Shown: in pieces, positions 1 to 64,000 of the stretch | Position numbering within the stretch: position 1 is the first letter of the stretch | How the letters are laid out: each line of letters starts with the position of its first letter | Origin: Rhodospirillales bacterium | GTDB taxonomy: Bacteria > Pseudomonadota > Alphaproteobacteria > Micavibrionales > Micavibrionaceae | Assembly: GCA_020638365.1 (NCBI GenBank) | Contig: JACKIQ010000005.1 | Span: 50,509 to 114,508 of the forward strand | DNA length: 64,000 bases | Direction: 5' to 3' | The notes under the pieces: model-generated | Database searches by the model: none | Told to the model about the DNA's origin: nothing | Seen by the model: only the letters and a program-made list of their open reading frames with translations | Position numbers and translations under genes: made by a program

Positions 1-662
1 TGAAGCCTCTCTCGATGGTGGCCTGGACCGCAGGCATGATCTCTTCCCCCCGCAGCGTCTCGCTCTGGCTGATCGCCAGCGCGACCGTCGGCTTGGCGGC
101 CCCGGTCTTCCGCCATGTCTGGACGGGAACGTCCAGAACCAGCATGGACGCGTGATCGCCCGTGGCGTATTTGATCGCCATCTCGTCCGTCTGCGTCCAG
201 AGAATTTCGGCAATTTTGGGGGTAAGGGTCGAATGGGTCACAAGGCAGACCGTCTCCAGCGCATCGTCCAGATGCTCGATATTCTCGACATACTCGAAAT
301 CCTTGACACGAAGCCCGTCCTCATCCGAAAGCCAGCTTTCCTCTTTAAGGGCTGGAGTTCTACCGCCCTCCGCCATGGAAGACGCCTCCAACCCGTTATG
401 AAGAAGCTCAGCCGTCCGCCGGGTCCGCTCGGCCGGAGAATGCAGCACCGCGTCAATCGGCCGGTCCGGAAAAACTCTCTGATATTCGGCAAGGCTGTGC
501 GCCACCTGCTTGGCCATCCTTTCGGCGTCAAGCTCATGCCCGTGACGCATCAGAATCAGGCGCTTGAAAGGTTGGTCCGACTGTTGATCAGGCACGGAAT
601 CGGCCGCATCGGACAAACCGCCGAACATCCCCGACAGAAATTTTGGCAGTTTCCAACCCATT
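1..662 (-). CDS. histidine phosphatase family protein (SixA-like); C-terminus runs off the window edge
   Basis: Reverse frame is open from ATG at 662 to position 1, and is absent from the ORF track because there is no stop in the window. Translation MGWKLPKFLSG..LILMRHGHELDAERMAK..SPAERTRRTAELL..VCLVTHS carries the RHG phosphatase signature. Confidence 0.7.
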
Positions 663-784
663 GAAAGTACCCTCACCCTGATAACTAAATTATGAAAACC
701 CACGCTGATGATAATACAGATGCCGCTTCAAGTCAAAAAAACAAGGCAGATGTCCGGGAAAAATATACAAAAAGCGCTGAAGTA

Positions 785-859
785 TGGTGCCCGGGGGCGG
801 AATCGAACCACCGACACGGGGATTTTCAGTCCCCTGCTCTACCCCTGAGCTACCCGGGC
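785..859 (-). tRNA. tRNA-Phe (GAA)
   Basis: Reverse-strand cloverleaf GCCCGGG-TA-GCTC..GAGC, anticodon loop CTGAAAA, T-loop GGTTCGATTCC, encoded CCA. Confidence 0.95.
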
Positions 860-977
860 ACGGGAAAAGCGGGATAAAAAGCTAGAATACGGCTTATAAA
901 AGAATGAACCCGCACTGTCCAGCCCTACTTTAAAAACCGCCTGAAAACACACAGCCTGAGGCGGTAAACGTAAGGCT

Positions 978-2234
978 CTATATCTCGACCCCCTCGACAC
1001 GCTCATAAAGCGTGGGCGTCCGCCGCTTGCGGGTAATTTCCATCAGGCCGAGGCTGGTCAGCCCGTGAATCTGCACCGTGCAGGGATCTTCGTCAAACCC
1101 CTTTTCCAGCGCCCGGATCAGTTCGTTCTGCTCCTTGCGTGTTTTCATTTTAAGAAAGTCGATAATGATAATCCCGCCGAGATTCCGCAGCCGCACCTGC
1201 CGCGCGACCTCCTCGGCCGCCTCGACGTTTACCGCAAGATGAGAACGCCTGTCCGCCCCCTTGTTTACATCTATGGCCGTCAGCGCCGCCGTCTCCTGGA
1301 TAATCAGGTTCCCCCCGCTCGGAAGCAGGCTGTAATCGTGGAAAAGCGTTTCGATCAACGTAAGAACGTCCCGGTACCCGAACAGCGCCAGATCTTTTGT
1401 AGCGTCATCCAGTTCGATCGGCGTCACGCGGGGTACAAGGTCCGGCGCAAAAACCGAACACCATTCCTCGACGGCGCCGTAATGGTCCATGGTCACGACC
1501 TCAATCCGCTCGATTTTCTCCACGGCAAGATCGCTCAGGATCCGCTGGATGGAATCCGGCCCCAGCATGATAAGCGCCGGATCGCTCCCCTCGAAAAACG
1601 CCTGAAGCTCCGACCACACGCTTTTAAGGATGGTCGCCTCCCGCACGAGAATATCGGTCTGGATATCCGCCGCCGAAGACCGCAGGATAAAGCCGTCCAT
1701 CCCCTCCAGCGCCCCCAGCATATCCGAAAGGGTAGAGCGCAGGGCTTTTTTACGGATGCGTTGCGAGATGTGGTTCCCCTCCATCAGCGGACAGTAAATC
1801 AGGTGCCGTCCCGGTATGGAGATATCCATGCTGAGCTGTGCCGATTTCTGCTCCAGCGGAAGCTCTGAATCCATCGTGCGCGGAAGGTAGGCGCTCTTGG
1901 CCTGTACAATAATCATATCGCCGGGCTTGAAAACCTTCCCGATCGCCCGCTCACCGCCTTTGATGATCGAGCCGTCCTTGGCCCGTACCCGCACGTCGCG
2001 ATTATACAGAACCCCTGTATAGCTTCCGTCCAGATCAACGAAAGCCGCATCCAGTGAGGCGCTGACCGAAGTCACCTTCCCCCAGTAGATAGACCCCCAC
2101 CGCACCGCCTCGTGCGCAGGGTCGATCTCCAGACCTTCCAGCCGCCCCTTTTCAAGAGCCGCGGCCCACATCTGGCCTTGATATTCCTCGATCAGTATAT
2201 CCAAACTGCCCCCGGCTTTTCCGTGTGACGACAA
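978..2234 (-). CDS. rng: ribonuclease E/G family protein (RNase G-like)
   Basis: 418 aa. S1-like N-terminus (GSIYWGKVTSVSASLDAAFVDLDG) and RNase E/G catalytic core motifs (ALTAIDVNKG, GGIIIIDFL). Confidence 0.85.
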   Translation of the reverse strand: MSSHGKAGGSLDILIEEYQGQMWAAALEKGRLEGLEIDPAHEAVRWGSIYWGKVTSVSASLDAAFVDLDGSYTGVLYNRDVRVRAKDGSIIKGGERAIGKVFKPGDMIIVQAKSAYLPRTMDSELPLEQKSAQLSMDISIPGRHLIYCPLMEGNHISQRIRKKALRSTLSDMLGALEGMDGFILRSSAADIQTDILVREATILKSVWSELQAFFEGSDPALIMLGPDSIQRILSDLAVEKIERIEVVTMDHYGAVEEWCSVFAPDLVPRVTPIELDDATKDLALFGYRDVLTLIETLFHDYSLLPSGGNLIIQETAALTAIDVNKGADRRSHLAVNVEAAEEVARQVRLRNLGGIIIIDFLKMKTRKEQNELIRALEKGFDEDPCTVQIHGLTSLGLMEITRKRRTPTLYERVEGVEI

Positions 2235-2251
2235 AGAGTTAACGAACCATT

Positions 2252-2839
2252 CTACCTGAAGAAACCGTTCCCGGCCAGAAGTTGAACGGTATCATGCACG
2301 GACAGCCCCACGACATTCGAATAAGACCCGCGGACAAATGGGATGAACGCCGCCGCCAGCCCCTGAATGGCGTACCCTCCGGCCTTACCCTGCCACTCCT
2401 CGCCGGCGATATAAGCCTCCTGCTCCTCATTGCTTATCGTTTTGAACCTGACGACCGTATCGCATAACCGTATGAGTGTCTCTCCCGCGGGCGTAATCAG
2501 GCAAATCCCCCCGTAAACATGGTGACGACGCCCGGATAGAATTTTAAGGCAGGCCCGTGCCTCCCCCACGCTCTCCGCTTTAGGCAAAATGCGCCGCCCG
2601 CAGGCCACGACCGTGTCGGCCGCAAGGATGTAAGCCCCTTCAGCATCCCTCCCGCACGATTCCCGGGCCGCCTCAGCCTTCATCCGCGCAAGGCGAACCG
2701 CGAGAGCGCGGGGCAATTCCCCTTTCAGGGGCGTTTCGTCGATATCGGTGGGAGTAATAAGCGTAGGTTCAATCCCCGCCTGTCTCAGAAGGTCAAGCCG
2801 TCTGGGAGAAGCGGAGGCAAGGATAAGCTTATTTTTCAC
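2252..2839 (-). CDS. maf: Maf-like nucleoside triphosphate pyrophosphatase
   Basis: 195 aa. N-terminus [19 protein letters not shown] and [10 protein letters not shown] are typical of the Maf family. Confidence 0.9.
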
Positions 2840-3047
2840 GGAAGATAATTCGGCCCTTTGTCAGGTCATAGGGAGTCATTTCAACCAGAACGACGTCCCC
2901 CTGCAGGACACGGATGCGGTTCTTGCGCATCTTTCCGGCCGTATGCGCAAGAATAACGTGATCATTCTCCAGCTTCACGCGAAACATCGCGTTCGGAAGA
3001 ATCTCCGTCACCACCCCTTTGAACTCCATAAGGTCTTCTTTTGCCAT
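2829..3047 (-). CDS. infA: translation initiation factor IF-1
   Basis: 72 aa, [51 protein letters not shown]. Near-canonical IF-1. Confidence 0.97.
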
Positions 3048-3136
3048 TGGTCAGAAAAAACTCCAATATTCTAGTCGGTTACCTTTTACACCGTTCTAAA
3101 GGGAAAAAGCAACGTCAAATCAGAGAGGAACGGAAT

Positions 3137-3637
3137 TTAGCGCCAGATGAGGGCTTTCCCGCTGTGGAGCACGCAGATAAGCGAAAAAAGCCGTCTCGAC
3201 GTATTCAAATCCATAAGAATTTTATCCATCAGCCGGTCCATCAGCAGCTCAGCACCTTCGTTATGAAGCCCGCGACGCCCCATGTCGATCGCCTCTATAC
3301 GCGAGGGTTTACCCTCCCGCAGCGCCTCTTCATAGCTGTGCACGATCATGAAATAGTCCTTGATCAACCGTTGATAGGGTTTAAGAGACAGCACCAGCAT
3401 CGGCAACTCATCCCCGATCACATTGGTTACGCGGAAAACAAGGCGGTTCTCTTCTATGGACAGAACGACATCGTAAGGCCCGCTATGATCCTTGACCGGC
3501 TGAAAATAGCTGTCTTGCCGCAAATCGTGCATCGCCGTCTGGTGATCCCGTACGATCAGCGTCGTTGCCCCAAGATCCTCCGCACCTCTTAGGTCGAAGC
3601 TGCGGATCCTGCTCTTGCTTGTCGGCTTCATGGGCAT
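3137..3637 (-). CDS. UPF0262 family protein
   Basis: 166 aa. The pattern LKPYQRLIKDYFMIVHSYEEA..IEAIDMGRRGLHNEGAELL matches the alphaproteobacterial UPF0262 family, which is commonly near his genes. Confidence 0.7.
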   Translation of the reverse strand: MPMKPTSKSRIRSFDLRGAEDLGATTLIVRDHQTAMHDLRQDSYFQPVKDHSGPYDVVLSIEENRLVFRVTNVIGDELPMLVLSLKPYQRLIKDYFMIVHSYEEALREGKPSRIEAIDMGRRGLHNEGAELLMDRLMDKILMDLNTSRRLFSLICVLHSGKALIWR

Positions 3638-3648
3638 GATGCAAAGCC

Positions 3649-4320
3649 CTACCCCTTCGAATGAACGGCGTTACGAAACGATTCGACCCAGCGCTCGACC
3701 TCCCCCGGACGCGTCTTGAACGCGCTGCGGTTGACGATCAGGCGCGACGACACCTCAAGGATCGTCTCGACTTCAACCAGGCCGTTCGCCTTCAGCGTCG
3801 CCCCGGAGGACACGAGATCGACGATCCGCCGCACCAGCCCCAGCGCAGGCGCGATCTCCATCGCACCGTTCAGCTTGATGCATTCCGCCTGCACCCCGCG
3901 CTTGGCGAAATGCCGCGCTGTCAGGGACGGATATTTCGTGGCAACCCGGATATGGCTCCATTTATCCGGCGCATCGGTTTCAAGATCGGCCTTTGGCACG
4001 GCCACGGACAGGCGGCACTTGCCGATCCCCAAGTCCAGCGGAGAATAAAGCTCGGTGTAATTGAACTCTTCAATGGCGTCGCTGCCCACCACGCCGAGCT
4101 GCGCCCCCCCGTAAGCCACGAAAGTCGCCACATCGAACGCCCGCACGCGGATGATATCCAGTTCCGGATGGTTGGTGGAAAACAACAGCTTTCGGCTGTC
4201 CTCGTCCTCGAAATCGGCTTCGGGCAAAATCCCGCAAGCCTTGAAAAGAGGCATGACCTCCTTCAGTATCCGGCCCTTCGGGACGGCCATGATCAGTTTT
4301 GGCGTAGCATCAGAACTCAT
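3649..4320 (-). CDS. hisG: ATP phosphoribosyltransferase, short form
   Basis: 223 aa. Motifs [40 protein letters not shown] and [15 protein letters not shown]. Confidence 0.92.
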
Positions 4321-4543
4321 GGTGTATCACTTAGCGGGAAGCGGTGAATACGGCAAGACCTTTTGCCGCACCGCACCATTTTGAACCCGCCAACCAAGAA
4401 AAGCAAGAGAAGGCAATACTGTGACAGGCAAAAACTATAGCTGTCCTCAGGGCTTGCCCAACAGAGTTTTAGACATTAACATTTTTAAACATCAGGATGT
4501 CCGGATCATTTAACTAATCGCTATATTAAATTTTTATAACCAA

Positions 4544-5113
4544 ATGAAAAAATTATACTTTTTGATCTTATTATGTCTTTTATGCGCATGCGACAACACT
4601 TCGCAAAACGCTCTATCAGGGCGCTGCAAAGCTTTTTATACGGACCTCTCTGAAGAATTATACGGGGCCGAAAGCGCCTTCAAGTCCGGTCAATCGGCAA
4701 AAGACGTCATAAACCTCTACGAAATAAAGATTTTCGGCCATAAAAAGAAAGCAGAACAACTCCGCGACGATCTGGCCACGGGCGGCGAGCGCTACCGCTG
4801 GAAATGGCCCCGCCGCATGCGCAGCGAAGAAATATTCGAGTTCAAGGTCGCCTCCGCCTATTCGGGAGACTTGGAATCTCTAAAGCCGCTGGGCGAAAAA
4901 TACAGGGACACTTTCGAAGATCTCTCATGGTTCTGCAACCGCGTAATCAGCGCGGAAATGCCGCCGCTCGGCCCCAGCAAGGGCCTGAACGAACGCTTTA
5001 TGGATCAAATGATGATCTCCCAGCAACTCAAAATCCTCCGGGCGGTCAAGACAAAGGAAGAAGGCGAAGCCTACACGGATTTTCTCATCCGCTCCGGCGC
5101 CCTGCGCCAGTAA
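4544..5113 (+). CDS. hypothetical lipoprotein
   Basis: 189 aa with signal peptide and lipobox MKKLYFLILLCLLCAC. The 5' end is AT-rich. No recognisable domain. Confidence 0.6.
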   Translation: MKKLYFLILLCLLCACDNTSQNALSGRCKAFYTDLSEELYGAESAFKSGQSAKDVINLYEIKIFGHKKKAEQLRDDLATGGERYRWKWPRRMRSEEIFEFKVASAYSGDLESLKPLGEKYRDTFEDLSWFCNRVISAEMPPLGPSKGLNERFMDQMMISQQLKILRAVKTKEEGEAYTDFLIRSGALRQ

Positions 5114-5116
5114 CCC

Positions 5117-6139
5117 CTATCCACCCATATGCGCGACATGCCACAGCGCCATCCGCGCCGCCTCGTAAACGGAAATCCCGCGCTCATGCAAGCCGGAGAG
5201 TATATTCTCGATTGTCTTCTCAATCTCCTTGAGGCGAGCCTTCTGCGGCGCATAAGGCATAATGACCAACTCCCCCTCCGGCGTCGCCAGAATGAAATCC
5301 GGCGCACTTTGAATCACGTAACCGTTTTCGCTTTTCGCTCTCTCCCGCAGCATGGACAGCGGATCGGCCACGCTTTTATCCGCCCGCACGAAATGCACCA
5401 TCCGCTTCCTCTGCGCCCGCTTCGCCGCCATCGCGTTCAACGCCGCAATTCTCATATTCTTGGGAAACGGGTTATAATTTTCAAGCGCAGCATGACCGGC
5501 TTGCGCGACGCTGCGATTCGGAATACCGATATCCGCCACAACGACAGGCCCGCAATACGAAACACCGGGATAGAGAACATGCCCCAGCTTCTTCCGGCAA
5601 AACGTGACGGTCAGTTTCGCGCTCGGCGTAAACGGCGCGACCTCCGCCGTTGTCCCGTTCACCCCGCTGGGAATATCGACCGCGATCACCAGCGGCTTTG
5701 TACTCCCGATTTTTTGAAAAACCTCCAGAACGGGCGAACGGAATGCGCCCCTGAACCCCGTCCCGAACACCGCATCCACTACCAGTAAATCGGGCGTAAT
5801 CTCCACTTCCTCGAACCGCAAAACCGGACCGTCCCATAAATCCGCCGCCTTTCGCGCATCGCCCTTAAGCGCCGCAACGGGAACGCAGCATGCCACCTGC
5901 ACATCCCACCCCTGCGCCTTCAAAAGCGCAGCAATCACGAACCCGTCCCCGCCGTTATTCCCCGGCCCGCACAACACCAGAACCGGACACGGCTGCACCC
6001 GCTCGGCGATGATATCCGCCGCCGCCTGCCCCGCATTCTGCATCAGGGTAAAACCGGGAACCCCGGACTCGATCGTAATCCGGTCCGCATCGGCCATTTG
6101 TTGATTGGTTAAAATCTCGCACGGAGAAGCAAAAATCAC
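5117..6139 (-). CDS. NAD(P)H-hydrate epimerase (YjeF N-terminal domain) with a short, degenerate C-terminal remnant
   Basis: 340 aa. The N-terminal half has VLVLCGPGNNGGDGFVIAALL (YjeF_N). The C-terminal ~120 aa only faintly resembles the end of the dehydratase domain. Confidence 0.75.
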   Translation of the reverse strand: MIFASPCEILTNQQMADADRITIESGVPGFTLMQNAGQAAADIIAERVQPCPVLVLCGPGNNGGDGFVIAALLKAQGWDVQVACCVPVAALKGDARKAADLWDGPVLRFEEVEITPDLLVVDAVFGTGFRGAFRSPVLEVFQKIGSTKPLVIAVDIPSGVNGTTAEVAPFTPSAKLTVTFCRKKLGHVLYPGVSYCGPVVVADIGIPNRSVAQAGHAALENYNPFPKNMRIAALNAMAAKRAQRKRMVHFVRADKSVADPLSMLRERAKSENGYVIQSAPDFILATPEGELVIMPYAPQKARLKEIEKTIENILSGLHERGISVYEAARMALWHVAHMGG

Positions 6140-6630
6140 CCCGGCCCCGGCTCGTCCCTAGCCGGTTCGCCCAGAATGGGCGCCGCCTCGCCCAGCCGCC
6201 TCTGGCTTTCGCGCTCGTCCCACGTCTTCTTCGGCCAGATCTCGATCCGGTCATAAACGCCGACGAAGACAAGCTCACGACCCTCTTTACCCTTGAGACC
6301 GAGCTGCGCAATATGCTCCTTCGATAAAAGGGTTCGCCCCTGCTCGTCACTGGATAAAGGCGAACAAAACGGAGCGACCCGGTGAGCGTCGGTGATCGCA
6401 CCGCCTTCGGAAGCCTGCCTGAACAGGCTGCGCAGCGGCAGGATAATCAGGTGCGAACGATCCGCCGAAAGCGCTATCCCGAACGACTCGCCATCTGCGC
6501 CTTCTTCAAGCGCGGACACGATCCGGCGGAAATCCGCAGGCAACGAGACACGATTCTTGTTATCCAGCTTGTGCCGGTGCGTTCCAAGGAAGACCTTGCT
6601 CAGATCGGTGGACATGCCACTTTTCTCCAC
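6136..6630 (-). CDS. mraZ: MraZ family transcriptional regulator
   Basis: 164 aa. Two MraZ repeats: FLGTHRHKLDNKNRVSLPADFR and SSDEQGRTLLSKEHI..VFVGVYDRIEIWPKKTWDE. Overlaps the downstream gene by 4 nt. Confidence 0.8.
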   Translation of the reverse strand: MEKSGMSTDLSKVFLGTHRHKLDNKNRVSLPADFRRIVSALEEGADGESFGIALSADRSHLIILPLRSLFRQASEGGAITDAHRVAPFCSPLSSDEQGRTLLSKEHIAQLGLKGKEGRELVFVGVYDRIEIWPKKTWDERESQRRLGEAAPILGEPARDEPGPG

Positions 6631-6763
6631 TTTAACTCCATCTTAACGGCAAAACTAACAAACCAGAAGTAAAAACACCAACGAAATAAACAATCGCCTT
6701 ATGCGAAATATTTGACAATAAACCTGCCTTTCTGGAATGATCGCTTTAAACAGGGATAAGTAA

Positions 6764-7546
6764 ATGTCCGCAACCGACTATTTATACAGAACCCTCGGCA
6801 GCCTGCGCAACCTCTGGCCCGCAGGCAAGCCGCATGAATTCATGGGCCATGATATTGCGGATTCCCTTGCCATCGCAGACCACCTTATCGCCGAAGACAG
6901 GGGTGAAATAGAGGTCGCGCAACTCATAGACGCCAGCTACGCCAACCGCCGCGTGAAGATGCCGCAATTCATCGCCGCTCTTAGAAAACTCTCCGATGCC
7001 GGAAGCATGGCCGCCGGAAATTACCGCAACACCGTGGCAGCGATGACGATGGGGGATCACCACGACATGGGCGGCGACTACGAACTCGCGGCCATTAATT
7101 ACGTCCTCGCCTATCTCCACAGCCACGACCGTGGCTTCATGCATATGGCCAAGGAGATCGAGGGCCGCAACGCCCACCGCGACGCCGAAGGCTACGGAAA
7201 CGCCGTCTACTGGCTGGCGCAGAGCGAAGGCGATCCCGCGCAGCTTTTGGAGGAAATGCTCGAACTCAAGCGCCGGACGAATCTGGCACTGAATTATTAT
7301 CCAGAAGAGTATTATGAAGACCTGATCAGGGGTATGGACGAAAATCCCGATATCCGCAGAGCCATGAACGCCGATTTTCTCATCTATCGGTCCGCAGCGG
7401 CGCTCCACTTCAATCTTGACCGCGACCGCGCATGGGGACTGTACATGGACGGGCTGCGCAGCGGTCCGACCGAACACGCGCTGGCCAACCCGTTCATCCG
7501 TAACGCCTTCGAGGATTCACGGCCAAAAAAACAGTTCGAGGCTTGA
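6764..7546 (+). CDS. hypothetical protein
   Basis: 260-aa ORF in an otherwise empty interval. The antisense 231-aa ORF looks like a GC-shadow. No motif recognised. Confidence 0.5.
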   Translation: MSATDYLYRTLGSLRNLWPAGKPHEFMGHDIADSLAIADHLIAEDRGEIEVAQLIDASYANRRVKMPQFIAALRKLSDAGSMAAGNYRNTVAAMTMGDHHDMGGDYELAAINYVLAYLHSHDRGFMHMAKEIEGRNAHRDAEGYGNAVYWLAQSEGDPAQLLEEMLELKRRTNLALNYYPEEYYEDLIRGMDENPDIRRAMNADFLIYRSAAALHFNLDRDRAWGLYMDGLRSGPTEHALANPFIRNAFEDSRPKKQFEA

Positions 7547-7553
7547 AAGCGCC

Positions 7554-7868
7554 TTAACCTCCGCACAACGCCTTCAGGAAACTCGGCCCGGTCTTGCAGG
7601 CAATAATCTCGATCTCGCCCCAGACTTTGTTCTGAACATAAGGCTCTTTTTTCAGATATTCGTCCAGCGCCGCGCGCGAATCCATTTCGAACACCATGAC
7701 CGATCCGCACATATTGCCCTCATCGTTAAGCAGGGCCGCGCCGTATATCTGCTCGCCCCGTTCTAAAGCAGAATCGCACAGGGCGATATGCGCCTCGCGC
7801 ACTTCAAGACGCCGCGCCAGCGCCCCCTCGTCTTTCGCATCGCGGGCTATAACGACGAACTGCGGCAT
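7554..7868 (-). CDS. YciI family protein
   Basis: The internal ATG at 7868 gives a 104-aa MPQFVVIARDAKDEGALARRLEVREAHIA..EPYVQNKVWGEIEI protein typical of YciI. The longer 163-aa ORF would overlap fabI. Confidence 0.75.
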   Translation of the reverse strand: MPQFVVIARDAKDEGALARRLEVREAHIALCDSALERGEQIYGAALLNDEGNMCGSVMVFEMDSRAALDEYLKKEPYVQNKVWGEIEIIACKTGPSFLKALCGG

Positions 7869-7869
7869 G

Positions 7870-8724
7870 TCAGGCCGCTTCCTCGGATGATTTGGGCGAT
7901 ATCCCTTGCAGCAGCTCAGCCGTGCCCGCTGCGGAATCAACGGCCACCATGCCCACCGTGTGATACCCGGCATCCACGTGAAGAACCTCGCCGGTGACCC
8001 CGCTGCCCAGATCCGAGAGCAGGAATAGCCCGGCCCGGCCGACATCGTTGATCGTCACGTTGCGCCGTAGAGGGGAATTGAGCTCGTTCCATTTCAGGAT
8101 ATAGCGGAAATCGCCGATCCCGCTGGCCGCGAGCGTCTTGATCGGCCCCGCCGAAATCGCGTTCACGCGGATATTGTCCTTGCCCACATCGGCGGCCAGG
8201 TATCGCACTGAAGCCTCAAGCGCAGCCTTGGCCACGCCCATGACGTTGTAATGCGGCATAACCCGCTCGGCCCCGTAATAGGTCAGGGTCAGAAGACTCC
8301 CGCCGTTTTCCTTCATCAAAGGATAGGCGCGCTGAGCTATGGCCGTGAAAGAATAGACGGAAATATCCATAGTCCGCTGAAAATTGCCTCGGCTGGTGTT
8401 CAGGTACATCCCGTCCAGTTCGTTCTTGTCGGAAAAGGCAATGGCATGCACGACAAAATCAAGCGCTCCCCATTCCTTCTCAAGCGTCTTGAAGACCGCA
8501 TCGACGCTCTCCTCGTCCGTCACGTCGCAAGGGAGGACGATCTTCGAGCCTGCCTTTTCCGCCAGTGGACGCACACGCTTTTCGAGAGCCTCCCCCTGAA
8601 AGGTAAAAGCCAGTTCAGCGCCATTGTTCATAGCTTGTTCGGCTATCCCCCACGCGATCGAACGATCGTTCGCCACGCCCATGATAAGCCCGCGTTTACC
8701 TTTCAAAAAGTCACTCATAGTCAC
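7870..8724 (-). CDS. fabI: enoyl-ACP reductase (NADH)
   Basis: 284 aa. Motifs LKGKRGLIMGVANDRSIAWGIA, MGVAKAALEASVRYLA and RVNAISAGPIKTLAASGI. Confidence 0.93.
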   Translation of the reverse strand: MTMSDFLKGKRGLIMGVANDRSIAWGIAEQAMNNGAELAFTFQGEALEKRVRPLAEKAGSKIVLPCDVTDEESVDAVFKTLEKEWGALDFVVHAIAFSDKNELDGMYLNTSRGNFQRTMDISVYSFTAIAQRAYPLMKENGGSLLTLTYYGAERVMPHYNVMGVAKAALEASVRYLAADVGKDNIRVNAISAGPIKTLAASGIGDFRYILKWNELNSPLRRNVTINDVGRAGLFLLSDLGSGVTGEVLHVDAGYHTVGMVAVDSAAGTAELLQGISPKSSEEAA

Positions 8725-8916
8725 ATGCCATAAATTTTCATTATCTGCCCCTGTATCCTACACATTTCGCTTTCTGCGTCTAGGGGCCATAAGCACGTTT
8801 TTATGTGCGGCCGCCTTTACGCATGCTTCACGACTTCCGATTTATTCCCGCCGGTTTTTCTGATAGCATGGAAGCTTAAGAAAAATTGAAACAACTCGTA
8901 TCCATACTCCATAACT

Positions 8917-10473
8917 ATGACGGTCGATCGTAAAACCGCACTCCACATATGCAAGGTCATCGCCCGGCAGATCCAAAGCGGCTACCCCGATCTGACGTTG
9001 AAGTTTGCCGTCCATGAAGAGCGTAATCGGCAAAAGGCGCTGGTTCGCGAGACACCGGAGATTCAGGAACACCCTGCGGGCCAGGTCTTGCTGGATTACA
9101 TCATGGCCAGTAAGGACAAGGACATCACCGGAAACCGCTCCAGGTTTGTCGGACTGGCGCAGCACAGCAACCCCGGTGTCCTTGGTTTCTTCCGCTCAAC
9201 GGAAACGATCGGGTTGTTTTTTGTAAACCACGAGCGTTTCAAGAGTCAGGAAGACCTGAAAAACCATGCTCTCCATATGGTCTGGCATGCACTCGCGCTT
9301 TATGATGATTACGCGCAGGCCGAGAAAAATCAGCAGCAGGAAACGGGGACGCTGCCGAGTATTGCGAAAAGAAAAAAGGAGCGTGAAAGCGAAGCCTCCG
9401 CCAAGAAAAACGACAAGGACGCCCCGGACTCACGGTTTGAAATTAGCGAAGACGTTATCCTCACAAAGCTGGAAATCCAGGATCAGTATCACCGGAACCT
9501 TCTGGCTGATATTTTCTCCGCGACTTTTCAGGCCATACACGGGACTGAAAACGCCATCCGCAACCTCGCGACCCAGCGTATGCTTGATACCCTCACCCCC
9601 CAGCTCGGCTTTGTTTCCGAAAGATACCCCTACCCCGTCTGCCTTGAAACACTCGAACTTCTATTTAGCGAAAGCATGCGCGCCTCAGGCAGAAAGGAAA
9701 AAGGCGTCGCCCTTGCCGCCCGCATAACCAGCGAGATCGGCATGACATATCAGGTTAACGCCATCAAGCAATGGCGATCCTTTTGCGTCCCGGCACAGGA
9801 AATGGCCTGGTGCGGTTTCAAACCGGAAACGATTTTGGGAGCCGCAATCTACACGAATGAAAACACCTACGTTCGCTCTATAGCCGACATGGTCTCAGAA
9901 CACCTTGAAATAAAACCTGAAATTTTCAGCAGCCTGAACGACTACAACCCCTTTGCGGACGCTGAGTGGAACAAGCGCCTTCACGAAAAAATGGCCGTGG
10001 AACGTTACAAGACCGCTATGGAAAAAATCCGAACCCCCGAAGACCATAAAATTCTGCTTCAGGAAGCCGCCAAGCAATGCCAGAAGCTCAAGGGCGGCAA
10101 TCCGATTGGCTGGTCCGCTCATGCGCTGGTGGCTTTGAGTGATGAGATTATTCTGACCGACCCGAAAACGCTGGCACATCAGAAAAAACGCCTGCAAACC
10201 CTTTTCGAACAGCACTTCCGGCGGGTAAGTTGGGAAAACCTCCGAAGTTTCGCTCGCTTCATCTTCCGTCAGCGCCGCGACGGAAATGAAATAACCATGC
10301 CCCTGCTGGCATCAGTCCCGGCTAAAACCGAGGATATTGTCCTGATAAAGGACACCTTTACTAAACTCGATGAACTGGCGACCCTGACGGAAGAAGCCGC
10401 AGCAAAAGAAGAAGAAAAATCCAAATCGCAAGGCAGCTTCGCCAGCTTTGCCCGCCCCAACGCCTTAAAATAA
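8917..10473 (+). CDS. hypothetical protein
   Basis: 518-aa ORF with no signal peptide and no recognised motif. Lys/Glu-rich C-terminus. Confidence 0.55.
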   Translation: MTVDRKTALHICKVIARQIQSGYPDLTLKFAVHEERNRQKALVRETPEIQEHPAGQVLLDYIMASKDKDITGNRSRFVGLAQHSNPGVLGFFRSTETIGLFFVNHERFKSQEDLKNHALHMVWHALALYDDYAQAEKNQQQETGTLPSIAKRKKERESEASAKKNDKDAPDSRFEISEDVILTKLEIQDQYHRNLLADIFSATFQAIHGTENAIRNLATQRMLDTLTPQLGFVSERYPYPVCLETLELLFSESMRASGRKEKGVALAARITSEIGMTYQVNAIKQWRSFCVPAQEMAWCGFKPETILGAAIYTNENTYVRSIADMVSEHLEIKPEIFSSLNDYNPFADAEWNKRLHEKMAVERYKTAMEKIRTPEDHKILLQEAAKQCQKLKGGNPIGWSAHALVALSDEIILTDPKTLAHQKKRLQTLFEQHFRRVSWENLRSFARFIFRQRRDGNEITMPLLASVPAKTEDIVLIKDTFTKLDELATLTEEAAAKEEEKSKSQGSFASFARPNALK

Positions 10474-10502
10474 TCTCGCAATAACACTCTATAACTGTCT
10501 GA

Positions 10503-10536
10503 AAAACCAAAAAAGAAGGCCGCGCAAAACGCGGCC
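10503..10536 (-). terminator. rho-independent terminator of the 17-kDa antigen-like gene
   Basis: GGCCGCG-CAAAA-CGCGGCC hairpin (10518-10536), followed on the reverse strand by TTCTTTTTTGGTTTTT. Confidence 0.7.
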
Positions 10537-10567
10537 GTTCTAGAAAACTGCTTAAGCCGTAAAGTCG

Positions 10568-11044
10568 TTACTGAACGATCTTCCAGCTTCCGTCAGGCTG
10601 GCGGCAGGCTACGCCATAGGCCGACTCTTCCTTCCCGCCGACATAAATCGTCTGCTGGAACTCGCGGCAATAGTTGCCACTGGAAGTATAGCCATCCTTG
10701 GTCGCAACGACTTGACCGTAATTACCGGTTTCCGGGTTGTTCCATGAAACGGGCTCCCCGATAGGAGCGCTCTGTGCCTGATAATTGGCCTGAGCCGCGT
10801 ACTGCTGGTCGGCCCTGTCAAGCGACTTTCCGATCTCGCTTCCTACAAGCGCACCCAGCAAAGCGCCGGCACCCGTCGCCCAGAGCTGTCCGGACCCTTT
10901 GCCGACTTTTGACCCGAGAATACCGCCGACAATCGCTCCGCCACCGGTTCCGATCAGTTGCTTGTTCCCTGTAGCGTCAATCGTTTCGCACGCTGAAAGT
11001 GATAATGAAGCGAGAACCATGCCCACAAGTGCTATCTTTTTCAT
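10568..11044 (-). CDS. 17-kDa surface antigen-type lipoprotein (glycine-zipper plus C-terminal Cys domain)
   Basis: Start at the internal ATG (MKKIALVGMVLASLSLSAC lipobox). Motifs GGAIVGGILGSKVGKGSGQL and WNNPETGNYG..GNYCREFQQTIYVGGKEESAYGVACRQPDGSWKIV closely parallel the rickettsial 17-kDa antigen. Confidence 0.88.
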   Translation of the reverse strand: MKKIALVGMVLASLSLSACETIDATGNKQLIGTGGGAIVGGILGSKVGKGSGQLWATGAGALLGALVGSEIGKSLDRADQQYAAQANYQAQSAPIGEPVSWNNPETGNYGQVVATKDGYTSSGNYCREFQQTIYVGGKEESAYGVACRQPDGSWKIVQ

Positions 11045-11185
11045 CCAATTATACCTTTGCTTCTGGAATACACACTGAATTGCTGTACTATAGCCGCTTA
11101 AACTGCGACATGACAATGATACGTGTATAAAGCAAAAACCCTCCTCTGGGTAAGATTTTTTCTAAAAAAACATGCGTGATGCAAT

Positions 11186-11788
11186 ATGGAAAAAGATAAA
11201 CTAAATCTGCCACAGGACCCGCTCACCCTCTTCCACCAATGGTTTGAACTGGCCGTATCCGCCGAACCGAACGATCCGGACGCCATGGCGCTGGCGACTT
11301 CTACTCCGGACGGTCACCCTGTAGTGCGGATGATCCTGCTTAAACAGGCAGATCAGCGCGGCTTTAAGTTCCACAGCAACGAACAAAGCCTCAAGGGACG
11401 CCATCTTGCCATGAACCCGAACGCCGCCCTGTGCTTTCACTGGAAATCCCTTCACATGCAAGTCTGCGTTCAGGGTACCGTCGAAATTGCGCCTGATTCG
11501 GAAACTGATGAATATTTTGCAACCCGGCCCTACGAGCGTCAGATCGGCGCATGGGCCTCCGATCAGACGCGCCCTCTTGAAAACCGGGAAATTCTTGAAA
11601 AAAAAATCAAAGAGTTTCAAAAAAAATATCCACCGGGGACCGTTCCACGCCCGCCCCGTTGGGTCGGCTATATTTTAAATCCGCGCCGAATCGAATTCTG
11701 GTGGAGCCACCCCCACCGCCTTCACGATCGTTTCGAGTATACGCGCGAGGAAAACGGCATCTGGAACCTGCAACGCCTTTACCCTTGA
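11186..11788 (+). CDS. pdxH: pyridoxamine 5'-phosphate oxidase
   Basis: 200 aa. Motifs MALATSTPDGHPVVRMILLK, IEFWWSHPHRLHDRFEY and a C-terminal RLYP. Confidence 0.92.
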   Translation: MEKDKLNLPQDPLTLFHQWFELAVSAEPNDPDAMALATSTPDGHPVVRMILLKQADQRGFKFHSNEQSLKGRHLAMNPNAALCFHWKSLHMQVCVQGTVEIAPDSETDEYFATRPYERQIGAWASDQTRPLENREILEKKIKEFQKKYPPGTVPRPPRWVGYILNPRRIEFWWSHPHRLHDRFEYTREENGIWNLQRLYP

Positions 11789-11815
11789 TTCCTGCGGAAA
11801 ACCGCGCCATATAAT
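11784..11815 (+). promoter_or_regulatory. putative htpG promoter (sigma32-like CTTGATT-N14-CGCCATAT, overlapping a perfect TATAAT)
   Basis: CTTGATT at 11784-90, CGCCATAT at 11805-12, TATAAT at 11810-15. The htpG ATG at 11822 lies about 7 nt after the -10 element and has no SD, which suggests a leaderless mRNA. Confidence 0.4.
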
Positions 11816-11821
11816 GGCGTC

Positions 11822-13804
11822 ATGAATAAAAGTTCAAACACCGCAAAGCAAAACGAATCGCAACCGCAAACCGGGCAGCAAGCTTTCGGCGCGGACGTTG
11901 CGCGCCTGCTTGATATCGTGGCCAACGCCCTCTATACGCACCACGAGGTCTTTCTGCGCGAACTGATCTCCAATTCCGCCGACGCCTGCGACCGCCTCCG
12001 CTACGATTCGATCCAGAACCCCGAAATGATCAAGGATAATCCCGACTTCCGTATCCACGTCTTCAAGAATACGGACGACCGGACCCTGAGTGTCATAGAC
12101 AACGGCATAGGGATGGATGCGCAGGAACTCGCCGAGAATCTCGGGACCATCGCAAAGTCCGGCACGACCGCCCTCATGGAGCGGATGAAAGAACAGGGTT
12201 CGAAGGACAACCTCAAGCTCATAGGTCAGTTCGGTGTAGGGTTTTATGCGGGCTTCATGGTCGCCCACAAAATCCGGGTTGTAAGCAAGAAAGCCGGTGA
12301 TAAACAGGCTTCGACGTGGGAATCCGATGGCCGCACGGGTTACAGCGTGCGCGAAGCGACAAAAGAGGAAACCGCAACGCTGGATGGAAAGCGCGGAACG
12401 GCCATACGGCTGGAACTCAAGGACGAAGCCTGCGATTTCCTTCTGGACGAAAAGATCAAGATGACGGTTCAGATGTATTCCGACCACATCAGCGTCCCCA
12501 TTTATCTTGGAACGCCCCACGATACAAAGCACGATCAGTCAGAAAAACTGAATACGGCGTCCGCCCTTTGGATGCGGCCAAAAAACGAGATCACGGAAGA
12601 ACAGTATAAAGAATTTTACCGCCATCTCTCGGGGGGGTTCGACGAGCCGCTGATGATTTCGCACTGGCGCGCGGAAGGAAAGATCGAGTTTTCCGGCCTG
12701 CTCTTCGTCCCGACCCTGCGCCCGTGGGATCTGTTCGACCCGTCCCGCCGCCACTTCGTAAAGCTCTATGTGCGCCGCGTCTTTATTTCGGACGATGTAA
12801 GCACCCTCATGTATCCATGGCTGCGCTTTGCCCGCGGAATTATCGACAGCGAAGATCTGCCCCTGAACATCAGCCGCGAAAGCCTTCAGTTCAACGCGGT
12901 TATAAGCAAGATCAAAAGCGCGGTGGCAAAAAAGATTCTTGCAGACCTCGACAAGCTCTCTCGCAGCGATCCGCCATCCTTCCTCAGCTTCTGGGGACAG
13001 TTCGGTTCGGTTCTCAAAGAAGGGCTTTACGATGCGCCTGAACACCGGGTCGATATCATGAAAGTCTGCCGGTTCTTCAGCACGCACGATAACGGAGAAA
13101 CACTGACCAGCCTTGAAGACTATGTTTCCCGCATGAAGGAAGGCCAGGAACAGATATTCTACATCAGCGGCGAATCTCTCAACTCCTTGCGTAACAGCCC
13201 CCAGCTTGAAGGGTTCAAGGAGCGCGGTCTGGAGGTCCTCTTCCTGACGGATACCATTGACGATTTCTGGCTGCAGCAGGTAATGGATTACAACGGGAAG
13301 CCCTTTAAATCCGTTACCAAGGGCACGATTGACCTGGACGTTTTCGATTTCAAAACGCAACGTGATGATGAAAAAAACAAAACGCAGGAAATAACGGGGC
13401 AGGAAGAAAAGGACGCCGCCAATATCGGCGCATTGATCGTCCGTCTGGCCAACCTGCTCAAGGACCGTGTTCAGAACGTCCGCAGATCCCAGCGTCTCTC
13501 GGGTTCGCCCGTCTGTCTTGTCGCAGCGGACAACAGCGTGGACATGCATATGGAGCGTGTTCTGAAAATTCACCAGAAATATGAGAACAACATAAAGCCC
13601 GTTCTTGAGATAAACCCTCAACATCCGCTTATTAAACTATTGGCAAAAAATGCGGAAAACGGATCAGACATCTCCGAGGCGGCCGAACTATTGCTCGATC
13701 AGGCAACCATAATTCAGGGTGAGCCGCTTGATGACCCGTCCGCCTTCGCCAGACGCATGTCCGAAATCATGCTGCGCGCACTAGAGGACAACGGCAGCGA
13801 TTGA
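11822..13804 (+). CDS. htpG: molecular chaperone HtpG (Hsp90)
   Basis: 660 aa. Motifs FLRELISNSADACDRLRY and IGQFGVGFYAGFMVA. Confidence 0.95.
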   Translation: MNKSSNTAKQNESQPQTGQQAFGADVARLLDIVANALYTHHEVFLRELISNSADACDRLRYDSIQNPEMIKDNPDFRIHVFKNTDDRTLSVIDNGIGMDAQELAENLGTIAKSGTTALMERMKEQGSKDNLKLIGQFGVGFYAGFMVAHKIRVVSKKAGDKQASTWESDGRTGYSVREATKEETATLDGKRGTAIRLELKDEACDFLLDEKIKMTVQMYSDHISVPIYLGTPHDTKHDQSEKLNTASALWMRPKNEITEEQYKEFYRHLSGGFDEPLMISHWRAEGKIEFSGLLFVPTLRPWDLFDPSRRHFVKLYVRRVFISDDVSTLMYPWLRFARGIIDSEDLPLNISRESLQFNAVISKIKSAVAKKILADLDKLSRSDPPSFLSFWGQFGSVLKEGLYDAPEHRVDIMKVCRFFSTHDNGETLTSLEDYVSRMKEGQEQIFYISGESLNSLRNSPQLEGFKERGLEVLFLTDTIDDFWLQQVMDYNGKPFKSVTKGTIDLDVFDFKTQRDDEKNKTQEITGQEEKDAANIGALIVRLANLLKDRVQNVRRSQRLSGSPVCLVAADNSVDMHMERVLKIHQKYENNIKPVLEINPQHPLIKLLAKNAENGSDISEAAELLLDQATIIQGEPLDDPSAFARRMSEIMLRALEDNGSD

Positions 13805-13864
13805 TAACCGCTAACAGCTAGAGCCAGAGGCTTTATCCGGTTCCGTCAGAAAGCATGGAAAATA

Positions 13865-14944
13865 TCAGGGGTTGCAGGTTCCCGCCGCGGCGATACTGCC
13901 CCCCGGCTGGTACCAGCATCCCGGAGCGGGACAAACCGCATCCGTATATTGGCTGGCAACCCCCGGACGGGTAACGATCAAGCCTGTCTTGACCGGCGTT
14001 ATGCCTCCGCACGCCGTGGGATCAAGAAGGTTGAAAAAGGACAGTGCGCTGTCCGAACCTCCGGCAGCGCCGGGAAGAGGATTGGCCGCCGGAAATGCTG
14101 TAGTCCAGACCGTGGGCGCACCCCCGCCCCATGGCCATCCGGGAGGCAGGGGAATGGACGGCGTTCCGTGGTTGACAAAATTACAGATCAGATCGGCAAA
14201 ATTGGTATCCAGATCGGCACAGTTGTCAGGCGGAGAATTCTCCAGAAGGCGGTAATCGTCACCCGCTGCCTCAGTAGCCTCGTAGTTTTGGAAAATAAAG
14301 AAAGCGTCATTCGCGGCAGTCTGGAAGTTATAACATTTCGCCGCATCCCAGACTTGCCTCATCCGGTTGCAGTTATAATTGGAATCGCTCACATTGCTGG
14401 GAAAAGCGCCGCTGATCGTCGAACGCCCGCCCAGCATGGTATGACCGAAATTCTCGTCAATGTAGAAACCGCGTCCGCAAGCCGCAGCCTGGGCGCCGCC
14501 CGGATCGGCAATGGACAGCAACGACACGCCGTCCGTCAGAGAATCAAGAATAAGGATTTCAAGGACGCTGTTCATGTCCAGACCTTCGGTCAGGTCGGGA
14601 TCGACGATACCGGCAATCTGCCGCAGCAGAACGTAAAGGTCGTAAGGAATATCGGTAAAGGTGTTCCCTCTGTTGTCCGGATCCTCCGGCCCGCCATTTT
14701 CGGCATACCGGGCAAGGTGGTTCATGTAGCGATCAAAGCAGATATACTGAAGGACACTGTCCGGCTTGGCGATCAGGTTCTGATTCTGGGTGATTTCCCG
14801 GTTCGCCTCCTCCCACGCGCGGGCGCGCAGGACATCCCAGAAATCTTCATCACAGGTGTCCGGAACGGCCGCAGCCAGCACAGACCCGGCCGATAAAACC
14901 AGAAACAGGCAGGCAAACGCCAAAGACTTGAACGATGATAACAA
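13865..14944 (-). CDS. hypothetical secreted cysteine-rich protein
   Basis: The maximal ORF runs to 15070. The likely start is TTG at 14944 after AAGGA, giving the signal peptide MLSSFKSLAFACLFLVLSAGSVLAAA. The mature part has many Cys and a Pro/Gly/Trp-rich C-terminus. Confidence 0.5.
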   Translation of the reverse strand: MLSSFKSLAFACLFLVLSAGSVLAAAVPDTCDEDFWDVLRARAWEEANREITQNQNLIAKPDSVLQYICFDRYMNHLARYAENGGPEDPDNRGNTFTDIPYDLYVLLRQIAGIVDPDLTEGLDMNSVLEILILDSLTDGVSLLSIADPGGAQAAACGRGFYIDENFGHTMLGGRSTISGAFPSNVSDSNYNCNRMRQVWDAAKCYNFQTAANDAFFIFQNYEATEAAGDDYRLLENSPPDNCADLDTNFADLICNFVNHGTPSIPLPPGWPWGGGAPTVWTTAFPAANPLPGAAGGSDSALSFFNLLDPTACGGITPVKTGLIVTRPGVASQYTDAVCPAPGCWYQPGGSIAAAGTCNP

Positions 14945-15069
14945 AATCCTTAGCCCCGATAGAATTACACGTGCACAGGTTACTTTAGCATATAGAAAAA
15001 GCCTCTGCCTAGTTTCCTGTAAACTTTTATTGCTTTTGACCCGGACCGGACGAAAAATGGCCGGCCCCA

Positions 15070-15501
15070 CTATAATAACCCTTGGTAATGGCGGTTTGTC
15101 ATGTCCTTGATCTCCTGTTCGGAAAACCCGAACTGGCGCCCGATCTCCTCAATCATGACCTGACGCATTAATTTGGTCAGATCGTCCCCCGTCCCGCACC
15201 ACATATCAAGCATGGATCGCCGGTAAAGAATAAGAATATCCTCAGTTTCCGCGCTTTTTCTCTCAACGCCCGGTGAAATCTCTTTACCGTTCCTATAGAG
15301 CACCGGCAGATCGTACGGATCGTCGAGTTCAAGCTCTATCTCCGTAGCCTCGTCGACAAACTCCTCGACAAGAACCTGCAAATCCTCGCAAAACTCCAGC
15401 AATTCCTCTGGCATATCCTCAAAAATCGAATCCGCCAGTACCCGAAGATCTTCGAGGCTGGGGGAAACCGTAAAATTCATGATAATCTGCCGCGTATCCA
15501 T
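15070..15501 (-). CDS. zincin-like metallopeptidase family (DUF1025) homolog lacking the HExxH histidines
   Basis: 143 aa. DPYDLPVLY..ILILYRRSMLDMW..VMIEEIGRQFGFSEQEI aligns with the family pattern ..LVHEIGHHFGLSDDDM. Confidence 0.6.
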   Translation of the reverse strand: MDTRQIIMNFTVSPSLEDLRVLADSIFEDMPEELLEFCEDLQVLVEEFVDEATEIELELDDPYDLPVLYRNGKEISPGVERKSAETEDILILYRRSMLDMWCGTGDDLTKLMRQVMIEEIGRQFGFSEQEIKDMTNRHYQGLL

Positions 15502-15722
15502 GATGCGGTGCTACCCTTGCTTCCGGCCCGATAGGTCCGACCCTGACACTGAAAATCGCTGAAATTTTACGATATTTTTGCCTTCCTGAACAACGGCGTA
15601 TGGAAAATAATACCCAACTTTTAACGAAAACCCGTTGAAAACATGAAAACTTTTTGTTTTTTCATCGAAATTTAACAAAAAGTCGGATATAATAGAAAAA
15701 GCATGTTGAAAGGAGTTCGACA

Positions 15723-15896
15723 GTGGACATTCCCGCCGCAATAGCAGCCGAAACAGCGTTAGCCAGACAAAATGTTGCCCTTTCGGTGATAAAGTCGAAT
15801 GCGCAGCAGGCTGAGCAGGTTGCCAAAATTCTTGAGGAATCCATCACGGTCTCCCCCTCCTCCAATCGCGGTTCGCATCTCGACGTAAGAGCCTGA
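15723..15896 (+). CDS. YjfB-family putative motility protein (57 aa, GTG start)
   Basis: Below the ORF-track size cut-off. AAAGGAG lies 5 nt upstream of the GTG. VDIPAAIAAETALARQNVALSVIKSNAQQAEQVAKILEES..GSHLDVRA fits the YjfB pattern. Confidence 0.6.
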   Translation: MDIPAAIAAETALARQNVALSVIKSNAQQAEQVAKILEESITVSPSSNRGSHLDVRA

Positions 15897-15990
15897 TCCC
15901 TGACCTCTTCAAAAAATCTTAATTGACGTAAAAATCGCGCGGGTGATACCGTAGCTGATTATGAACGGCTAACAAAAAACAGGGGTTTAT

Positions 15991-16461
15991 ATGGCAGATG
16001 GTAGCATTGGAACGACAGAAGCAGACGCGCTGGATATAGAATCGCCTGAGCGTTATTACACGATCGTCCAGTTTGAAACGCATGACGAGAGACTGGCAGC
16101 GATGTTTCAGGACAGATCAAGTCCTGTTCCGGAATTCGGCAAACATGACGTTACACCGACAAGAGAGTTTAACTTTCTTAATAGCCTTAGAGGAGGCGCT
16201 GAAAAAATCCTGACGGAACCGACGGAAGACGGTTCGGGCATCAAGGTGACCCTCGCCGTTAACGAATTTGGCGCCGATGACGCGGGCAGCATGTCAGCCA
16301 TGACCCACGGCAGCAGCGACCCGAAACGCCCGCTTCTGGATTCGTTCCGTTACCGCGGCAGCGGACACGATTTCCAGCGCGTGTCAATCCACGGCGGTCA
16401 GAGAAGCAGCGTAGAACGTCTCGGCCAGGACGTGGAAGAGCTTATCGCGCTCGACCTGTAA
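15991..16461 (+). CDS. hypothetical protein
   Basis: 156-aa ORF followed by an intrinsic terminator. No motif recognised. Confidence 0.5.
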   Translation: MADGSIGTTEADALDIESPERYYTIVQFETHDERLAAMFQDRSSPVPEFGKHDVTPTREFNFLNSLRGGAEKILTEPTEDGSGIKVTLAVNEFGADDAGSMSAMTHGSSDPKRPLLDSFRYRGSGHDFQRVSIHGGQRSSVERLGQDVEELIALDL

Positions 16462-16486
16462 AAATAGCGTTGAGCAATACGGAAAG

Positions 16487-16509
16487 AGGCGTAGCAATAC
16501 GCCTTTTTT
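16487..16509 (+). terminator. rho-independent terminator
   Basis: AGGCGTA-GCAA-TACGCCT followed by TTTTTT, sited between convergent genes. Confidence 0.75.
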
Positions 16510-16525
16510 ATTGTGTTTTTTAAAA

Positions 16526-17749
16526 TCAGGCTACCGCCCGCAGCGCGTGGTGGGTATCCCACATATGCTCAAGCGTCCCGGCCATATGCTGCACGTCCTC
16601 AATCGAGTGCGCCGCCGTCGCGGTCAGGCGCAAGCGTTCTGTTCCCTTGGGAACGGTCGGGTAATTGATCGGCTGAACATAAATATCGTAATCCACCATC
16701 AGCATCTCGCTGACCTCCCGGCAACAATTCGGCTCCCCGACAATCAGGGGAACGATATGGCTCTCCCCGCGCAAAAACGGAAGATCGGCCTTCGTGAGAA
16801 GATCCTTGAACAACTCCACGTTCCGGCGCATACGCGTTCTCTCAACGTCCGAAACCTTCAGATGTTCGACCGCCGCCAACGCAGCCGCCAGAACGGACGG
16901 AGGCAGGCTCGTGGTGAAAATAAAGCTGGACGCATAACACCGCACCGCATCCACGACCGGGGCGCTTCCGGTAATAAACCCACCCATGGCGCCGTAAGCT
17001 TTGCCGAACGTCCCCTCGATCACGTCAATCCTGTCCATCAGCCCATGCGCCTCGGCCACTCCGCCGCCGCGCGGCCCGTAAAGCCCGACCCCGTGAACTT
17101 CGTCCAGATAGGTCATGGCGTTATATTTGTCCGCCAGATCGCAGATGTCCTTGATAGGGGCAATATCCCCTTCCATCGAATAGACCGACTCGAAGGCAAT
17201 CAACTTGGGCCGATTCGGATCGACAGACTTCAGAAGCTCCTCCAGATGCGCAACGTCGTTATGACGGAAAATCTTCTTCTCGGCCTTGCTCTCCTTCATC
17301 CCGTGAATCATGGAGGCGTGGTTTAGTTCGTCAGAAAAAATCACGCATTCCGGCAGCAGGCGCGCAAGGGTTCCCAAAGCACCCTGATTCGCGACATACC
17401 CGGAGGACAGAACAAGCCCGGCCTCTTTTTGATGCAGATCGGCCAGAGAAGCCTCAAGCTCGACATGATAACGGGTGGTCCCGGAAATATTGCGCGTTCC
17501 CCCGGCACCGGCGCCGCAGGACTCAAGGGCCTCCTGCGCAGCCTTCAAGACAACCGGGTGCTGCCCCATGCCCAGATAATCGTTACTGCACCAGATCGTA
17601 ATCTCGCGCACGCTGCCGTCCGGCGCATGGTACTTGGCCCTTGGAAACCGCCCTGCGATGCGCTCCATCGTCGCAAACGTCCGGTAGCGCCCCTCCTTTT
17701 TGACCGAATCAACGCAATTCTGAAATTCCCGGTCATAATCAATGGCCAT
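16526..17749 (-). CDS. hemA: 5-aminolevulinate synthase
   Basis: 407 aa. Motifs [30 protein letters not shown] and the PLP-lysine region TFGKAYG. Confidence 0.95.
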
Positions 17750-17980
17750 AGCCTGACTTCCCTATATTTGTATTTGAATATCTGTCTTAACCAGAACACG
17801 CAGGAGTATCAAGAACTTATTCCTACTCCTCTATTAAGCATACCACCTACCTATTATATCCATACACGGTGAATAAAACTTTATCACCAGCTAATCCTTG
17901 ATTTTGGTCATACAATTGAAAACCCTTACAATTCTAACCACAAGCAAAAGCGCTTTGATTCCAAAAGAATACCCTCATAT

Positions 17981-18014
17981 GCAAAAAGAAAAAAGGGCCG
18001 GTTTGGGCCGACCC
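17981..18014 (-). terminator. rho-independent terminator downstream of the DUF2330 gene
   Basis: Reverse strand reads GGGTCGG-CCCAAA-CCGGCCC followed by TTTTTTCTTTTT. Confidence 0.7.
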
Positions 18015-18071
18015 TTTCGTTGGAGTAAGGCCGACAGGATGTGGGGACCCCGTCGGCCTGATGAGTAATCT

Positions 18072-19511
18072 TTACTTGTTACCCCACATATCGTCCCACC
18101 AGGGTTTAGGTCCGGGTCCGGGCAAGGGAACGGGTTCCGGACCGGGCCCCGGTCCGGGATTTTGGCCGTAGTCCTTCATCTTCCGCCGGATTGAATTGAC
18201 ATCCCAGCCCGTCAGCATGGCCAGCGTCTTTGCTTCCTGCTCGTAGCGGGCAGGAAGGCTGCGCAGATACTCCTGACCGGCCTGACAGTTCACCGGCCCC
18301 GAAAAGGGATGCTGGAGAACATAGCGACCCTGAAAATTCTCGCGGTCCCCGGTCTCCTTGAGAACCAGATCCTCCGGAAAATGCTCCGCATCATAACGGA
18401 CATGGATCCTCGTGACATAGACGTTCGGCGCCTGTTGCGGCATGACGATCCCCTTGTTCTGCCAGTTGGAGGTCACAGGCTGGTTGATCCACCACGCCCC
18501 CAGAGTCAGGAGATCAGCATTGGGAATCGGATCCGCCGCGCACGGGTCGCACCAGCCCATATCCCACGCATACTCAAGAAACACAGCCTTCATGTTCTCC
18601 TTCTTCACGGCCGTCTCGAACATCGCCTTGTAAAATTCCCCGAATTCCGAGCCATTCTTGATATAGGTCGGGATATTCATACCCGTGGGAATTTTGACGG
18701 TCCGGTAATTCGCAGTTTCCACCCGCCCGTCACGCGACAAGGTGAAAAGCAGAAGATCCTGGGGCCCGTCCGCGTTCAGGGTACCCAGGCGGATCGGAAG
18801 CATGAACTTGGGCGATTCAAACGCGATCTGCAACGGACGCAGATACGTATAGCCCGTACCCTTCTGCTGCTCCAGATTCACCTTGGCAAGGAAGAATTTC
18901 ATATCCTGCTTGATATAGCTTCCCAGAATTCTCTCCGCTCCGCCGGGAAGCTTGTAGCCTTCCTGATTGAGATAGGTCAGCAACCCGCCGCTTTCCTTGG
19001 CCGAAAGCAAAACGATGTCATATTCGCCGACCGTATACTGGGCCTCGATCGTAACGCCCAGCGATCCGGCCGATTTCTTCATATTGGCCCCGACCTGTGC
19101 TGCCTTATCCTCCATCGCGCTCATCGCCATCATTTCCCGCATGACCGGCGCACACGGATCAGAATCGAAATACTCCACCAGCCGCGGCGCGGTATAAGCG
19201 TCCACATGATCCACGATCCGGGATTCCGCAACATGAATCTGGTTCTCGCGAAGAACCTCGGGAACCGGAACGACGATAGCGAACTCTCTCAGGTCGCCCT
19301 GATAGTCATTGGCCATGGTGATAACCGTCCGGTTCTGCGCCCGCGCCAGAATGACCTTGGACGCCTTGTTAAACAGGCTGGAATCGGCCTTAGATACGTA
19401 AAAGCCGCAAAAAGCCTGCGCCGGCGTTGCCGCCAGCACCAGCCCGGCACCTAAAACGGACAGGCATCCCGCCGCCTTTCCGAGTTTTTTCAAGATGTTG
19501 GATGGATACAT
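18072..19511 (-). CDS. DUF2330 domain-containing secreted protein
   Basis: 479 aa with a signal peptide ending AQAFCGFYV. KVILARAQNRTVITMANDYQGD..FAIVVPVP is typical of DUF2330. Pro/Gly-rich C-terminal tail. Confidence 0.7.
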   Translation of the reverse strand: MYPSNILKKLGKAAGCLSVLGAGLVLAATPAQAFCGFYVSKADSSLFNKASKVILARAQNRTVITMANDYQGDLREFAIVVPVPEVLRENQIHVAESRIVDHVDAYTAPRLVEYFDSDPCAPVMREMMAMSAMEDKAAQVGANMKKSAGSLGVTIEAQYTVGEYDIVLLSAKESGGLLTYLNQEGYKLPGGAERILGSYIKQDMKFFLAKVNLEQQKGTGYTYLRPLQIAFESPKFMLPIRLGTLNADGPQDLLLFTLSRDGRVETANYRTVKIPTGMNIPTYIKNGSEFGEFYKAMFETAVKKENMKAVFLEYAWDMGWCDPCAADPIPNADLLTLGAWWINQPVTSNWQNKGIVMPQQAPNVYVTRIHVRYDAEHFPEDLVLKETGDRENFQGRYVLQHPFSGPVNCQAGQEYLRSLPARYEQEAKTLAMLTGWDVNSIRRKMKDYGQNPGPGPGPEPVPLPGPGPKPWWDDMWGNK

Positions 19512-20353
19512 AATTTTGCCTCCTTGTGCTTGTTATGCTTTTGAATACGATCGCCCCACTGGTACGCTGTTCCGGGGAGAAGAAAGTCGATCAGGGGTGT
19601 AAACAGACATCCCGCAGCCAGCGCGATCATCAGCCCGTCCGTCCGGTAAAATCCAAACTGGATGACATAGGCGATGAGCGCCACCAGCAGGCCAAAAACC
19701 ACGCGCCCGGCAAACCTGTTCGGGATGGTTTTCGGATCGGAAATCATGAAAAAACAGAAAATCAGTAACGCTCCGTTTTGCATCTGATGAAGCGGAATAG
19801 ATAGCGGATCGCCCAGCCACAGCGCACGCCCGAACAGCGCTCCCATCCACATCAGGAAAAACATCGGTCCCATATCCCGCCGCGGGATCTGATAAAGAAC
19901 GAGCAAGGCCGCGCAGCACAGGAAAAACGCCAGCCAGACCCCCTGCCCCCACTGCCCCGGCGAAATCCAGACCACAGACGGAAACAGCAGGGTCAGAACG
20001 ACTATGGCCAAGTTGGTCGGGTTGAATAAGTGTTTTCCCCGGAACCGGATCAGGAACTTGCTGCCTACGACGATCAGCGCCCCCAGCGCAAAAAACCACA
20101 GGGACGAAGCCTTCAGAAGAATGCTGAGCGACATTCCGCTTATCAGCGGGCTGCGAAAGTCGAATCGGACCCGGAAAATTTTTGAAAACAGGGTTTGAAA
20201 AAACAGGCAGCCGCCTAGCGACAACAGGATAACAGGCACTTCCGGCCCGAAATCGCTTCCCGCGGATTGCAGGACAATAAGACTGGACAGAATAAGAATC
20301 TGGAAATGCCGCGGATCGCGGGCCATTTTTTCAAATAAACGGGAACCGGACAT
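19490..20353 (-). CDS. polytopic membrane protein, RnfD/NqrB-like
   Basis: Start at the internal ATG (MSGSRLFEKMARDPRHFQI). Multiple TM helices and a KHLFNPTNLAIV motif. Overlaps the DUF2330 gene by 22 nt. Confidence 0.5.
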   Translation of the reverse strand: MSGSRLFEKMARDPRHFQILILSSLIVLQSAGSDFGPEVPVILLSLGGCLFFQTLFSKIFRVRFDFRSPLISGMSLSILLKASSLWFFALGALIVVGSKFLIRFRGKHLFNPTNLAIVVLTLLFPSVVWISPGQWGQGVWLAFFLCCAALLVLYQIPRRDMGPMFFLMWMGALFGRALWLGDPLSIPLHQMQNGALLIFCFFMISDPKTIPNRFAGRVVFGLLVALIAYVIQFGFYRTDGLMIALAAGCLFTPLIDFLLPGTAYQWGDRIQKHNKHKEAKLCIHPTS

Positions 20354-20473
20354 TTTCGCCTCAAAAATACCTTTCACTACTAACAATAGGACGTCGATAA
20401 AAAAGAAGTCCTTGGAAAAATTTTTAAAAAAATATCTCTGCGGCAAAACTTCGCGCAACCGCCCATACCGCGC

Positions 20474-21160
20474 CTAATCTTCCGCGCCGCTGCGCCGCCC
20501 TTGTCCCTTGAGCGTATTGACTGCCGCCTCCGCCCGGCCCAGAGCCCTGTCAAGGGCGGCCATGGTTTTGGGCAGGTCCGGGCTTTCATCCTCCGCCCAG
20601 ACGCGCAGCACCTTGATATAAATTCCCGTCAGTCCGGCCACTTTCGCCGCGCCGGAAATCCCCGCAGTATCCGCTCCGGCGGCTTCGAGCATCCAGCTCA
20701 TCGACCGGCATACATGCGGCAGGGAAATAACAATCTGCTTGGGATCGAACCGGAAACTGCGCAAAACGGATTTAACCCCGACCCGGTAAGCGTTGAGCGC
20801 CTCGAAACGGTCCATTAAAAGGTCGAACAGGCGCTCGCGCACGCTGCTCTCCTCATCGGGATCGACCGAAACGTGAGCAAGCACACTCTTGTCGATCATC
20901 CGGCCCAGAGCGCAGAGTATGTCGGCCCGGTCCTCGAAATGCTCCCTTAATTCTTCCAGAGACACCCCGGAACGGGCCGCAACGTCGCGCAGAGTAACGT
21001 CTTCCCACCCCTGTTCCACGGCCAGACTAAGGGCTGCTTCGATAGCCTGAACCCGGATATCGCGCGCTTCATCCTTTTTTTTGCGGGTTTTTGCAGCCAC
21101 GGAATTGCCCTTTCCTTTGCTTTTCCTGTACAGAAGGAGGATAGAAAGATAAAACAACAT
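20474..21160 (-). CDS. TetR/AcrR family transcriptional regulator (start uncertain)
   Basis: The HTH region QAIEAALSLAVEQGWEDVTLRDVAARSGVSLEELREHF is typical of TetR_N. Confidence 0.75.
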   Translation of the reverse strand: MLFYLSILLLYRKSKGKGNSVAAKTRKKKDEARDIRVQAIEAALSLAVEQGWEDVTLRDVAARSGVSLEELREHFEDRADILCALGRMIDKSVLAHVSVDPDEESSVRERLFDLLMDRFEALNAYRVGVKSVLRSFRFDPKQIVISLPHVCRSMSWMLEAAGADTAGISGAAKVAGLTGIYIKVLRVWAEDESPDLPKTMAALDRALGRAEAAVNTLKGQGRRSGAED

Positions 21161-21190
21161 TTTTCGCTAACGTACAAGGAACGGAATACT

Positions 21191-22186
21191 ATGTCAGAAG
21201 CTTCAATCGCCGTAGTCGCGGTCGGCAACGCCCTCGTGGATGTCCTCTCGAAGGTTGACGATGCCTTTCTCGACGAACAATGCAAAAAATACGGCATGGA
21301 AAAGGGAGCCATGACCCTGATCGACGAACAGCGCGCAGTCGAGCTTTACACCCAGATGCCTGACAAATTAGAAGCCTCCGGCGGCTCGGCGGCCAACACC
21401 ATGGCCGGATTTGCGTCTTTTGGCGGCGTAGGCGCCTTTGTAGGCAAGGTCGCAGATGATACCGTGGGCCAGACCTTCAAGAACGATATGAACGGCATCG
21501 GCGTCAAATATAATACGCAGCCCCTCATCGCCGGTCCACCGACAGGACGATGCATGATTCTCGTTGCCCCCGACGGCCACCGGACCATGAATACGTTTCT
21601 GGGCGCAAGCGTGGAGCTCAGCCCCAACGACATCGACCGGAACCTGATTTTCTCCTCGAAGATCACGTATCTGGAAGGGTATCTCTTCGACCGGGAACTG
21701 GCGAAACAGGCATTCATCACCGCCGCTGAATACGCGCATCAGGCCGGTCACCGCGTGGCCCTGACTCTCTCCGATCCGTTCTGCGTGGATCGGCATCGTC
21801 ACGACTTCCTGACCCTTGTGGAACATCACGTGGATATCCTGTTCGCAAATGAAGAGGAAATCAAATCCCTCTACATGCAGCAGGACTTTAAAGACGCAAA
21901 AAGCGCTGTCGACGACCACTGCGAAATCGCTGTCCTGACCCGCAGCGAACACGGGGCTGTCATTGTCTCCGAAGGCAAGGAAATCTCCGTCTCCGCTGCC
22001 CCGGTCAAAAAGGTCGTAGACACCACCGGCGCCGGCGACCAGTTCGCGGCAGGTTTTCTTTACGGCTTTACACATGGGCGTTCGCTTGAGGAAAGTGGAA
22101 AGCTTGGCGCCCTTGCCGCAGCCGAAGTCATCAGCCATATCGGTCCTCGCCCGCTGATAAACCTGAAGAGCTTGCTGGCTGCATGA
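21191..22186 (+). CDS. adenosine kinase (PfkB family)
   Basis: 331 aa. Motifs VGNALVDVL, ASGGSAANTMAG and DTTGAGDQFAAGFLYG. Confidence 0.8.
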   Translation: MSEASIAVVAVGNALVDVLSKVDDAFLDEQCKKYGMEKGAMTLIDEQRAVELYTQMPDKLEASGGSAANTMAGFASFGGVGAFVGKVADDTVGQTFKNDMNGIGVKYNTQPLIAGPPTGRCMILVAPDGHRTMNTFLGASVELSPNDIDRNLIFSSKITYLEGYLFDRELAKQAFITAAEYAHQAGHRVALTLSDPFCVDRHRHDFLTLVEHHVDILFANEEEIKSLYMQQDFKDAKSAVDDHCEIAVLTRSEHGAVIVSEGKEISVSAAPVKKVVDTTGAGDQFAAGFLYGFTHGRSLEESGKLGALAAAEVISHIGPRPLINLKSLLAA

Positions 22187-22983
22187 ATATGAGTAAAAAA
22201 AAACCGGATCAGGAAGCCAAAAGCGTGGAAGAAACACCCGCGAGCCGCGCTTACTGTTCCGATATCCCGGCAAACGCCAGCGAAAAGATTGTCTCCTTCT
22301 ACACGGAGGATGAAAATGCCCGGGAACAAGGCGGTACGATCCACTACGAACGCCGGGAATATCTTCTGGACGGCGAACTGGTCGGTTACCGCCAGTTCGA
22401 CCACGAAGGCCGCTTGATTATCGAAACCCCGATGAAGGATATGCGCAAGCACGGGACGGAATATACCTGGTACTGGTACGCACCCGACTGTTTAAGCCTG
22501 TCCGAACCCTATGAAAACGGTAAGGTTCACGGCACAGCCCGCCAATGGACGATCGGAGGCGAGTTGATGGGCAGCTATACGCTTGAGCACGGAACCGGCT
22601 ACGATGTCTGGCGTATTCAAGACGAGGAAGACGGCCTCATTTACGTCTCGGAAATTCACGCGTTGCAGGACGGAAAACTCCACGGTTTTCAATATTGGCT
22701 GAACAGGGATCAGAAAACGATTGTCGGCGAACGTCACTGGAATGAAGGGTTCCTGCATGGGATCGAACGCCACTGGACCGACGACGGCCAGATGGCCGAT
22801 GGCTACCCCAAATTCTATATTGACGACCGCGAAGTCCCGAAAAACCTCTACATGGAGGAACAGCGCAGGGATGAGTCTCTTCCACGATACGACAAAAAAG
22901 ACGACATAAATGCACGCCATTTCCCGGAAAGCCTCCTGGCACGCCCGGTCGCCTTGGAATACAGCAAAAAACTAAATAGTTAG
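22183..22983 (+). CDS. MORN-variant (YwqK-like) repeat protein
   Basis: 266 aa. Repeated ..G(K/F)(L/V)HG...W motifs (YENGKVHGTARQW, QDGKLHGFQYW, NEGFLHGIERHW). The ATG overlaps the adenosine kinase stop (ATGA). Confidence 0.55.
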   Translation: MNMSKKKPDQEAKSVEETPASRAYCSDIPANASEKIVSFYTEDENAREQGGTIHYERREYLLDGELVGYRQFDHEGRLIIETPMKDMRKHGTEYTWYWYAPDCLSLSEPYENGKVHGTARQWTIGGELMGSYTLEHGTGYDVWRIQDEEDGLIYVSEIHALQDGKLHGFQYWLNRDQKTIVGERHWNEGFLHGIERHWTDDGQMADGYPKFYIDDREVPKNLYMEEQRRDESLPRYDKKDDINARHFPESLLARPVALEYSKKLNS

Positions 22984-23002
22984 AAAACGAAACGCCCAGA
23001 AA

Positions 23003-24340
23003 TCAAGCAATACCGTATGTGCTTGTGGAAACAGCGGGCGCCGCGTTATCGAACTGGCGGTCCAGACCTGGCCCCATGCCTTCGTTGAGCGCAATTCTCT
23101 GTAACGCAAGATCGTTATCGGCATGGCTGGCAAAAAATGCCGGAGCGCTGACCCCGCCTATTCGCTGGCTGGCCCCGCCCTCATCCCTCAGGGCGACCTC
23201 GACCTTCCCGCCATCGATCTCGCTGACATCCATCCCTGCGTAAGCGCTGGGCGTGGGTACAAAACCCGGACTCTCAAGCGCGGCCGTCTCGACTGGCTTG
23301 TTGTCCGCCTCGTTTGAAGCAAGCTGGGTTTCAGACTCCCCGGCATGCTCGGGTTCAAGCGCACCGTGATGGTGAGGTCCATGTTCTCTCTCCAACTCGC
23401 GCTCAATGCGACGGTCCGTAATCTGACGCTGAACCGCCCCTGAAAACGCCTCGATCGATTCCTTGACGTGCGGATTGGAATTCCCGTCAAACGCACCGTC
23501 GGCCAGAAGTTTCTTGATATGGCCGTTAAACTCCTCCGGCCGATCATTAAGCATCGTCGTCGCATCGGCAACCGAAATGCCCTGATCCGCCGCGACCTTG
23601 TTAATCATTTCACCCCGGAACGTGCGCGCCGCATTGATATGGTCGATAGTCGCCGGTCCGCTTTTATCAATCAAGATCGCCGTAGCGTGTTCGGGATCAT
23701 CCGCAGCGCCAAGAGCGCGGATATCAATCATGGCCTGAGCCATATCATCTAGCCCGTTCGCCCGCGCCCAGTTGATCGCGGCCTGATCTGCCCCGGCTTC
23801 ACGGCCAAGGGTAGCGACAAGAATCTGATCGTGAGTCATTCCGGTCGTATTTATGGGCGGCTGGTTGCAATGCGTTCCTTCATGAATACCGATAATACGG
23901 TCCCAGTGATCGTCCCAGCCGGGTATCTCGCGAATACGCTCCAGATCCTGCCGCGCTAAAAGTGGTAAAATCTCGTTCTTATGATTAAGGCTGCTGCCCT
24001 GCTCGTTAACAACACAGATCGGAATAGGCGAAGCGGTAGACCCGGCTGGCGGCTTGATTTCTGTAGGAACGGCGAACGGTCCGGAAGTAAGAGACAGAAC
24101 AACGGCAGTTCGAAGGTCAGCCGCCGTCAAGCCATTCGTAATACCGGGCATTTGCTCTTCAAGCATCTCGCGAACCTTAACCAGATCATCGGGATGAACA
24201 TTCCCCGTCTTGTCGAAATGCTCCCGGTTGAACTCATCCGGATCAAGGAATATGACAGGCCGCCCTGACGTCTCGCGAACACCGTCCTTGTAGTCGTCTA
24301 TAAACAGACTTTCCAGATCTGCAAAAAACCCTCTTCCCAT
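23003..24340 (-). CDS. hypothetical protein with an HExxH motif
   Basis: 445 aa with no signal peptide. IIGIHEGTHCNQ is a possible zincin motif. Ala/Gly/Asp-rich. Confidence 0.5.
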   Translation of the reverse strand: MGRGFFADLESLFIDDYKDGVRETSGRPVIFLDPDEFNREHFDKTGNVHPDDLVKVREMLEEQMPGITNGLTAADLRTAVVLSLTSGPFAVPTEIKPPAGSTASPIPICVVNEQGSSLNHKNEILPLLARQDLERIREIPGWDDHWDRIIGIHEGTHCNQPPINTTGMTHDQILVATLGREAGADQAAINWARANGLDDMAQAMIDIRALGAADDPEHATAILIDKSGPATIDHINAARTFRGEMINKVAADQGISVADATTMLNDRPEEFNGHIKKLLADGAFDGNSNPHVKESIEAFSGAVQRQITDRRIERELEREHGPHHHGALEPEHAGESETQLASNEADNKPVETAALESPGFVPTPSAYAGMDVSEIDGGKVEVALRDEGGASQRIGGVSAPAFFASHADNDLALQRIALNEGMGPGLDRQFDNAAPAVSTSTYGIA

Positions 24341-24399
24341 AATCGCTTACCCTGCTGTCCTTATTTTATACATAAAAAGAAACACACCGTATTATAAAA

Positions 24400-24825
24400 C
24401 TACATCTCCGGCTCTGGCGGGGGCTCCGCTGGCTCATCTTCTTCGGCATGCCTTTTTGCGAAGGGAACAACAAGCTGCTCCTGAATGAAAAGACCGCCCT
24501 CTTCCCCCGGATCGCGCGAAATAATAAACCCGGAACTGCCCTCAACAGGTTCGACCTTAAGCGATGTGTCCTCCAAAGCACCCTCGCCTCCAGCCTGAGG
24601 TTCATAGTTAAGGTTGCCTCCCGTAGGAGTAACTTTTTGCCGGGGAATACGCAAACCGCCCTCGTCTCCGGGTTCGCGTTCTATCGTGAAAGCCCCGCCA
24701 TCCTGCTCGGTCACGCTTATAGTTGAACCGTCACGCGTGTCAGCCTGCTGATCGGCGGACGCACATCCTGCCGTCGCTAGAATTGTCGCCAGAGCCACCC
24801 CCGCAAGTGTCGTCTTCTTCTCCAT
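24400..24825 (-). CDS. hypothetical lipoprotein with an internal duplication
   Basis: Start MEKKTTLAGVALATILATAGC (lipobox). Two related segments: GGAFTIEREPGDEGGLRIP and SSGFIISRDPGEEGGLFIQ. Confidence 0.6.
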   Translation of the reverse strand: MEKKTTLAGVALATILATAGCASADQQADTRDGSTISVTEQDGGAFTIEREPGDEGGLRIPRQKVTPTGGNLNYEPQAGGEGALEDTSLKVEPVEGSSGFIISRDPGEEGGLFIQEQLVVPFAKRHAEEDEPAEPPPEPEM

Positions 24826-25152
24826 AACACTCTCTTTCTTATAAATTCCCACCATTATAAGCTCTAAAAGGAAAATATGGCAAAGAAAACTTACCCTTCC
24901 CCGATAAATGAGAATATGAAGGCTTTCCTAAGGAATGAAATCCTTAACAGGAACACAGGCCAGACCGCAAACGCATAGGTTAAAAACGTCTGCGCGGTTC
25001 GAGAATCGGGATTGCACCCTCTTAAAAAATCTGCACAGACGCACACCGCCCGGCACAAAAAAAGAGACCCCGGCGATAAACACTGGGGCCTTTGAGGTTG
25101 GGGTGATAAGCTAACGAAACTACCAGATAATTTCGTTAGCAGCGGGTTGACC

Positions 25153-25290
25153 TTATCTACCGTATCCGGACCCCCTTTGTCCATTGTTATTTTTACGGAC
25201 CCGGACTGGAATTCTTTGTTTTTTGCGTGCAATAACAACCTGCGCGAACAGGGCGACAGAAGTAGCCAGTACTGCGGTTGCGATGAACAT
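25153..25290 (-). CDS. possible 45-aa small membrane protein
   Basis: MFIATAVLATSVALFAQVVIARKKQRIPVRVRKNNNGQRGSGYGR has one TM helix and a basic tail. It is flanked by a reverse-strand TTGACA-N18-TACACT (25380-25351), a 10-bp hairpin (25110-25140) and a T-run hairpin. Confidence 0.35.
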   Translation of the reverse strand: MFIATAVLATSVALFAQVVIARKKQRIPVRVRKNNNGQRGSGYGR

Positions 25291-25450
25291 TTAAAACCCT
25301 TTCGAAACGGCCCCTTTAACGGAGCGCTCATTCTTGTTGTCACTAAAGGCAGTGTATCAGCAACGCTTTGCGCCTGTCAAAATTTTAAATGATTTTTAGG
25401 AAAGATTTTTAACTTGACAAAAAAGCCTGACAAACCAGCAAATCAGCGCG

Positions 25451-26368
25451 TCATCCACCCAAAAGCGCATAAAAAGCTGCCGCTGCCGCATTGGAAACAT
25501 TAAGGCTTTTGATCGGCCCCGGCGCCGGCAGGCGTGCCAAAACATCGCAGTTTTCGCGGATTAGACGCCTAATTCCCTCGCCCTCGGACCCCAAAACCAG
25601 AACGACCTTCTCCGATTCGACTTCCTTGGCTGGCGGAGCCAGCAAAGCCGGCCCTGTAACAGTCTTCTGGCGCTTGACAGGACGCACCTCTCCGAGTGTC
25701 TGTTCGCCCCGCTCATCCAGACCGATCACGGTAAACCCTGATTCCTTAAGGTCCTCCAGCGCACGGGACAGATTCGTAGCATAAGCCACCCTCACATGTT
25801 CCACAGCCCCGCAAGCCGTCTTTGCCACGACCCCGTCCAGTTCCGGCGCGTGCTTCTTCTGCTGAATCAGCCCGTTCAGGCCGAATACGCAGGCACTGCG
25901 GAGAATCGCCCCCACATTGTGCGGATCCGTGACCTGGTCCAGCATGGCCAGAACGGTGCGCGGGCGCCCGTTCGCGGCGACGATCAGGTCCGAAAGATCG
26001 CACTCTTCCAGCGGCTGCGCAGCCAGCGCCACCCCCTGATGAACCGCCCCCTGCGGCAGGAGTTTCTCAAGCCTGCCCTTTTCGATCTCCTCCGGCTCCG
26101 GCCGGCGCAGGCCCTTGCCCCGCGCTTCCTGCAGGGTCTCCTCGAATCCCTTGATCGCCTGATCGGTCAGGTAAAGCGCTTCAATCACCCGCTCCGGGTT
26201 CAACCACGCTTCGCGCACGGCATGAAACCCGTACAGCGTCGGACGCTTATAGGCCTTCTGCGGTCCGTGCGAATGTGATGAAGACGGATTCGCAGACTTA
26301 TGCGAATGCGGCTTATGCGACCGTACTTTCGGTCCCTTCTTCGGTCCTTTGTGCGGACGGTGCTTCAT
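25451..26368 (-). CDS. rlmB: 23S rRNA (guanosine-2'-O)-methyltransferase RlmB (SpoU/TrmH family)
   Basis: 305 aa with a basic N-terminus. Motifs LYGFHAVREAW, DQVTDPHNVGAILRSA, LVLGSEGEGIR and SLNVSNAAA. Confidence 0.85.
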   Translation of the reverse strand: MKHRPHKGPKKGPKVRSHKPHSHKSANPSSSHSHGPQKAYKRPTLYGFHAVREAWLNPERVIEALYLTDQAIKGFEETLQEARGKGLRRPEPEEIEKGRLEKLLPQGAVHQGVALAAQPLEECDLSDLIVAANGRPRTVLAMLDQVTDPHNVGAILRSACVFGLNGLIQQKKHAPELDGVVAKTACGAVEHVRVAYATNLSRALEDLKESGFTVIGLDERGEQTLGEVRPVKRQKTVTGPALLAPPAKEVESEKVVLVLGSEGEGIRRLIRENCDVLARLPAPGPIKSLNVSNAAAAAFYALLGG

Positions 26369-26371
26369 ACG

Positions 26372-27232
26372 CTATTGCCTTTTCATGGTCATCTTAAACG
26401 CACCGCCGGGCTGCAGATAAGCAACCAAAGGAGCCTGATCATCCCGAAGCTCAAACGTGTAAACCGCACCGCTCATAGTCAGAGTGAACGTATTGCCGTC
26501 CTGCCTCCACACATTGACCTTGTTATAATCGTAATTCTTCGGCTCCGACCAGTTATAACCGGCGATGCCGTCCGCGCGGAAATGCATATAGGCCCCGTGC
26601 CGCCACAAGCGGATAATATCATTATCCTCTACGTTGACGACGGGAACGATAACGCCGTGCCAATAGCTGTCGACAAGCGAGCCCTTGGAGCTTGGGCTTG
26701 AAGATGGCGCTGTTTGTGGCTTCTCCACAACCGTATCAGACGCGGCAGCTACAGGAGATGAAGAAGGTCGAACAGGTATATTGCTGAAGGTCACGGGCTT
26801 CGATCCAATCCGAATACCGCGAAGATCCCAAATAACAAAAGTTCCCACGATGCTTCGCACCTGCGTGCTGTATGTCGGTAGGTTTTGAGCAACGAAATAC
26901 TCCGTATAAGGCTGCCCTGCGACCATCACTTTCCCGCCAACGGAACCGTCCTTCGTCTGCATCCGGTACTCCTTGCCGGTCTGATCCTGAATTGTGGGGT
27001 ACGCAATACCGGCCTTTTTATCCTGATACAGGCTGGTCATTTCAAATTCGCATTCCGCCGTCCGGTCCGGGGCAATCGAACACCACTTAGCCGTCACAAC
27101 AAAATCATCAACGCGAACGCTGTTCGCCTGGGTGTTCGGTAAAAAATTCTGCAATTGCGGTACAGAATTTGTTGTCTGACACCCAAACAGGAACAATGAA
27201 GAAAGCAGCATAAATGGTTGATGAAATTTCAT
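26372..27232 (-). CDS. hypothetical lipoprotein
   Basis: Start MKFHQPFMLLSSLFLFGC (lipobox). No other motif recognised. Confidence 0.55.
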   Translation of the reverse strand: MKFHQPFMLLSSLFLFGCQTTNSVPQLQNFLPNTQANSVRVDDFVVTAKWCSIAPDRTAECEFEMTSLYQDKKAGIAYPTIQDQTGKEYRMQTKDGSVGGKVMVAGQPYTEYFVAQNLPTYSTQVRSIVGTFVIWDLRGIRIGSKPVTFSNIPVRPSSSPVAAASDTVVEKPQTAPSSSPSSKGSLVDSYWHGVIVPVVNVEDNDIIRLWRHGAYMHFRADGIAGYNWSEPKNYDYNKVNVWRQDGNTFTLTMSGAVYTFELRDDQAPLVAYLQPGGAFKMTMKRQ

Positions 27233-27467
27233 GGTCAAAAACCCCGTAATCACAATTTAATAAGAAAAGACGCCCCAGACTATCGGGGCTTGACCCAGCC
27301 CTGTCAATCTTTCTATTGCCATAAGCAGCAATCCGGCCAAAAGGCAGGTTTTAACGGTCATTTTTGCTGAAATGGCATTTGTACACTTGACATCAAAAGC
27401 AAAATCTCTTTTGTTCTGTGTTCACAAATTCAACGGGCAGGCTTCTGACGCCTCCTGTTTCAAGAGT

Positions 27468-27553
27468 GGAGGGGTGGCCGAGTGGCTAAAGGCAGCAGAC
27501 TGTAAATCTGCCCTCTTCGGAGTACGTAGGTTCGAATCCTACCCCCTCCACCA
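27468..27553 (+). tRNA. tRNA-Tyr (GTA)
   Basis: GGAGGGG-TG-GCCGAGTGGCTAAAGGC, anticodon loop CTGTAAA, variable arm CTC-TTCG-GAG, T-loop GGTTCGAATCC, encoded CCA. Confidence 0.95.
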
Positions 27554-27665
27554 TGTTTTTCTATCCCTAATGCTCCGCACCCGCTTCCGGACTCTTAACC
27601 CTTTGACCTCGGGACTGCGGTGCCGGGCTTTTGGCCGACCTCCGCATCTCCGTCCATAAATAACC

Positions 27666-28664
27666 TCAGTACCCCATGATTAGCGGATGCGCTTCAAAAG
27701 ACATGCCCGTAACCCGGTAAAGCGAATGCAGCCGCTCCATGAGCGATTGCGAATGCGCGGCGATAATTTCGGGATCGCCGTTTCTGTGCCCCTGATGCCA
27801 GTTGATCACCGCCGCATCGTGTGAAATCTGCGTAATGGTCAGCAAATCCCGGTCGATTTTCGCGCCGCTCCGCTTCTCGTATTCGTCAATCGCGTAATCC
27901 AGCCCCGCATCGGGAATCATCGCGAAATCATAAAGGGCGTTCGCCCCCTGCCCGGCATAGCCCATATCGAACAACCCAGTGATCTCGTCATCGTCGTTCA
28001 CCCTGAAATTCCAGGGATGAAAATCGCCGTGATTAACTCCGGGAACGATATGCTCCCGCAGATAGCGGTCGCACCGGGCCAGGGCTTCGTTAACGTCCTG
28101 ATCGAATCCCGAAACGGGCATAACCCGCGCCCCGTAGTCGATTTCCTTTTGCTGCGGAACGACATCCGCGAGTAAAGCCTTGCCCTGCTCGTGAAAACTG
28201 GCCAGAACAGCGCCGACATTCCGGAAATGACGCTCGATAGCCCTTTTATCCGCGCCGGCCACAAAGCTCTCCCAATGGATCTCCTCGTCTTCGCATTTAT
28301 CCATCCGGTAGAGCGCAAAAGCATGGTCGCTCTGAGGCAACTCCGCCTCCCCATGGACATCGGGCGTGCGCGCGGTCGCAAAAACCCGGCCCTGTAATCT
28401 TTTGAGGACACCGACCTCATCCGTATAGACCGCTCGGGCCTTTTGCATGCCTTGCTCGCTCTCCGGCCTGAGCATGATCTTGCTGACCGTGCCGTCATGA
28501 TGATCGACCACAAGCCCGAACGACCCGAGGGCGACAACTTCGGAACCGGATACGTATTCGGGAATCTCGCCTTCAAGAAGTGAAAACTTTTTCTCGACAT
28601 GACGCTCCCACTGCGCGTCACGACCGTCTTCACCCTGCCCCGCATGTCTGAAAGAGTTTTTCAT
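27666..28664 (-). CDS. aminoglycoside/choline-kinase-type phosphotransferase (APH family)
   Basis: 332 aa. Catalytic-loop-like VNHGDFHPWNF and an ITGLFDMGYAG (DxG) motif. Confidence 0.65.
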   Translation of the reverse strand: MKNSFRHAGQGEDGRDAQWERHVEKKFSLLEGEIPEYVSGSEVVALGSFGLVVDHHDGTVSKIMLRPESEQGMQKARAVYTDEVGVLKRLQGRVFATARTPDVHGEAELPQSDHAFALYRMDKCEDEEIHWESFVAGADKRAIERHFRNVGAVLASFHEQGKALLADVVPQQKEIDYGARVMPVSGFDQDVNEALARCDRYLREHIVPGVNHGDFHPWNFRVNDDDEITGLFDMGYAGQGANALYDFAMIPDAGLDYAIDEYEKRSGAKIDRDLLTITQISHDAAVINWHQGHRNGDPEIIAAHSQSLMERLHSLYRVTGMSFEAHPLIMGY

Positions 28665-28719
28665 CTTTTCTTTTTGTATATGCTATTTCAATCTTGAAGC
28701 CCATTATAGGGACAGGCGC

Positions 28720-30261
28720 ATGGTTTTGCAAAAATCTCGTTTTCTTGATCGTCTGGAAGGAAGGCTGTACACGCGGCAAAGCGGCGCTTCGCTGGCGGTA
28801 TTCAGGATCCTTGTCGGAATCCTGATTCTCAAGGACGTGCGCAATCATTTCCTGCTCATCAAGTACCATCTGGAGTCCATCCCGTCCGATTTTATGATGC
28901 ATTACTACGGTTTTGAGTGGGTCAAGCCCCTCCCGTGGTTCATAGCTATTCAGGAAATTGTCCTGCCCCTCGCCGTGCTGTGCGTGATTTTCGGACTGTT
29001 CTATCGCGTGGCGATGCCCCTGACCACGCTGATGATCGCTTATGTCTTCCTGCTTTTCCCGGAGCATTACCTGAACCACTATTACATGCTCCTGCTGTTC
29101 TGCACGCTGATGAGCTTTATGCCTGCGAGCCGGACTTGGTCGCTGGACGCCCTGATAAAAAAGCGAACCGATGAGGGCGTGCCCGCATGGTGCTACTGGA
29201 TCCTAAGGGGTCAGACCGAAATCGTCCTTATCTATGCAGGATTGGTCAAAATCAATCCGGACTGGCTGAACCTGCAACCCCTTTCAACGTGGCTGCGCGC
29301 CGATTTTCATGACGTCCCGGTCATCGGCGGACTCTTTTACTACGATTTCACGATATTTTTGGGCGCTTACGGAATCATCCTACTGCATACGATCGGTGCG
29401 CCGCTCTTGATGTGGAGCAAAGCGCGGCCATGGATATTCGGCCTTTATGTGTGTTTTCACCTGACCAACAGCATGATTTTCGATATCGGGATGTTCCCGT
29501 TCCTGACGATCGGGGCGACGCTGTTGTTTTTCAACCCGGACTGGCCGCGAATTCTCTATTTCGGGAAGGGTGCGCCGCAGACCTTCACCGCTGAGAATAA
29601 ACCCGAAGAAGAAAAACAAGGTAGGCGCGGGCTGGTCACCGGCCTTCTGATAACCTGGCTGGGAGTGCAGGCCCTTCTCCCCCTGCCCGCTCTGATGTCC
29701 TCGAACCTCCAAACGGCGTGGACGGGACACAGGGATTTGTTTTCATGGCGCATGATGCTCAACCAGAGAACTCTGCCTGTCGCGGTTTTTGTGGCCTACA
29801 TGCCGGAAAAACATACCGTGGCGTTCGTGCCTCTGAGAAAGTACATCAGCAAGCGCCAGTGCCAGCGTAGTGTCTGGAAACCAAATCTGACCGTACAGGT
29901 CGCTCGATATCTGAAAAAGAGATATGCGGAAAGGTACGAGACGCCGGACGTTGAGATTCGCGCCTATATCCTCAATGCCGTCAATTACCGGGAACCCGAA
30001 CTCTGGGCCGACCCGTCCGCGAATCTTGCGGCCTACGTCCCCATCTACGGCGTCCATGAGTGGCTGGAACCCGTCGACAATCCTCTTCGCAGCTGGCTGG
30101 AATTGATCCGTGCTCCGAAAGTCGCGCGGCCCACCTACCGCCAAGTTTTAAAGGCGATGCGATTGCCGGAAGGCGCCACTGTCGCTTTCGATCAGAACGG
30201 CGCCGAACTTGATTCAACGGTTCCCGATATCGAATGCAACGCCCTTTATCAGGAAGACTGA
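28720..30261 (+). CDS. HTTM domain protein (vitamin K-dependent gamma-carboxylase-like)
   Basis: 513 aa. The N-terminal ASLAVFRILVGILILKD and multiple TM helices are typical of HTTM. Soluble C-terminal domain of ~180 aa. Confidence 0.7.
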   Translation: MVLQKSRFLDRLEGRLYTRQSGASLAVFRILVGILILKDVRNHFLLIKYHLESIPSDFMMHYYGFEWVKPLPWFIAIQEIVLPLAVLCVIFGLFYRVAMPLTTLMIAYVFLLFPEHYLNHYYMLLLFCTLMSFMPASRTWSLDALIKKRTDEGVPAWCYWILRGQTEIVLIYAGLVKINPDWLNLQPLSTWLRADFHDVPVIGGLFYYDFTIFLGAYGIILLHTIGAPLLMWSKARPWIFGLYVCFHLTNSMIFDIGMFPFLTIGATLLFFNPDWPRILYFGKGAPQTFTAENKPEEEKQGRRGLVTGLLITWLGVQALLPLPALMSSNLQTAWTGHRDLFSWRMMLNQRTLPVAVFVAYMPEKHTVAFVPLRKYISKRQCQRSVWKPNLTVQVARYLKKRYAERYETPDVEIRAYILNAVNYREPELWADPSANLAAYVPIYGVHEWLEPVDNPLRSWLELIRAPKVARPTYRQVLKAMRLPEGATVAFDQNGAELDSTVPDIECNALYQED

Positions 30262-30273
30262 TGAAACTAAAAC

Positions 30274-30537
30274 TTGACACGAATCGTCATCGCGATCATA
30301 GTCCGCGCTCCGCTCGGGAATGAGCCCGGCGGAAGAAAAGGTCTTTTCGAAATGAAACGCTTTTTGAACATACGCACAATGAATGCCGGGATGCTGCCCA
30401 TAGAGCGGCCAGAACGCGCATTCGATCAGCTGTGCCTGAAGGAGAGTTCCAGACCGAAGCGGTAGGTTTACCGCCTAATATTTCAAACGGATTTGAACTC
30501 TCCCAAAGCCAGACTTTCGGAGAGTTTTTTTATTTTT
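30274..30537 (+). promoter_or_regulatory. rtcB leader: sigma70-like promoter plus terminator/antiterminator element
   Basis: TTGACA (30274-79), 17 nt, CATAGT (30297-302). GGAGAGTT occurs twice (30441-48 and 30519-26), and both copies are complementary to AACTCTCC (30496-503). Confidence 0.55.
30496..30537 (+). terminator. intrinsic terminator upstream of rtcB
   Basis: 8-bp stem AACTCTCC/GGAGAGTT extended by AAAG/CTTT, loop CCAGA, then TTTTTTTATTTTT. It ends 11 nt before the rtcB SD. Confidence 0.8.
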
Positions 30538-30558
30538 GCCTGATGACAGGAGATTCAA

Positions 30559-31767
30559 ATGAGTGAGCATGTAACAATCGAAGTGGGCGGGGCACCCGTC
30601 AAAGCGTGGGTTAAGGGCGTTCCCTTTGAAATGGAGGCGCAGCTTCAGGTCGGAAACATCGCGCGTCTTCCGATTATCCATTCGCACGTGGCCGTGATGC
30701 CCGACGTTCATATGGGCAAAGGCGCGACTGTGGGATCGGTGATCGCCACGAACGGCGCGATCATCCCCGCCGCTGTGGGTGTGGATATCGGGTGCGGGAT
30801 GATGGCCATGCGCACGAGCCTGACCAGCGGGAAACTGCCTGACAGCCTAGCCGCGATCCGCCGCGAGATCGAGAAAGCGGTTCCGCACGGCGGGATCGGG
30901 ATCAAGGGCGGATGGAAAGACGGGGTGCCGAATTCCGTGGCCAGACGCTTTGCCGTTTCCGGCCTTGCCAAGGGGCTGGATATCATCGAAGACAGGCATC
31001 CGGCGATTGCCGGGGCGCATCACGTCACTCATCTCGGCTCTTTGGGATCGGGCAATCATTTTATCGAGGTCTGCCTCGATGAAGAGGATCGCGTGTGGGT
31101 GATGCTGCATTCGGGCAGTCGCGGCGTCGGCAACCGTATCGGCACGTACTTTATCGAAAAGGCGCGGGAATCCCTGATTAAAAAAGGGATCGGCCTGCCC
31201 GATAAGGATCTGTCGTGGCTTGAAGAGGGCGAGCCCCTGTTCAACGATTATATCGAGGCTTTGCTGTGGGCGCAGGATTTCGCCCGTCAGAACCGCGAGG
31301 TGATGATGGAGCGCGTGCTGAACGTGATGCGCAAGATGCTGACGCGCTTTACGATCGAAAAGCAGGCGGTGAACTGCCATCACAACTACGTGGCCCGCGA
31401 GCATCATTTCGGGGCGGATATCTGGCTGACCCGCAAGGGCGCGGTGAGCGCCCGCGAGGGTGAGCTGGGCATCATTCCCGGCAGCATGGGCGCGAAGTCC
31501 TATATCGTACGCGGCAAGGGGAACAAGGACTCGTTCTGTTCCTGCTCGCACGGGGCCGGACGGCGTATGAGCCGGACGCAGGCGAAAAGCACGTTCACGC
31601 TGGCGGATCACAGGGAAGCCACCAAGGGCGTTGAATGCCGCAAGGACTCCGGTGTTATCGACGAAACCCCCGCGGCCTACAAGGATATCGACGCGGTCAT
31701 GGCGGCTCAGACCGATCTTGTCGATATCGTGCATACGCTGCGTCAGGTTATTTGCGTGAAGGGATAG
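30559..31767 (+). CDS. rtcB: RNA-splicing ligase RtcB
   Basis: 402 aa with an AGGAG SD. Motifs VAVMPDVHMGKGATVGSV, GVDIGCGM, GSGNHFIE and HGAGR. Confidence 0.95.
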   Translation: MSEHVTIEVGGAPVKAWVKGVPFEMEAQLQVGNIARLPIIHSHVAVMPDVHMGKGATVGSVIATNGAIIPAAVGVDIGCGMMAMRTSLTSGKLPDSLAAIRREIEKAVPHGGIGIKGGWKDGVPNSVARRFAVSGLAKGLDIIEDRHPAIAGAHHVTHLGSLGSGNHFIEVCLDEEDRVWVMLHSGSRGVGNRIGTYFIEKARESLIKKGIGLPDKDLSWLEEGEPLFNDYIEALLWAQDFARQNREVMMERVLNVMRKMLTRFTIEKQAVNCHHNYVAREHHFGADIWLTRKGAVSAREGELGIIPGSMGAKSYIVRGKGNKDSFCSCSHGAGRRMSRTQAKSTFTLADHREATKGVECRKDSGVIDETPAAYKDIDAVMAAQTDLVDIVHTLRQVICVKG

Positions 31768-31836
31768 GTTATGCGCTGCAACCTCTCCCGCAAGCGTGAG
31801 TTCCGAATACCCCCGCAAGACAGGTTTTTGTTTTGC

Positions 31837-31928
31837 GGGGGCGTAGCTCAACGGCAGAGCAGCGGGTTTATACCCCGTAGCGCCAGATAAGCGGCAGGTT
31901 GTGGGTTCGAATCCCACCGCCCCTACCA
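31837..31928 (+). tRNA. atypical 92-nt tRNA, anticodon UAU (Ile-type), with a 22-nt variable region
   Basis: GGGGGCG-TA-GCTC-AACGGCA-GAGC-A-GCGGG-TTTATAC-CCCGT-[AGCGCCAGATAAGCGGCAGGTT]-GTGGG-TTCGAAT-CCCAC-CGCCCCT-A-CCA. U8, A14, G18G19 and TTC are all present. Confidence 0.7.
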
Positions 31929-31938
31929 AAACACCGCC

Positions 31939-32379
31939 TTAATCCCCCCGCCACGTGCGTGTCTTTTTGTGCTCCTTGAGCCACGCCAGAACGCCTTTCA
32001 TCTTCTGTTCAAAATCAGCCTGAAAAAACGGTTTGATAATGTAGGAGGTAATCCCGTGCTCCATAGCCTCCAGAACACGCTCCTTTTCCGCCTCCGCGGT
32101 GACCATGACAAGGGCAAGACCATCATAAGCTCTATCGGCACGAACGGCCTTAAGGACATCCAGTCCGGACATTCTGGGCATGGTCCAGTCCAGCAAAACG
32201 ATATCGAATTCCCCGGACTTGATAAGCTCCAGCGCCTCCGCCCCGTCCTGGGCGTAGGAAAAGTCGATAAAACCCATTTCGGCGCAGCTATTCTTGACCA
32301 TAGTGCGGACCACCATGTGATCGTCAACGATCAGAACCTTGATATCCTTGGGGTGAAGCAAACTCCGCACCTGTAACAT
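31939..32379 (-). CDS. single-domain response regulator (CheY-like)
   Basis: 146 aa. Motifs KVLIVDDHMVVR, DIVLLDWTMPRMSG and SYIIKPF. Confidence 0.85.
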   Translation of the reverse strand: MLQVRSLLHPKDIKVLIVDDHMVVRTMVKNSCAEMGFIDFSYAQDGAEALELIKSGEFDIVLLDWTMPRMSGLDVLKAVRADRAYDGLALVMVTAEAEKERVLEAMEHGITSYIIKPFFQADFEQKMKGVLAWLKEHKKTRTWRGD

Positions 32380-32584
32380 GAGCTAAAAGCAAATAATAAC
32401 GATAAAAAAAGAGTTGAACATTTATAGTAAGCAACTGAATAATTGGCAAATTTTAACAAAAAAATCAACACAGCCTCTATGAGTGATACTGAGCCCGGTA
32501 AATATGATTATTTGACCAAGGCCATAAAGGTATAATATAGAATATAAGGAAGAAGAAGTAAGAATAGATATAAGAGGGTTAATC

Positions 32585-33016
32585 ATGAGTATTGTCGTAG
32601 TTATAAATCCTGGAACGGAACGCTGTCGGGATTTTTTCAATTTCCTGTCCGCGGACAAACATCGCCTCTCCCGCCGCTGGCCCGACAATGTCGGCCTGAC
32701 CGAAATGACCAAGGCCGGCATCGACGCCACTGATTACGGCTGGTACATCAACGACCTGCAGCACGCGCGAATTGAGCGGATCGAAGGACCAAACGGTGAA
32801 GCGCATGACGACAACCATGGCATGTTCCGCATCGCCTTCGACCAAATGAGCGAGGGCACGCCCGCCGTTCTCGAAGCCCTGACGCATATGTCGAACACCC
32901 GCAGCGGCAACCGCCATCTGCGCTCGGCCCATTATCTGGAGCAAAACGGCCGCCTGACCCCCGTCAGCGGAAAATCCGAACCAGTTGAATTCGAACCGGA
33001 TACGCTGGAAGCGTAA
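32585..33016 (+). CDS. hypothetical protein
   Basis: 143-aa ORF with AGAGGG upstream of the ATG, after an AT-rich intergenic region. Preferred over the overlapping reverse 159-aa ORF. No motif recognised. Confidence 0.45.
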   Translation: MSIVVVINPGTERCRDFFNFLSADKHRLSRRWPDNVGLTEMTKAGIDATDYGWYINDLQHARIERIEGPNGEAHDDNHGMFRIAFDQMSEGTPAVLEALTHMSNTRSGNRHLRSAHYLEQNGRLTPVSGKSEPVEFEPDTLEA

Positions 33017-33077
33017 TGAAAACGGAAGCACTAATGTCCGGTACGCAGTAAAAACCAAAACTTTAAAAAAATTATGC

Positions 33078-35927
33078 TCAAGGCTCTGGATCGACGATCA
33101 GGAACGGATCGGCGTCAATCGTGCTGCCAGCATCCAATGTGACTTCCGCCGGCAAAAGACCCGCAGGATTGCCCCACCAGTTACCCTCGGCCATAAGGTT
33201 CCCGCCGTCCAGATCGACCCGGATTTCCGTGCTGTTATTCCCGAAAATCCGGTTATTCCCCGTACTGCCCAAAACACCGCCACCCAGATCAACGGTAGAA
33301 GCCAGACTGGAATCATCGTCTATGAACACGCCGTGTACAGTATTTCCGTTCGATGTATTTCCCTGGACCTTGGCAGAAACGCGTCCGTTATTTAAAGCCT
33401 GCAAAAGCAGACCATAAGTATTTCCCGTGACTGTATTTGAAGAAATTGTTCCGCTGACGTATGTATCAACAATGCTGCGCAATGCAATTCCTGCAAAATT
33501 TCCGCTGGCCGAATTGTTGTAAATATTGGCCGTCGCAGTCGCCGTATCGGTCACCGCCTGAACAAGTATGCCGTACTGAAGATTGTTATTTGAAACATTG
33601 TCGTGAATATCGGTCGTCAGGCTCGCTGTATTCTGTGTGTATTGATATATTCCCAGATGCCCGTTCCCGTTTGCGGTATTTCCGGAAATGGTACTGGTGA
33701 TCTGCGAAGTGTTGCTTGAATTAGTTTGCAAACCCACTGCTTGAGTCGACCCGACATTGTTATTCGCTGTGTTATCAACAAGACTGAGAGTTGCCTGGCT
33801 ATTATGAACAGTCTGAAGCCTGAAACCCTCATCGAAATTAGAACTGAAATCGTTACCCTGAACATCTAGATCGGTCTGCGAATCTTCATAGTTTGTAACG
33901 ACCATTCCGGTTATGCCGCTCGCAGTCACTCTGTTACCTCTAAAATCACCGTTAAAAAAACTGAAATTACGAACCGTTGCAGCAATGCCGTTATTACCGC
34001 TACCCGTGATCGTATTGTCCCGGATATCGGCGTTTATAGTACTGTCATGGTACGATTCAAAAATAAGCCCTCGGCTTACTGAGTTTCTGATCGTACTATC
34101 CCTCAGTATAATATTCGTAACCGCGTCATAGAAAGAGAAGATATAGACGCCTTCTATATTGGCATCAAAAAGACTGTCAGAAGCCGTGACGCTGACAATA
34201 CTCTCATTATTGGACTGAATCTGCAATCCACGCCCCAGCCCTGTGGTGTTATTCCGAATAATGCTGTTTGAAAAATCAACGCTCATCCGGCTGCTCACAT
34301 AACCGTTTAGGTAAACGCTCCTGTCGGAATCGTTATCGGACAGAAAATTATCAAAACGCCCCGTTATTTGACTAGTCAAATTCGTCTGCATAAACACGCC
34401 GTTCGAAGCGTTGTTTTTGGTGATGCTGTCAAGGACATCCACGTTCAGAACCGCATCGCTCGAAGTCTGGATATCCAGCCCCCGCCCGCCGTTATTATCC
34501 GCCGTCACCCCCTCAAGTATCAGAGAATTCGAACTGCCCGCGGCGTTGTAATAAGCATCCAGCCCGTCAAACGTGTTATTCCGAAGAATGACATTGGAGA
34601 TTGAAAGATTGTCTACATTATCGACATCCATCCCGAAAGTGCTGGCCCCGTCTACGGTTAAGCCCGCCACTTTGACATCGTCGGCAATCACTCTTATGCC
34701 GCTTCCACCGATATTGGAGAGAACCGGCGCGCTCGTAGCCTGTGCGAGCAAAAGCGATGAATTATCTACGGCGTTGCCGTTATGTGTGGCGAATATACCG
34801 CGATCATAGTAAAAATCTGCGCCGCTGCCGACCAACTGCTGCCCCGTCTGGTTAAGGGTAATCCCTGTATTCTGATTGGCAGACGTCCCGTCCCCTTCAT
34901 GAACATAGATAATGCTGTGCGCCGTGGCTGCGGCCTGCGCGTTCGCAAGCGTATTGAACGGCGCCTCCACGCTGCCGTCCCCGCCACCTACCGCCATGTT
35001 ATCGACATGCAGCACAACCTGCGAACTGCCCGTAGCGATATTATCGACCACCACACGATCACCTGTATCTACGACCTTCTGTCCGGTCACGATATCGATA
35101 TCCCGCTCCGGCGCGTCGTCCAGCCGCCCGCGCAGCCCATCCGACCGGAAGCTTTTCTTATGCCCGAAAGGAAAGCGCAAGGTCGCCTCTAAAAACCCCT
35201 GGCTCCCGCGCTCGTCATCCCTCTGGAAACGCGCTCCGATTTGGACATCCGGAGTGATATCGGCGGCAACCCGCACGCGCCACCCGGCAATATTCTCGGT
35301 ATTCGGCCCGTCGAAGTAATACCCTCCGCCGTAAACCCGCACAGCGTCCGTATGCTCACGGATCAGCCCGATCTTCTGCCCCAGTTCCCAGCCGACCTCG
35401 ATATCGAACCCCGCCTGTGCTTCTTCAAGGGCGGTGCCGTCCGTATCCACCACGATCCCCGTTCCGGCAAACTCCGGTCCTTTCGGATCGGTGTTTGGAA
35501 CCGTAAAACGCCGCTCGTCCGAAAGGGGAATATAACCATTGGCCAGAATGTCCAGCGCCTCCCCGCGCCATTCCGCGCCTAACGTAATCTGGTGGAACGT
35601 GGAATCGTTCTCTGTGATCCGGCGGTCGAACCAGCCATTGACCCCGGCCACGCCCTTGCCAAGAATGGGCGCAGTCGTGATAGTACGGTAACCGATCCCG
35701 AAATTCCCCTCGTGATTATCCTGATCGTCGCCCATCAGACGGACATCGGCATAAAGAACGCTATCCTCGTCCTGCAGAATAGGCGCCCAGAAATCCGTCA
35801 TCAGAATCGAACGCTCGGTGCCGTACCGCCAGTTTACCTCCGCCCGGCCCTTGAGTGGCTCCGGGTCGGCAAACGCAGGATTCGCTGGACACAGCAAGGC
35901 GCACCCGCTCAAAAGAGACAGGATCAC
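33078..35927 (-). CDS. inverse autotransporter (intimin/invasin-type beta-barrel) with a parallel beta-helix repeat passenger
   Basis: 949 aa. The N-terminal GNFGIGYRT..GVNGWFDRR..LGAEWRGEALDILANGYIPLS matches the IAT beta-domain. The remainder is ~20 PbH1-like repeats (N..S.N...G) ending ..EGNWWGNP. Confidence 0.7.
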   Translation of the reverse strand: MILSLLSGCALLCPANPAFADPEPLKGRAEVNWRYGTERSILMTDFWAPILQDEDSVLYADVRLMGDDQDNHEGNFGIGYRTITTAPILGKGVAGVNGWFDRRITENDSTFHQITLGAEWRGEALDILANGYIPLSDERRFTVPNTDPKGPEFAGTGIVVDTDGTALEEAQAGFDIEVGWELGQKIGLIREHTDAVRVYGGGYYFDGPNTENIAGWRVRVAADITPDVQIGARFQRDDERGSQGFLEATLRFPFGHKKSFRSDGLRGRLDDAPERDIDIVTGQKVVDTGDRVVVDNIATGSSQVVLHVDNMAVGGGDGSVEAPFNTLANAQAAATAHSIIYVHEGDGTSANQNTGITLNQTGQQLVGSGADFYYDRGIFATHNGNAVDNSSLLLAQATSAPVLSNIGGSGIRVIADDVKVAGLTVDGASTFGMDVDNVDNLSISNVILRNNTFDGLDAYYNAAGSSNSLILEGVTADNNGGRGLDIQTSSDAVLNVDVLDSITKNNASNGVFMQTNLTSQITGRFDNFLSDNDSDRSVYLNGYVSSRMSVDFSNSIIRNNTTGLGRGLQIQSNNESIVSVTASDSLFDANIEGVYIFSFYDAVTNIILRDSTIRNSVSRGLIFESYHDSTINADIRDNTITGSGNNGIAATVRNFSFFNGDFRGNRVTASGITGMVVTNYEDSQTDLDVQGNDFSSNFDEGFRLQTVHNSQATLSLVDNTANNNVGSTQAVGLQTNSSNTSQITSTISGNTANGNGHLGIYQYTQNTASLTTDIHDNVSNNNLQYGILVQAVTDTATATANIYNNSASGNFAGIALRSIVDTYVSGTISSNTVTGNTYGLLLQALNNGRVSAKVQGNTSNGNTVHGVFIDDDSSLASTVDLGGGVLGSTGNNRIFGNNSTEIRVDLDGGNLMAEGNWWGNPAGLLPAEVTLDAGSTIDADPFLIVDPEP

Positions 35928-36058
35928 CTTATGAACACGCCGCTGCTGAATCTCGCATACGATAATATGAAGCCACCAGTAAAATATGGTTTTTTACTGG
36001 ATTCATTATGAAATAAATTAGTTATAATTTTATGAAATTTTTAACTATACTGAGTTTA

Positions 36059-36523
36059 TTATGAAAAAGCTCTTTTATCCTGCGGCAGCTCGGCGCACTC
36101 GAACCAGAATTTCTCGACGGCCTCCACAAATTGACCATAACCAAGGGGATCATTGGGCTTGACGATATAACTGCTGGCTTGAAGATCGTAGGATTTGATA
36201 ATATCCCCCTCCGCCCTCGAACTGCTCAGAACGATAACCGGAATGCGGCGGATACGATCATGGGCCTTGATAAACTGGAGAATCTCCAGCCCGTCCCTTT
36301 TGGGCAGGTTGATATCCAGAAGGAGAAGATCAGGCGTAACCGCTTGATCGTAAGGATGATTTTTCAAAATCATATCAATCGCCATCTCTCCGTCGGAGGC
36401 GACCTTCAGATTGACCTTCCGCCCCACTTTCTCGAACGCTTTTCGTGTCAGAAAAACGTCGCCTTCGTTGTCTTCGACCAGAAGGACCTCAACCGGCCTG
36501 TCTTGTTTTCTCATAATGCTCAT
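36059..36523 (-). CDS. single-domain response regulator
   Basis: Start at the internal ATG (MSIMRKQDRPVEVLLVEDNEGD). Motifs DLLLLDINLPKRDG and SYIVKP. Overlaps the 3' end of the upstream kinase gene. Confidence 0.8.
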   Translation of the reverse strand: MSIMRKQDRPVEVLLVEDNEGDVFLTRKAFEKVGRKVNLKVASDGEMAIDMILKNHPYDQAVTPDLLLLDINLPKRDGLEILQFIKAHDRIRRIPVIVLSSSRAEGDIIKSYDLQASSYIVKPNDPLGYGQFVEAVEKFWFECAELPQDKRAFS

Positions 36524-37613
36524 CAATCTCCTGATCCGAGGAAAGTTTTTTTGGAACTGTAAAGAAAAAGGTACTCCCTTCCCCGTAAACAGACTCAACC
36601 CATATTTTTCCTCCGAAGCTCTCGACGATCTTCTTGCAGATCGCCAGCCCGATTCCCGTCCCGCCATACTCCTGCTTGTTATGAAGCCGTTTGAAGATGA
36701 TGAAAATCTGGGTGAGATATTCAGGCTTAATGCCGATTCCCTGATCGCTGACTTTAAAGAGCCAGTCCTCCTTGCGTTCTTCGGCCTCGACACTCACGAT
36801 GGGAGCCTTCCCCTTCTCGGCGTATTTTATGGCGTTGGCCACCAGATTCTCAATCAGACGGGAAAAGCGTAAGGGACTACCGTAAATACACGGCATAGCC
36901 CCGACTTGCACAACAGCACCCTTCTCCCTGATAGTCTCACCGAGATTTCTTAAAACAGCCTCAACCTGCTCAGTACTGTCGAATTCAGAAAAGCCGCTAT
37001 CATCGATATTCAGCCGCGAATATTCGAGAAGATCAAAGACCAACTCCTGCATGCGCCGCGAAGCGTCGACGATAAAACCCATATATTCACGCGCCTGCTC
37101 ATCCATTTCGGGACCGTACTCTTCTTCAAGAAGTTGCGTGAAATTGGAAACCATCCGAAGAGGCTCCTGCAAATCATGGGATGCGATATAGGCAAAGCGC
37201 TCCAATTCCTCGTTTGAGCGCATGATTTCCTCTTCCGCCTTTTTCCTCTCGGATATATCTCGCACAATCCCGCTGAAAAGGCGGTGACCGTCTACCGCAA
37301 CTTCGCTGACGGACAGGTCGATGGGAAAAACGCTGCCGTCTTTGCGCCTCCCCATCACCTCGCGTCCGATTCCGATAATTTTGCGCTTTCCGGTTCTGAT
37401 ATAATCCGCAAGATAGCCGTCATGCTCCGCCTTGTAAGGCTCCGGCATCAAAATTTTGACATTCTGCCCGATCGCCTCCTCCGCCTCGTAGCCGAAGATA
37501 TTCTCACAAGCCTTGTTATAGGTCAGGATCATTCCCTTTTCATCAATACTGATGAGTCCGTCCACTGTGCTATCCATGATGGACTGCAAAATCTCACCCT
37601 TTCCATTAAACAT
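36489..37613 (-). CDS. PAS-domain sensor histidine kinase
   Basis: 374 aa. PAS (DGLISIDEKGMILTYNKACENIFGY), H-box FAYIASHDLQEPLR, and N/G boxes (NLVANAIKY, GTGIGLAICKKIVE). Confidence 0.88.
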   Translation of the reverse strand: MFNGKGEILQSIMDSTVDGLISIDEKGMILTYNKACENIFGYEAEEAIGQNVKILMPEPYKAEHDGYLADYIRTGKRKIIGIGREVMGRRKDGSVFPIDLSVSEVAVDGHRLFSGIVRDISERKKAEEEIMRSNEELERFAYIASHDLQEPLRMVSNFTQLLEEEYGPEMDEQAREYMGFIVDASRRMQELVFDLLEYSRLNIDDSGFSEFDSTEQVEAVLRNLGETIREKGAVVQVGAMPCIYGSPLRFSRLIENLVANAIKYAEKGKAPIVSVEAEERKEDWLFKVSDQGIGIKPEYLTQIFIIFKRLHNKQEYGGTGIGLAICKKIVESFGGKIWVESVYGEGSTFFFTVPKKLSSDQEIDEHYEKTRQAG

Positions 37614-37624
37614 GAGAAGCCTCC

Positions 37625-39214
37625 TTACGCTTCTCGGTCGTCATTCAGAACGTCACGGATAAGCGCTGCCAGCTCTTCGGGCTGATAAGGCTTGTGAATA
37701 AGAGGATACCGTTCGGCAAGCTCGATATCCGGCAAGGATTCCGCCAAATACCCCGTAGCGAAAAGCAGCTTTATATCAGGACGCAAAGCCTGTATTCGCG
37801 CCGCGGCCTGCACACCGTTCATATCGCCCGGCATGGCGATATCCGTAAAAAGCAGATCAATCGGTTGCGCACTCTTCTTAACGAGATCGACAGCAGCCTT
37901 TCCTGTCTCTGCATCCAGAACGGTATACCCGAGATCCTCCAGCACGATCCGGGCAAGAAAACGGATATCGTCCTCGTCCTCAACGACTAAAACCGTCTCC
38001 GATCCCCCCTTGATCGGCCTTTCGACCTTCCCGACACTGCTATGGAGATCGTGATAAGAGGGCTCTTCGACGGTTACCGGAAGCATGATATTGAAGGTCG
38101 TCCCTTCTCCGGCAGCGGTAACGAACGAAATCGCTCCCCCCGATTGTTTGACAAAGCTGCAAACCATGCTCAGACCAAGCCCAGTGCCTTTGTTCGAATC
38201 TTTTGTTGTAAAGAACGGATTGAATATCTTGTCCTGAATATCTTCGGGTATTCCTGTGCCGGTATCGGAAATACCCAGACAAACATAGTCTCCCGGTCTG
38301 ATATCTAATACGGACCCTTTGACCTTATCGACAACAAGGTTGCTAGTCTTCAAAGTGACGATGCCGCCGTTGGGCATAGCATCACGGGCATTCACGGCCA
38401 TGTTGATAAGGACATGCTCTAGCTGCGCCGGATCAATATAGATAGGATGAATATCTTCACCAAGCTGGGTTTCAACTTCTATTAAATCCCCCAGCGTCCT
38501 CTGCAACATGACGTTAAGATCGCTGATAAGATCATTGACTTCGATAACCTGCGGCTCAAGGATTGTCTGACGCGAAAACAACATCAGCCTTTTGACCAGT
38601 TCCGCGCCGCGCCGGGTCGCCTTCTGGACGATGTGAACTTTCTCAAGACAAGCATCCTGATCGGCCTGCCCGCTCTCCAGCATGGTTTCGAGCAGGCGCG
38701 CATTACCGAATATGATCGTCAGAAGATTGTTGAAATCGTGAGCGATCCCGCCTGTAAGCTGACCGACAGCCTTCATTTTTTGCGAATGAACAAGGATGGC
38801 TTTGTCTTCGTTTCCGCGCTTCTTGAGTTCAAAAAGCTCCCGCGCCTTCGTCATGGCGATATGAAGCGTATCCGGAGTCATATTGCTTTTGACAAGGTAG
38901 TCCTGCGCCCCGTAGCGAATAGCGTCGATCACGACAGACTCGTGCCCCTGCCCGGTCAGCATAACGATCGGAAACGGTCCGATATCGCTCTCCTTGTCAT
39001 AGACTTCTTTCAGGACGCTGATTCCATCCCTGTCCGGAAGTCCGTAATCAAGAAAGACACAATCAATCGGCTCGCTCCCTTTCAGATAAACGAGAGCTTC
39101 CTGACCGCTCTCCACCTCCTGGACTCTGACATCTTCACCGGCCCTTGAGAAATACCGCCGGACAAGGGTGCGGTCCCCGGGATTGTCGTCTACAACAAGA
39201 ATATTCAAGCTCAT
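37625..39214 (-). CDS. hybrid histidine kinase (REC-HisKA-HATPase-REC)
   Basis: Start at the internal ATG (MSLNILVVDDNPGD). H-box LTGGIAHDFNNLLTII, G-box GTGLGLSMV, and a second receiver VLVVEDEDDIR..LFTDIAMPG. Confidence 0.88.
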   Translation of the reverse strand: MSLNILVVDDNPGDRTLVRRYFSRAGEDVRVQEVESGQEALVYLKGSEPIDCVFLDYGLPDRDGISVLKEVYDKESDIGPFPIVMLTGQGHESVVIDAIRYGAQDYLVKSNMTPDTLHIAMTKARELFELKKRGNEDKAILVHSQKMKAVGQLTGGIAHDFNNLLTIIFGNARLLETMLESGQADQDACLEKVHIVQKATRRGAELVKRLMLFSRQTILEPQVIEVNDLISDLNVMLQRTLGDLIEVETQLGEDIHPIYIDPAQLEHVLINMAVNARDAMPNGGIVTLKTSNLVVDKVKGSVLDIRPGDYVCLGISDTGTGIPEDIQDKIFNPFFTTKDSNKGTGLGLSMVCSFVKQSGGAISFVTAAGEGTTFNIMLPVTVEEPSYHDLHSSVGKVERPIKGGSETVLVVEDEDDIRFLARIVLEDLGYTVLDAETGKAAVDLVKKSAQPIDLLFTDIAMPGDMNGVQAAARIQALRPDIKLLFATGYLAESLPDIELAERYPLIHKPYQPEELAALIRDVLNDDREA

Positions 39215-39511
39215 CAGGAAACCTACTGAAAAAAGCACAAAAGATAAATGCAACCAATGATTTCATTACTAACGGGAAACGCTTAGCAATAGCTGGATAT
39301 AGTGTACCAAAACTATGAAAAAAGCATTAGATAAAGATAACAGAACACAAGCGTATGCGCTTTATTACTTAAAGCACACCTCCACGCTCAGAAAAAGAAA
39401 AGAGACACAACTTAAAATATATACAAGAAGGGCGCTAACGCCTCAGGAAAACAGGAATTGATCCGAGAGCTATCCGTCAAGGAAATCTCAAAACCCTTCA
39501 CCCGAAGCTTC

Positions 39512-40708
39512 TCAGGCGGCCAGTCTCTCTTGCGGCCTTTTTCGAAAGCGGCGTTTGCCGGACTTTCGGGACTTTTTGCTGTTTCCGGGCTTTCCTTTTG
39601 GTCCGTCCACACGGCCTGAATCCGCGCCTGGATTGAGCAACCGTTCTATTGCATGCCATTTGCGCCCGTCCTGGCTGGACACAAAACTGATGGCAGAGCC
39701 TTGCGCTCCCGCTCTGGCTGTTCGTCCCATGCGGTGAATAAAGTCCTCCGCGACTTGCGGAAGATCGTAGTTAATGACGTGCTCTATATGCGGCACATCA
39801 AGACCGCGGGCGGCAAGATCCGTAGCGATAAGCACGCGGAAATTTTTCTTTCTGAAATTCTGCATGACCTTGTCGCGCCTGTTCTGGCGCAGATCGCCAT
39901 GAAGGGCTTCAGAGACAAAACCGTCCCGGCGTAAATTCTTGGCCATTCTGTCCGCACCGTATTTGGTTTTAACAAAGACGATCACCGAGCCGTCGCGCTC
40001 GTGAAGTTGCGACATTAACTCGCCGTACTTTTTGTCCTGCTCGATGCGGACGACATCCTGCTTGATATTCTTCGCCACCACGTTTGTCTCGCCTATCGAA
40101 ACACGCCGCGGAGCATTCATGTATTTTTCCGAAAGCTTAAGAATGTTTTTCGGAAGCGTCGCCGAGAACATCAATGTCTGCCGTTTTTCCGGCAGGTATT
40201 TGAAGATTCTCTCAAGCTGGACTGCAAACCCCATATCCAGCATCCGGTCGGTTTCGTCCAGCACAAGGAAATGCGTATCATGCAAAACCATGGAGCCTCG
40301 TTGCAGATGGTCGTTGATCCGACCCGGCGTACCGACGATAAGACGTGGGCGGGCACGAAGCTGGGCAAGCTGTTTGCCCATGGATTCGCCGCCGATGATA
40401 AAAGCTGTTTTAATGGGACTTTTCGGCCCTAAAAGCTGCTGCATGATATCCATGATCTGCTTTCCAAGCTCCCGCGTCGGCGTCAAAACAAGTGCGGAAC
40501 CGCGCGGATCGGTCAACAGCTTTTCCACCAGAGGAACGGCAAAAGCGGCCGTCTTGCCGGTTCCGGTCTGGGCGCTGCCCATAATGTCATGGCCCTCAAG
40601 AGCAAGCGGAATGGCCTGCGCCTGTATGGGCGTCGGAGTTGTATAGTTCATGCGCGCCAGAGATTTGGCCAGCACAGGAGACAGGCCGAAGCCCTCAAAA
40701 TGTTTCAT
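39512..40708 (-). CDS. rhlE: DEAD-box ATP-dependent RNA helicase (RhlE-like)
   Basis: 398 aa. Q-motif TPTPIQ, AQTGTGKTAAF, VLDETDRML (DEAD-box position), SAT and HRMGRTARAG. Basic C-terminal tail. Confidence 0.88.
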   Translation of the reverse strand: MKHFEGFGLSPVLAKSLARMNYTTPTPIQAQAIPLALEGHDIMGSAQTGTGKTAAFAVPLVEKLLTDPRGSALVLTPTRELGKQIMDIMQQLLGPKSPIKTAFIIGGESMGKQLAQLRARPRLIVGTPGRINDHLQRGSMVLHDTHFLVLDETDRMLDMGFAVQLERIFKYLPEKRQTLMFSATLPKNILKLSEKYMNAPRRVSIGETNVVAKNIKQDVVRIEQDKKYGELMSQLHERDGSVIVFVKTKYGADRMAKNLRRDGFVSEALHGDLRQNRRDKVMQNFRKKNFRVLIATDLAARGLDVPHIEHVINYDLPQVAEDFIHRMGRTARAGAQGSAISFVSSQDGRKWHAIERLLNPGADSGRVDGPKGKPGNSKKSRKSGKRRFRKRPQERLAA

Positions 40709-40730
40709 ATTTTATGTCTTTCTTTACCCG

Positions 40731-40761
40731 TAAAAAACTCGGCGCGAAACTATGCGCGCCG
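40731..40761 (-). terminator. rho-independent terminator of cspA
   Basis: Reverse strand reads CGGCGCG-loop-CGCGCCG (7 GC pairs) followed by AGTTTTTTA. Confidence 0.75.
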
Positions 40762-40789
40762 AAGGGCCAATTTATCAAGGATAAGGCGA

Positions 40790-41005
40790 TTAAGCCGCGT
40801 CCTTCAGATTGGTCGCGCTTTTCTTGCGGCTCTTCGGATCGTCCTGAATCTCGAAGCTGATCTTCTGGCCTTCACGCAATGTCCTCATGCCCGCGCGCTG
40901 AACGGCGCTTTTGTGAACAAAGACGTCTTCCCCGCCGTTATCGGGCTGGATAAAGCCGAAACCTTTTTGATCGTTGAACCATTTTACTGTACCTGTAGTC
41001 GTCAT
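40790..41005 (-). CDS. cspA: cold-shock protein (CspA family)
   Basis: Internal ATG gives [31 protein letters not shown] (RNP1/RNP2 motifs). About 260 nt of untranslated sequence lies upstream. Confidence 0.92.
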
Positions 41006-41268
41006 TTTTTCCATCCAAACTATGTTATGGTTTATCTGTGCGCCGCGCACTATGCGAGGACGCTGCAAAAGCCTGAAAAAGGCATCGACCTATAACTTTG
41101 AACTTTGTGGAAAAAAGTGAGGTTTTGAGTGTCACCTATCCGCATAAATGCGGACATTTTTATTTTCTGTAAGCCCGAATTTCATAGAGAGCATTTGTCA
41201 AACTGCACGGGACTAGTGACAGATTTTTTAAACCCTGTCAAACTTTTAATCTTTACAGCGGGATAAAA

Positions 41269-41343
<75 letters not shown>

Positions 41344-41553
41344 ACAGCAGAGAGGGACTATATGCCTTTACCGTTCCGAATTGTCAAGCATTGTGCGTGT
41401 TTGTGCATTTTGTCCGGAAATTTTTTCCGGGGCATGGCTCCACAGCCAGGTTCTCTAACCTGTTGTAGTGATATGAAAATATTTTTTTTTGCATTCGCAA
41501 CACCGCGTCATTTATGCTTGTAGGGATAATTCAAGCTGTAAAAACGGGGTGAT

Positions 41554-42192
41554 ATGGCAACGGATCCGAATGAAAAAATCGAGGGCTTGGAGCGTCCAAA
41601 TACGCCACCCATGCCTTTACCCGGCACAGGCACAGATTTAGGCGGCGCTGACCGACAACCGGCCCATGTCGTAAAACTGTATATGAGTCAGTGCGTCGAG
41701 GGCGGATGGGTTCAGGATACTGCGGACGGACGAACGATAGATGTCGATACGACCTTTCAGTACGTCGTAAATCTCGAATTTGAAAGCCCCGAGAAAGCCA
41801 AGGCTTTCATGGCGCGCGACGACATTGACCAGATTAGCGGCACGATGGCAAAGACCATGGAATCCATGGCGCAGGAAACCCTTGGCCTCGAAATACAGCG
41901 CGACTTCCTGCCGGAATCTTACCCCGACGGACAGATTCCAAAAGACGTTCATAACGGCTTTACGCCCAACACCATCATGGACATGAACATCGTGGCCACG
42001 GATTTCATAGGAGTGATGAGGGCGACCTACCCGGATTTGGGACTGACCGGCGCCACCGTAGACGAAGGCAGCGTGAACCAGCTTCCCGGGTGTTACTTTG
42101 GAATACCTGAAGATAAAGCCGCCATCCCTGCTTCCCCGGAAGAAACTGCAAACGCCGGACTGTTCAGGAACAGCAACAGCTTGAACCTCTGA
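41554..42192 (+). CDS. hypothetical protein
   Basis: 212-aa ORF with GGGG upstream of the ATG. No motif recognised. Confidence 0.5.
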   Translation: MATDPNEKIEGLERPNTPPMPLPGTGTDLGGADRQPAHVVKLYMSQCVEGGWVQDTADGRTIDVDTTFQYVVNLEFESPEKAKAFMARDDIDQISGTMAKTMESMAQETLGLEIQRDFLPESYPDGQIPKDVHNGFTPNTIMDMNIVATDFIGVMRATYPDLGLTGATVDEGSVNQLPGCYFGIPEDKAAIPASPEETANAGLFRNSNSLNL

Positions 42193-42225
42193 AAAAACGG
42201 CGGTTCTATAACTACGTCAATAACC

Positions 42226-42924
42226 TTACCAGCGGCAACTCCGCCCGATCCGAAGATATTCCTGCGCTGTGTCCACCTTTGCTTGCTGGAGGTCGATTTC
42301 CTGTTCCGTAGCCTTAAAGGTCCGGTTAAGCGCAGCGCTCATATATTCTTTGAGAAGCTCTTTCTTGCCTTGTGAATCGTTGTAATGGTAAGGCCCCCAC
42401 CCCTGCTGTTTTCCAAAAAGGGCAAGTCCCTGCCGAGCAGCCGCCTCGAACCGGGAGATATTCTTCTTCACCCCGTCGCGGTTGATCTTCACGTGGCGCA
42501 TTTCGTGATCCATAAGGGTTTTGAACTGGCATTTGCTCCGCGTGCTGCTTTTGCCGAGAAAAATCGTCTGTTCCAGCGCCAGATCGACAATGATGCTCTC
42601 GGGCACGAGGCACACATTCCCGCTGATGCTCTTCATTTTCTCTGTGAACTGCATCCCGAATTTCATTTCCAGCGCGAACTCCGTCACCCCGAGCGCTTGC
42701 AGGTAGGGACTTGCCTGAAGGCTTTTATGTGCGTTCCGGAATTTCTGCGTGATCTGTGAATAGGACAATTCCGTATTCAGGGTGGGATCGGGCATGCTCA
42801 TCTGGACGGAAATAGGAACCCGGCTGGCCTCCGCCATACAGTCCACAGCGTCCATCTCCTGAAAACGGTAGAGATAGATAACCGCCAGCACGATCAGCAA
42901 TACATTCAGAATCCAGTTGAACAT
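42226..42924 (-). CDS. membrane-anchored hypothetical protein with HExxH (possibly DUF922-like zinc peptidase)
   Basis: 232 aa. N-terminal TM helix (MFNWILNVLLIVLAVIYLY) and a LMDHEMRHVKI motif. Confidence 0.45.
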   Translation of the reverse strand: MFNWILNVLLIVLAVIYLYRFQEMDAVDCMAEASRVPISVQMSMPDPTLNTELSYSQITQKFRNAHKSLQASPYLQALGVTEFALEMKFGMQFTEKMKSISGNVCLVPESIIVDLALEQTIFLGKSSTRSKCQFKTLMDHEMRHVKINRDGVKKNISRFEAAARQGLALFGKQQGWGPYHYNDSQGKKELLKEYMSAALNRTFKATEQEIDLQQAKVDTAQEYLRIGRSCRW

Positions 42925-42970
42925 TAAGAAGACCTGTTGATTATACCCCCTGTTCCATTATAAATCTTGC

Positions 42971-43903
42971 ATGGCTTCAGGATCAAAAAAAGTAATTATT
43001 GCCGCTCTGATCGGAAATTCGCTCATAGCGGTCACGAAATTCATGGCTGCGGCCTTCACGGGCAGCTCTGCCATGATTTCGGAAGGAATCCACTCTCTTG
43101 TGGATGTCGGTAATCAGGTTCTCCTCCTTTTTGGCCTCAAACAGGCAAAAAAACCGGCTGACGAACGCTTTCCGTTCGGGCACGGCAAGGAAATCTACTT
43201 CTGGAGTTTCGTGGTCGCCCTCCTCCTTTTCGCCCTTGGATCCGGCCTGTCGATATACGAAGGCTTAGAACATATCAAACACCCCGGAGAAATCACCGCC
43301 CCTATTGTGAACTTTGTCGTACTGGGCGCCGCAATCCTGTTCGAAGCCGGCTCCTGCTACGTGGCCATAGTGGAATTTAACAAGAGCCGGGGAAAGGCTT
43401 CCTTCATAAAGGCCGTAAGGCAAGGGAAAGACCCGGCCCTGTTCGTGGTTCTGTTCGAGGATATTGCGGCCATGTCCGGTCTTCTCGTCGCTCTTATTGG
43501 CCTGACTCTGGCCCTGGTGACCGGCAACCCGTTCTGGGACGGCGTCGCATCCGTGGGAATCGGCCTTGTTCTGGGCCTGACCGCGGTCTTTCTGGCCTAT
43601 GAGACCAAGGGTCTCCTGATCGGAGAAGCCGCAAACCCCGAAATTGTCCGCGACGTCCGCGAGAAAATATCGGCCCTGCCCGAAGTGACCGGCGTAAACG
43701 AAGTTCTCACCCTCCACATGGGACCGGACTTTATCCTCGTGACAATCAGCGCGGATTTCGAGAACAACCTCCCTGTGGGGCAGATAGAAAAAGTCATTCA
43801 GAAGATAGACCAGCAGATCAAGCAGGACCACCCTCTGGTCAAACGGGTCTTTATCGAGGCCGAAGCCGCCTCAACGCAAGCCGCTCGCACAGGCGAGAAC
43901 TGA
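42971..43903 (+). CDS. cation diffusion facilitator family transporter
   Basis: 310 aa. Motifs GNSLIAVTKFMAAAFTGSSAMISEGIHSLVDVGNQ and RFPFGHGKEIYFWSF, with a C-terminal cytoplasmic domain. Confidence 0.88.
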   Translation: MASGSKKVIIAALIGNSLIAVTKFMAAAFTGSSAMISEGIHSLVDVGNQVLLLFGLKQAKKPADERFPFGHGKEIYFWSFVVALLLFALGSGLSIYEGLEHIKHPGEITAPIVNFVVLGAAILFEAGSCYVAIVEFNKSRGKASFIKAVRQGKDPALFVVLFEDIAAMSGLLVALIGLTLALVTGNPFWDGVASVGIGLVLGLTAVFLAYETKGLLIGEAANPEIVRDVREKISALPEVTGVNEVLTLHMGPDFILVTISADFENNLPVGQIEKVIQKIDQQIKQDHPLVKRVFIEAEAASTQAARTGEN

Positions 43904-44166
43904 AATAAAAAAACTCGAAAATATTTTTCATAAAATTTCACGCAAAGGCTGCCGGATTGTCAGCTAAAAGTCGTAACGCACTGTTTTTAAAGAATTTTTT
44001 TAAGAGGAAAAGATAAAATTTTAGGCTTTTTTTATCTAATCCTTAGAGGTCTTTAAGCTTTGATATAATAAAATGGAAAGAGATCAGGCCCGCTCATAAA
44101 GGGACGCGCCCGATAAAAACAAAGAAGAACAGTAAGCACGGACAAGCACAGTAAAAGGGGCAGAAA

Positions 44167-46605
44167 ATGGCCTACACAGCGACCGAAAATCTCGACATAA
44201 CGTCCGCTCAGCAGGACTCCGGAACCCTTGTTCTCCAGGTTGACGGCCCTCGCCTCGAACTGCCCGACGCGACATTCGTCAAGGATGCGGAACTCGCGCG
44301 CGACGGACAGGATCTGGTCATCGAAGGCCCCCACGGTACGGTCATCGTCGAATCCTATTTTGCTCAGACGCACCCCCCGCTGCTATCGGCCCCGGACGGA
44401 ACGGCCCTCACCCCCGATCTGGTCAGTTCTTTTATCAAAAACGCGGCGCAATACGCCGACGTGACCCCGGCCAGCGTTTCTGACGTCAGTCCGGTCGGCG
44501 CAGTTCAGGAAATCAGCGGCGAAGCCACTGTCACCCGTGCGAACGGAAAAGTCGAAATTCTAGGAGTCGGAAGCCCCATCTATCAGGGAGATATTATCGA
44601 AACAAGCGAAGACGGGGCGGTCAATATCGTCTTTGTCGACGAAAGCACGTTTGCGGTGGCCAACGACGCGCGCATGGCCATCGACGAATATGTCTTTGAC
44701 CCGAAAACCAACGGCGGAGTGTCCAATTTCTCGGTCCTGAAGGGCGTATTCGTCTTCACGTCCGGCCTGATCGGACGCGACGACCCGGATGACGTAGAGA
44801 TTTCAACTCCCTCCGGCTCCATAGGGATCCGCGGAACGATTATCGCCGGCAACGTCGATACGGGAGAAATCACGGTGATCGAGGGTGCCATCGTTCTGAC
44901 AAATCATCAGGGGCAGACCCTGACACTCTCGGCCGAATTCGAAACGGCGATCTTCAACGCCAGGGAAGGAACGATCGAACTGGTCGGCCAGCTCTCCGCT
45001 CATGATGTCGGCGACCGTTACGAAAGCGTAGCCGACGTCGCAACCCAGCTCTTCTCGACGATCAGGGAAGAAGCCGGGGATAAGGGAGAAACCGAAGGCG
45101 ACAAGGAATCTTCTCTCGACGACCAGATGCTCAGCGACGACATCCTTCAAACCGCCGATGACGGCGCGGACGGCGACCTGACGACCCAGCTTGTCTCAAA
45201 CGCCTTTGAAGACCGCCCTCTGGCCGAGGTAATCAAGAACATCCTGACAAGCAACTCGGGCAATGAAGCCCCGACGACCCCGGCCATTGCGGTACAGGTC
45301 GAAAAATTCGCCTTCGCGGAAAACGACGCCTCCGGCGCGCCTGTCGCCCGCCTGACCGCGCAGTTCGTCGATTTTGCAAACATTAACCTGTTCGGCCCCT
45401 CGAACAACTTCTTCGATATTGTCCGTGAAAGCGACACGAGCTTTCTTGTCTCCCTCAAACCCGGCGTATCTATGGATTATGAGGACCCGTTCAACCTTCT
45501 CTACGTCGCCTACGACCTGAACGGCCATATCATCGCGGATTTCAGCCGCCCGGACGTCACGAACGTTATTGAACCCGTGACCCTGACCGGAGCCGAACCC
45601 AACAATATCGGGACCAGCAACTTCTTCTCCGGCTCCAACGGGAATACGTGGATTTATGATTTCAGCAACGAATTCGACGATCCCGAAGGCGAAATCTCTT
45701 ACTACACGGTCACCGCATCCCCGAGCGGACCCGGAATCGGAAGTTTTAACTGCGGCACGGACGGTGTCATGACGATCGGGTTGGACGGCACCGTGGACGG
45801 CAGTAATTACAACATCACCGTCAACGCGGTCAACGCCGGCGACTTCACCGTCAACAGTGTGACCATAACCTTTGACACGGTGCAGCAGGATAACATCACC
45901 GGAATCATGGCCACAGGCGGCGAAACCTTCAGTTCGTCCGGAGTGACAGCAGATACCGTAATCATAAGCTCGGATAACAACTACGCATTCACCGATTTTG
46001 GAAACGACACGATCAATATCAACGGAAACAGCAACAAGATCATGGCCGGAAACGGCAACGACACCATCAACCTCACCTCCGGCCTGAACAACTTCATCCA
46101 CGGCGGCGCGGGCGGAGATAACTTCAACCTCGACGTCACGACAAATACCAAGGTCTACGGCGGAGAGGACAGCGATGTGTTCCATCTCAACACGGCGGCA
46201 GCCGTATCGGGCCTGAACCCCGGCACAATCATTGACGGCGGCAACGACAACCTGTCCGGCTCCAACCCCGGCGACGTTCTGCGGCTCGACGCGGCGGCCG
46301 GAAACATTGATTTCACGGGAATCAACGACACGATCATCAGGAATATCGAAACGGTTAAAACCGATAACGGCGTAGCCAACACCATCACCCTGAACTACAC
46401 CGACGTCATCGCCATGACCGACGAGAATAACCGCCTGTTTATCAACACGGACGGCAACGACACGGTGACCTTCGTCAACGGGTCCGGCAACACCTTTTAT
46501 AACTACGGCACCTACGACAATAACGGCGAAACCTATCAGGTCTACACGGACGGAGCCATAACCGTTCTGGTCGACACGCAGGCCGCGACCGTCACAGGCT
46601 TCTAA
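44167..46605 (+). CDS. large secreted repeat protein, probable type I secretion substrate
   Basis: 812 aa with no signal peptide. FecR-like module (GEATVTRANGKVEILGVGSPIYQGDIIETSEDGAVNIVFVDESTF). Gly/Asn/Asp repeats (GNDTININGN, GGAGGDNF, GGEDSDVF) near the C-terminus. Confidence 0.65.
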   Translation: MAYTATENLDITSAQQDSGTLVLQVDGPRLELPDATFVKDAELARDGQDLVIEGPHGTVIVESYFAQTHPPLLSAPDGTALTPDLVSSFIKNAAQYADVTPASVSDVSPVGAVQEISGEATVTRANGKVEILGVGSPIYQGDIIETSEDGAVNIVFVDESTFAVANDARMAIDEYVFDPKTNGGVSNFSVLKGVFVFTSGLIGRDDPDDVEISTPSGSIGIRGTIIAGNVDTGEITVIEGAIVLTNHQGQTLTLSAEFETAIFNAREGTIELVGQLSAHDVGDRYESVADVATQLFSTIREEAGDKGETEGDKESSLDDQMLSDDILQTADDGADGDLTTQLVSNAFEDRPLAEVIKNILTSNSGNEAPTTPAIAVQVEKFAFAENDASGAPVARLTAQFVDFANINLFGPSNNFFDIVRESDTSFLVSLKPGVSMDYEDPFNLLYVAYDLNGHIIADFSRPDVTNVIEPVTLTGAEPNNIGTSNFFSGSNGNTWIYDFSNEFDDPEGEISYYTVTASPSGPGIGSFNCGTDGVMTIGLDGTVDGSNYNITVNAVNAGDFTVNSVTITFDTVQQDNITGIMATGGETFSSSGVTADTVIISSDNNYAFTDFGNDTININGNSNKIMAGNGNDTINLTSGLNNFIHGGAGGDNFNLDVTTNTKVYGGEDSDVFHLNTAAAVSGLNPGTIIDGGNDNLSGSNPGDVLRLDAAAGNIDFTGINDTIIRNIETVKTDNGVANTITLNYTDVIAMTDENNRLFINTDGNDTVTFVNGSGNTFYNYGTYDNNGETYQVYTDGAITVLVDTQAATVTGF

Positions 46606-46635
46606 ATCAAAGAAAACCGCAGGAACAAAGCCAGC

Positions 46636-46663
46636 AATCCCCTGAAGAATCCTTCAGGGGATT
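46636..46663. terminator. perfect 12-bp palindromic hairpin between convergent genes
   Basis: AATCCCCTGAAG-AATC-CTTCAGGGGATT. It overlaps the stop codon of the reverse-strand gene and has no strong T-run. Confidence 0.5.
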
Positions 46664-47222
46664 AAGTTTGCGAAAAAATGTAAAAGTAAAAACTGTAAAA
46701 AACGACCCAGCATCCTGTATTGACGATTAAAATCGCTCTCAAGTTATAGCGGATCAAGAGCGCAGATCCGACCAATGACGCGAGGCTCGTCACCAGCAAA
46801 AATCGCACGCCCCTTGCAATCACGGTATAAAAGGCAAAGAGCGGCACAGCCAATCCCATATCCCCGGCCACCGCCGCATAAATCTTGTAGGGCACCCCGC
46901 TCAGACTTCCCGCCTGCATGACCGCCAGCGCGTTTCCTGCCCGCATCTCTTCCCCCGCACTGTCAATAAGCGCCGGGCTGATAGCCGGAACAGCATCCAG
47001 AAAAACCCGCGCCGTCGCGAAGGATTCAGAGCCGAAAACATACATCAACGCTCCCCCGGTCAAAGCTCCGGCAATCACGAACGGGATATTTTTGTAACCC
47101 TCCCCGCGGTTAACAAGAACGAGATAGGTCAACCACAGGTCAGGGACAAAAAAGAAAAACGTTGCCTCCGCAAAACCCCAGGCAAAACTGATTAGGCGTA
47201 TTGCTGCAGGAGAAATTGCCAT
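46662..47222 (-). CDS. small polytopic membrane protein (YqaA/DedA-like)
   Basis: Start MAISPAAIRLISFAWGFAEATFFFFVPD. 4-5 predicted TM helices. Confidence 0.5.
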   Translation of the reverse strand: MAISPAAIRLISFAWGFAEATFFFFVPDLWLTYLVLVNRGEGYKNIPFVIAGALTGGALMYVFGSESFATARVFLDAVPAISPALIDSAGEEMRAGNALAVMQAGSLSGVPYKIYAAVAGDMGLAVPLFAFYTVIARGVRFLLVTSLASLVGSALLIRYNLRAILIVNTGCWVVFYSFYFYIFSQT

Positions 47223-47282
47223 AACGATCCCTCGGAACAAACAATCATCAAAAAAATAATCTAAGAAGTTTGCGAGAAAGGA

Positions 47283-48764
47283 TCAACCAATACTCTTGGC
47301 AACCGCCTTTTGCCACCCCGCATAAAGTCGGTCCGCTTCCGCACCGTCCATTTGCGGTTCACACCTATGCGCTACCCTGCGGCTGGAGGTAGCCTCATCA
47401 AGGTTGGAAAACACCCCCGCCCCGACCCCGGCAAGACAGGCCGCACCCCATGCCGTACATTCCGCCACGGCGGGAACCTCGACAGGGCGCTGCATGATAT
47501 CGGCGATAAACTGCCGCACAAAACTGTTTGCCATAAGCCCGCCATCCGCCCGGATGACCGGAATGGAAAAACCGCCATCCCGCTCCATGGCGCAAAGCAG
47601 GTCGCGTGTCTGGTACGCTTGCGCTTCCAAAACCGCCCGCACGATATGCGCCCTTTGCGTATCGCGCCCGAGACCGCAAAGAACGCCGCGCGCATCCGGT
47701 CGCCAGTGCGGAGCGCCCAGCCCGGTAAAAGCGGGAACAAAATAAACGCCCCTTGTACCTTCAACGGAGCCAGCCAGCGCCTCGCTCTCATCCGCGCTTT
47801 TAAGAAGGCCAAGATTATCCCTCAAAAACTGTACCGCGGTCCCTGCATTGAAGATCGCCCCTTCCAGCGCGTAGGACCGGACGCCCCCCAACTGGTAAGC
47901 GACCGTTGCCAGCATCCGGCTGGGCGAATCATGGACCTCCGCTCCCGTATTCATCAGGGCAAAACACCCCGTCCCGTAGGTCGCCTTGACCGTCCCCGCC
48001 GCAAAACACCCCTGCCCGATAAGGGCCGCCTGCTGGTCTCCAGCCATTCCATAAATTGGACATTTTTGGATATTTTTACCACCATCTAAATGGCCATATT
48101 CAGCTATATTGTCCAATATGATTGGCATAATTTCAATAGGAACGCCAAATACGTCCAATAAGTCATTATCCCATTTTCCATCGTGAATGTTATAGAGCAT
48201 CGTACGCGAGGCGTTAGTCGCATCCGTCGCGTGAACACGCCCCCCGGTCAGATGCCAGAGAAGAAAAGAATCCACCGTCCCGAATGCCAGATCCCCCGCC
48301 CGCGCTTTTTCATAAGCGCCCTCAACATGATCGAGCATCCACCTGATTTTGGTCGCTGAAAAATAAGGGTCGAGCAACAACCCTGTCTTGCGTGTGACCA
48401 CCTCCTCCACCCCGGTTTCGCGAAGGGCCGCACACAGATCCGCCGTACGTCGGTCCTGCCAGACGATCGCGTTATAGACAGGCTCCCCGCTCTTCCGGTC
48501 CCAGAGAAGGGTCGTTTCGCGCTGATTGGTAATCCCCGCCGCGGCAATCCGGAGCGCGTCCCTCCCCAGATCGTCCGTAACACTGGATATAGCCCACAAG
48601 ATATCGTTAAGAAGAGTTTCCGGGTCCTGCTCCACCCATCCGTCCTGCGGCGTGATCAGGGGCAGTTCCTTCTGCCGGACCGCAACGACCGCCCCTAAGC
48701 GGTCAAAAACAATCGCCCGCGAGCTGCTCGTCCCCTGGTCGATGGACAAAAGATAATCAGACAT
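47283..48764 (-). CDS. glpK: glycerol kinase
   Basis: Internal ATG gives MSDYLLSIDQGTSSSRAIVFD. Also GITNQRETTLLWD and GMAGDQQAALIGQ. The longer 536-aa ORF adds an implausible N-terminus. Confidence 0.93.
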   Translation of the reverse strand: MSDYLLSIDQGTSSSRAIVFDRLGAVVAVRQKELPLITPQDGWVEQDPETLLNDILWAISSVTDDLGRDALRIAAAGITNQRETTLLWDRKSGEPVYNAIVWQDRRTADLCAALRETGVEEVVTRKTGLLLDPYFSATKIRWMLDHVEGAYEKARAGDLAFGTVDSFLLWHLTGGRVHATDATNASRTMLYNIHDGKWDNDLLDVFGVPIEIMPIILDNIAEYGHLDGGKNIQKCPIYGMAGDQQAALIGQGCFAAGTVKATYGTGCFALMNTGAEVHDSPSRMLATVAYQLGGVRSYALEGAIFNAGTAVQFLRDNLGLLKSADESEALAGSVEGTRGVYFVPAFTGLGAPHWRPDARGVLCGLGRDTQRAHIVRAVLEAQAYQTRDLLCAMERDGGFSIPVIRADGGLMANSFVRQFIADIMQRPVEVPAVAECTAWGAACLAGVGAGVFSNLDEATSSRRVAHRCEPQMDGAEADRLYAGWQKAVAKSIG

Positions 48765-48948
48765 AACGCATAAACTCAGACAAGTACCACGCAGACATAA
48801 ACAAAAATATGAAGAAAAACCAATAAAGCTATAAAACAAAACAATTTTCCAAATAGAAAACCGTTCCGCAAAACAGAAAATCGGAATTTTCAAAAAACAG
48901 GGCGGAAAAGCCCTTTAAAAAGAAACGGGTGAACACCCGCCAACAATG

Positions 48949-50457
48949 CTACAGGGTAGAAAGAACACTGGCAATATTCTCCAGCGTTTCGTCCGTGACT
49001 TTTAAACCGAGTTTTGAACGCCGCCAGAGAATATCCTCATCCGTCTGCGCCATTTCGTGATCGACAAGATACCGTAACTCGGCCTCGTACACGTCCTGCC
49101 CGCAATAATGCCCGAGACAGGCCAGCGAATCGCCCTCCCCGACTATCCTATCCATCCGCGTACCGTACGCCTGCGCATAACGCCTGAGAACGCTGGGGGG
49201 AAGCCAGGGATAACGGGCGCACTGGCTTTCAATAAAAACGTCCAGTCCGCCCCCCCTGAAATCGCCGCCCGGCAGAGCCTGAGTGTCCGTCCAGGGATCG
49301 GTCACCACGTTAAGGAGCCCCGAAACCATATCGACAGCCCGCTCGGCCTGCGCCCTGTACGTAGTTAACTTTCCTCCGAATATTGAAATCAAAGGTAGCG
49401 GCAGCCCCTTGTGATGATAAATCTGGCAATCGCGGGATATCGCGGAAACACGTTTCTGGCCCTGCTCGACCAGCGCCCGGATACCGCTGAAGGTAAAAAG
49501 CGCATCTTCCGGCAAAACGGGCGCCTTGAACGCCATGTTATATGCCTCACAGAGATAGGCCACCTCTTCCTCGCTGGCCTCTGCATCCTTGGGATCATCG
49601 TTAAAATCAACCTCCGTAGTCCCGACCAGCGTAAAATCGTTTTCATAAGGGATAACGAAAACAACGCGCCCGTCCTTCTGCTGCAACAGATAGCTCTCCT
49701 CGCCATTAAGCTGCCGCGGCAAAATAATATGGCTGCCCTGCACCAGCCGGACACCGGGCAACTCCGGATCGCCGTCCCCCAGCCCTGTCCCCTTTAGAAA
49801 GCGGCCGACCCAAGGCCCGGTTGCATTGATGACAGCCGAGGCATGGACAGAATAATCTTTTTCCGTAAAACGGTCATGCAGGGCCACAGACCATAACTTC
49901 CCATCTTCCTGTATCCCTGTACAAATCGTGCGCAGACGGATATCCGCTCCGTTTTCCAGCGCATCAACAGCGTTCAGGACCACAAGCCGCGTATCGTCCC
50001 CCCACGCATCCGAATACACGAACCCTTTTTTGTATTCGGGCCGTAAAGGAACTCCGAAAGATTCTGACCCAAGATTTCTAATGAACCGCGAATGCGCCAG
50101 CCTGCTGCTTCCCGCAAAGAGATCGTAAAGCCAGAGACCGAGCCGAATTTTCCATATCGGTCTTTTGCCCCCCTTCCCCATCGGCAGGACAAACTCCATC
50201 CCCCGGACAAGATGCGGAGCAATGCGCAGAAGGGCTTCGCGCTCCGCAAGACTTTCGCGGACCAGCCGGAAATTCATATGCTCAAGATACCGTAAACCGC
50301 CGTGAATAAGCTTGGTACTGGCGGATGACGTTCCGCTGCCCAGATCATCCCCTTCCACCAGAAGGACTGAAAGCCCCCGTCCAGCGGCGTCCCGGGCAAT
50401 CCCCGCGCCGTTGATTCCCCCACCGATTATACATAAATCATAATGTGTATCACTCAT
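48949..50457 (-). CDS. glpD: aerobic glycerol-3-phosphate dehydrogenase
   Basis: 502 aa. Motifs YDLCIIGGGINGAGIARDAAGRGL and GTSSASTKLIHGGLRYLE. Confidence 0.92.
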   Translation of the reverse strand: MSDTHYDLCIIGGGINGAGIARDAAGRGLSVLLVEGDDLGSGTSSASTKLIHGGLRYLEHMNFRLVRESLAEREALLRIAPHLVRGMEFVLPMGKGGKRPIWKIRLGLWLYDLFAGSSRLAHSRFIRNLGSESFGVPLRPEYKKGFVYSDAWGDDTRLVVLNAVDALENGADIRLRTICTGIQEDGKLWSVALHDRFTEKDYSVHASAVINATGPWVGRFLKGTGLGDGDPELPGVRLVQGSHIILPRQLNGEESYLLQQKDGRVVFVIPYENDFTLVGTTEVDFNDDPKDAEASEEEVAYLCEAYNMAFKAPVLPEDALFTFSGIRALVEQGQKRVSAISRDCQIYHHKGLPLPLISIFGGKLTTYRAQAERAVDMVSGLLNVVTDPWTDTQALPGGDFRGGGLDVFIESQCARYPWLPPSVLRRYAQAYGTRMDRIVGEGDSLACLGHYCGQDVYEAELRYLVDHEMAQTDEDILWRRSKLGLKVTDETLENIASVLSTL

Positions 50458-50555
50458 CTCCTAGCAAGACTACATGATCGGCCGGACCCTGAAAAGCTGC
50501 CCGGACACACAAAAACCCGTGATTAAACGAGAAAAAGCCCTTGCAGAAAATCCTG

Positions 50556-50969
50556 CTACGCATCCATACCATGACGCTGCAATATAATCCGGATTTTCGC
50601 CTCCAGTTGCGAAGCCGAAAAAGGCTTTTTGATATACCCCGTAACGCCCGAGCTTTTTGCTTCTGTTACAGACCCCATATCCCCGCGCCCCGTAATCATC
50701 AAAAAGGGAGTGTCCATATTCACGCTGCGGACCTGACGCAAAAATTCCACCCCTGTCATCCCGGGCATATTCCAATCGCAGAGAATAAAATTAACGAGAT
50801 CAAAAGCGGAATCGACAAAACTGAAAGCCTCCCTCCCGTCTGACGCTTCAAATATCTGGGTAATGCCGAGTTCTCCAAGCATGTTCCGGAGCATGGCCCG
50901 GGCCTCGTTCTGATCCTCGACAACCAGAACCTTTAAATCCTTGAAATCTGCTTTTCCTGCATATGCCAC
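50556..50969 (-). CDS. single-domain response regulator (CheY-like)
   Basis: 137 aa. Motifs KVLVVEDQNEAR, ILCDWNMPGMTG and GYIKKPF. Confidence 0.85.
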   Translation of the reverse strand: MAYAGKADFKDLKVLVVEDQNEARAMLRNMLGELGITQIFEASDGREAFSFVDSAFDLVNFILCDWNMPGMTGVEFLRQVRSVNMDTPFLMITGRGDMGSVTEAKSSGVTGYIKKPFSASQLEAKIRIILQRHGMDA

Positions 50970-50999
50970 AATTACACCTCTAAAAAAATATAAAAAAAA

Positions 51000-53048
51000 T
51001 CAATGAACTCTGTCAGAAGTAGAAACCCAGTGCGGCTTGACCTCTTCCTCCGCGACACCTCCCTCCTCTGAAGAAGTGCTGTGGATGACGGAATGGAGGG
51101 TTCTGGCCAGCCGTTCGTAATCTATTGGTTTAGGCATGAAAACAGCGTCATCTGGAACCTCCACCGGCGCCATATCGCCGCTGTTGGGATAACCGCTCAT
51201 AAAAATCACCTTGGTGTCCGGACGCAAAGAGCATAACAACCCGGCCAGCTTGACACCGTTCATTTCCGGCATGACCACATCGGAAAGCAGGATATCAATA
51301 TCGCCGTCGTAATCATCCTGAACGAGTAAAGCCTCGTTCCCGTTAGAAGCCTGCAAAACCGTGGCCTCCATTTGCACAAGCATCTCGCAGACGATCTCGC
51401 GCAATTCAGGCTCGTCCTCGGCAACCAGAACGGTCACGCCCCTGAGCTTGAGAGTGGAGGGATCGCTGACATCCCCTGTAATCTTGCGGGAAACTTCTGC
51501 TTTGGTCCGGGGAAGATAGAGCGCAAAACTTGCCCCCTCTCCCTTGCGCGAATCAACATGAAGAGCACCTCCCATTTCACTGACCAGCCCGTAAACGATG
51601 GAAAGCCCCAGCCCAGTTCCCTTACCCTGCGGTTTCGTCGTGAAAAATGGATCGAAAATCCGCTCGATAATTTTCTGGTCCATGCCCTCCCCGGTATCGC
51701 TCACCCGCAACTCGACGAAAGCGCTCCCGTCAAGCTGCTTTCTGACCCGCTCAGGAAGGGCTTCGCGCGGGCAACCGCTGACCTCTATCGTCAGGCTTCC
51801 CCCGTCCGGCATCGCATCGCGGGCGTTGACAACCAGATTCATAAGAACCTGGGCCAGCGAGTTCTCGGATGCGGCAACACGCAGGTTCCGGTCGACCACG
51901 GTGACGCTGAAACGAACAGACGCGTTAACTAGCGGGGCGAGCAGGATTTTTTGACCTTCTATAAACTCGCCAAGATCCAGAACACTCCGGGAAACGACTT
52001 TATGCCGGCTGAATGTCAGCATTTTTCCCGTAAGTGCAGCCCCCCTCTTGGCGGCTGCCTGTATTCGCTGTAAATACTGCTCCGCTTCAGACTCCTTCTC
52101 GACTTTTTTGGCGGCCATCATCGAAAAACCGTCAATGATGGACAGGATGTTATTGAAGTCGTGAGCCACCCCGCCCGCCAGCTTTCCTAGAGCCTCCAGC
52201 TTCTGGGCTTGATAGGCCTCGGCTTCCCGGTTTTTCAGTTCTGTTGTCTCCGAAAAAACCCCGACAAAAAGATCCGGGCGCCCACGCCCATCCTGAATGA
52301 CGGAAATTTTCAGGCTAAACCACCGCCAAAACGCCCTGGACCTCACGGAAAACTCGATCTCTCCGTCATTCTTGGTTATGGAGGCTCCAAGCAAATGCTC
52401 GGTAATGGAATCGTTGCCGACCAGATTCGACAAATCCCCCCACCCGCACCGCAAGACCGCCTGATAATTTAGATTAAAAAAACCGCAAAACGAGCTGTTT
52501 GCAAAAATAATTGGCGCCCCGACAACCTTGGCGTCAGCAACAACGATACCATTCGTTGCGGATTGCATGGCCTTTTGGAGTCGGAAGTTGTTTTTGTTCA
52601 AGGACAAAAGATGGTCTTCCCGCGCCTTGTCGCGGCTGAAGTCCACCACGACAAAAAGCGTGTTGCCGTCCCCCGATGCCTTGGCCTCCACCAAGCGCAA
52701 CGCGCCGGACGCTACAGAAACAACCTCCCTGAATGTAACCTGGGCGTCGCCATTTTCTGTCTGCCCAAGTGCATTCTTTAAACTTTCGTCACAATCCACG
52801 GAATGATCGTAAAGATAATCTATAAAGTGCGAGAGAGTAAGGTAAGACCCTTCCGGTTTCTTGGCATCTAGATCGGGAAGCAGTTCACGGGCCACGCGAT
52901 TGGCAAAAAGAAAGCGCCCGCCCTTGTCAAAAAGAATCTGCCCGAAAGAATAATGATCCAGCGCATCTTCAAGGGCCTGCTGGACGGAACCCCGTCCGTC
53001 CGCAACCTTGCCGCCGAAACTCAATATTTTTCGAAACGAAAAAGACAT
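51000..53048 (-). CDS. hybrid sensor histidine kinase (PAS-PAS-HisKA-HATPase-REC)
   Basis: 682 aa. H-box LAGGVAHDFNNILSII, G-box GTGLGLSIVYG and a C-terminal receiver VTVLVAEDEPELRE..LLSDVVMPEMNG. Confidence 0.88.
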   Translation of the reverse strand: MSFSFRKILSFGGKVADGRGSVQQALEDALDHYSFGQILFDKGGRFLFANRVARELLPDLDAKKPEGSYLTLSHFIDYLYDHSVDCDESLKNALGQTENGDAQVTFREVVSVASGALRLVEAKASGDGNTLFVVVDFSRDKAREDHLLSLNKNNFRLQKAMQSATNGIVVADAKVVGAPIIFANSSFCGFFNLNYQAVLRCGWGDLSNLVGNDSITEHLLGASITKNDGEIEFSVRSRAFWRWFSLKISVIQDGRGRPDLFVGVFSETTELKNREAEAYQAQKLEALGKLAGGVAHDFNNILSIIDGFSMMAAKKVEKESEAEQYLQRIQAAAKRGAALTGKMLTFSRHKVVSRSVLDLGEFIEGQKILLAPLVNASVRFSVTVVDRNLRVAASENSLAQVLMNLVVNARDAMPDGGSLTIEVSGCPREALPERVRKQLDGSAFVELRVSDTGEGMDQKIIERIFDPFFTTKPQGKGTGLGLSIVYGLVSEMGGALHVDSRKGEGASFALYLPRTKAEVSRKITGDVSDPSTLKLRGVTVLVAEDEPELREIVCEMLVQMEATVLQASNGNEALLVQDDYDGDIDILLSDVVMPEMNGVKLAGLLCSLRPDTKVIFMSGYPNSGDMAPVEVPDDAVFMPKPIDYERLARTLHSVIHSTSSEEGGVAEEEVKPHWVSTSDRVH

Positions 53049-53224
53049 GGGAAAAATGAAAAAAGCAAAAAAACACTACCTTGAATTGAAATATAAAAAA
53101 ACGAACCGGACAAGTCCTTTGTGCTGATTACATACGCAGGTATATCGGAAAAATGTATAATTCGATTCGGATTTGAGATACTGTAGAATCAAGAAAATTC
53201 TCGCGTTATCCAGAAAATACTCAC

Positions 53225-55261
53225 ATGTTTTTACACAATTCGCGCAACGGGCTGTTCAGGCTCCTGCTGGCGGCGGGAGCATTGACTGTGTGCGCATCGT
53301 GGGCAAAAGCTAAAAGCCACAGCCACAGCCCGTTTCTGACCGGGCCGCTGGGTCTGAACACGGTCCCGAGCGCACGCATGGACGAACCGGGCACCATAAG
53401 GACGGGAATCTCGACGCTCGCCCCATACATCCACACCCATATCGGGCTCCAGATCGCTGAACCGCTCTATATAAACCTCCGCCAGACGGCAGAAATATCG
53501 AACCTCTGGGAATCCGCCGACCGCCTTGATCCCGGCCTCGATTTTAAACTCCGCCTCGCCCGGGAGCGTCCCTACACCCCGGAAGTAAGCATCGGCGTGC
53601 AATCAGCCCTCGGCGACAAACGAATGGCCGGGGAATATCTGGCCGTATCCAAACGCCTTGACGATTTCGACCTCACGGCCGGTCTGGGTTGGGGCCGCTA
53701 CGGTTCGGCTGGACACATCCCCAACCCCTTGCGCGTCTTCGGCGGCCATTTCTCGGGAAACAGGAATCTGGACGGCGAAACGAACAACGCTCCATACGAC
53801 TGGTTTACCGGCGACGAAATCGGTATTTTCGGGGGGGTTGAGTATTTCACGCCTGTCGACGGGCTTTCCCTGAAATTCGACTTCGGCGCCGATGAGTACA
53901 TCGCCGAACAATCCGCCTTCGGATATGCGAACGCATCACCGTGGTCCTTGGGCTTTTCCTATTCTCCGGCGGAATGGATGAGCGCTGGCATGGCCCTTCA
54001 GGGTGGCGAAAAAATCATGGGCCGCGTGAGCCTGCAAGCGAATCCCGCCAGCTGGCCGCTCCGCGACAGGGGAAAGGAACCGCCTGCTCCCTCGTACAGC
54101 CTTATGAAACCGCCCACAGAGAATCTGGCTTCGGCCGTCCTTAACCTGAGCGAGACCTCCACTACCCCCGCCCAGGTGGGAAACGCAACCCGCGCCCTTC
54201 TTTCTGAGCCGGGGGAAAACGTTCAGGCCGTGCAATTCCGGCTTATTTCTCTGGGGCTCCGCGGTCCGTCCGTTCGCCTCCTGCGCAAGGATTTTGAAAA
54301 TGCCACAGGCCCGGAAAGGCAAGGCAGCCCGCAGGAAATCTGGTCCAACACCGAATTTAACGCCGCCTTCTCAGCGGACGAACCGAAAAACGAGATCCGG
54401 CAGAACCCCCGTATAACCTTATCGCAGCAAAACAAACTCAGCCTCGCCGAAGATGACACGGGCCTCCTTTTCCGCTCATCCCTGCTGGCGCATGCACAGG
54501 CGCCCGAGCTTCTGGGCATCATGACGGTCGGCGGCGCGTTTCGCCTGAATATCGCCGACAATCTCGCTCAGCTTGAATACACTCGCCAGCCCTCGCTCTT
54601 TCCCGTCCGCGGAGACGAAGGTCTTTTTGCCGCCCGCACACTGTCCCTTGATTCTCTGTACGTAACGGCGCCACACAGCTTCACACCGGAAATCCACGCG
54701 GCGCTGACAGCCGGATATCTGGAAGAAATGTATGCCGGGATAGGTGGCGAATTTATAGTCCGTCCCTTCCGCTCACGCTTCGCCCTTGGCGCGGAACTCT
54801 GGGAAACATATAAGCGCGATCCTCTGACCGCTCTAAATCTGGGCCTGACCGGAGAGATCGGCCTAACCGGGCACATCAACGCATGGTACGACTGGCCGGG
54901 GCAGGACGTAACGCTCTTTGCCCGCGCCGGGCGTTTCCTCGGCGGAGATTACGGGGTAACAGGCGGACTTGAAAAAGACTTTGAAAACGGCGCACAACTG
55001 AAGGGTTTTCTAACCCTGACAAACGATTCAGACTCCGATCTGCATGGCAACAGGGCGCAAGCCTTCCATGGCGTAAGTCTCTCCCTGCCTCTTGGAAGCG
55101 CGCCGTATATCCCCGATGGCAGCACGCTTGATGTCAGCGCGAACCCTCTCGCTCGCAACGCCGGTCAAAACCTTGAGAAACCCGTCAGCCTGTATGACCT
55201 GACCAAACCTTTCGCCTTCGACCATATGGCCCGAAACTGGAACGACATAATAGGAAACTAG
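53225..55261 (+). CDS. YjbH-family outer-membrane protein
   Basis: 678 aa with a signal peptide. GPLGLNTVPSARMDEPGTIRTGIS and a beta-rich remainder resemble YjbH/GfcD-type proteins. Confidence 0.55.
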   Translation: MFLHNSRNGLFRLLLAAGALTVCASWAKAKSHSHSPFLTGPLGLNTVPSARMDEPGTIRTGISTLAPYIHTHIGLQIAEPLYINLRQTAEISNLWESADRLDPGLDFKLRLARERPYTPEVSIGVQSALGDKRMAGEYLAVSKRLDDFDLTAGLGWGRYGSAGHIPNPLRVFGGHFSGNRNLDGETNNAPYDWFTGDEIGIFGGVEYFTPVDGLSLKFDFGADEYIAEQSAFGYANASPWSLGFSYSPAEWMSAGMALQGGEKIMGRVSLQANPASWPLRDRGKEPPAPSYSLMKPPTENLASAVLNLSETSTTPAQVGNATRALLSEPGENVQAVQFRLISLGLRGPSVRLLRKDFENATGPERQGSPQEIWSNTEFNAAFSADEPKNEIRQNPRITLSQQNKLSLAEDDTGLLFRSSLLAHAQAPELLGIMTVGGAFRLNIADNLAQLEYTRQPSLFPVRGDEGLFAARTLSLDSLYVTAPHSFTPEIHAALTAGYLEEMYAGIGGEFIVRPFRSRFALGAELWETYKRDPLTALNLGLTGEIGLTGHINAWYDWPGQDVTLFARAGRFLGGDYGVTGGLEKDFENGAQLKGFLTLTNDSDSDLHGNRAQAFHGVSLSLPLGSAPYIPDGSTLDVSANPLARNAGQNLEKPVSLYDLTKPFAFDHMARNWNDIIGN

Positions 55262-56253
55262 GGCGTAAAATCGTCCGGAGTAAAATCGACGCCCCGCCCT
55301 TTCGGCTCATAGGGCTGGACGAACACCCGGTCATGGTAGCGCTCAGGGATAAACGCTGCCAACTCCGGCGAAACGGTGAGGATTCCCTCCTGCACGAACC
55401 GCTCCTTGTTCATCGCCAGAAGATGCTGATCGGCGGGATAAACATAATTCGCCATCATGCCGTGCGCGAGCTCCAGATCAAGGCGGCTGTCCTGGTTGTC
55501 CGGGCGGATCGCGGCCAGCATCGCCCCCATCCCGGCCATATGAAAAGTCTGCACCGGATCGTTGCTCCGGAAAATCCCGCCATTCGCGCCCTGAACGGGC
55601 ATCAGGTAATCGAACACATGGTCCGTTAATTCCTCGCCGTTCAGCGTTACATTTGCCCCCTGTTCGTTCAGCCAGCTCGCAAACCCCTTATTCCCCGCCC
55701 GTAAAGGCGAGAGGGTGGAAAGAACCGCATCCGGGGATTGCCCGTAAACGAAGGAATGAACATTGCCGATCAGCGTTTCCCCCGCCTTCGGGAAGTTCGA
55801 GGAAATGGTATAGGGCACGACCACTCTGGCCGCACCGCCCAGCGCAACGATGGGCGATTTCAAAATCGGCTTGATACGCTCGGGCAATTGCGGACGGTCG
55901 TTCCAGTACGTATACACGACCGACGTAGGAAACCAGCGCCCGTCCTCGTCCTGTACCGCCATCGCCATGGCCACCTTGTTGGTGCCGTGATCACCAAGCC
56001 TCTCGACAAGCTGCTCATGCCTTTTTGGGGCGTGAACGGCATCGAACAGCCGCTGGTGGATTCCGCCAAAATGCTCATCCTGCGAGAGAACGACAAACTG
56101 CTGCTCGGGGGAAATCCGCGCGATCGCCGCCTTGAAGGTATCACGGTCATCGTCACCCAGAAGATGTTTCTTCGGTGCAAGCTCTTCATAGATCGCCACG
56201 GCCTGACCGAGGCTCAGCTCACTTGTATCACCCGGAGGTAAAGAATCCAGCAT
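55258..56253 (-). CDS. hypothetical protein, possibly malonyl-CoA decarboxylase-like fold
   Basis: Start at the internal ATG (MLDSLPPGD). TLSPL..FASWL and LAHGMMANYVY are reminiscent of the MCD family. This is a weak call. Confidence 0.35.
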   Translation of the reverse strand: MLDSLPPGDTSELSLGQAVAIYEELAPKKHLLGDDDRDTFKAAIARISPEQQFVVLSQDEHFGGIHQRLFDAVHAPKRHEQLVERLGDHGTNKVAMAMAVQDEDGRWFPTSVVYTYWNDRPQLPERIKPILKSPIVALGGAARVVVPYTISSNFPKAGETLIGNVHSFVYGQSPDAVLSTLSPLRAGNKGFASWLNEQGANVTLNGEELTDHVFDYLMPVQGANGGIFRSNDPVQTFHMAGMGAMLAAIRPDNQDSRLDLELAHGMMANYVYPADQHLLAMNKERFVQEGILTVSPELAAFIPERYHDRVFVQPYEPKGRGVDFTPDDFTP

Positions 56254-56368
56254 TACGCGCCCCGCTCTGAAAATTTTATTCCCTAACAAACAGCATAGCA
56301 AAAAGGACGTCAATTATTTGATAATTTGCTGCTTTGCATCATAAAAAACGGCTAAAAAAAACGGGCCT

Positions 56369-56767
56369 CTATGACTTCAACAGCGACCGCAAGCCTTCAA
56401 CATCAGACTTCCAAGCTTCAAAATCCTCGCTCTCCTCCCAAAGCTCCCTCAACTCGGAGTCCTCGGAAAGTACGGCATCCAGCGCCTTTAAAGCTTTCGT
56501 CCGCAGAGGTTCGACATCAACAGGTTGCGCATTTGAAACCCATTCCGCAAGCTCTTTCGGCAAACAATCGCGCCCCTTGCCCATCAAAGCCGCAATCACT
56601 TCAGCCGCCGCCAGCGCTTCACTGCCTTCATCCGCATCAACCTCCAACCCCGGAACAACATCAAGCGCCTGTTCGACTGACGAGATATCGCCCCCCTCTT
56701 CGGTAAGGCCGAAAACCCAGTCCAAAGCGGTATCATTCTCAAAACTTCCATGTCCCCATGCGCCCAT
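56369..56767 (-). CDS. DUF4259 domain-containing protein
   Basis: Internal ATG gives MGAWGHGSFENDTALDWV, the characteristic DUF4259 N-terminus. Confidence 0.7.
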   Translation of the reverse strand: MGAWGHGSFENDTALDWVFGLTEEGGDISSVEQALDVVPGLEVDADEGSEALAAAEVIAALMGKGRDCLPKELAEWVSNAQPVDVEPLRTKALKALDAVLSEDSELRELWEESEDFEAWKSDVEGLRSLLKS

Positions 56768-56852
56768 AACAACTCCTCCCCTGAAAATTCCCTGTTTATA
56801 TTTCAACAATAAACCGGAGTAAGCAACCAATACTGAATACTAAGTTGATGAC

Positions 56853-57042
56853 AAATAAAAAACCGCCCGAAGGCGGCTTTTTCAGTTCGCTTTTTTTATG
56901 TTTGGTTTGGAGGTTGCCCAATTCCTTGGGTTCTTCTTAATCCCGTCGCGCCCCCGGTAAGATCGTAATTGGGTTACATCTTTTTCATCGGTTCAGGAGC
57001 TGAATATAAAAGGCCTTGCCCTACTCAATTCCATAATCCCAT
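56853..57042 (-). ncRNA. candidate small RNA (promoter and terminator, no credible ORF)
   Basis: Reverse-strand TTGCAA (57078-73), 18 nt, TATCAT (57054-49). Terminator GCCGCC-TTCG-GGCGGT plus TTTTTTATTT (56877-56853). Contains an unpaired-looking CCTCC. Confidence 0.35.
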
Positions 57043-57084
57043 ATCTTTATGATAGATAAAATTTTATGTAAATTGCAAACTTCT

Positions 57085-58113
57085 TTATTCTTCAAGCATT
57101 TTCAAGAGGTTACAGAAGTCCTCGGGAGGCTCGATTTCAAATTCCAGCGCCGTTTCCGTTCGCGGATGGATAAATTCGATGGCAGCGGCATGCAGCGCTT
57201 GCCGGGAAAAATTACATATTTTTTCAATGATTTCAGTCTCATATCCGGCCTTCTTAAGCTTAGAACTCAAGGCCGTCCGCTGCGGCCCGTAAAGCGGGTC
57301 CCCCACCAAGGGATAGCCCAGAAGCTGCATATGCACCCGGATCTGGTGCGTCCGTCCGGTTTCCAGTTGGCATTGGACCAGCGAACACGCCTCCCCGTAA
57401 CGCTCGGTGACGAAGTAATGCGTCCGCGCATCCCGCAAATTCGTCCCCCGGATACTCATCTTCAGGCGGCTGACTTTGTCCCGCCCGATCGGCTGGTCGA
57501 TCACCCCCTTGATCGGCATGGGTACGCCCAGTACGACCGCAAAATACGTGCGGCTCAGGCTCCGCTCAGAAAGCTGCGCAGCCAGATGCCGGTGCGCCTT
57601 GTCGTTCTTCGCCACGATCATCAGCCCGCTTGTATCCTTATCAAGGCGATGCACGATCCCCGGCCGCACCACCCCGCCGATCCCCGACAGGCTGTCCGCG
57701 CAGTGATGCAACAGCGCGTTGACCAACGTCCCGCTCCAGTTCCCCGCGCCGGGATGCACGACCATTCCCGCCGCCTTGTTAATCACCAGCAGATCCTCGT
57801 CCTCGTAAACGATATCGAGCGGAATATTCTCGGCCGCCGGGACGCTGGGCACGGGCGCAGGCATGACGATACGCACATGATCCCCCGCCTCCAGCTTGCG
57901 CGAGGCGGAACCCAGAGCATCCCCGTTAATGCTGACCTGCCCTTCCTCGATCAGCGCCTGAATGCGCGTCCGCGAAAGCTCCGGGGACAACGCCGCCAGC
58001 GCCTTGTCCGCACGCTGCCCGGCCTGCTCTTCGGGGAGAGTAAGTTCAAGAACTTCCCCGCCGGACTGTTCCTCCTCGGCAGGATCGTCGGAAATCAGAT
58101 CATTCATAACCAA
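57085..58113 (-). CDS. rluD: 23S rRNA pseudouridine synthase RluD
   Basis: 342 aa. S4 domain (RADKALA..SRTRIQALIEEGQVSING), plus HRLDKDTSGLMIVAKND and THQIRVHM. Confidence 0.9.
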   Translation of the reverse strand: MVMNDLISDDPAEEEQSGGEVLELTLPEEQAGQRADKALAALSPELSRTRIQALIEEGQVSINGDALGSASRKLEAGDHVRIVMPAPVPSVPAAENIPLDIVYEDEDLLVINKAAGMVVHPGAGNWSGTLVNALLHHCADSLSGIGGVVRPGIVHRLDKDTSGLMIVAKNDKAHRHLAAQLSERSLSRTYFAVVLGVPMPIKGVIDQPIGRDKVSRLKMSIRGTNLRDARTHYFVTERYGEACSLVQCQLETGRTHQIRVHMQLLGYPLVGDPLYGPQRTALSSKLKKAGYETEIIEKICNFSRQALHAAAIEFIHPRTETALEFEIEPPEDFCNLLKMLEE

Positions 58114-58118
58114 TTACT

Positions 58119-59795
58119 CTAGGGCAGCACCGCTTCGGGTTTAACGCACGGGTCCTTATACTCTTCCGGCCCGTTTCCTGCAAACACCCATCCATCAAGC
58201 GTCGTGCGCGGCAAATCCGCCTCGTCTCCGGCCTCGGCCTCCGCTCCTTCCTTGCTCTCGACTGACTCGCTTACCTTCTTGTTTAAAAGCGCCAGCCCCG
58301 AAAGCGAGCGCTCAGGTACGCTGGCATCGGACAAGGACGTTTTTTCCATAGGAGAATCCGCAGGCAAGGTCCCGATCGTCACCTCCGCCCCCGGCAATCC
58401 GGCCTTGGTCAGCACCGCTTGATCCGGCATACCCGCATCATCCGCGCCCTCCGCAGGCTCGGAAAAAGCCCCCTGATCGTTCATCCCGGCAAATTTCTGG
58501 TAAATCTCCGCATACGGCGTCTCCGCGCTCCCGGCAATCAGGTAACGCCGATCCGCGCTTAAAACCATCTGAAAACCGCGCGCCCCATACCCTTTGAAAT
58601 AGCTTTCCCCCGTAAGCGTCACGCCCCGCGGATCAACGACAAGCATGTGCAGATAATCCATCTTCCCGATAATCGTCCCGTCATCTTCCATAAGGGGGAC
58701 CTTCGGCGCATCGGGATCTTTTACCTCGGGAGCGGTGGCCTGCATCATAAGTGCGATCAGCCCGTCTTCATGCACGGCCAGATCGACCCCTGAATAATCG
58801 TAGCCGCCCGTGTAAAAACGCTGCCACATGACGCGCCCGCTTGAGGCTTCGATCAGCATAAGCCAGCCGCCGGCGTGTCCGCCGTCCGTTGGCAAGGCAT
58901 CGCCGGCAGCCAGAATATACTCTTTCATATAAATTGCGGAACGCTTGAGCCGGGACTGCAATCCGCGCGAAAAAGGCTGCTGCCATTCCATCATCGCGTC
59001 CGGCCCCAGCCGCATGACCCAACCCGACTTCTTTTGCCCGTCATAGCTCACATACCCGGTAACGAAGATCGCCTCGCCCTGCTCCTCCCCGAATAACGCG
59101 GATGATACACCCAGAATCTCGGCATCCGCCCCCATCACGTAAGCCCGGCTGACGAGCGTCTTGCCCGAAGAAACATCGAGAATATGCACCTCAGGACTGT
59201 GCGTAATGACAGGTTTCTCCGCGGTGCCGCCAGCCTTCACCTCGCTCACGGCGATAATAAGCCGCTTCCCGTCCGGGCTGAGAGCCATATCCATTCCCAC
59301 AAACTGCTTCCCCTTTTCGCGGATCACCTTCTGTGTTTTGAACATGCCCTGCGCGTCGAAAAAACCGATCCAGACCGTCTTGCCCTCGCCGCGATGATTC
59401 CGGTTAACCATCAGCGCGATCCGGTCCTCCCCGGTTTTCAGGATTTTAACGACCGCCTCAACCGAACTGACATTATGAAATTTCTCCCAGAGTTCCTGCC
59501 CGCGCTTATCATAAGCGGTCAGCATGACAACCGGATGCACGCCGGCAAGCGGAACCATTTCGCCTGCGGCAAGCGTCACGCCCGCCCCCATATCTGCCAC
59601 GGACTTGAACGCTTCCTGCCTCTGCCCTTCGCCCTTCACGGTTTCCCATATACTGTAAGACCCGAAGCTCGGCTCGAACAGGCTCGTCACCATCTCGAAA
59701 TTCGCCGCGCACAATTCCTGCGCACGCGCGGGCAAAACGGCACACATAAGAAAAAGACAGGCAAGAAAAAGCGTCGGGACAATTCTGTTGAGCAT
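58119..59795 (-). CDS. hypothetical secreted protein
   Basis: 558 aa with signal peptide MLNRIVPTLFLACLFLMCAVLPARA. Beta-rich. It lies 5 nt upstream of rluD, so is probably co-transcribed. Confidence 0.55.
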   Translation of the reverse strand: MLNRIVPTLFLACLFLMCAVLPARAQELCAANFEMVTSLFEPSFGSYSIWETVKGEGQRQEAFKSVADMGAGVTLAAGEMVPLAGVHPVVMLTAYDKRGQELWEKFHNVSSVEAVVKILKTGEDRIALMVNRNHRGEGKTVWIGFFDAQGMFKTQKVIREKGKQFVGMDMALSPDGKRLIIAVSEVKAGGTAEKPVITHSPEVHILDVSSGKTLVSRAYVMGADAEILGVSSALFGEEQGEAIFVTGYVSYDGQKKSGWVMRLGPDAMMEWQQPFSRGLQSRLKRSAIYMKEYILAAGDALPTDGGHAGGWLMLIEASSGRVMWQRFYTGGYDYSGVDLAVHEDGLIALMMQATAPEVKDPDAPKVPLMEDDGTIIGKMDYLHMLVVDPRGVTLTGESYFKGYGARGFQMVLSADRRYLIAGSAETPYAEIYQKFAGMNDQGAFSEPAEGADDAGMPDQAVLTKAGLPGAEVTIGTLPADSPMEKTSLSDASVPERSLSGLALLNKKVSESVESKEGAEAEAGDEADLPRTTLDGWVFAGNGPEEYKDPCVKPEAVLP

Positions 59796-59855
59796 TCGGA
59801 TTCACGAGTCTAGAATCAACCACTTAAAGTCTAGAACCCGGCATATTAAAAGTCT

Positions 59856-60884
59856 ATGAAAGTTCTGATTATATCCGATGCGTGGCACCCGCAAATCAAC
59901 GGGGTGGTTCGGACATACGAATATCTCTCTCAGGAACTGAAAAATCTGGATGTAGATGTTCAGGTCTTCGGTCCCGCGCATTTTCCGGCAACCCTTCCGA
60001 TGCCCTTTTATCAGGAAATACGCCTTGCACTTTTGCCTTACAAACGCCTGAAGCGCCTGATTGAGGAATTTGCCCCCGACAAAATCCACATTGCCACCGA
60101 AGGTCCGTTAGGATGGGCGGGAAGGCGTTATTGCCTGCGCCACGACTTCCCCTTCACAACCTCCTACCATACGCAGTTTCCCGATTATATCGCTCGCCGC
60201 TTTGCTTGGCTGATCCCGCCCCTCTACCGGGCGGCACATCAACGCGCGATCGCCTTTATCCGTAAATTCCACAACGCTTCGTCGACCATGATGGTCTCGA
60301 CGGCAAGCCTCGAAGAACAACTCAGAAGCTGGGACATAACGGCGCCGATGAAACGCCTCTCGCGGGGTGTTGACACGAACCTGTTCAAACCCGGACCGAA
60401 AACGCTTTTTGCAAACCTGAAACGCCCTGTGGCTTTGTATGTCGGCCGTCTGGCCATCGAAAAAAACCTTGAGGATTTTCTGAACATGCCGTGGGGTGGT
60501 TCGAAGGTCGTGGTAGGCGACGGTCCACTGCGCTCCCGCCTGACCCGTGATTACCCGGAAACCCTCTTTACCGGATCAAAACAGGGGCGCGATCTGGCCG
60601 ATCATTTTCGATCCGCAGACGTCTTCGTTTTCCCCTCAAAAACAGATACGTTTGGGATCGTATTGATTGAAGCAATGGCCTGTGGCCTGCCCGTTTCAGC
60701 CTACAATGTAATGGGGCCTAAAGATATCGTAATTAGGCCCGAACTGGGCGCACTGGATGACTTTTCTCTTGAAAAAGCGGCCTGCCTGGCCCTCGAACGC
60801 GGCGACCCGCAGGAATGTATAAAATATATAAAAAGCAATTATGTATGGAAAAACGCGGCCCTTCAGTTCCTAGAGGCGCTTTGA
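59856..60884 (+). CDS. glycosyltransferase family 4 (GT-B) protein
   Basis: 342 aa. MKVLIISDAWHPQINGVVRT and the C-terminal FVFPSKTDTFGIVLIEAMACGLPV (EX7E region). Confidence 0.8.
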   Translation: MKVLIISDAWHPQINGVVRTYEYLSQELKNLDVDVQVFGPAHFPATLPMPFYQEIRLALLPYKRLKRLIEEFAPDKIHIATEGPLGWAGRRYCLRHDFPFTTSYHTQFPDYIARRFAWLIPPLYRAAHQRAIAFIRKFHNASSTMMVSTASLEEQLRSWDITAPMKRLSRGVDTNLFKPGPKTLFANLKRPVALYVGRLAIEKNLEDFLNMPWGGSKVVVGDGPLRSRLTRDYPETLFTGSKQGRDLADHFRSADVFVFPSKTDTFGIVLIEAMACGLPVSAYNVMGPKDIVIRPELGALDDFSLEKAACLALERGDPQECIKYIKSNYVWKNAALQFLEAL

Positions 60885-60986
60885 AAAAGTTTTGCGGAAT
60901 AATTTCGGTTTTTTATGTTTGCACTTGGCCACCCTTCCCCCCTAATATCCAGTTTTTATTATAGAAGGCAAATATAGAGCAGGGGT

Positions 60987-61349
60987 ATGGCCAAGATTCT
61001 ACTTGCTGAAGACGACGAAGCAATGCTGAACTTCCTTGAAATCGCCCTTCGGCGCGCAGGACACGATGTTTTGCCCGCTCTGGACGGCATCGAAGCGCTC
61101 GAAGCCATGGAAGAAGGGGAAGAGTTTGACCTCCTGTTAACGGACATCGTCATGCCGGGGATAGACGGTATAGAACTTGCACAAAAAGCCTTGGAAATCC
61201 AACCCGACCTGAAGGTTATGTTCATCACCGGATTCGCGGCTCTGGCCGTAAGCGGTTCCGGTATCGAAGCGGACGAGACAAAGATTCTCTCAAAGCCCTT
61301 TCACCTCAGCGACCTCGTCAACCGCATCGAAGAACTTCTGGCCGCATAA
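60987..61349 (+). CDS. cpdR: single-domain response regulator, CpdR-like
   Basis: 120 aa. Motifs KILLAEDDEAM, LLLTDIVMPGIDG, FITGFAA and LSKPFHL resemble alphaproteobacterial CpdR. Confidence 0.6.
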   Translation: MAKILLAEDDEAMLNFLEIALRRAGHDVLPALDGIEALEAMEEGEEFDLLLTDIVMPGIDGIELAQKALEIQPDLKVMFITGFAALAVSGSGIEADETKILSKPFHLSDLVNRIEELLAA

Positions 61350-61518
61350 GCCACTGTTTTACTTTAAAAATTAAGCTTTTTATTTTTAAAGAATATAGAA
61401 CAGGCCCTAAATTAACAATAAACAGTGTTTTATTTGCGTTATAGCAGCAAAGTTAACTATAATATCCTTAAAATAAAACATACTCGATTGTTGAAATAAC
61501 AACAACGCGAAGGGTGGC

Positions 61519-63471
61519 ATGAAGCCGGAAAATCTTGAAAGACTCAAACAGCTTCTCGATAATAACGCTGTCTCGGCAAATCAGATCGGTATTGCCGACC
61601 TCAAGGCGGTGCAGCGTATACTAAAGGACGAGAGCCTTTACAGCGGAAAAATTGACGGAGATTTTCGGGGCGCCAGCGCACAAGCCCTTCTGGAGGCGTG
61701 CAGGCAGACCCCCTCTTTGATTGCTTCCATATCTCCAGCTTACATCAAGCTCATGCGCGACAACGGATTTGGCGAGGATCTCCGGAAAATCGTGACCGAT
61801 AATGCGGAATTGAGAAGCGCACTGGTTGAACAAACCCGGGAACTGCTCGGCGCCCCCAGAAACAGGCAATATACGCAGCAACAAACGCATCTGTATCTTC
61901 TGGGGTTCTACGACAAAAAAATAGACGGGATAAAGGGGAACGGTCACAAGGAAGCTGTTGAGAAATTCAATCAGGACATACCCTCTGCTCCCGTAGCGGA
62001 AGAAAGAGCTGAAGCACGACAACCGGAAGAAATAAGCGAAGTAGAATCAAGGTCCGTAATCGTAAGCCGGGACACCGACATTTACAATGAGGACTGGTCC
62101 CAGGTCAGGATGGCCGGAACAGAAGCCGTGGACCTCTCGGAAAGGAGGCAAGAATCGGGAGCGGAAACCCGCGATATTTACGCGGACCTGACCCTGATCA
62201 CTCCGCCTGAAACAATAAAACGTGGTGGGGCACCCTCTATCGAAAATACAGCGTCGATTCACCTGAGTGCTGATAGCTCGGATATAGACGGCGTCCTGAC
62301 CCTAGTCGGCGATGCCTCCGGCACACAAAACAGGGGAGGAATAGCCGCAGAGCATCTGGGAGCGGCAGCCATGGACTTCCCTTACCCGGATCGGACAGGC
62401 AGCCGAACGGCAGGAGAGGAGAGCATACCATCAATCAGGCTGGCACGGATCGCTGATTCAGCCACAATCATACCCACTTTAGATCCTGCAGTTTTTTCTC
62501 AAACCCTTGTCCCCGGCTCCCCCCCTGAAACCGAAAACAGGCAAACAGAAAGAGCGCCTTTATATCGCTCTCAGCTCGATAACGACTTTGCAGAAAAAAA
62601 AGACCTGAATTTGTGGCAACGCTTTAAAAGCATCTTCACATCGGCTTCAAATGGAACAGACACCCGCGCCGGTGTCATGGAACCGTCGTCTATGACGCCT
62701 GAACAGGCCCGAATTCTCGGAACTGTTGTAGAAAATGCGAGAACCGAGGGGCTCAATATTCCTGAAGCACAAACTGGATACGAACCCTACGAACCGTTGC
62801 TCGCCCTTATACGTCTGAAGGAATCGGGAGACAATTATGACATCGGCCATAATCATGTGCAAAAAAACTATTCGTCAATGACAATAAACCAGGTTCTTGA
62901 AGACCAGAGAAGCTGGTGCAATCGCCGCAGGCTGGCAAATTTGTCAATCTACGATTACTTCGAGGGACGGGCCAGTTCCGTGGCAGGAGCCTACCAAATG
63001 ACCCATGAAACACTAAAGCGGCTTGTGACAAAACTGGGGCTTTCAGGAGAAGAGAGATTTGACAGGCGGATGCAGGACCGGTTAGGCGCTGAACTCCTGA
63101 ACGAACTCGGTTACGACAGATACCTTACCGGGACAGGCATGACAACCAGGCGCATGGTCAGTAAAATAGCCGGTGTTTGGGCTTCTTTCCCCAAAGACGA
63201 GAGCAATGAGAGCAGGTACAAAAACGATGGCCTTAACAAGGCCCTGATCGGCTACAAGCCGACGCACGATATCCTCAGCTTCATAAGAACCGAATTCCAT
63301 CGCAACACACTCCCTGGATTAACCGCCGAGGAACAGCTTGCCATCTCTCTCAGAGAGATCAGCCCGCAAATACCTGCTCCTATCATTCCGGCGGGTTCGG
63401 ACGAACCGGGTGCCATTGAAAGAAAGGATCATCTGGGTTCTCTGACAACTACGAACGTCAGGTTATCCTGA
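61519..63471 (+). CDS. peptidoglycan-binding-repeat protein with a C-terminal lambda-type lysozyme (GH104 lytic transglycosylase)-like domain
   Basis: 650 aa. Two PG_binding_1-like segments (LKAVQRILKDESLYSGKIDGDF; LYLLGFYDKKIDGIKG). The C-terminal LKESGDNY..GAYQM..RFDRRMQDRLGAELL..IAGVWASFP parallels phage lambda R (AWSEGTDN..GRYQL..FSPKSQDAVA..NIWASLP). Confidence 0.6.
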   Translation: MKPENLERLKQLLDNNAVSANQIGIADLKAVQRILKDESLYSGKIDGDFRGASAQALLEACRQTPSLIASISPAYIKLMRDNGFGEDLRKIVTDNAELRSALVEQTRELLGAPRNRQYTQQQTHLYLLGFYDKKIDGIKGNGHKEAVEKFNQDIPSAPVAEERAEARQPEEISEVESRSVIVSRDTDIYNEDWSQVRMAGTEAVDLSERRQESGAETRDIYADLTLITPPETIKRGGAPSIENTASIHLSADSSDIDGVLTLVGDASGTQNRGGIAAEHLGAAAMDFPYPDRTGSRTAGEESIPSIRLARIADSATIIPTLDPAVFSQTLVPGSPPETENRQTERAPLYRSQLDNDFAEKKDLNLWQRFKSIFTSASNGTDTRAGVMEPSSMTPEQARILGTVVENARTEGLNIPEAQTGYEPYEPLLALIRLKESGDNYDIGHNHVQKNYSSMTINQVLEDQRSWCNRRRLANLSIYDYFEGRASSVAGAYQMTHETLKRLVTKLGLSGEERFDRRMQDRLGAELLNELGYDRYLTGTGMTTRRMVSKIAGVWASFPKDESNESRYKNDGLNKALIGYKPTHDILSFIRTEFHRNTLPGLTAEEQLAISLREISPQIPAPIIPAGSDEPGAIERKDHLGSLTTTNVRLS

Positions 63472-63555
63472 AAACCCGCATTATCCGGTTTTAACGCACA
63501 AACACTTGATCTTTTCGTGGATTTTGATTACCTGTTAGCTCTTATCGCGCAGAGT

Positions 63556-63630
63556 GGGCGGTTAGCTCAGCGGTAGAGCACTTGCTCGACACGCAAGGGG
63601 TCACAAGTTCAATCCTTGTACCGCCCACCA
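63556..63630 (+). tRNA. tRNA-Val (GAC) with C at position 33
   Basis: GGGCGGT-TA-GCTC-AGCGGTA-GAGC-A-CTTGC-TCGACAC-GCAAG-GGGTC-ACAAG-TTCAATC-CTTGT-ACCGCCC-A-CCA. Confidence 0.85.
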
Positions 63631-63671
63631 TTTCCGAAAAAAATAATGTGAAAGATAAGAAGGGGTAAAAC

Positions 63672-63992
63672 CTAGATCTTCATCTCGGTATACACATTGC
63701 CGAGATTACCAAGCTCCCGCCCGGCCTCAAGCTGCCCGGGATTTGTCTCGATACCCAGCCCGTACGCAGCAGGGTCCGCCTCGATCCTGTCCACGTAAAA
63801 TTGCGTCGTCGAATCGAGACGATGCCCGAGCGCCTTGAGCTGATCGATCTTCTCCATCGTATCGACGGAAACCCTCTGATAAGCGGCCTCACTGAGAAAC
63901 TGGTGCATAATGCGGTTGGCGTTCGCCCGGATATCGTCGTTGGACTCCGGTTTCCAGCCGTCATAGCCAAAACTGTTATACGCATCCGACAA
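63672..63992 (-). CDS. hypothetical protein (start close to the window edge, may extend further)
   Basis: 106-aa ORF MSDAYNSFGYDGWKPESNDD... No motif recognised. Confidence 0.4.
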   Translation of the reverse strand: MSDAYNSFGYDGWKPESNDDIRANANRIMHQFLSEAAYQRVSVDTMEKIDQLKALGHRLDSTTQFYVDRIEADPAAYGLGIETNPGQLEAGRELGNLGNVYTEMKI

Positions 63993-64000
63993 CCCGCCCC

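Follow-up and report, generated by a model that had tools for sequence, protein, structure and literature searches.

For the rtcB gene of the window (the whole stretch of DNA that was analysed, 64,000 nucleotides), we found a 5' leader that is probably a ribosome-mediated, leader-peptide transcription attenuator. Its antiterminator and its intrinsic terminator are alternative pairings with one arm in common, both are conserved and covary among relatives, a short open reading frame (sORF) running through the antiterminator arm keeps its geometry, and the leader and rtcR are mutually exclusive among rtcB loci. The purpose of bacterial RtcB and the signal that induces it are still debated, and to our knowledge this RNA ligase has been studied almost only through enterobacterial RtcR/sigma54 control. 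If confirmed, the leader would place the same ligase on a different sensor, with translation of the leader ORF deciding between termination and read-through, and would argue, as independent evolutionary evidence, that RtcB is selected for responding to failure of the translation machinery. The cis-element of about 230 nt would also be a simple handle for reporter and genetic work in Caulobacter- and Hyphomonas-type bacteria, and it is a candidate new RNA family, of use to Rfam and to genome annotation.

The rtcB leader and its alternative pairings

The features of the locus are collected in Table 1. The RtcB protein encoded in the window is 56% identical to that of E. coli, and transcription of its leader is predicted to start at about 30309. 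In the window's clade the promoter, of the form (A)ACTTGAC(A/T)-17/18-TAtnnn, keeps its position in all nine relatives despite differing upstream genes, in agreement with the promoter-driven leader transcript proposed by an earlier, sequence-only reading of this DNA. The T-run of the terminator ends only 21 nt before the rtcB ATG, so that a separate promoter cannot fit there. The hairpin and the tRNA(UAU) behind rtcB are probably co-transcribed with it, and the same arrangement follows rtcB in loci L085, L087 and L170.

Table 1. Features of the rtcB locus, in window positions.
Feature	Position	Strand	Details
HTTM/VKGC-type protein ORF	28720-30261		upstream of the leader
sigma70-type promoter	-35 30274-79; -10 30297-302	+	TTGACA, 17 nt, CATAGT; 10/12 matches in a consensus scan
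P1, 5'-terminal hairpin	30309-30333	+	RNAfold, in every truncation tried
SD-like sequence of the sORF	30336-30341	+	AAAAGG, purine-rich, weak; 10 nt before the sORF ATG
Leader peptide sORF	30352-30465	+	ATG 30352, TAG 30463-65; 37 aa, MKRFLNIRTMNAGMLPIERPERAFDQLCLKESSRPKR
Hm stem-loop	30381-30423	+	inside the sORF; apical hairpin GCUGC-CCAUAGA-GCGGC 30393-30409; loop has ATA codon 17, 30400-02
Antiterminator 5' arm A	30441-30456	+	core GGAGAGTTC 30441-49; within the sORF, starts 22 nt before its stop codon
H2 hairpin	30459-30474	+	GCGGTA-GGTT-TACCGC; holds the sORF stop codon
H3 hairpin	30482-30497	+	TTCAAA-CGGA-TTTGAA, read from the sequence
Intrinsic terminator	30495-30537	+	T5 GAACTCTCC(C)AAAG, loop CCAGA, T3 CTTT(C)GGAGAGTT, then TTTTTTTATTTTT
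Terminator parts	T5 30495-30503; T3 30514-30526; T-run 30525-37		T-run TTTTTTTATTTTT
rtcB, regulated gene	SD 30548-52; CDS 30559-31767	+	SD AGGAG, ATG at 30559; Pfam RtcB E = 1.7e-127
Conserved hairpin	31811-31843	+	3' arm overlaps the acceptor 5' strand of the tRNA behind
tRNA, anticodon UAU	31839-31928	+	18-nt extra arm; downstream of rtcB

The 8-mer GGAGAGTT lies at 30441-48 and again at 30519-26, and its complement AACTCTCC at 30496-503. On both strands of the 64-kb window it occurs four times against 1.9±1.25 expected, and three of the four occurrences fall inside one 86-nt stretch of the leader. An inverted-repeat search gave terminator arms at 30496-508 and 30514-526 (13 nt, 92% complementary) and antiterminator arms at 30441-456 and 30488-503 (16 nt, 81% complementary); arm A, GGAGAGUUC, is complementary to T5, GAACUCUCC, and T5 is common to both helices. 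The predicted folding energy is -14.3 kcal/mol for the terminator hairpin alone and -24.7 kcal/mol for the domain from A to T5. For the full naked leader of the window the antiterminator fold (-76.4 kcal/mol) is preferred to the terminator fold (-72.0 kcal/mol), so that something such as a ribosome would be needed for termination. A simple terminator scan left the terminator, which has an internal C/C mismatch, unflagged and flagged H2 instead.

The remaining hairpins of the leader are conserved to different extents. The place of P1 is taken by a hairpin of differing sequence in all relatives (judged by eye). RNAfold predicts the apical hairpin of Hm at the equivalent place in nine of ten clade members, with stems that differ and with an AUA or AUAU loop in seven of the ten; Hm could possibly act as an RNA-polymerase pause or timing hairpin. 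H2 covaries (GGCGGTA/TACCGCC, ATGCGG/CCGCAT, TGCGATA/TATCGCA), its column pair 32/43 being A-U in five sequences and G-C in five. H3 fits the terminator state and overlaps the 3' arm of the extended antiterminator; locus L085 has TTGAAA-CAGA-TTTCAA, a compensatory G/C swap, and GC-rich relatives have ATCCG-GNRA-CGGAT in its place instead.

The positions that the sequence-only reading had given for the promoter, the 8-mers, the T-run, the SD and the ATG are all correct in the sequence, and folding predicts both of the structures that it had set in competition, the terminator hairpin and the domain from A to T5. It had overlooked the conserved, translated-looking sORF through the antiterminator arm.

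Conservation across alphaproteobacterial rtcB loci

Among the matches listed in scans of a genome and metagenome collection, RtcB relatives were at most 74% identical, and closer relatives came from a protein homologue search followed by retrieval of the encoding contigs. Nine distinct relatives with RtcB proteins 76-84% identical and with differing flanking genes keep the whole leader, and the promoter, P1, ATG, A, H2, T5, T3 and the T-run are present in all nine. Over 10 relatives the A:T5 helix is 92% paired; together with H2 it is 90.7% paired against 41-49% in slid controls, and the terminator with H2 is 85.6% paired against 36-55%.

The competition between an intrinsic terminator and an upstream arm, as first read from the window's sequence, is borne out by the joint variation of A, T5 and T3, with both pairings maintained in alphaproteobacterial rtcB upstream regions and the leader kept across neighbourhoods. 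The A:T5 helix has two compensatory positions in common with T3. The order A/T5/T3 reads GGAGAGTT/AACTCTCC/GGAGAGTT in the window and GGAGGGTT/AACCCTCC/GGAGGGTT in the GC-rich group, GAAGGGTT/AACCCTTC/GAAGGGTT in locus L175 and GGAGGCT/AGCCTCC/GGAGGCT in locus L107, around an almost invariant GGAGG/CCUCC core. In distant subgroups the contiguous complement between A and T5 is 4-7 bp only.

Searches of 169 rtcB loci with the leader by blastn and nhmmer reached the close clade only, and a covariance model was required for the rest. On the plus strand the model (R1) gave 47 matches no more than 420 nt 5' of rtcB and only 9 elsewhere. In about 47 more alphaproteobacterial loci the 3' domain thus detected lies directly 5' of rtcB; the terminator stands upstream of rtcB in all leader-positive loci and is conserved in about 57. 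When transcripts were ended before T3, 40 of 47 leaders paired their T5 core with the A segment, against 17±2.5 after the segment was shuffled, a comparison that overstates independence since the leaders are phylogenetically related. With T3 added, most leaders adopted the terminator fold.

Record titles of the carriers include Caulobacter, Hyphomonas, Maricaulis and Pelagibius, and several alphaproteobacterial lineages are represented; among the carriers are Hyphomonas johnsonii, Hyphomonas chukchiensis, Ponticaulis profundi, Pelagibius marinus and Caulobacter sp. strains. The leader is absent upstream of rtcB in loci L171 and L172. Within it, the interval from the ATG to A is poorly conserved and varies in length by 48 nt. 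A phage origin of the leader was considered and rejected: the rtcB gene of phage phiCbK lies 28 nt behind its upstream gene and has no such leader.

Probable translation of the leader ORF and the proposed switch

The sORF frame is open in all ten clade members, the other two frames having stops in nearly all, and gene callers annotated the sORF in loci L173, L174, L176 and L179. In the window and the AT-rich relatives a weak SD-like sequence precedes it, about 10 nt before the ATG; in the GC-rich relatives an AAGGA stands out clearly 8 nt upstream of the start. Of 48 leaders across the family, 41 contain an ATG-initiated ORF that has 25 aa or more, runs through A and ends upstream of T5; shuffled sequences gave 9.7±2.7 (maximum 18), a comparison to which the same caveat of relatedness applies. 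The distance from the first base of GGAGG to the stop codon has a median of 17 nt (IQR 13.5-22), which would place A inside or at the edge of the footprint of a terminating ribosome, and the distance from the stop to T5 has a median of 30 nt.

GGAGG occurs in all three reading frames, varying by subgroup, and the peptide sequence drifts nearly neutrally, the pattern expected for an ORF that needs only to be translated. When substitutions were tallied as synonymous or non-synonymous and by position within the codon, they gave no sign of purifying selection or third-position bias, except in the close pair L085/L170. Since peptide conservation is not seen, the case for translation rests on the conservation of frame, start and stop, and from these the sORF appears to be translated. 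The leader peptides of the family have 28-51 aa and no common arrest motif, and no run of codons for a single amino acid was found in any subgroup.

Both the direction of switching and the kind of stress that induces it are our inference; the attenuator would then work in the following way. Transcription would start near 30309 and give a leader RNA with a 37-codon ORF, whose last third contains A. In the OFF state, the first ribosome would follow RNA polymerase closely and reach the stop codon, 22 nt past the first base of A and inside H2; held there, it would cover the 3' half of A and melt H2, T5 would pair with T3, and the transcript would end at the T-run, at about 30537. In the ON state, with a ribosome that is late, stalled earlier or absent, A would be free as T5 emerges, the A:T5 helix closed by H2 would form first, and polymerase, meeting no terminator, would read through into rtcB and probably on into the tRNA behind it. 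Impaired translation, caused for example by damaged tRNA or rRNA or by ribosome inhibitors, would in this way induce the RNA ligase. An anti-antiterminator did not emerge family-wide, A being paired upstream in 35 leaders against 31±3 when shuffled, which is not above the shuffles. A pairing of the start region with A, AUGAAACC:GGUUUCAU, is found in the window's clade and is weak in the window itself; we list it as a candidate only.

The switch might also sense ribosome integrity directly by reading the state of the 16S rRNA 3' end, an idea that we regard as rather unlikely. GGAGG in A and T3 would then serve as a Shine-Dalgarno sequence and CCUCC in T5 as an anti-Shine-Dalgarno mimic, and with a ribosome on the sORF stop, A would lie about 5-14 nt behind the P site, in reach of the 16S rRNA 3' end. 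Intact ribosomes would capture A and bring about termination, ribosomes whose 16S rRNA has a lost or damaged 3' end would let T5 pair with A and turn the ligase on, and a shortage of initiation-competent ribosomes would have the same ON outcome. Loss of the 16S 3' end could stem from MazF- or colicin-type cleavage, and in E. coli RtcB reportedly reseals MazF-cut 16S rRNA (PMC5416887). The three-way pairing constraint could by itself explain the conservation of GGAGG/CCUCC.

The sequence-only reading had left "riboswitch or attenuator" side by side, and the evidence favours the attenuator; no conserved ligand-binding aptamer is evident upstream of the sORF. As a riboswitch, the region from P1 to A, and Hm especially, would bind a small molecule, a protein or a tRNA, the ORF being incidental; in a T-box-like form, the AUA or AUAU loop of Hm would contact the anticodon of the co-encoded tRNA-UAU, and binding would set the availability of A. 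A terminator/antiterminator platform is of the type used by riboswitches, the tRNA(UAU) follows rtcB in four clade members, and Hm recurs with differing stems and an AUA loop. That a conserved hairpin fills the inside of the sORF also tells against the attenuator, since it could bind something besides the ribosome. We nevertheless consider a riboswitch improbable: Rfam gave no match, T-box included, at E values up to 10, the ATG-to-A interval, although it contains the recurrent Hm, is poorly conserved in sequence and length, a conserved multi-helix junction or an invariant unpaired core was not seen, and AUAU loops are also present in loci L173 and L178, both of which have no tRNA(UAU). It would moreover leave unexplained why an ORF spans A in most leaders and why the distance from A to the stop is fixed. 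A special case of attenuation, to which we likewise assign little probability, is that the leader of the window's subgroup senses a particular tRNA through a stall at one or more rare ATA codons. The operon would supply both RtcB and the AUA-reading tRNA(UAU), and in other subgroups the leader would test the tRNAs behind their own rtcB. All five AT-rich clade members have ATA as codon 17 between differing neighbours, and three of them have it as codon 7 too; in the long ORFs of the window, ATA accounts for only 9.5 of every 1000 codons, and four of the five AT-rich members have the tRNA(UAU) behind rtcB. In a subgroup of Hyphomonadaceae MAGs, arrays of tRNAs (Asp, Gln, Tyr, Met-like, Pro, Glu) lie behind rtcB and the leader has a conserved AYRDEQMD-like patch; by our own count, however, the MAG leader peptides are not enriched overall in the amino acids of the arrays. 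The ATA codon also lies in the Hm loop, and the similar AUAU is out of frame in L173 and L178, so that its conservation may be at the RNA level; locus L086 has the ATA without the tRNA, locus L174 has an ATA elsewhere and no UAU tRNA, and the sample is small and phylogenetically non-independent.

That there is no switch at all is in our judgement very improbable. The sORF or the RNA of about 230 nt would then be an independent small gene with a leaky terminator, rtcB would be expressed by constitutive read-through, and A would be a by-product. A terminated leader would indeed be a stable RNA with a 5' hairpin and a 3' terminator, like an sRNA, and there are leader transcripts of other alphaproteobacteria that have trans activity, as described for rnTrpL (PMC7968998). 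Against this, A varies jointly with T5 and T3 in several lineages, A:T5 pairing in the shortened transcripts is far above the shuffled expectation, the peptide is unconserved, unlike a functional small protein, and the element moves with rtcB between neighbourhoods, always immediately 5' of rtcB or of an rsr-rtcB operon.

Relation to known leaders and to RtcR control

As the earlier reading had supposed, the leader corresponds to no named riboswitch class. Rfam at the gathering score, run on the whole window, left it without a match; with Rfam 15 and E up to 10 the leader again had none, the only hit being a sub-threshold one to Mu-gpT-DE that lies over the rtcB ribosome-binding site, and 20 homologous loci gave nothing at the gathering score. 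A Y RNA/YrlA identity of the window's leader was ruled out, there being no Rfam match. Full-text searching of the literature found no precedent for an rtcB leader peptide, attenuator, riboswitch or uORF, Caulobacter included.

Judged by its sequence and predicted folds, the rtcB leader would join the known class of leader-peptide attenuators as a new family. Like the amino-acid attenuators (trpL, hisL, leuL, thrL and pheL, and trpL of Sinorhizobium), it has a short leader ORF, a possible pause-type hairpin, a mutually exclusive antiterminator and terminator sharing one arm, and a stop codon placed for a ribosome block. Those attenuators, however, have tandem regulatory codons, of which the rtcB leader has no run, and a 1:2 anti-antiterminator, whose equivalent here is weakly supported; they control biosynthetic operons whereas the rtcB leader controls an RNA ligase, and the almost invariant GGAGG/CCUCC core belongs to the latter. 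In attenuators with a stalling uORF, such as rli80-hflXr of Listeria (PMC6310831), vmlR (PMC9226507) and bmrCD (PMC4191407) of B. subtilis and topAI of E. coli (bioRxiv 10.1101/682021), a small ORF and a terminator/antiterminator likewise couple ribosome progress to a rescue or protection factor, and the nearest parallel in logic is hflXr, a ribosome-recycling factor that ribosome stalling induces. Their leaders are short (rli80 has 14 aa and an RLR arrest motif), whereas those of rtcB have 28-51 aa without a common motif; they are geared to particular antibiotics and come mostly from Firmicutes or single species, whereas the rtcB leader is a multi-lineage alphaproteobacterial family and controls RNA repair. 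With T-box leaders it has in common a terminator/antiterminator tied to tRNA biology and an AUA-displaying loop next to a UAU-tRNA gene. The Stem I/K-turn and the UGGN bulge of the T-box antiterminator were not seen by eye, a conserved ORF is present, and no match of the RF00230 type was found in the leader.

RtcR controls rtcBA (PMC5175333, PMC10159003), which in E. coli responds to agents that interfere with the translation apparatus by being induced (PMC5175333), and the trigger of the leader would likely be the same, damage to that apparatus. RtcR, a sigma54 activator with a CARF domain, is a protein that senses tRNA fragments and acts at initiation; here the sensor would be a cis-RNA with a ribosome, acting at termination. 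With E. coli RtcR and RtcA as queries, tblastn found no homologue in the window or in the leader-positive loci, and a scan for the sigma54 promoter TGGCAC-N5-TTGCW with up to two mismatches found none within 23334-34221. The absence of rtcR and rtcA from the window, noted in the earlier reading, thus holds, and its proposal of a cis-RNA switch in place of RtcR/sigma54 extends to the whole collection: the leader (46-47 loci) never occurs together with rtcR (19 loci) or rtcA (17 loci), all of which are leader-negative. From this distribution the leader switch appears to recur in many alphaproteobacteria instead of the known RtcR regulator.

The two modes of control would act on the same genes, rtcB and, in locus L046, also YrlA-like RNAs and an Rsr-like gene. 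There the leader is followed by three YrlA-like RNAs, a TROVE/Rsr-like gene and rtcB, an arrangement that mirrors the rsr-yrlBA-rtcBA operon, which is reportedly under RtcR control according to one study. The whole Rsr/Y-RNA/RtcB set would thus stand under the leader in this one locus.

The rtcB leader and its small ORF

The leader, a stretch of about 300 nt directly in front of the RNA-repair ligase gene rtcB, has the anatomy of a putative ribosome-mediated attenuator. The elements that the sequence-only reading had placed here were all recovered when region 30100-30700 was read: a promoter (10/12 matches in a promoter scan), an 8-mer present twice, as the antiterminator 5' arm A and the terminator 3' arm T3, the complementary terminator 5' arm T5, the T-run, AGGAG and the rtcB ATG. 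Counted over the two strands of the 64-kb window, the 8-mer has 4 copies against 1.9 expected, and three of the four fall within 86 nt of one another in the leader. An inverted-repeat search returned the two alternative pairings it had described, with longer antiterminator arms, and folding of the full naked window leader gave either the antiterminator, favoured at -76.4 kcal/mol, or at best a terminator-containing fold at -72.0 kcal/mol. Cut at T5, the transcript folds into an A:T5 helix closed by H2, the hairpin holding the stop of a small ORF (sORF).

This sORF, absent from the sequence-only reading, has 37 codons and runs through A. An equivalent stop-free frame of 35-51 codons is found in 10/10 distinct leader versions (the window and nine relatives, AT-rich and GC-rich, which form the window clade), and the other two frames are interrupted by stops in nearly all. 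Gene callers had already annotated it on four contigs, and the GC-rich versions carry a good Shine-Dalgarno sequence, AAGGA, 8 nt 5' of its ATG. From the start of A to the sORF stop there are 22 nt in 8/10 versions, the window included, and 19 and 16 nt in the other two. An ATG in the loop of P1, the 5'-terminal hairpin of the leader RNA, opens an 11-codon mini-ORF, which in the window has no Shine-Dalgarno sequence and whose TGA overlaps the sORF start (ATGA); the arrangement is the same in locus L085, and in L087 the two frames are fused.

Coordinates of features in the window and in homologous rtcB loci (Lnnn)
Locus	Feature	Position	Remark
Window	HTTM/VKGC-type protein ORF	28720-30261	flanks leader
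Window	TTGACA	30274-79	17 nt before CATAGT
Window	CATAGT	30297-302	
Window	mini-ORF	30320-30355 (+)	
Window	sORF ATG	30352	
Window	A	30441-48	
Window	sORF stop TAG	30463-65	inside H2
Window	T5	30496-503	
Window	T3	30519-26	
Window	antiterminator arms	30441-456/30488-503	inverted-repeat search
Window	terminator arms	30496-508/30514-526	inverted-repeat search
Window	T-run	to 30537	
Window	AGGAG	30548-52	
Window	ATTTGAA	30491-30497	directly 5' of T5
Window	TTCAAAT	30554-30560	overlaps rtcB start codon
Window	RtcB ORF	30559-31767	ATG 30559; Pfam E = 1.7e-127
Window	hairpin 5' of tRNA	31811-31843 (+)	
Window	tRNA, anticodon UAU	31839-31928 (+)	70 nt 3' of rtcB
L085	counterpart tRNA	4281-4372	
L087	counterpart tRNA	4281-4373	
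L170	counterpart tRNA	2777-2868	
L012	CAU type-II tRNA	5193-5276	
L013	CAU type-II tRNA	4439-4525	
L098	CAU type-II tRNA	2887-2973	
L173	GC-rich hairpin pair	3237-3310	
L174	GC-rich hairpin pair	3219-3290	
L175	GC-rich hairpin pair	about 3330-3378	
L176	GC-rich hairpin pair	3237-3310	
L178	GC-rich hairpin pair	3231-3310	
L046	leader	280-515	~2.5 kb upstream of rtcB
L046	YrlA-like (Y-RNA-like) matches	889-957, 1143-1212, 1275-1385	E 1e-5 to 0.03, below Rfam gathering score
L046	TROVE/VWA (Rsr-like) ORF	1611-2897	after YrlA-like matches, before rtcB
L046	whole region	280-4230	

Conservation from the window clade to a wider family

For the closest relatives of RtcB (76-84% identity) the contigs were identified, and on these rtcB adjoins diverse genes (Dot/Icm-like, YceI, DUF6782, ankyrin-repeat proteins and others). 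In all of them except one (P0006), a gap of 280-650 nt lies 5' of rtcB and aligns with the window leader from the -35 box through the rtcB start. Since the leader is kept although the flanking genes differ, it moves together with rtcB as a module. Across these upstream regions both pairings are kept and A, T5 and T3 change together, two positions being altered on both sides, at once in all three arms. In an alignment of the leader 3' domain, standard pairs fill 85.6% of the cells for terminator and H2, against 36-55% with partners slid by 1-3 columns, and 90.7% for A:T5 and H2, against 41-49% in slid controls. A and T3 share one sequence, which reads, with its T5 second, GGAGAGTT and AACTCTCC in the window, GGAGGGTT and AACCCTCC in the GC-rich relatives, GAAGGGTT and AACCCTTC in L175, and GGAGGCT and AGCCTCC in L107, a more distant leader.

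With a covariance model built from this 3' domain, 163 rtcB loci (RtcB 60-78% identical) gave 47 plus-strand matches at most 420 nt 5' of rtcB and just nine on the plus strand elsewhere. Matches were obtained from Hyphomonas, Henriciella, Hirschia, Ponticaulis, Maricaulis, Caulobacter, Pelagibius and many alphaproteobacterial MAGs. Each of these leaders has a GGAGG-like A, a CCUCC-containing T5 40-70 nt on, then GGAGGG and a T-run; when transcripts are truncated short of T3, 40/47 leaders pair the T5 core with the A segment, against 17±2.5 after segment shuffling. In 41/48 leaders an ORF that opens with ATG and is at least 25 aa long crosses A and ends before T5, against 9.7±2.7 (maximum 18) in dinucleotide shuffles. 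In this wider family the median distance is 17 nt (IQR 13.5-22) from the first base of GGAGG to the sORF stop and 30 nt from there to T5, and all three stop codons are in use. Leader peptides are alike within subgroups (...RMEDAG* in Hyphomonas; MAHKAPT..LDRQVE.. in Caulobacter; ..PIRRRVVK..VAYRDEQ..RARRSSAF* in a Hyphomonadaceae-MAG group; MKP...EGFxxxR* in the window clade). GGAGG occupies all three reading frames when subgroups are compared, and sORF substitutions are even over codon positions, which argues that conservation applies to the RNA motif and to translation as such and not to the peptide, as expected of a leader ORF.

We propose that the leader is a new, widespread family of ribosome-mediated attenuators, on a gene class not previously known to be so regulated. 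Full-text literature searches found no account of rtcB being under a leader peptide, an attenuator or a riboswitch. The sequence-only reading had recognised no named riboswitch class, and Rfam 15 at E up to 10 agrees, with nothing in the leader save one sub-threshold match over the rtcB ribosome-binding site; over the whole window it returned five tRNAs only, and in the leaders of 20 homologous loci no family reached gathering score.

With E. coli RtcR and RtcA as tblastn queries, RtcR was found adjoining rtcB in 19 loci and RtcA in 17, never in leader-positive loci, and neither gene occurs anywhere in the window, as had been claimed. No sigma54-type promoter was found near the leader, which appears to stand in for RtcR control. 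A typical leader in L046, with promoter, 34-aa sORF, A, T5 and T3, precedes YrlA-like matches, an Rsr-like gene and rtcB. In Salmonella, RtcR reportedly controls this same gene set, which in L046 would sit behind an attenuator. An Rsr-like gene is also seen 5' of rtcB in L032, L096, L105, L127 and L135 (partial in L125) and downstream of it in L054, on flanks too short to show a leader.

Proposed mechanism and alternatives

The leader would work like classical leader-peptide attenuators and, more closely, like the ribosome-stalling uORF attenuators of translation-rescue and resistance genes, for example rli80-hflXr (PMC6310831). It is without the run of regulatory codons that defines amino-acid-operon attenuators, and without the defining features of riboswitches, T-boxes and the RtcR system, so we file it as a ribosome-mediated attenuator. 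When a stop codon occupies the A site, the ribosome shields about 12-15 nt 5' of the P site; at the sORF stop it would therefore cover arm A wholly, or its 3' half, and melt H2. T5, 30 nt beyond the stop, would be left with T3 as sole partner and transcription would stop. As the ribosome should be unable to reach the terminator itself, translation could only favour termination. A lagging or earlier-stalled ribosome would leave A free as T5 emerges, and the antiterminator would form first.

What the analysis establishes is the structures, how they are conserved, and the sORF with its geometry. We infer that the sORF is translated and that the inducing condition is impaired translation, which fits other observations on this ligase and its regulator. 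RtcR is said to respond to damaged tRNAs. Agents harmful to the translation apparatus induce rtcBA in E. coli (PMC5175333), and RtcB reseals MazF-cut 16S rRNA (PMC5416887).

Further pairings and motifs may bear on this scheme. Among window-clade members the start of the sORF, AUGAAACC, is the complement of GGUUUCAU, a segment overlapping the 3' half of A. The two are 69% paired against 33-48% in slid controls, with extensions in L174, L175 and L178; in the window itself the pairing is weak. Such a pairing would make a trp-like 1:2 anti-antiterminator, a candidate for the window clade, and if real would explain the conserved 'MKP' and 'GF'; a family-wide test for an anti-antiterminator was negative. 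A stem-loop within the sORF, whose loop carries AUA or AUAU in 7/10 versions, may be a pause or timing hairpin, and it clouds the meaning of an ATA codon invariant at sORF position 17 in the five AT-rich versions, 4/5 of which have a tRNA with UAU anticodon 3' of rtcB. The near-invariance of GGAGG/CCUCC could reflect more than the three-way pairing constraint. ATTTGAA, next to T5, is a perfect complement of TTCAAAT at the rtcB start; visual comparison shows no conservation in L085 or L087, and the pairing is probably chance.

Sequences downstream of rtcB and rtcB itself

The UAU tRNA 3' of rtcB in the window, L085, L087 and L170 has an extra arm of 18-20 nt, formed by a 3-bp covarying stem (CGC/GCG, CGA/TCG, CAA/TTG, ACC/GGT) and a nearly invariant 7-nt loop, CAGAUAA. 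This loop differs solely by A at position 33 from CUGAUAA, the anticodon loop of tRNA-Ile(GAU), and one idea is that the arm acts as a decoy 'GAU anticodon arm' allowing IleRS to charge an AUA-reading tRNA. This unusual tRNA recurs in 15 IMG/VR viral contigs (L182-L196), where the acceptor stems are unrelated; a literature search found nothing on it. Directly 5' of the window tRNA lies a strong hairpin, CCCCCGCAAGACAG...UUGUUUUGCGGGGG, whose 3' arm overlaps the acceptor 5' strand and which would compete with acceptor-stem formation; L085, L087 and L170 have a hairpin with different inner sequence at this site.

In the Hyphomonadaceae-MAG subgroup (L010-L013, L016, L018, L092, L098) same-strand tRNA genes or arrays (Asp, Gln, Tyr, Pro, Glu) also follow rtcB, so that rtcB-plus-tRNA modules recur in two leader subgroups. 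The arrays include an 84-87-nt type-II tRNA that is much like the adjoining tRNA-Tyr but has a CAU anticodon. The GC-rich relatives have no tRNA 3' of rtcB and share a conserved GC-rich hairpin pair there, ..GGCGGAATCCGCC.. then GGGGACCGGCGG...CCGCCGGTCCC, which matches no Rfam family at E up to 0.01 and may simply be the operon terminator.

The window rtcB coding sequence is ~69-70% identical in DNA to rtcB of phiCbK-like giant Caulobacter phages, where the gene follows a Band-7/SPFH gene and a small ORF of unknown function, without a leader. SPFH and RlaP genes, plus rtcR, flank rtcB in some gammaproteobacterial loci.

Follow-up and report, generated by a model that had tools for sequence, protein, structure and literature searches.

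A mobile tRNA(UAU) family with a conserved GAU-displaying extra arm that may act as a decoy for isoleucyl-tRNA synthetase

In a 64,000-nt stretch of alphaproteobacterial DNA (hereafter, the window), a 92-nt tRNA with a UAU anticodon carries a fifth helix whose loop presents the GAU anticodon of the major tRNA-Ile. Across hundreds of relatives, this extra arm is among the most conserved parts of the molecule. The family is widespread and apparently undescribed so far, and it is horizontally mobile, residing in phage tRNA clusters, on plasmids and in long bacterial tRNA arrays. Our best inference from the sequences is that the tRNA is charged with Ile and that the arm serves as a decoy for IleRS. 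Whether these are accessory AUA decoders that the GAU arm, as an IleRS identity decoy, makes chargeable in any host is in our judgement finely balanced.

The tRNA(UAU) and its extra arm

31837..31928 (+): tRNA(UAU), 92 nt, five helices, CCA encoded (ARAGORN and Rfam)
31869..31871 (+): anticodon TAT (UAU), reads AUA (sequence and ARAGORN)
31881..31893 (+): extra arm, stem CGC/GCG, 7-nt loop CAGATAA (covariation, invariant GAT)

ARAGORN called a tRNA with anticodon tat at 31837-31928 on the forward strand, and Rfam model RF00005 scored it at 64.9 bits (gathering score 29). Since this score lies in the range of the other four window tRNAs (63.5–72.8 bits), the gene is, by score, no pseudogene, and the genuine but atypical 92-nt tRNA(UAU) with a 22-nt variable region that the first-pass annotation had described is upheld. 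Its acceptor stem has 7 bp (GGGGGCG/CGCCCCT, with a G1-U72 pair) and is followed by T8. The D arm is of class I (GCTC-AACGGCA-GAGC; 4-bp stem, 7-nt loop), the anticodon arm (GCGGG-TTTATAC-CCCGT) has A37, and the T arm (GTGGG-TTCGAAT-CCCAC; 5-bp stem) precedes A73 and the encoded CCA. The variable region, AGCGCCAGATAAGCGGCAGGTT, is 22 nt long, and the RF00005 alignment places an 18-nt insertion in it; on paper, deletion of 17 nt leaves a canonical class I tRNA of 75 nt. A comparison of the tRNA body with co-resident tRNAs, made after removal of the arm and masking of the anticodon loop, gave Met, Asn, Arg and Ile tRNAs as nearest about equally often. The window copy stands alone, with its nearest tRNA neighbors at 27468 and 41269, and ARAGORN found no CAU tRNA in the 64 kb.

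The extra arm follows the true anticodon arm and precedes a 5-nt variable loop that is otherwise normal. In the window it consists of CGC (31881-83), CAGATAA (31884-90) and GCG (31891-93), with the GAT at 31886-31888. Its stem is short, with 3 or at most 4 pairs, and the minimum free energy (MFE) fold chooses a slightly different 3-bp register. Across relatives, the 7-nt loop follows the pattern Y-A-GAU-(A/U)-A, in which GAU is kept in 151/151 unique arms and the remaining positions vary. In 141 of the 151 arms, A occupies the second loop position, where a decoding loop has U33, and thus the arm loop should be unable to decode. At the A37 equivalent, ~28% of all arms carry U, as do most of those from phages. 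The true tRNA-Ile(GAU) genes residing with these tRNAs have loops of the form Y-U/C-GAU-A-A, with C33 in place of U33 in 8/43 phage tRNA-Ile(GAU) genes of arm-bearing loci. Some arms contain the exact CUGAUAA loop of tRNA-Ile(GAU). The resemblance to the anticodon arm of that tRNA, first noticed in the window alone, is therefore confirmed, but the accompanying suggestion that the arm is decayed is contradicted by its conservation.

Covariation also supports the arm stem, which scored 0.725 compared with 0.166 for shuffles (0/500 reached it) and at most 0.144 for slid controls. From 35 relatives, RNAalifold recovered the acceptor, D, anticodon, extra and T helices unaided, with compensatory changes in 19 of the 25 consensus pairs; the 7-bp acceptor and 5-bp T stems of this consensus are those of the window tRNA. 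The linkers beside the arm (1 to 5 nt) vary in length and sequence and contain no cleavage motif. Two pairings of the loop within the tRNA were also considered. An AUA in the loop could mimic a codon and pair with the tRNA's own UAU anticodon, but many arms read GAUUA or GAUGG, without AUA, and we dropped this reading because AUA is often missing while GAU is invariant. Pairing of GAU with AUC of the T loop was discarded in view of the variation among T loops (GAGT, GATT, AAGT, GACT).

The arm is tied to one anticodon. A pattern anchored on the arm, with the anticodon left free, returned UAU in 132/132 arm-bearing tRNAs. The fetched loci contained 2,043 tRNAs; apart from Leu, Ser and Tyr tRNAs, those of excess length were almost all Ile(tat), with 240 cases compared with no more than 4 for each other anticodon. 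An unbiased viral scan gave 108 tRNA(tat) matches, including 74 unique sequences with a long variable region; 66 of the 74 had a GAT arm with a stem of 3–5 bp around a 7-nt loop, and the remaining 8 lacked the GAU arm. Armless class I tRNA(UAU) prevails in Patescibacteria (111/120 matches), so the arm is not required everywhere.

Distribution of the family and the rtcB-linked locus

Matches to the arm-anchored pattern came from over 120 metagenome contigs and from 16 viral ones; all searches together put the family in over 100 viral contigs and in at least three further bacterial phyla. Cultured carriers comprise 43 Vibrio phage records, phages of the Thalassavirus genus among them, the Xanthomonas plasmid pXCV183, and Lactobacillus phage Semele. 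The Semele tRNA retains the stem and has lost GAU; the host is L. plantarum, a lactic acid bacterium, and one study, by its title, reportedly concerns recognition of the UAU anticodon by IleRS in lactic acid bacteria. Seven long-form genomic copies came from Planctomycetota, Gammaproteobacteria and Acidobacteriota. Around these seven there were no protein neighbors common across phyla (synteny held within a phylum only), and no dedicated synthetase or modification enzyme adjoined the tRNA. There was no copy in 5,426 complete E. coli genomes, and T5-like matches in 311 Salmonella/Escherichia records covered only the T arm and acceptor of tRNA-Leu, which makes them irrelevant to the family. In open-access papers and on bioRxiv, we found no description of a tRNA(UAU) from bacteria or phages whose arm has GAU. 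This abundant family is annotated just as 'tRNA-Ile', so annotation pipelines and studies of phage tRNAs overlook it.

Arm-bearing copies usually sit in arrays of 10–36 tRNA genes, and complete arrays with such a copy hold normal Leu, Ser and Tyr tRNAs and otherwise no AUA decoder. The arm-bearing tRNA is enriched near rtcB and near an HNH gene. rtcB was present in the fetched DNA of 11/143 arm-bearing loci, at variable distance and order, compared with ~0.25 expected by a rough estimate, and a same-strand HNH gene was present at 23/143. Most copies lack a nearby rtcB, and at least 27 of the 43 complete Vibrio phage genomes with an arm-bearing tRNA are without RtcB. The HNH family connects these loci to published L-arrays: it also occurs inside a 29-tRNA array on a Mycolicibacterium plasmid, where there is no UAU tRNA, and its Acaryochloris and Bosea copies have no array nearby. 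The 64-kb window holds no HNH homologue. An HNH homing endonuclease beside the Semele tRNA proved unrelated to the array HNH family.

In the window and three relatives, rtcB lies directly upstream of the arm-bearing tRNA, and the same set of leader, rtcB, hairpin and tRNA occurs in four related loci. The parts of the window locus are as follows.

30274..30302 (+): promoter-like site TTGACA-17-CATAGT before the leader (sequence)
30352..30465 (+): leader ORF, 37 codons, MKRFLNIRTMNAGMLPIERPERAFDQLCLKESSRPKR and stop (homologues in relatives)
30441..30531 (+): putative attenuator region (conserved terminator, complementary P1)
30559..31767 (+): rtcB, RNA 3'-phosphate/5'-OH ligase, 402 aa (Pfam PF01139, E=1.7e-127)
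31800..31810 (+): conserved box GTTCCGAATAC (relatives TTYCGAATAC), just 5' of the hairpin (all four rtcB-tRNA loci)
31810..31841 (+): precursor hairpin, 14 pairs, 3' arm includes tRNA nt 1-5 (folding, four loci)

A protein identical to the window RtcB is on record from an alphaproteobacterial MAG; the neighbors of rtcB are genes for an HTTM-domain protein and a response regulator. From the end of rtcB (31767) to the start of the tRNA there are 69 nt, an interval with no promoter-like and no terminator-like site. Upstream, the promoter-like motif AACTTGACA...CATANT recurs in two related loci (L374 and L377), and eight relatives have a homologous leader ORF beginning MKP. This ORF spans the 5' strand of a helix, P1 (GGAGAGTTC, 30441-49), and its stop codon falls within a second hairpin, P2 (30459-74). 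The 3' strand of P1 (GAACTCTCC, 30495-503) has an alternative partner in GGAGAG (30519-24), and this pairing, followed by a T-run at 30525-31, would form an intrinsic terminator whose 11 pairs are kept across 9 sequences. P1 was 88.9% paired, compared with 6–73% in slid controls, with covariation almost nil. On this sequence evidence, a leader-peptide transcription attenuator appears to precede a single unit of rtcB and tRNA in the window lineage. The leader ORF has ATA at codons 7 (30370-72) and 17 (30400-02), only a mild enrichment: with ATA at 0.84% of window codons, P(≥2 in 37 codons) = 0.039, and the four supporting loci are related.

The putative attenuator resembles those of the trp, his and ilv operons and the ribosome-stalling attenuators of resistance genes in having a short ORF over the 5' strand of a putative antiterminator and a competing intrinsic terminator. 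Unlike these, it precedes the gene for an RNA ligase, here with a tRNA as well, and contains 1–3 ATA codons instead of a codon run, and it belongs to no Rfam family; Rfam scans returned nothing for an rtcB leader or attenuator, or for the hairpin. Its conservation suggests how alphaproteobacteria without RtcR may induce rtcB when translation stalls.

The core of the precursor hairpin pairs CCCCCGCAA (31810-18) with TTGCGGGGG (31833-41), and the whole stem has a predicted energy of −24.8 kcal/mol. A 9-bp hairpin sequestering the 5' end of the tRNA had been proposed from the window sequence; it lies where it was placed, extends to 14 pairs and is conserved in four loci (the window, L213, L374 and L380), where the stem interiors differ and the energies range from −17 to −25 kcal/mol. 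The predicted MFE fold of the precursor favors this hairpin over the cloverleaf by 18–25 kcal/mol.

The rtcB-tRNA adjacency is thus real and non-random, but indirect. Removal of the extra segment, which the first-pass annotation had connected with it, is not supported; we attribute the adjacency instead to the known neighborhood of long tRNA arrays (PMC8421152) and to probable co-transcription in the window lineage.

Comparison with known tRNAs and arrays

Known bacterial tRNA-Ile(UAU), or tRNA-Ile3, likewise reads AUA without lysidine or TilS, has A37 and A73, and is annotated as Ile (PMC3575796, PMC8450103); the window tRNA shares its UAU anticodon and A37. The known form, however, is an ordinary class I tRNA with a variable loop of 4–5 nt, where the window tRNA has 22 nt with a hairpin, and it needs a co-evolved or eukaryote-type IleRS. 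In contrast, the arm family has a fifth helix with GAU, is mobile, and is found in hosts that probably possess TilS and an IleRS of the standard type.

Two groups of tRNAs combine UAU with an unexpected variable arm. In nematode nev-tRNA-Ile(UAU), the arm affects synthetase recognition (PMC3333845, PMC4300185). The nev-tRNAs (Ile(UAU) and Gly(CCC)) are nevertheless eukaryotic, have a full class II Leu-type V-arm and are charged with Leu, so that anticodon and amino acid do not match, whereas the GAU arm presents an anticodon of Ile, the cognate amino acid, and should strengthen the correct identity instead of undermining it. Allo-tRNAs are also unusual bacterial tRNAs (Acidobacteria, Clostridia, Proteobacteria) with a long variable arm, often UAU, known from environmental sequence, but they have 8/4 or 9/3 acceptor/T geometry and Ser identity (PMC7609411). 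The arm family has 7/5 geometry, A73 and a short, sequence-specific arm. Nor does the tRNA fit class II, given its 4-bp D stem and 7-nt D loop, UAU anticodon, A73 and arm of 3–5 bp. The insert does not look like an intron, being a simple hairpin of 13–17 nt without a bulge-helix-bulge (BHB), and the Rfam scan returned no intron family. The locus also differs from the Rsr/YrlA-RtcBA operons of RNA repair, which combine Ro60/Rsr, RtcA and RtcR genes with a Y RNA bearing a tRNA-like domain: it has a complete tRNA with CCA and HTTM and response regulator neighbors, and Rfam scans gave no Y RNA match.

Several synthetases read variable arms. Archaeal LeuRS reads the tip of the tRNA-Leu variable arm, and SerRS and TyrRS read variable arms as well; one of these readers belongs to class Ia and is related to IleRS. 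In these precedents, the shape of the arm or the bases at its tip are the native identity element, and we know of no case in which a variable arm copies the anticodon loop of another isoacceptor.

Long tRNA arrays (L-arrays) are linked to HNH and rtcB genes and are co-induced by translational stress (PMC8421152, PMC10272220). The arm-bearing relatives resemble this arrangement, lying in tRNA arrays with HNH and rtcB nearby, and many of them belong to runs of at least 10 tRNAs. The window copy is solo and adjacent to rtcB, with no array or HNH gene in 64 kb. L-arrays also have the TrcR repressor, whereas the window locus apparently has a leader-peptide attenuator. The two L-array papers make no mention of a UAU tRNA with an extra arm (PMC8421152, PMC10272220).

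Isoleucine charging and alternative roles for the arm

A mobile UAU tRNA faces a charging problem. E. coli IleRS charges tRNA-Ile2(UAU) at 1.1% of its native substrate, the UAU form being charged 360-fold below the LAU form, and UAU is accepted only by IleRS with a changed zinc-binding-domain residue (PMC3575796). tilS is widespread, and t6A37 aids charging by E. coli IleRS (PMC3575796). The Marinobacter, Microbulbifer and Xanthomonas hosts are expected to have tilS.

We propose that the accessory tRNA would read AUA through a UAU anticodon of the unmodified type and so would not depend on lysidine synthetase (TilS). An ordinary bacterial IleRS would read G34-A35-U36 and refuse U34; the decoy loop would give IleRS its GAU, and the ribosome would use UAU. 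IleRS could reach the decoy at the variable-arm position, or with the arm restacked in place of the anticodon arm. The outcome would be a tRNA chargeable with Ile whatever the host, and such AUA decoding, portable without TilS or an adapted IleRS, would explain its carriage by phages, plasmids and mobile arrays. The window lineage would probably transcribe rtcB and the tRNA together from a promoter at about 30274-30302, the leader-peptide attenuator would switch the unit on upon ribosome stalling, and the 5'-end-sequestering hairpin would likely delay release of the tRNA. Taken as a whole, the picture of a tRNA with two anticodon arms, a GAU decoy for portable AUA decoding, and an rtcB-linked attenuator sensing stalls, possibly at AUA, is plausible but somewhat doubtful, and we offer it tentatively. 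The identity change that the first-pass annotation had raised as one option would then hold in part, since the arm is probably an identity element, but for Ile; a class II identity is unlikely given A73 and the class I D arm.

Some observations sit poorly with the decoy. IleRS is a class I synthetase, and in the textbook picture the variable region points towards solvent; without restacking of the tRNA, the anticodon-binding domains are out of reach for an arm of 3–5 bp. Many arms have U at the A37 equivalent, though t6A37 aids charging by E. coli IleRS, and the tRNA body does not clearly resemble that of tRNA-Ile. The short stem of the window's own arm and the 8/74 long-variable-region UAU tRNAs without a GAU arm likewise count against it.

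If true, the IleRS decoy would represent a new principle of tRNA identity, in which the identity element is a copy of another isoacceptor's anticodon loop placed outside the anticodon. It would be the answer of mobile elements to the AUA problem, in which CAU needs TilS and UAU is rejected by standard IleRS, and it would offer a design for synthetic biology, with the anticodon freed from synthetase recognition, e.g. for codon reassignment. Thalassavirus Vibrio phages and the Xanthomonas plasmid pXCV183 are cultured systems open to direct tests.

The GAU hairpin might instead be a decoy or sponge for some other factor that recognizes GAU loops, such as an anticodon nuclease (toxin or defence) or a modification enzyme. 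Cleavage within the arm would not disable the tRNA, and the break could be sealed again by RtcB. Array tRNAs have been speculated to sponge toxin RNases, and RtcB to repair cleaved tRNAs (PMC8421152). The presence of arm-bearing tRNAs in phage tRNA clusters and stress-induced L-arrays, the excess of rtcB over the rough expectation, and C33 in phage tRNA-Ile(GAU), a hint of selection acting on the anticodon loops of Ile tRNAs, all fit such a role. We nevertheless consider it unlikely, because it leaves the exclusive attachment to UAU unexplained; no equivalent decoy is found on other tRNAs, RtcB is absent from most arm-bearing loci and most Vibrio phages, and we know of no nuclease specific for tRNA-Ile(GAU). 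It is also distinctly unlikely that the arm is a structural or fidelity device, tuning the bend of the tRNA on the ribosome or blocking U34 modification so that AUA is read without AUG misreading. UAU tRNA does misread AUG on E. coli ribosomes (PMC3575796), so mobile UAU tRNAs face a fidelity problem, and the arm emerges beside the hinge of the anticodon and D stems, but architecture alone predicts no invariant GAU amid a freely varying loop and stem.

A switch to class II identity (Leu, Ser or Tyr), with AUA mistranslated or reassigned as for nev-tRNA(UAU), seems very unlikely. A73 is compatible with bacterial Leu identity, but it rules out bacterial Ser identity, and position 35 is A, not the U35 of tRNA-Tyr. 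Although the V-arm-bearing nev-tRNA-Ile(UAU) accepts leucine in vitro (PMC3333845, PMC4300185), here the D arm is class I (4-bp stem, 7–8 nt loop), the arm stem has just 3–5 bp, its conserved element is specifically the Ile anticodon, and complete arrays already hold normal Leu, Ser and Tyr tRNAs but lack another AUA decoder. The first-pass annotation had also raised removal of the 17-nt segment as an intervening sequence, with RtcB joining the halves into a 75-nt class I tRNA. The canonical tRNA left on paper, the rtcB immediately upstream in the window and three relatives, and the recurrence of an HNH-motif protein and rtcB near the tRNA in arrays speak for excision, yet the same paper exercise yields a class I tRNA for any variable arm. 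The junctions have no bulge-helix-bulge or other conserved motif, only variable linkers, and most copies, including those in the phage genomes counted above, have no nearby rtcB. HNH nucleases leave 5'-phosphate/3'-OH ends, which are not RtcB substrates, and the window has no HNH homologue. A segment destined for excision would have no need of an invariant GAU or of a covarying hairpin, both kept here by strong purifying and compensatory selection, and we regard excision as extremely improbable. Finally, the order of anticodon arm, short linker, second arm and normal variable loop resembles a tandem duplication, which speaks for the first-pass annotation's option of a neutral relic. A neutral relic would have decayed, however, and this arm is conserved in Proteobacteria, Planctomycetota, Acidobacteriota and numerous phages, its stem changing in a compensatory way and its GAU not at all, which refutes neutrality as its present state; duplication may still be how the arm originated.

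A tRNA(UAU) family with a GAU-bearing extra arm

Of the five tRNAs that ARAGORN called in the window, one (anticodon tat) follows rtcB:

30559-31767, + strand: rtcB (Pfam E=1.7e-127), ending 69 nt 5' of the tRNA(UAU)
31837-31928, + strand: tRNA(UAU), called by ARAGORN; 64.9 bits against the Rfam tRNA model

The other four tRNAs scored 63.5-72.8 bits, a range that takes in this score, and the threshold is only 29 bits. Every anatomical detail that the first-pass annotation listed is present in the sequence: G1-U72, T8, a class I D arm with G18G19, the TTTATAC anticodon loop, the TTCGAAT T loop, A73, encoded CCA, and a 22-nt variable region containing CGC-CAGATAA-GCG. The Rfam alignment places an 18-nt insertion in this region, and the extra hairpin (hereafter the arm; 31881-31893) displays GAU, the anticodon of tRNA-Ile(GAU), in its loop.

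In a first scan, one genome per species was searched for the same tRNA body and UAU anticodon with a variable region of any length. At least 120 loci matched; among the matches listed, 111 belonged to ordinary class I tRNA(UAU), mostly of patescibacterial origin. Seven were long forms (Planctomycetota, Marinobacter, Microbulbifer, Cellvibrio and Pyrinomonadaceae), and their arms are nearly identical (GCGCCAGATAAGCG). A second scan, which specified the arm and T loop but not the anticodon, matched 16 viral contigs and at least 120 metagenome contigs, and the anticodon was UAU in all 132 tRNAs recognised among the matches listed. They amount to 84 distinct sequences with compensatory variation in the acceptor and T stems. 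Cultured carriers included 43 Vibrio phage records (Achelous, Brizo, Pontus, Thalassa and others; Demerecviridae), Xanthomonas plasmid pXCV183 and Lactobacillus phage Semele, and wherever these are annotated the label is plain 'tRNA-Ile'. None of the 5,426 complete E. coli genomes searched contained an arm-bearing tRNA(UAU). The pattern matches place the window tRNA(UAU) in a large family. Full text of open-access papers and bioRxiv, including reviews of non-canonical tRNAs and of tRNA identity, yielded no description of a UAU tRNA with a GAU-bearing arm; nematode nev-tRNAs and allo-tRNAs come closest in concept, and the tRNA(UAU) lacks the defining features of both.

Covariation and composition of the arm

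Because the earlier scans had fixed the arm sequence, a third scan of viral contigs required only the UAU anticodon loop, a long variable region and the T loop. A stem of 3-5 bp and a 7-nt loop with GAT at positions 3-5 were present in 66 of 74 unique sequences. The stems were diverse (CGC/GCG, GCGC/GCGC, GCAC/GTGC, ACGG/CCGT, GTC/GAC, ACC/GGT, CGA/TCG, CCCC/GGGG, TCTG/CAGA and, in phage Achelous, CAA/TTG), and the three inner pairs were paired in 40/40 distinct arms, with 6-20 both-side changes each. For these 40 arms, which were taken in only if two pairs adjoin the loop, the covariation score was 0.725, compared with 0.166 in shuffles (0/500 reached 0.725) and at most 0.144 in slid-partner controls. 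Unguided RNAalifold on 35 full-length sequences predicted five helices including the arm, with compensatory changes in 19 of 25 pairs. The family layout is acceptor, D arm, UAU anticodon arm, a linker of 1-5 nt, GAU anticodon-like arm, a normal-looking 5-nt variable loop (CGGTT, AGGTT, AGGTC or ACGAT) and T arm.

Across 151 unique arms, loop positions 3-5 were GAT without exception; position 1 was C or T, position 2 was A in 141, position 6 was A in 105, T in 42 and G in 4, and position 7 was A in 137. In 43 co-resident tRNA-Ile(GAU) genes, the genuine anticodon loop reads Y-(U/C)-GAU-A-A. By this comparison the arm copies the anticodon loop of tRNA-Ile(GAU), with A systematically in the place of U33. 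Eight of the 43 genes (L257:3913-3988 and 7 others; L-numbers denote fetched loci of relatives, phages and plasmids) themselves have C33 in place of the near-universal U33, with real anticodon loops TCGATAA or CCGATAA.

Extra arms are specific to tRNA-Ile(tat): of the 2,043 tRNAs that the fetched loci contain, and leaving Leu/Ser/Tyr aside, 240 over-long ones are Ile(tat), and no other anticodon accounts for more than 4. A second arm type, GGCGAAUAGG(A/U)UNCC, was seen in an 87-nt tRNA-Gly(UCC) of Vibrio phage Achelous (L257:2200-2286) and in a few UAU tRNAs without the GAU arm (L265, L373).

Excision with RtcB, disfavoured, and a proposed recognition of the arm by IleRS

The first-pass annotation had raised the option that the 17-nt segment is removed and the tRNA re-ligated by RtcB; this does not fit the distribution of the arm, most copies of which have no rtcB nearby. 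Among 708 RtcB-bearing phage records, Vibrio phages are not in the ten commonest groups, the tenth of which has 17 records, and therefore at least 27 of the 43 Vibrio phage records with the tRNA are without RtcB. HNH nucleases would not leave RtcB-compatible ends. Excision is also disfavoured by the lack of a conserved motif at the arm junctions and by the selection that maintains both a hairpin and a particular triplet in the segment. The arm may instead bear on charging. According to the literature, anticodon recognition by IleRS governs the transfer step. E. coli IleRS charges UAU-bearing tRNA-Ile2 at 1.1% of its native substrate, 360-fold below the LAU form; W905R, a single change in the zinc-binding domain, restores UAU recognition, and Trp905 is conserved among tilS-bearing bacteria (PMC3575796). 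Given this near-rejection, a mobile UAU tRNA would face a charging problem in ordinary hosts.

The arm would present exactly the three bases read by IleRS, and on UAU tRNAs only, and the most economical explanation is that it serves as a putative IleRS recognition element for a mobile UAU tRNA; the A at the U33 position would stop its loop from serving as a decoding anticodon. The predominance of armless UAU tRNAs in Patescibacteria is consistent with recognition of the arm by IleRS, and the weak points of this reading are geometric and biochemical. In the tRNA(UAU) of phage Semele (L387:1496-1586), the arm stem ACAC/GTGT is kept around a UAGAAAA loop and GAU is lost. Its host L. plantarum belongs to the lactic acid bacteria, in which, judging by the title of a study in the reference list of a review, IleRS recognises the UAU anticodon; the single case of Semele is consistent with the arm acting through IleRS. 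An unrelated HNH homing endonuclease gene lies 3' of the Semele tRNA.

Arrays, rtcB and its leader

No protein-coding neighbour of the arm-bearing tRNA is common across phyla. Its typical setting, in bacteria and phages, is a long array of up to 36 tRNAs in 8 kb. The commonest neighbouring ORF, found in 23 of 143 loci and always on the tRNA's strand, encodes a ~190-aa HNH-motif protein (Pfam HNH_5/HNH). rtcB occurred in 11 of the 143 loci (818 kb in total) versus a roughly estimated ~0.25 by chance, adjacent to 6 kb off and either upstream or downstream, and the HNH gene was also present in 8 of these 11. In having an HNH gene and rtcB nearby, these arrays resemble published L-arrays, horizontally spread tRNA operons with a flanking HNH gene and a link to rtcB; in Anabaena, translational stress co-induces them and TrcR represses them (PMC8421152, PMC10272220). 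A 29-tRNA array on Mycolicibacterium plasmid pCBMA213_1 encloses a member of the same HNH family (L385:6974-7441). Neither of the two L-array papers mentions a UAU tRNA with an extra arm. Unlike L-arrays, the copy in the window, whose source is an alphaproteobacterial MAG, is a solo tRNA(UAU), with no HNH gene in the window.

The ~190-aa HNH protein (L240:4622-5323 and 22 other loci) has an uncharacterised N-terminal domain of ~75 aa, and its gene lies 100-2,400 nt from the arm-bearing tRNA. Long arrays (L147, L214, L126, L178, L160, L206, L228, L229, L052) also include tRNAs whose wobble base, A, is atypical of bacteria, namely Tyr(ata), Phe(aaa), Cys(aca), Gly(acc), Ile(aat), Pro(agg) and Leu(aag).

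The rtcB-tRNA(UAU) arrangement recurs in L213, L374 and L380 (RtcB identity 80%, 84% and 80%), and the tRNA is absent after rtcB in L377 (82%), in L378, L379, L381, L382 and L383 (77-78%), and in Marinicaulis and Pelagibius (73-74%). Since only some RtcB relatives have it, the adjacency is lineage-specific. No rtcR, rtcA or Ro60 gene lies near the window rtcB, whose neighbours encode a response regulator and an HTTM/VKGC-like protein. The latter, 513 aa long (28720-30261), matches HTTM and the lumenal domain of vitamin K-dependent gamma-carboxylase, and its gene lies directly 5' of the rtcB leader. The leader (30274-30558) is kept in at least eight alphaproteobacterial relatives and matched no Rfam family:

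30274-30302, + strand: promoter-like site 5' of the rtcB leader
30352-30465, + strand: leader ORF of 37 codons (MKR/MKP...), with its stop codon inside hairpin P2
30370-30372 and 30400-30402, + strand: leader ATA codons 7 and 17
30441-49 with 30495-503, + strand: helix P1 (putative antiterminator), 89% of cells complementary, barely covarying
30495-30531, + strand: competing intrinsic terminator with T-run, conserved in nine sequences

In bacteria that lack RtcR, this layout looks like a ribosome-mediated (stalling) attenuator of the RNA repair ligase; translational stress is known to induce rtcB, and such an attenuator would agree with that. ATA stands at codon 17 of the leader ORF in all four tRNA-carrying loci, and also at codon 7 in three; the count is 0-1 in four loci without the tRNA. 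ATA makes up 0.84% of codons and is not rare in the source genome (P=0.039 for two in 37 codons). As the tRNA-carrying loci are related to one another, AUA-specific sensing by the leader would be a lead only.

In Pelagibius marinus (L376:3001-7215), rtcB, behind this same leader, precedes the genes for RlaP, Hen1 and Pnkp, which puts two RNA repair systems in a single cluster. RtcB of the Caulobacter giant phages CcrSwift and CcrRogue (JX100809, NC_019408) is 65-68% identical to window RtcB, a similarity suggesting that phages and alphaproteobacteria have exchanged it.

A 9-bp hairpin had been proposed to sequester the tRNA 5' end in the precursor; it exists at 31810-31841 and is longer, with 14 pairs (-24.8 kcal/mol). 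A hairpin of 13-15 bp occurs in all four rtcB-tRNA loci, its 3' arm being the first 5-7 nt of the tRNA, and the stem interiors differ in sequence among the loci. The precursor is predicted to favour the 5' hairpin over the cloverleaf by 18-25 kcal/mol. The hairpin may delay tRNA release, or may protect the rtcB mRNA 3' end after RNase P cleavage. Immediately 5' of it lies a conserved, T-loop-like TTYCGAATAC box (31800-31810; also L213, L374 and L380).
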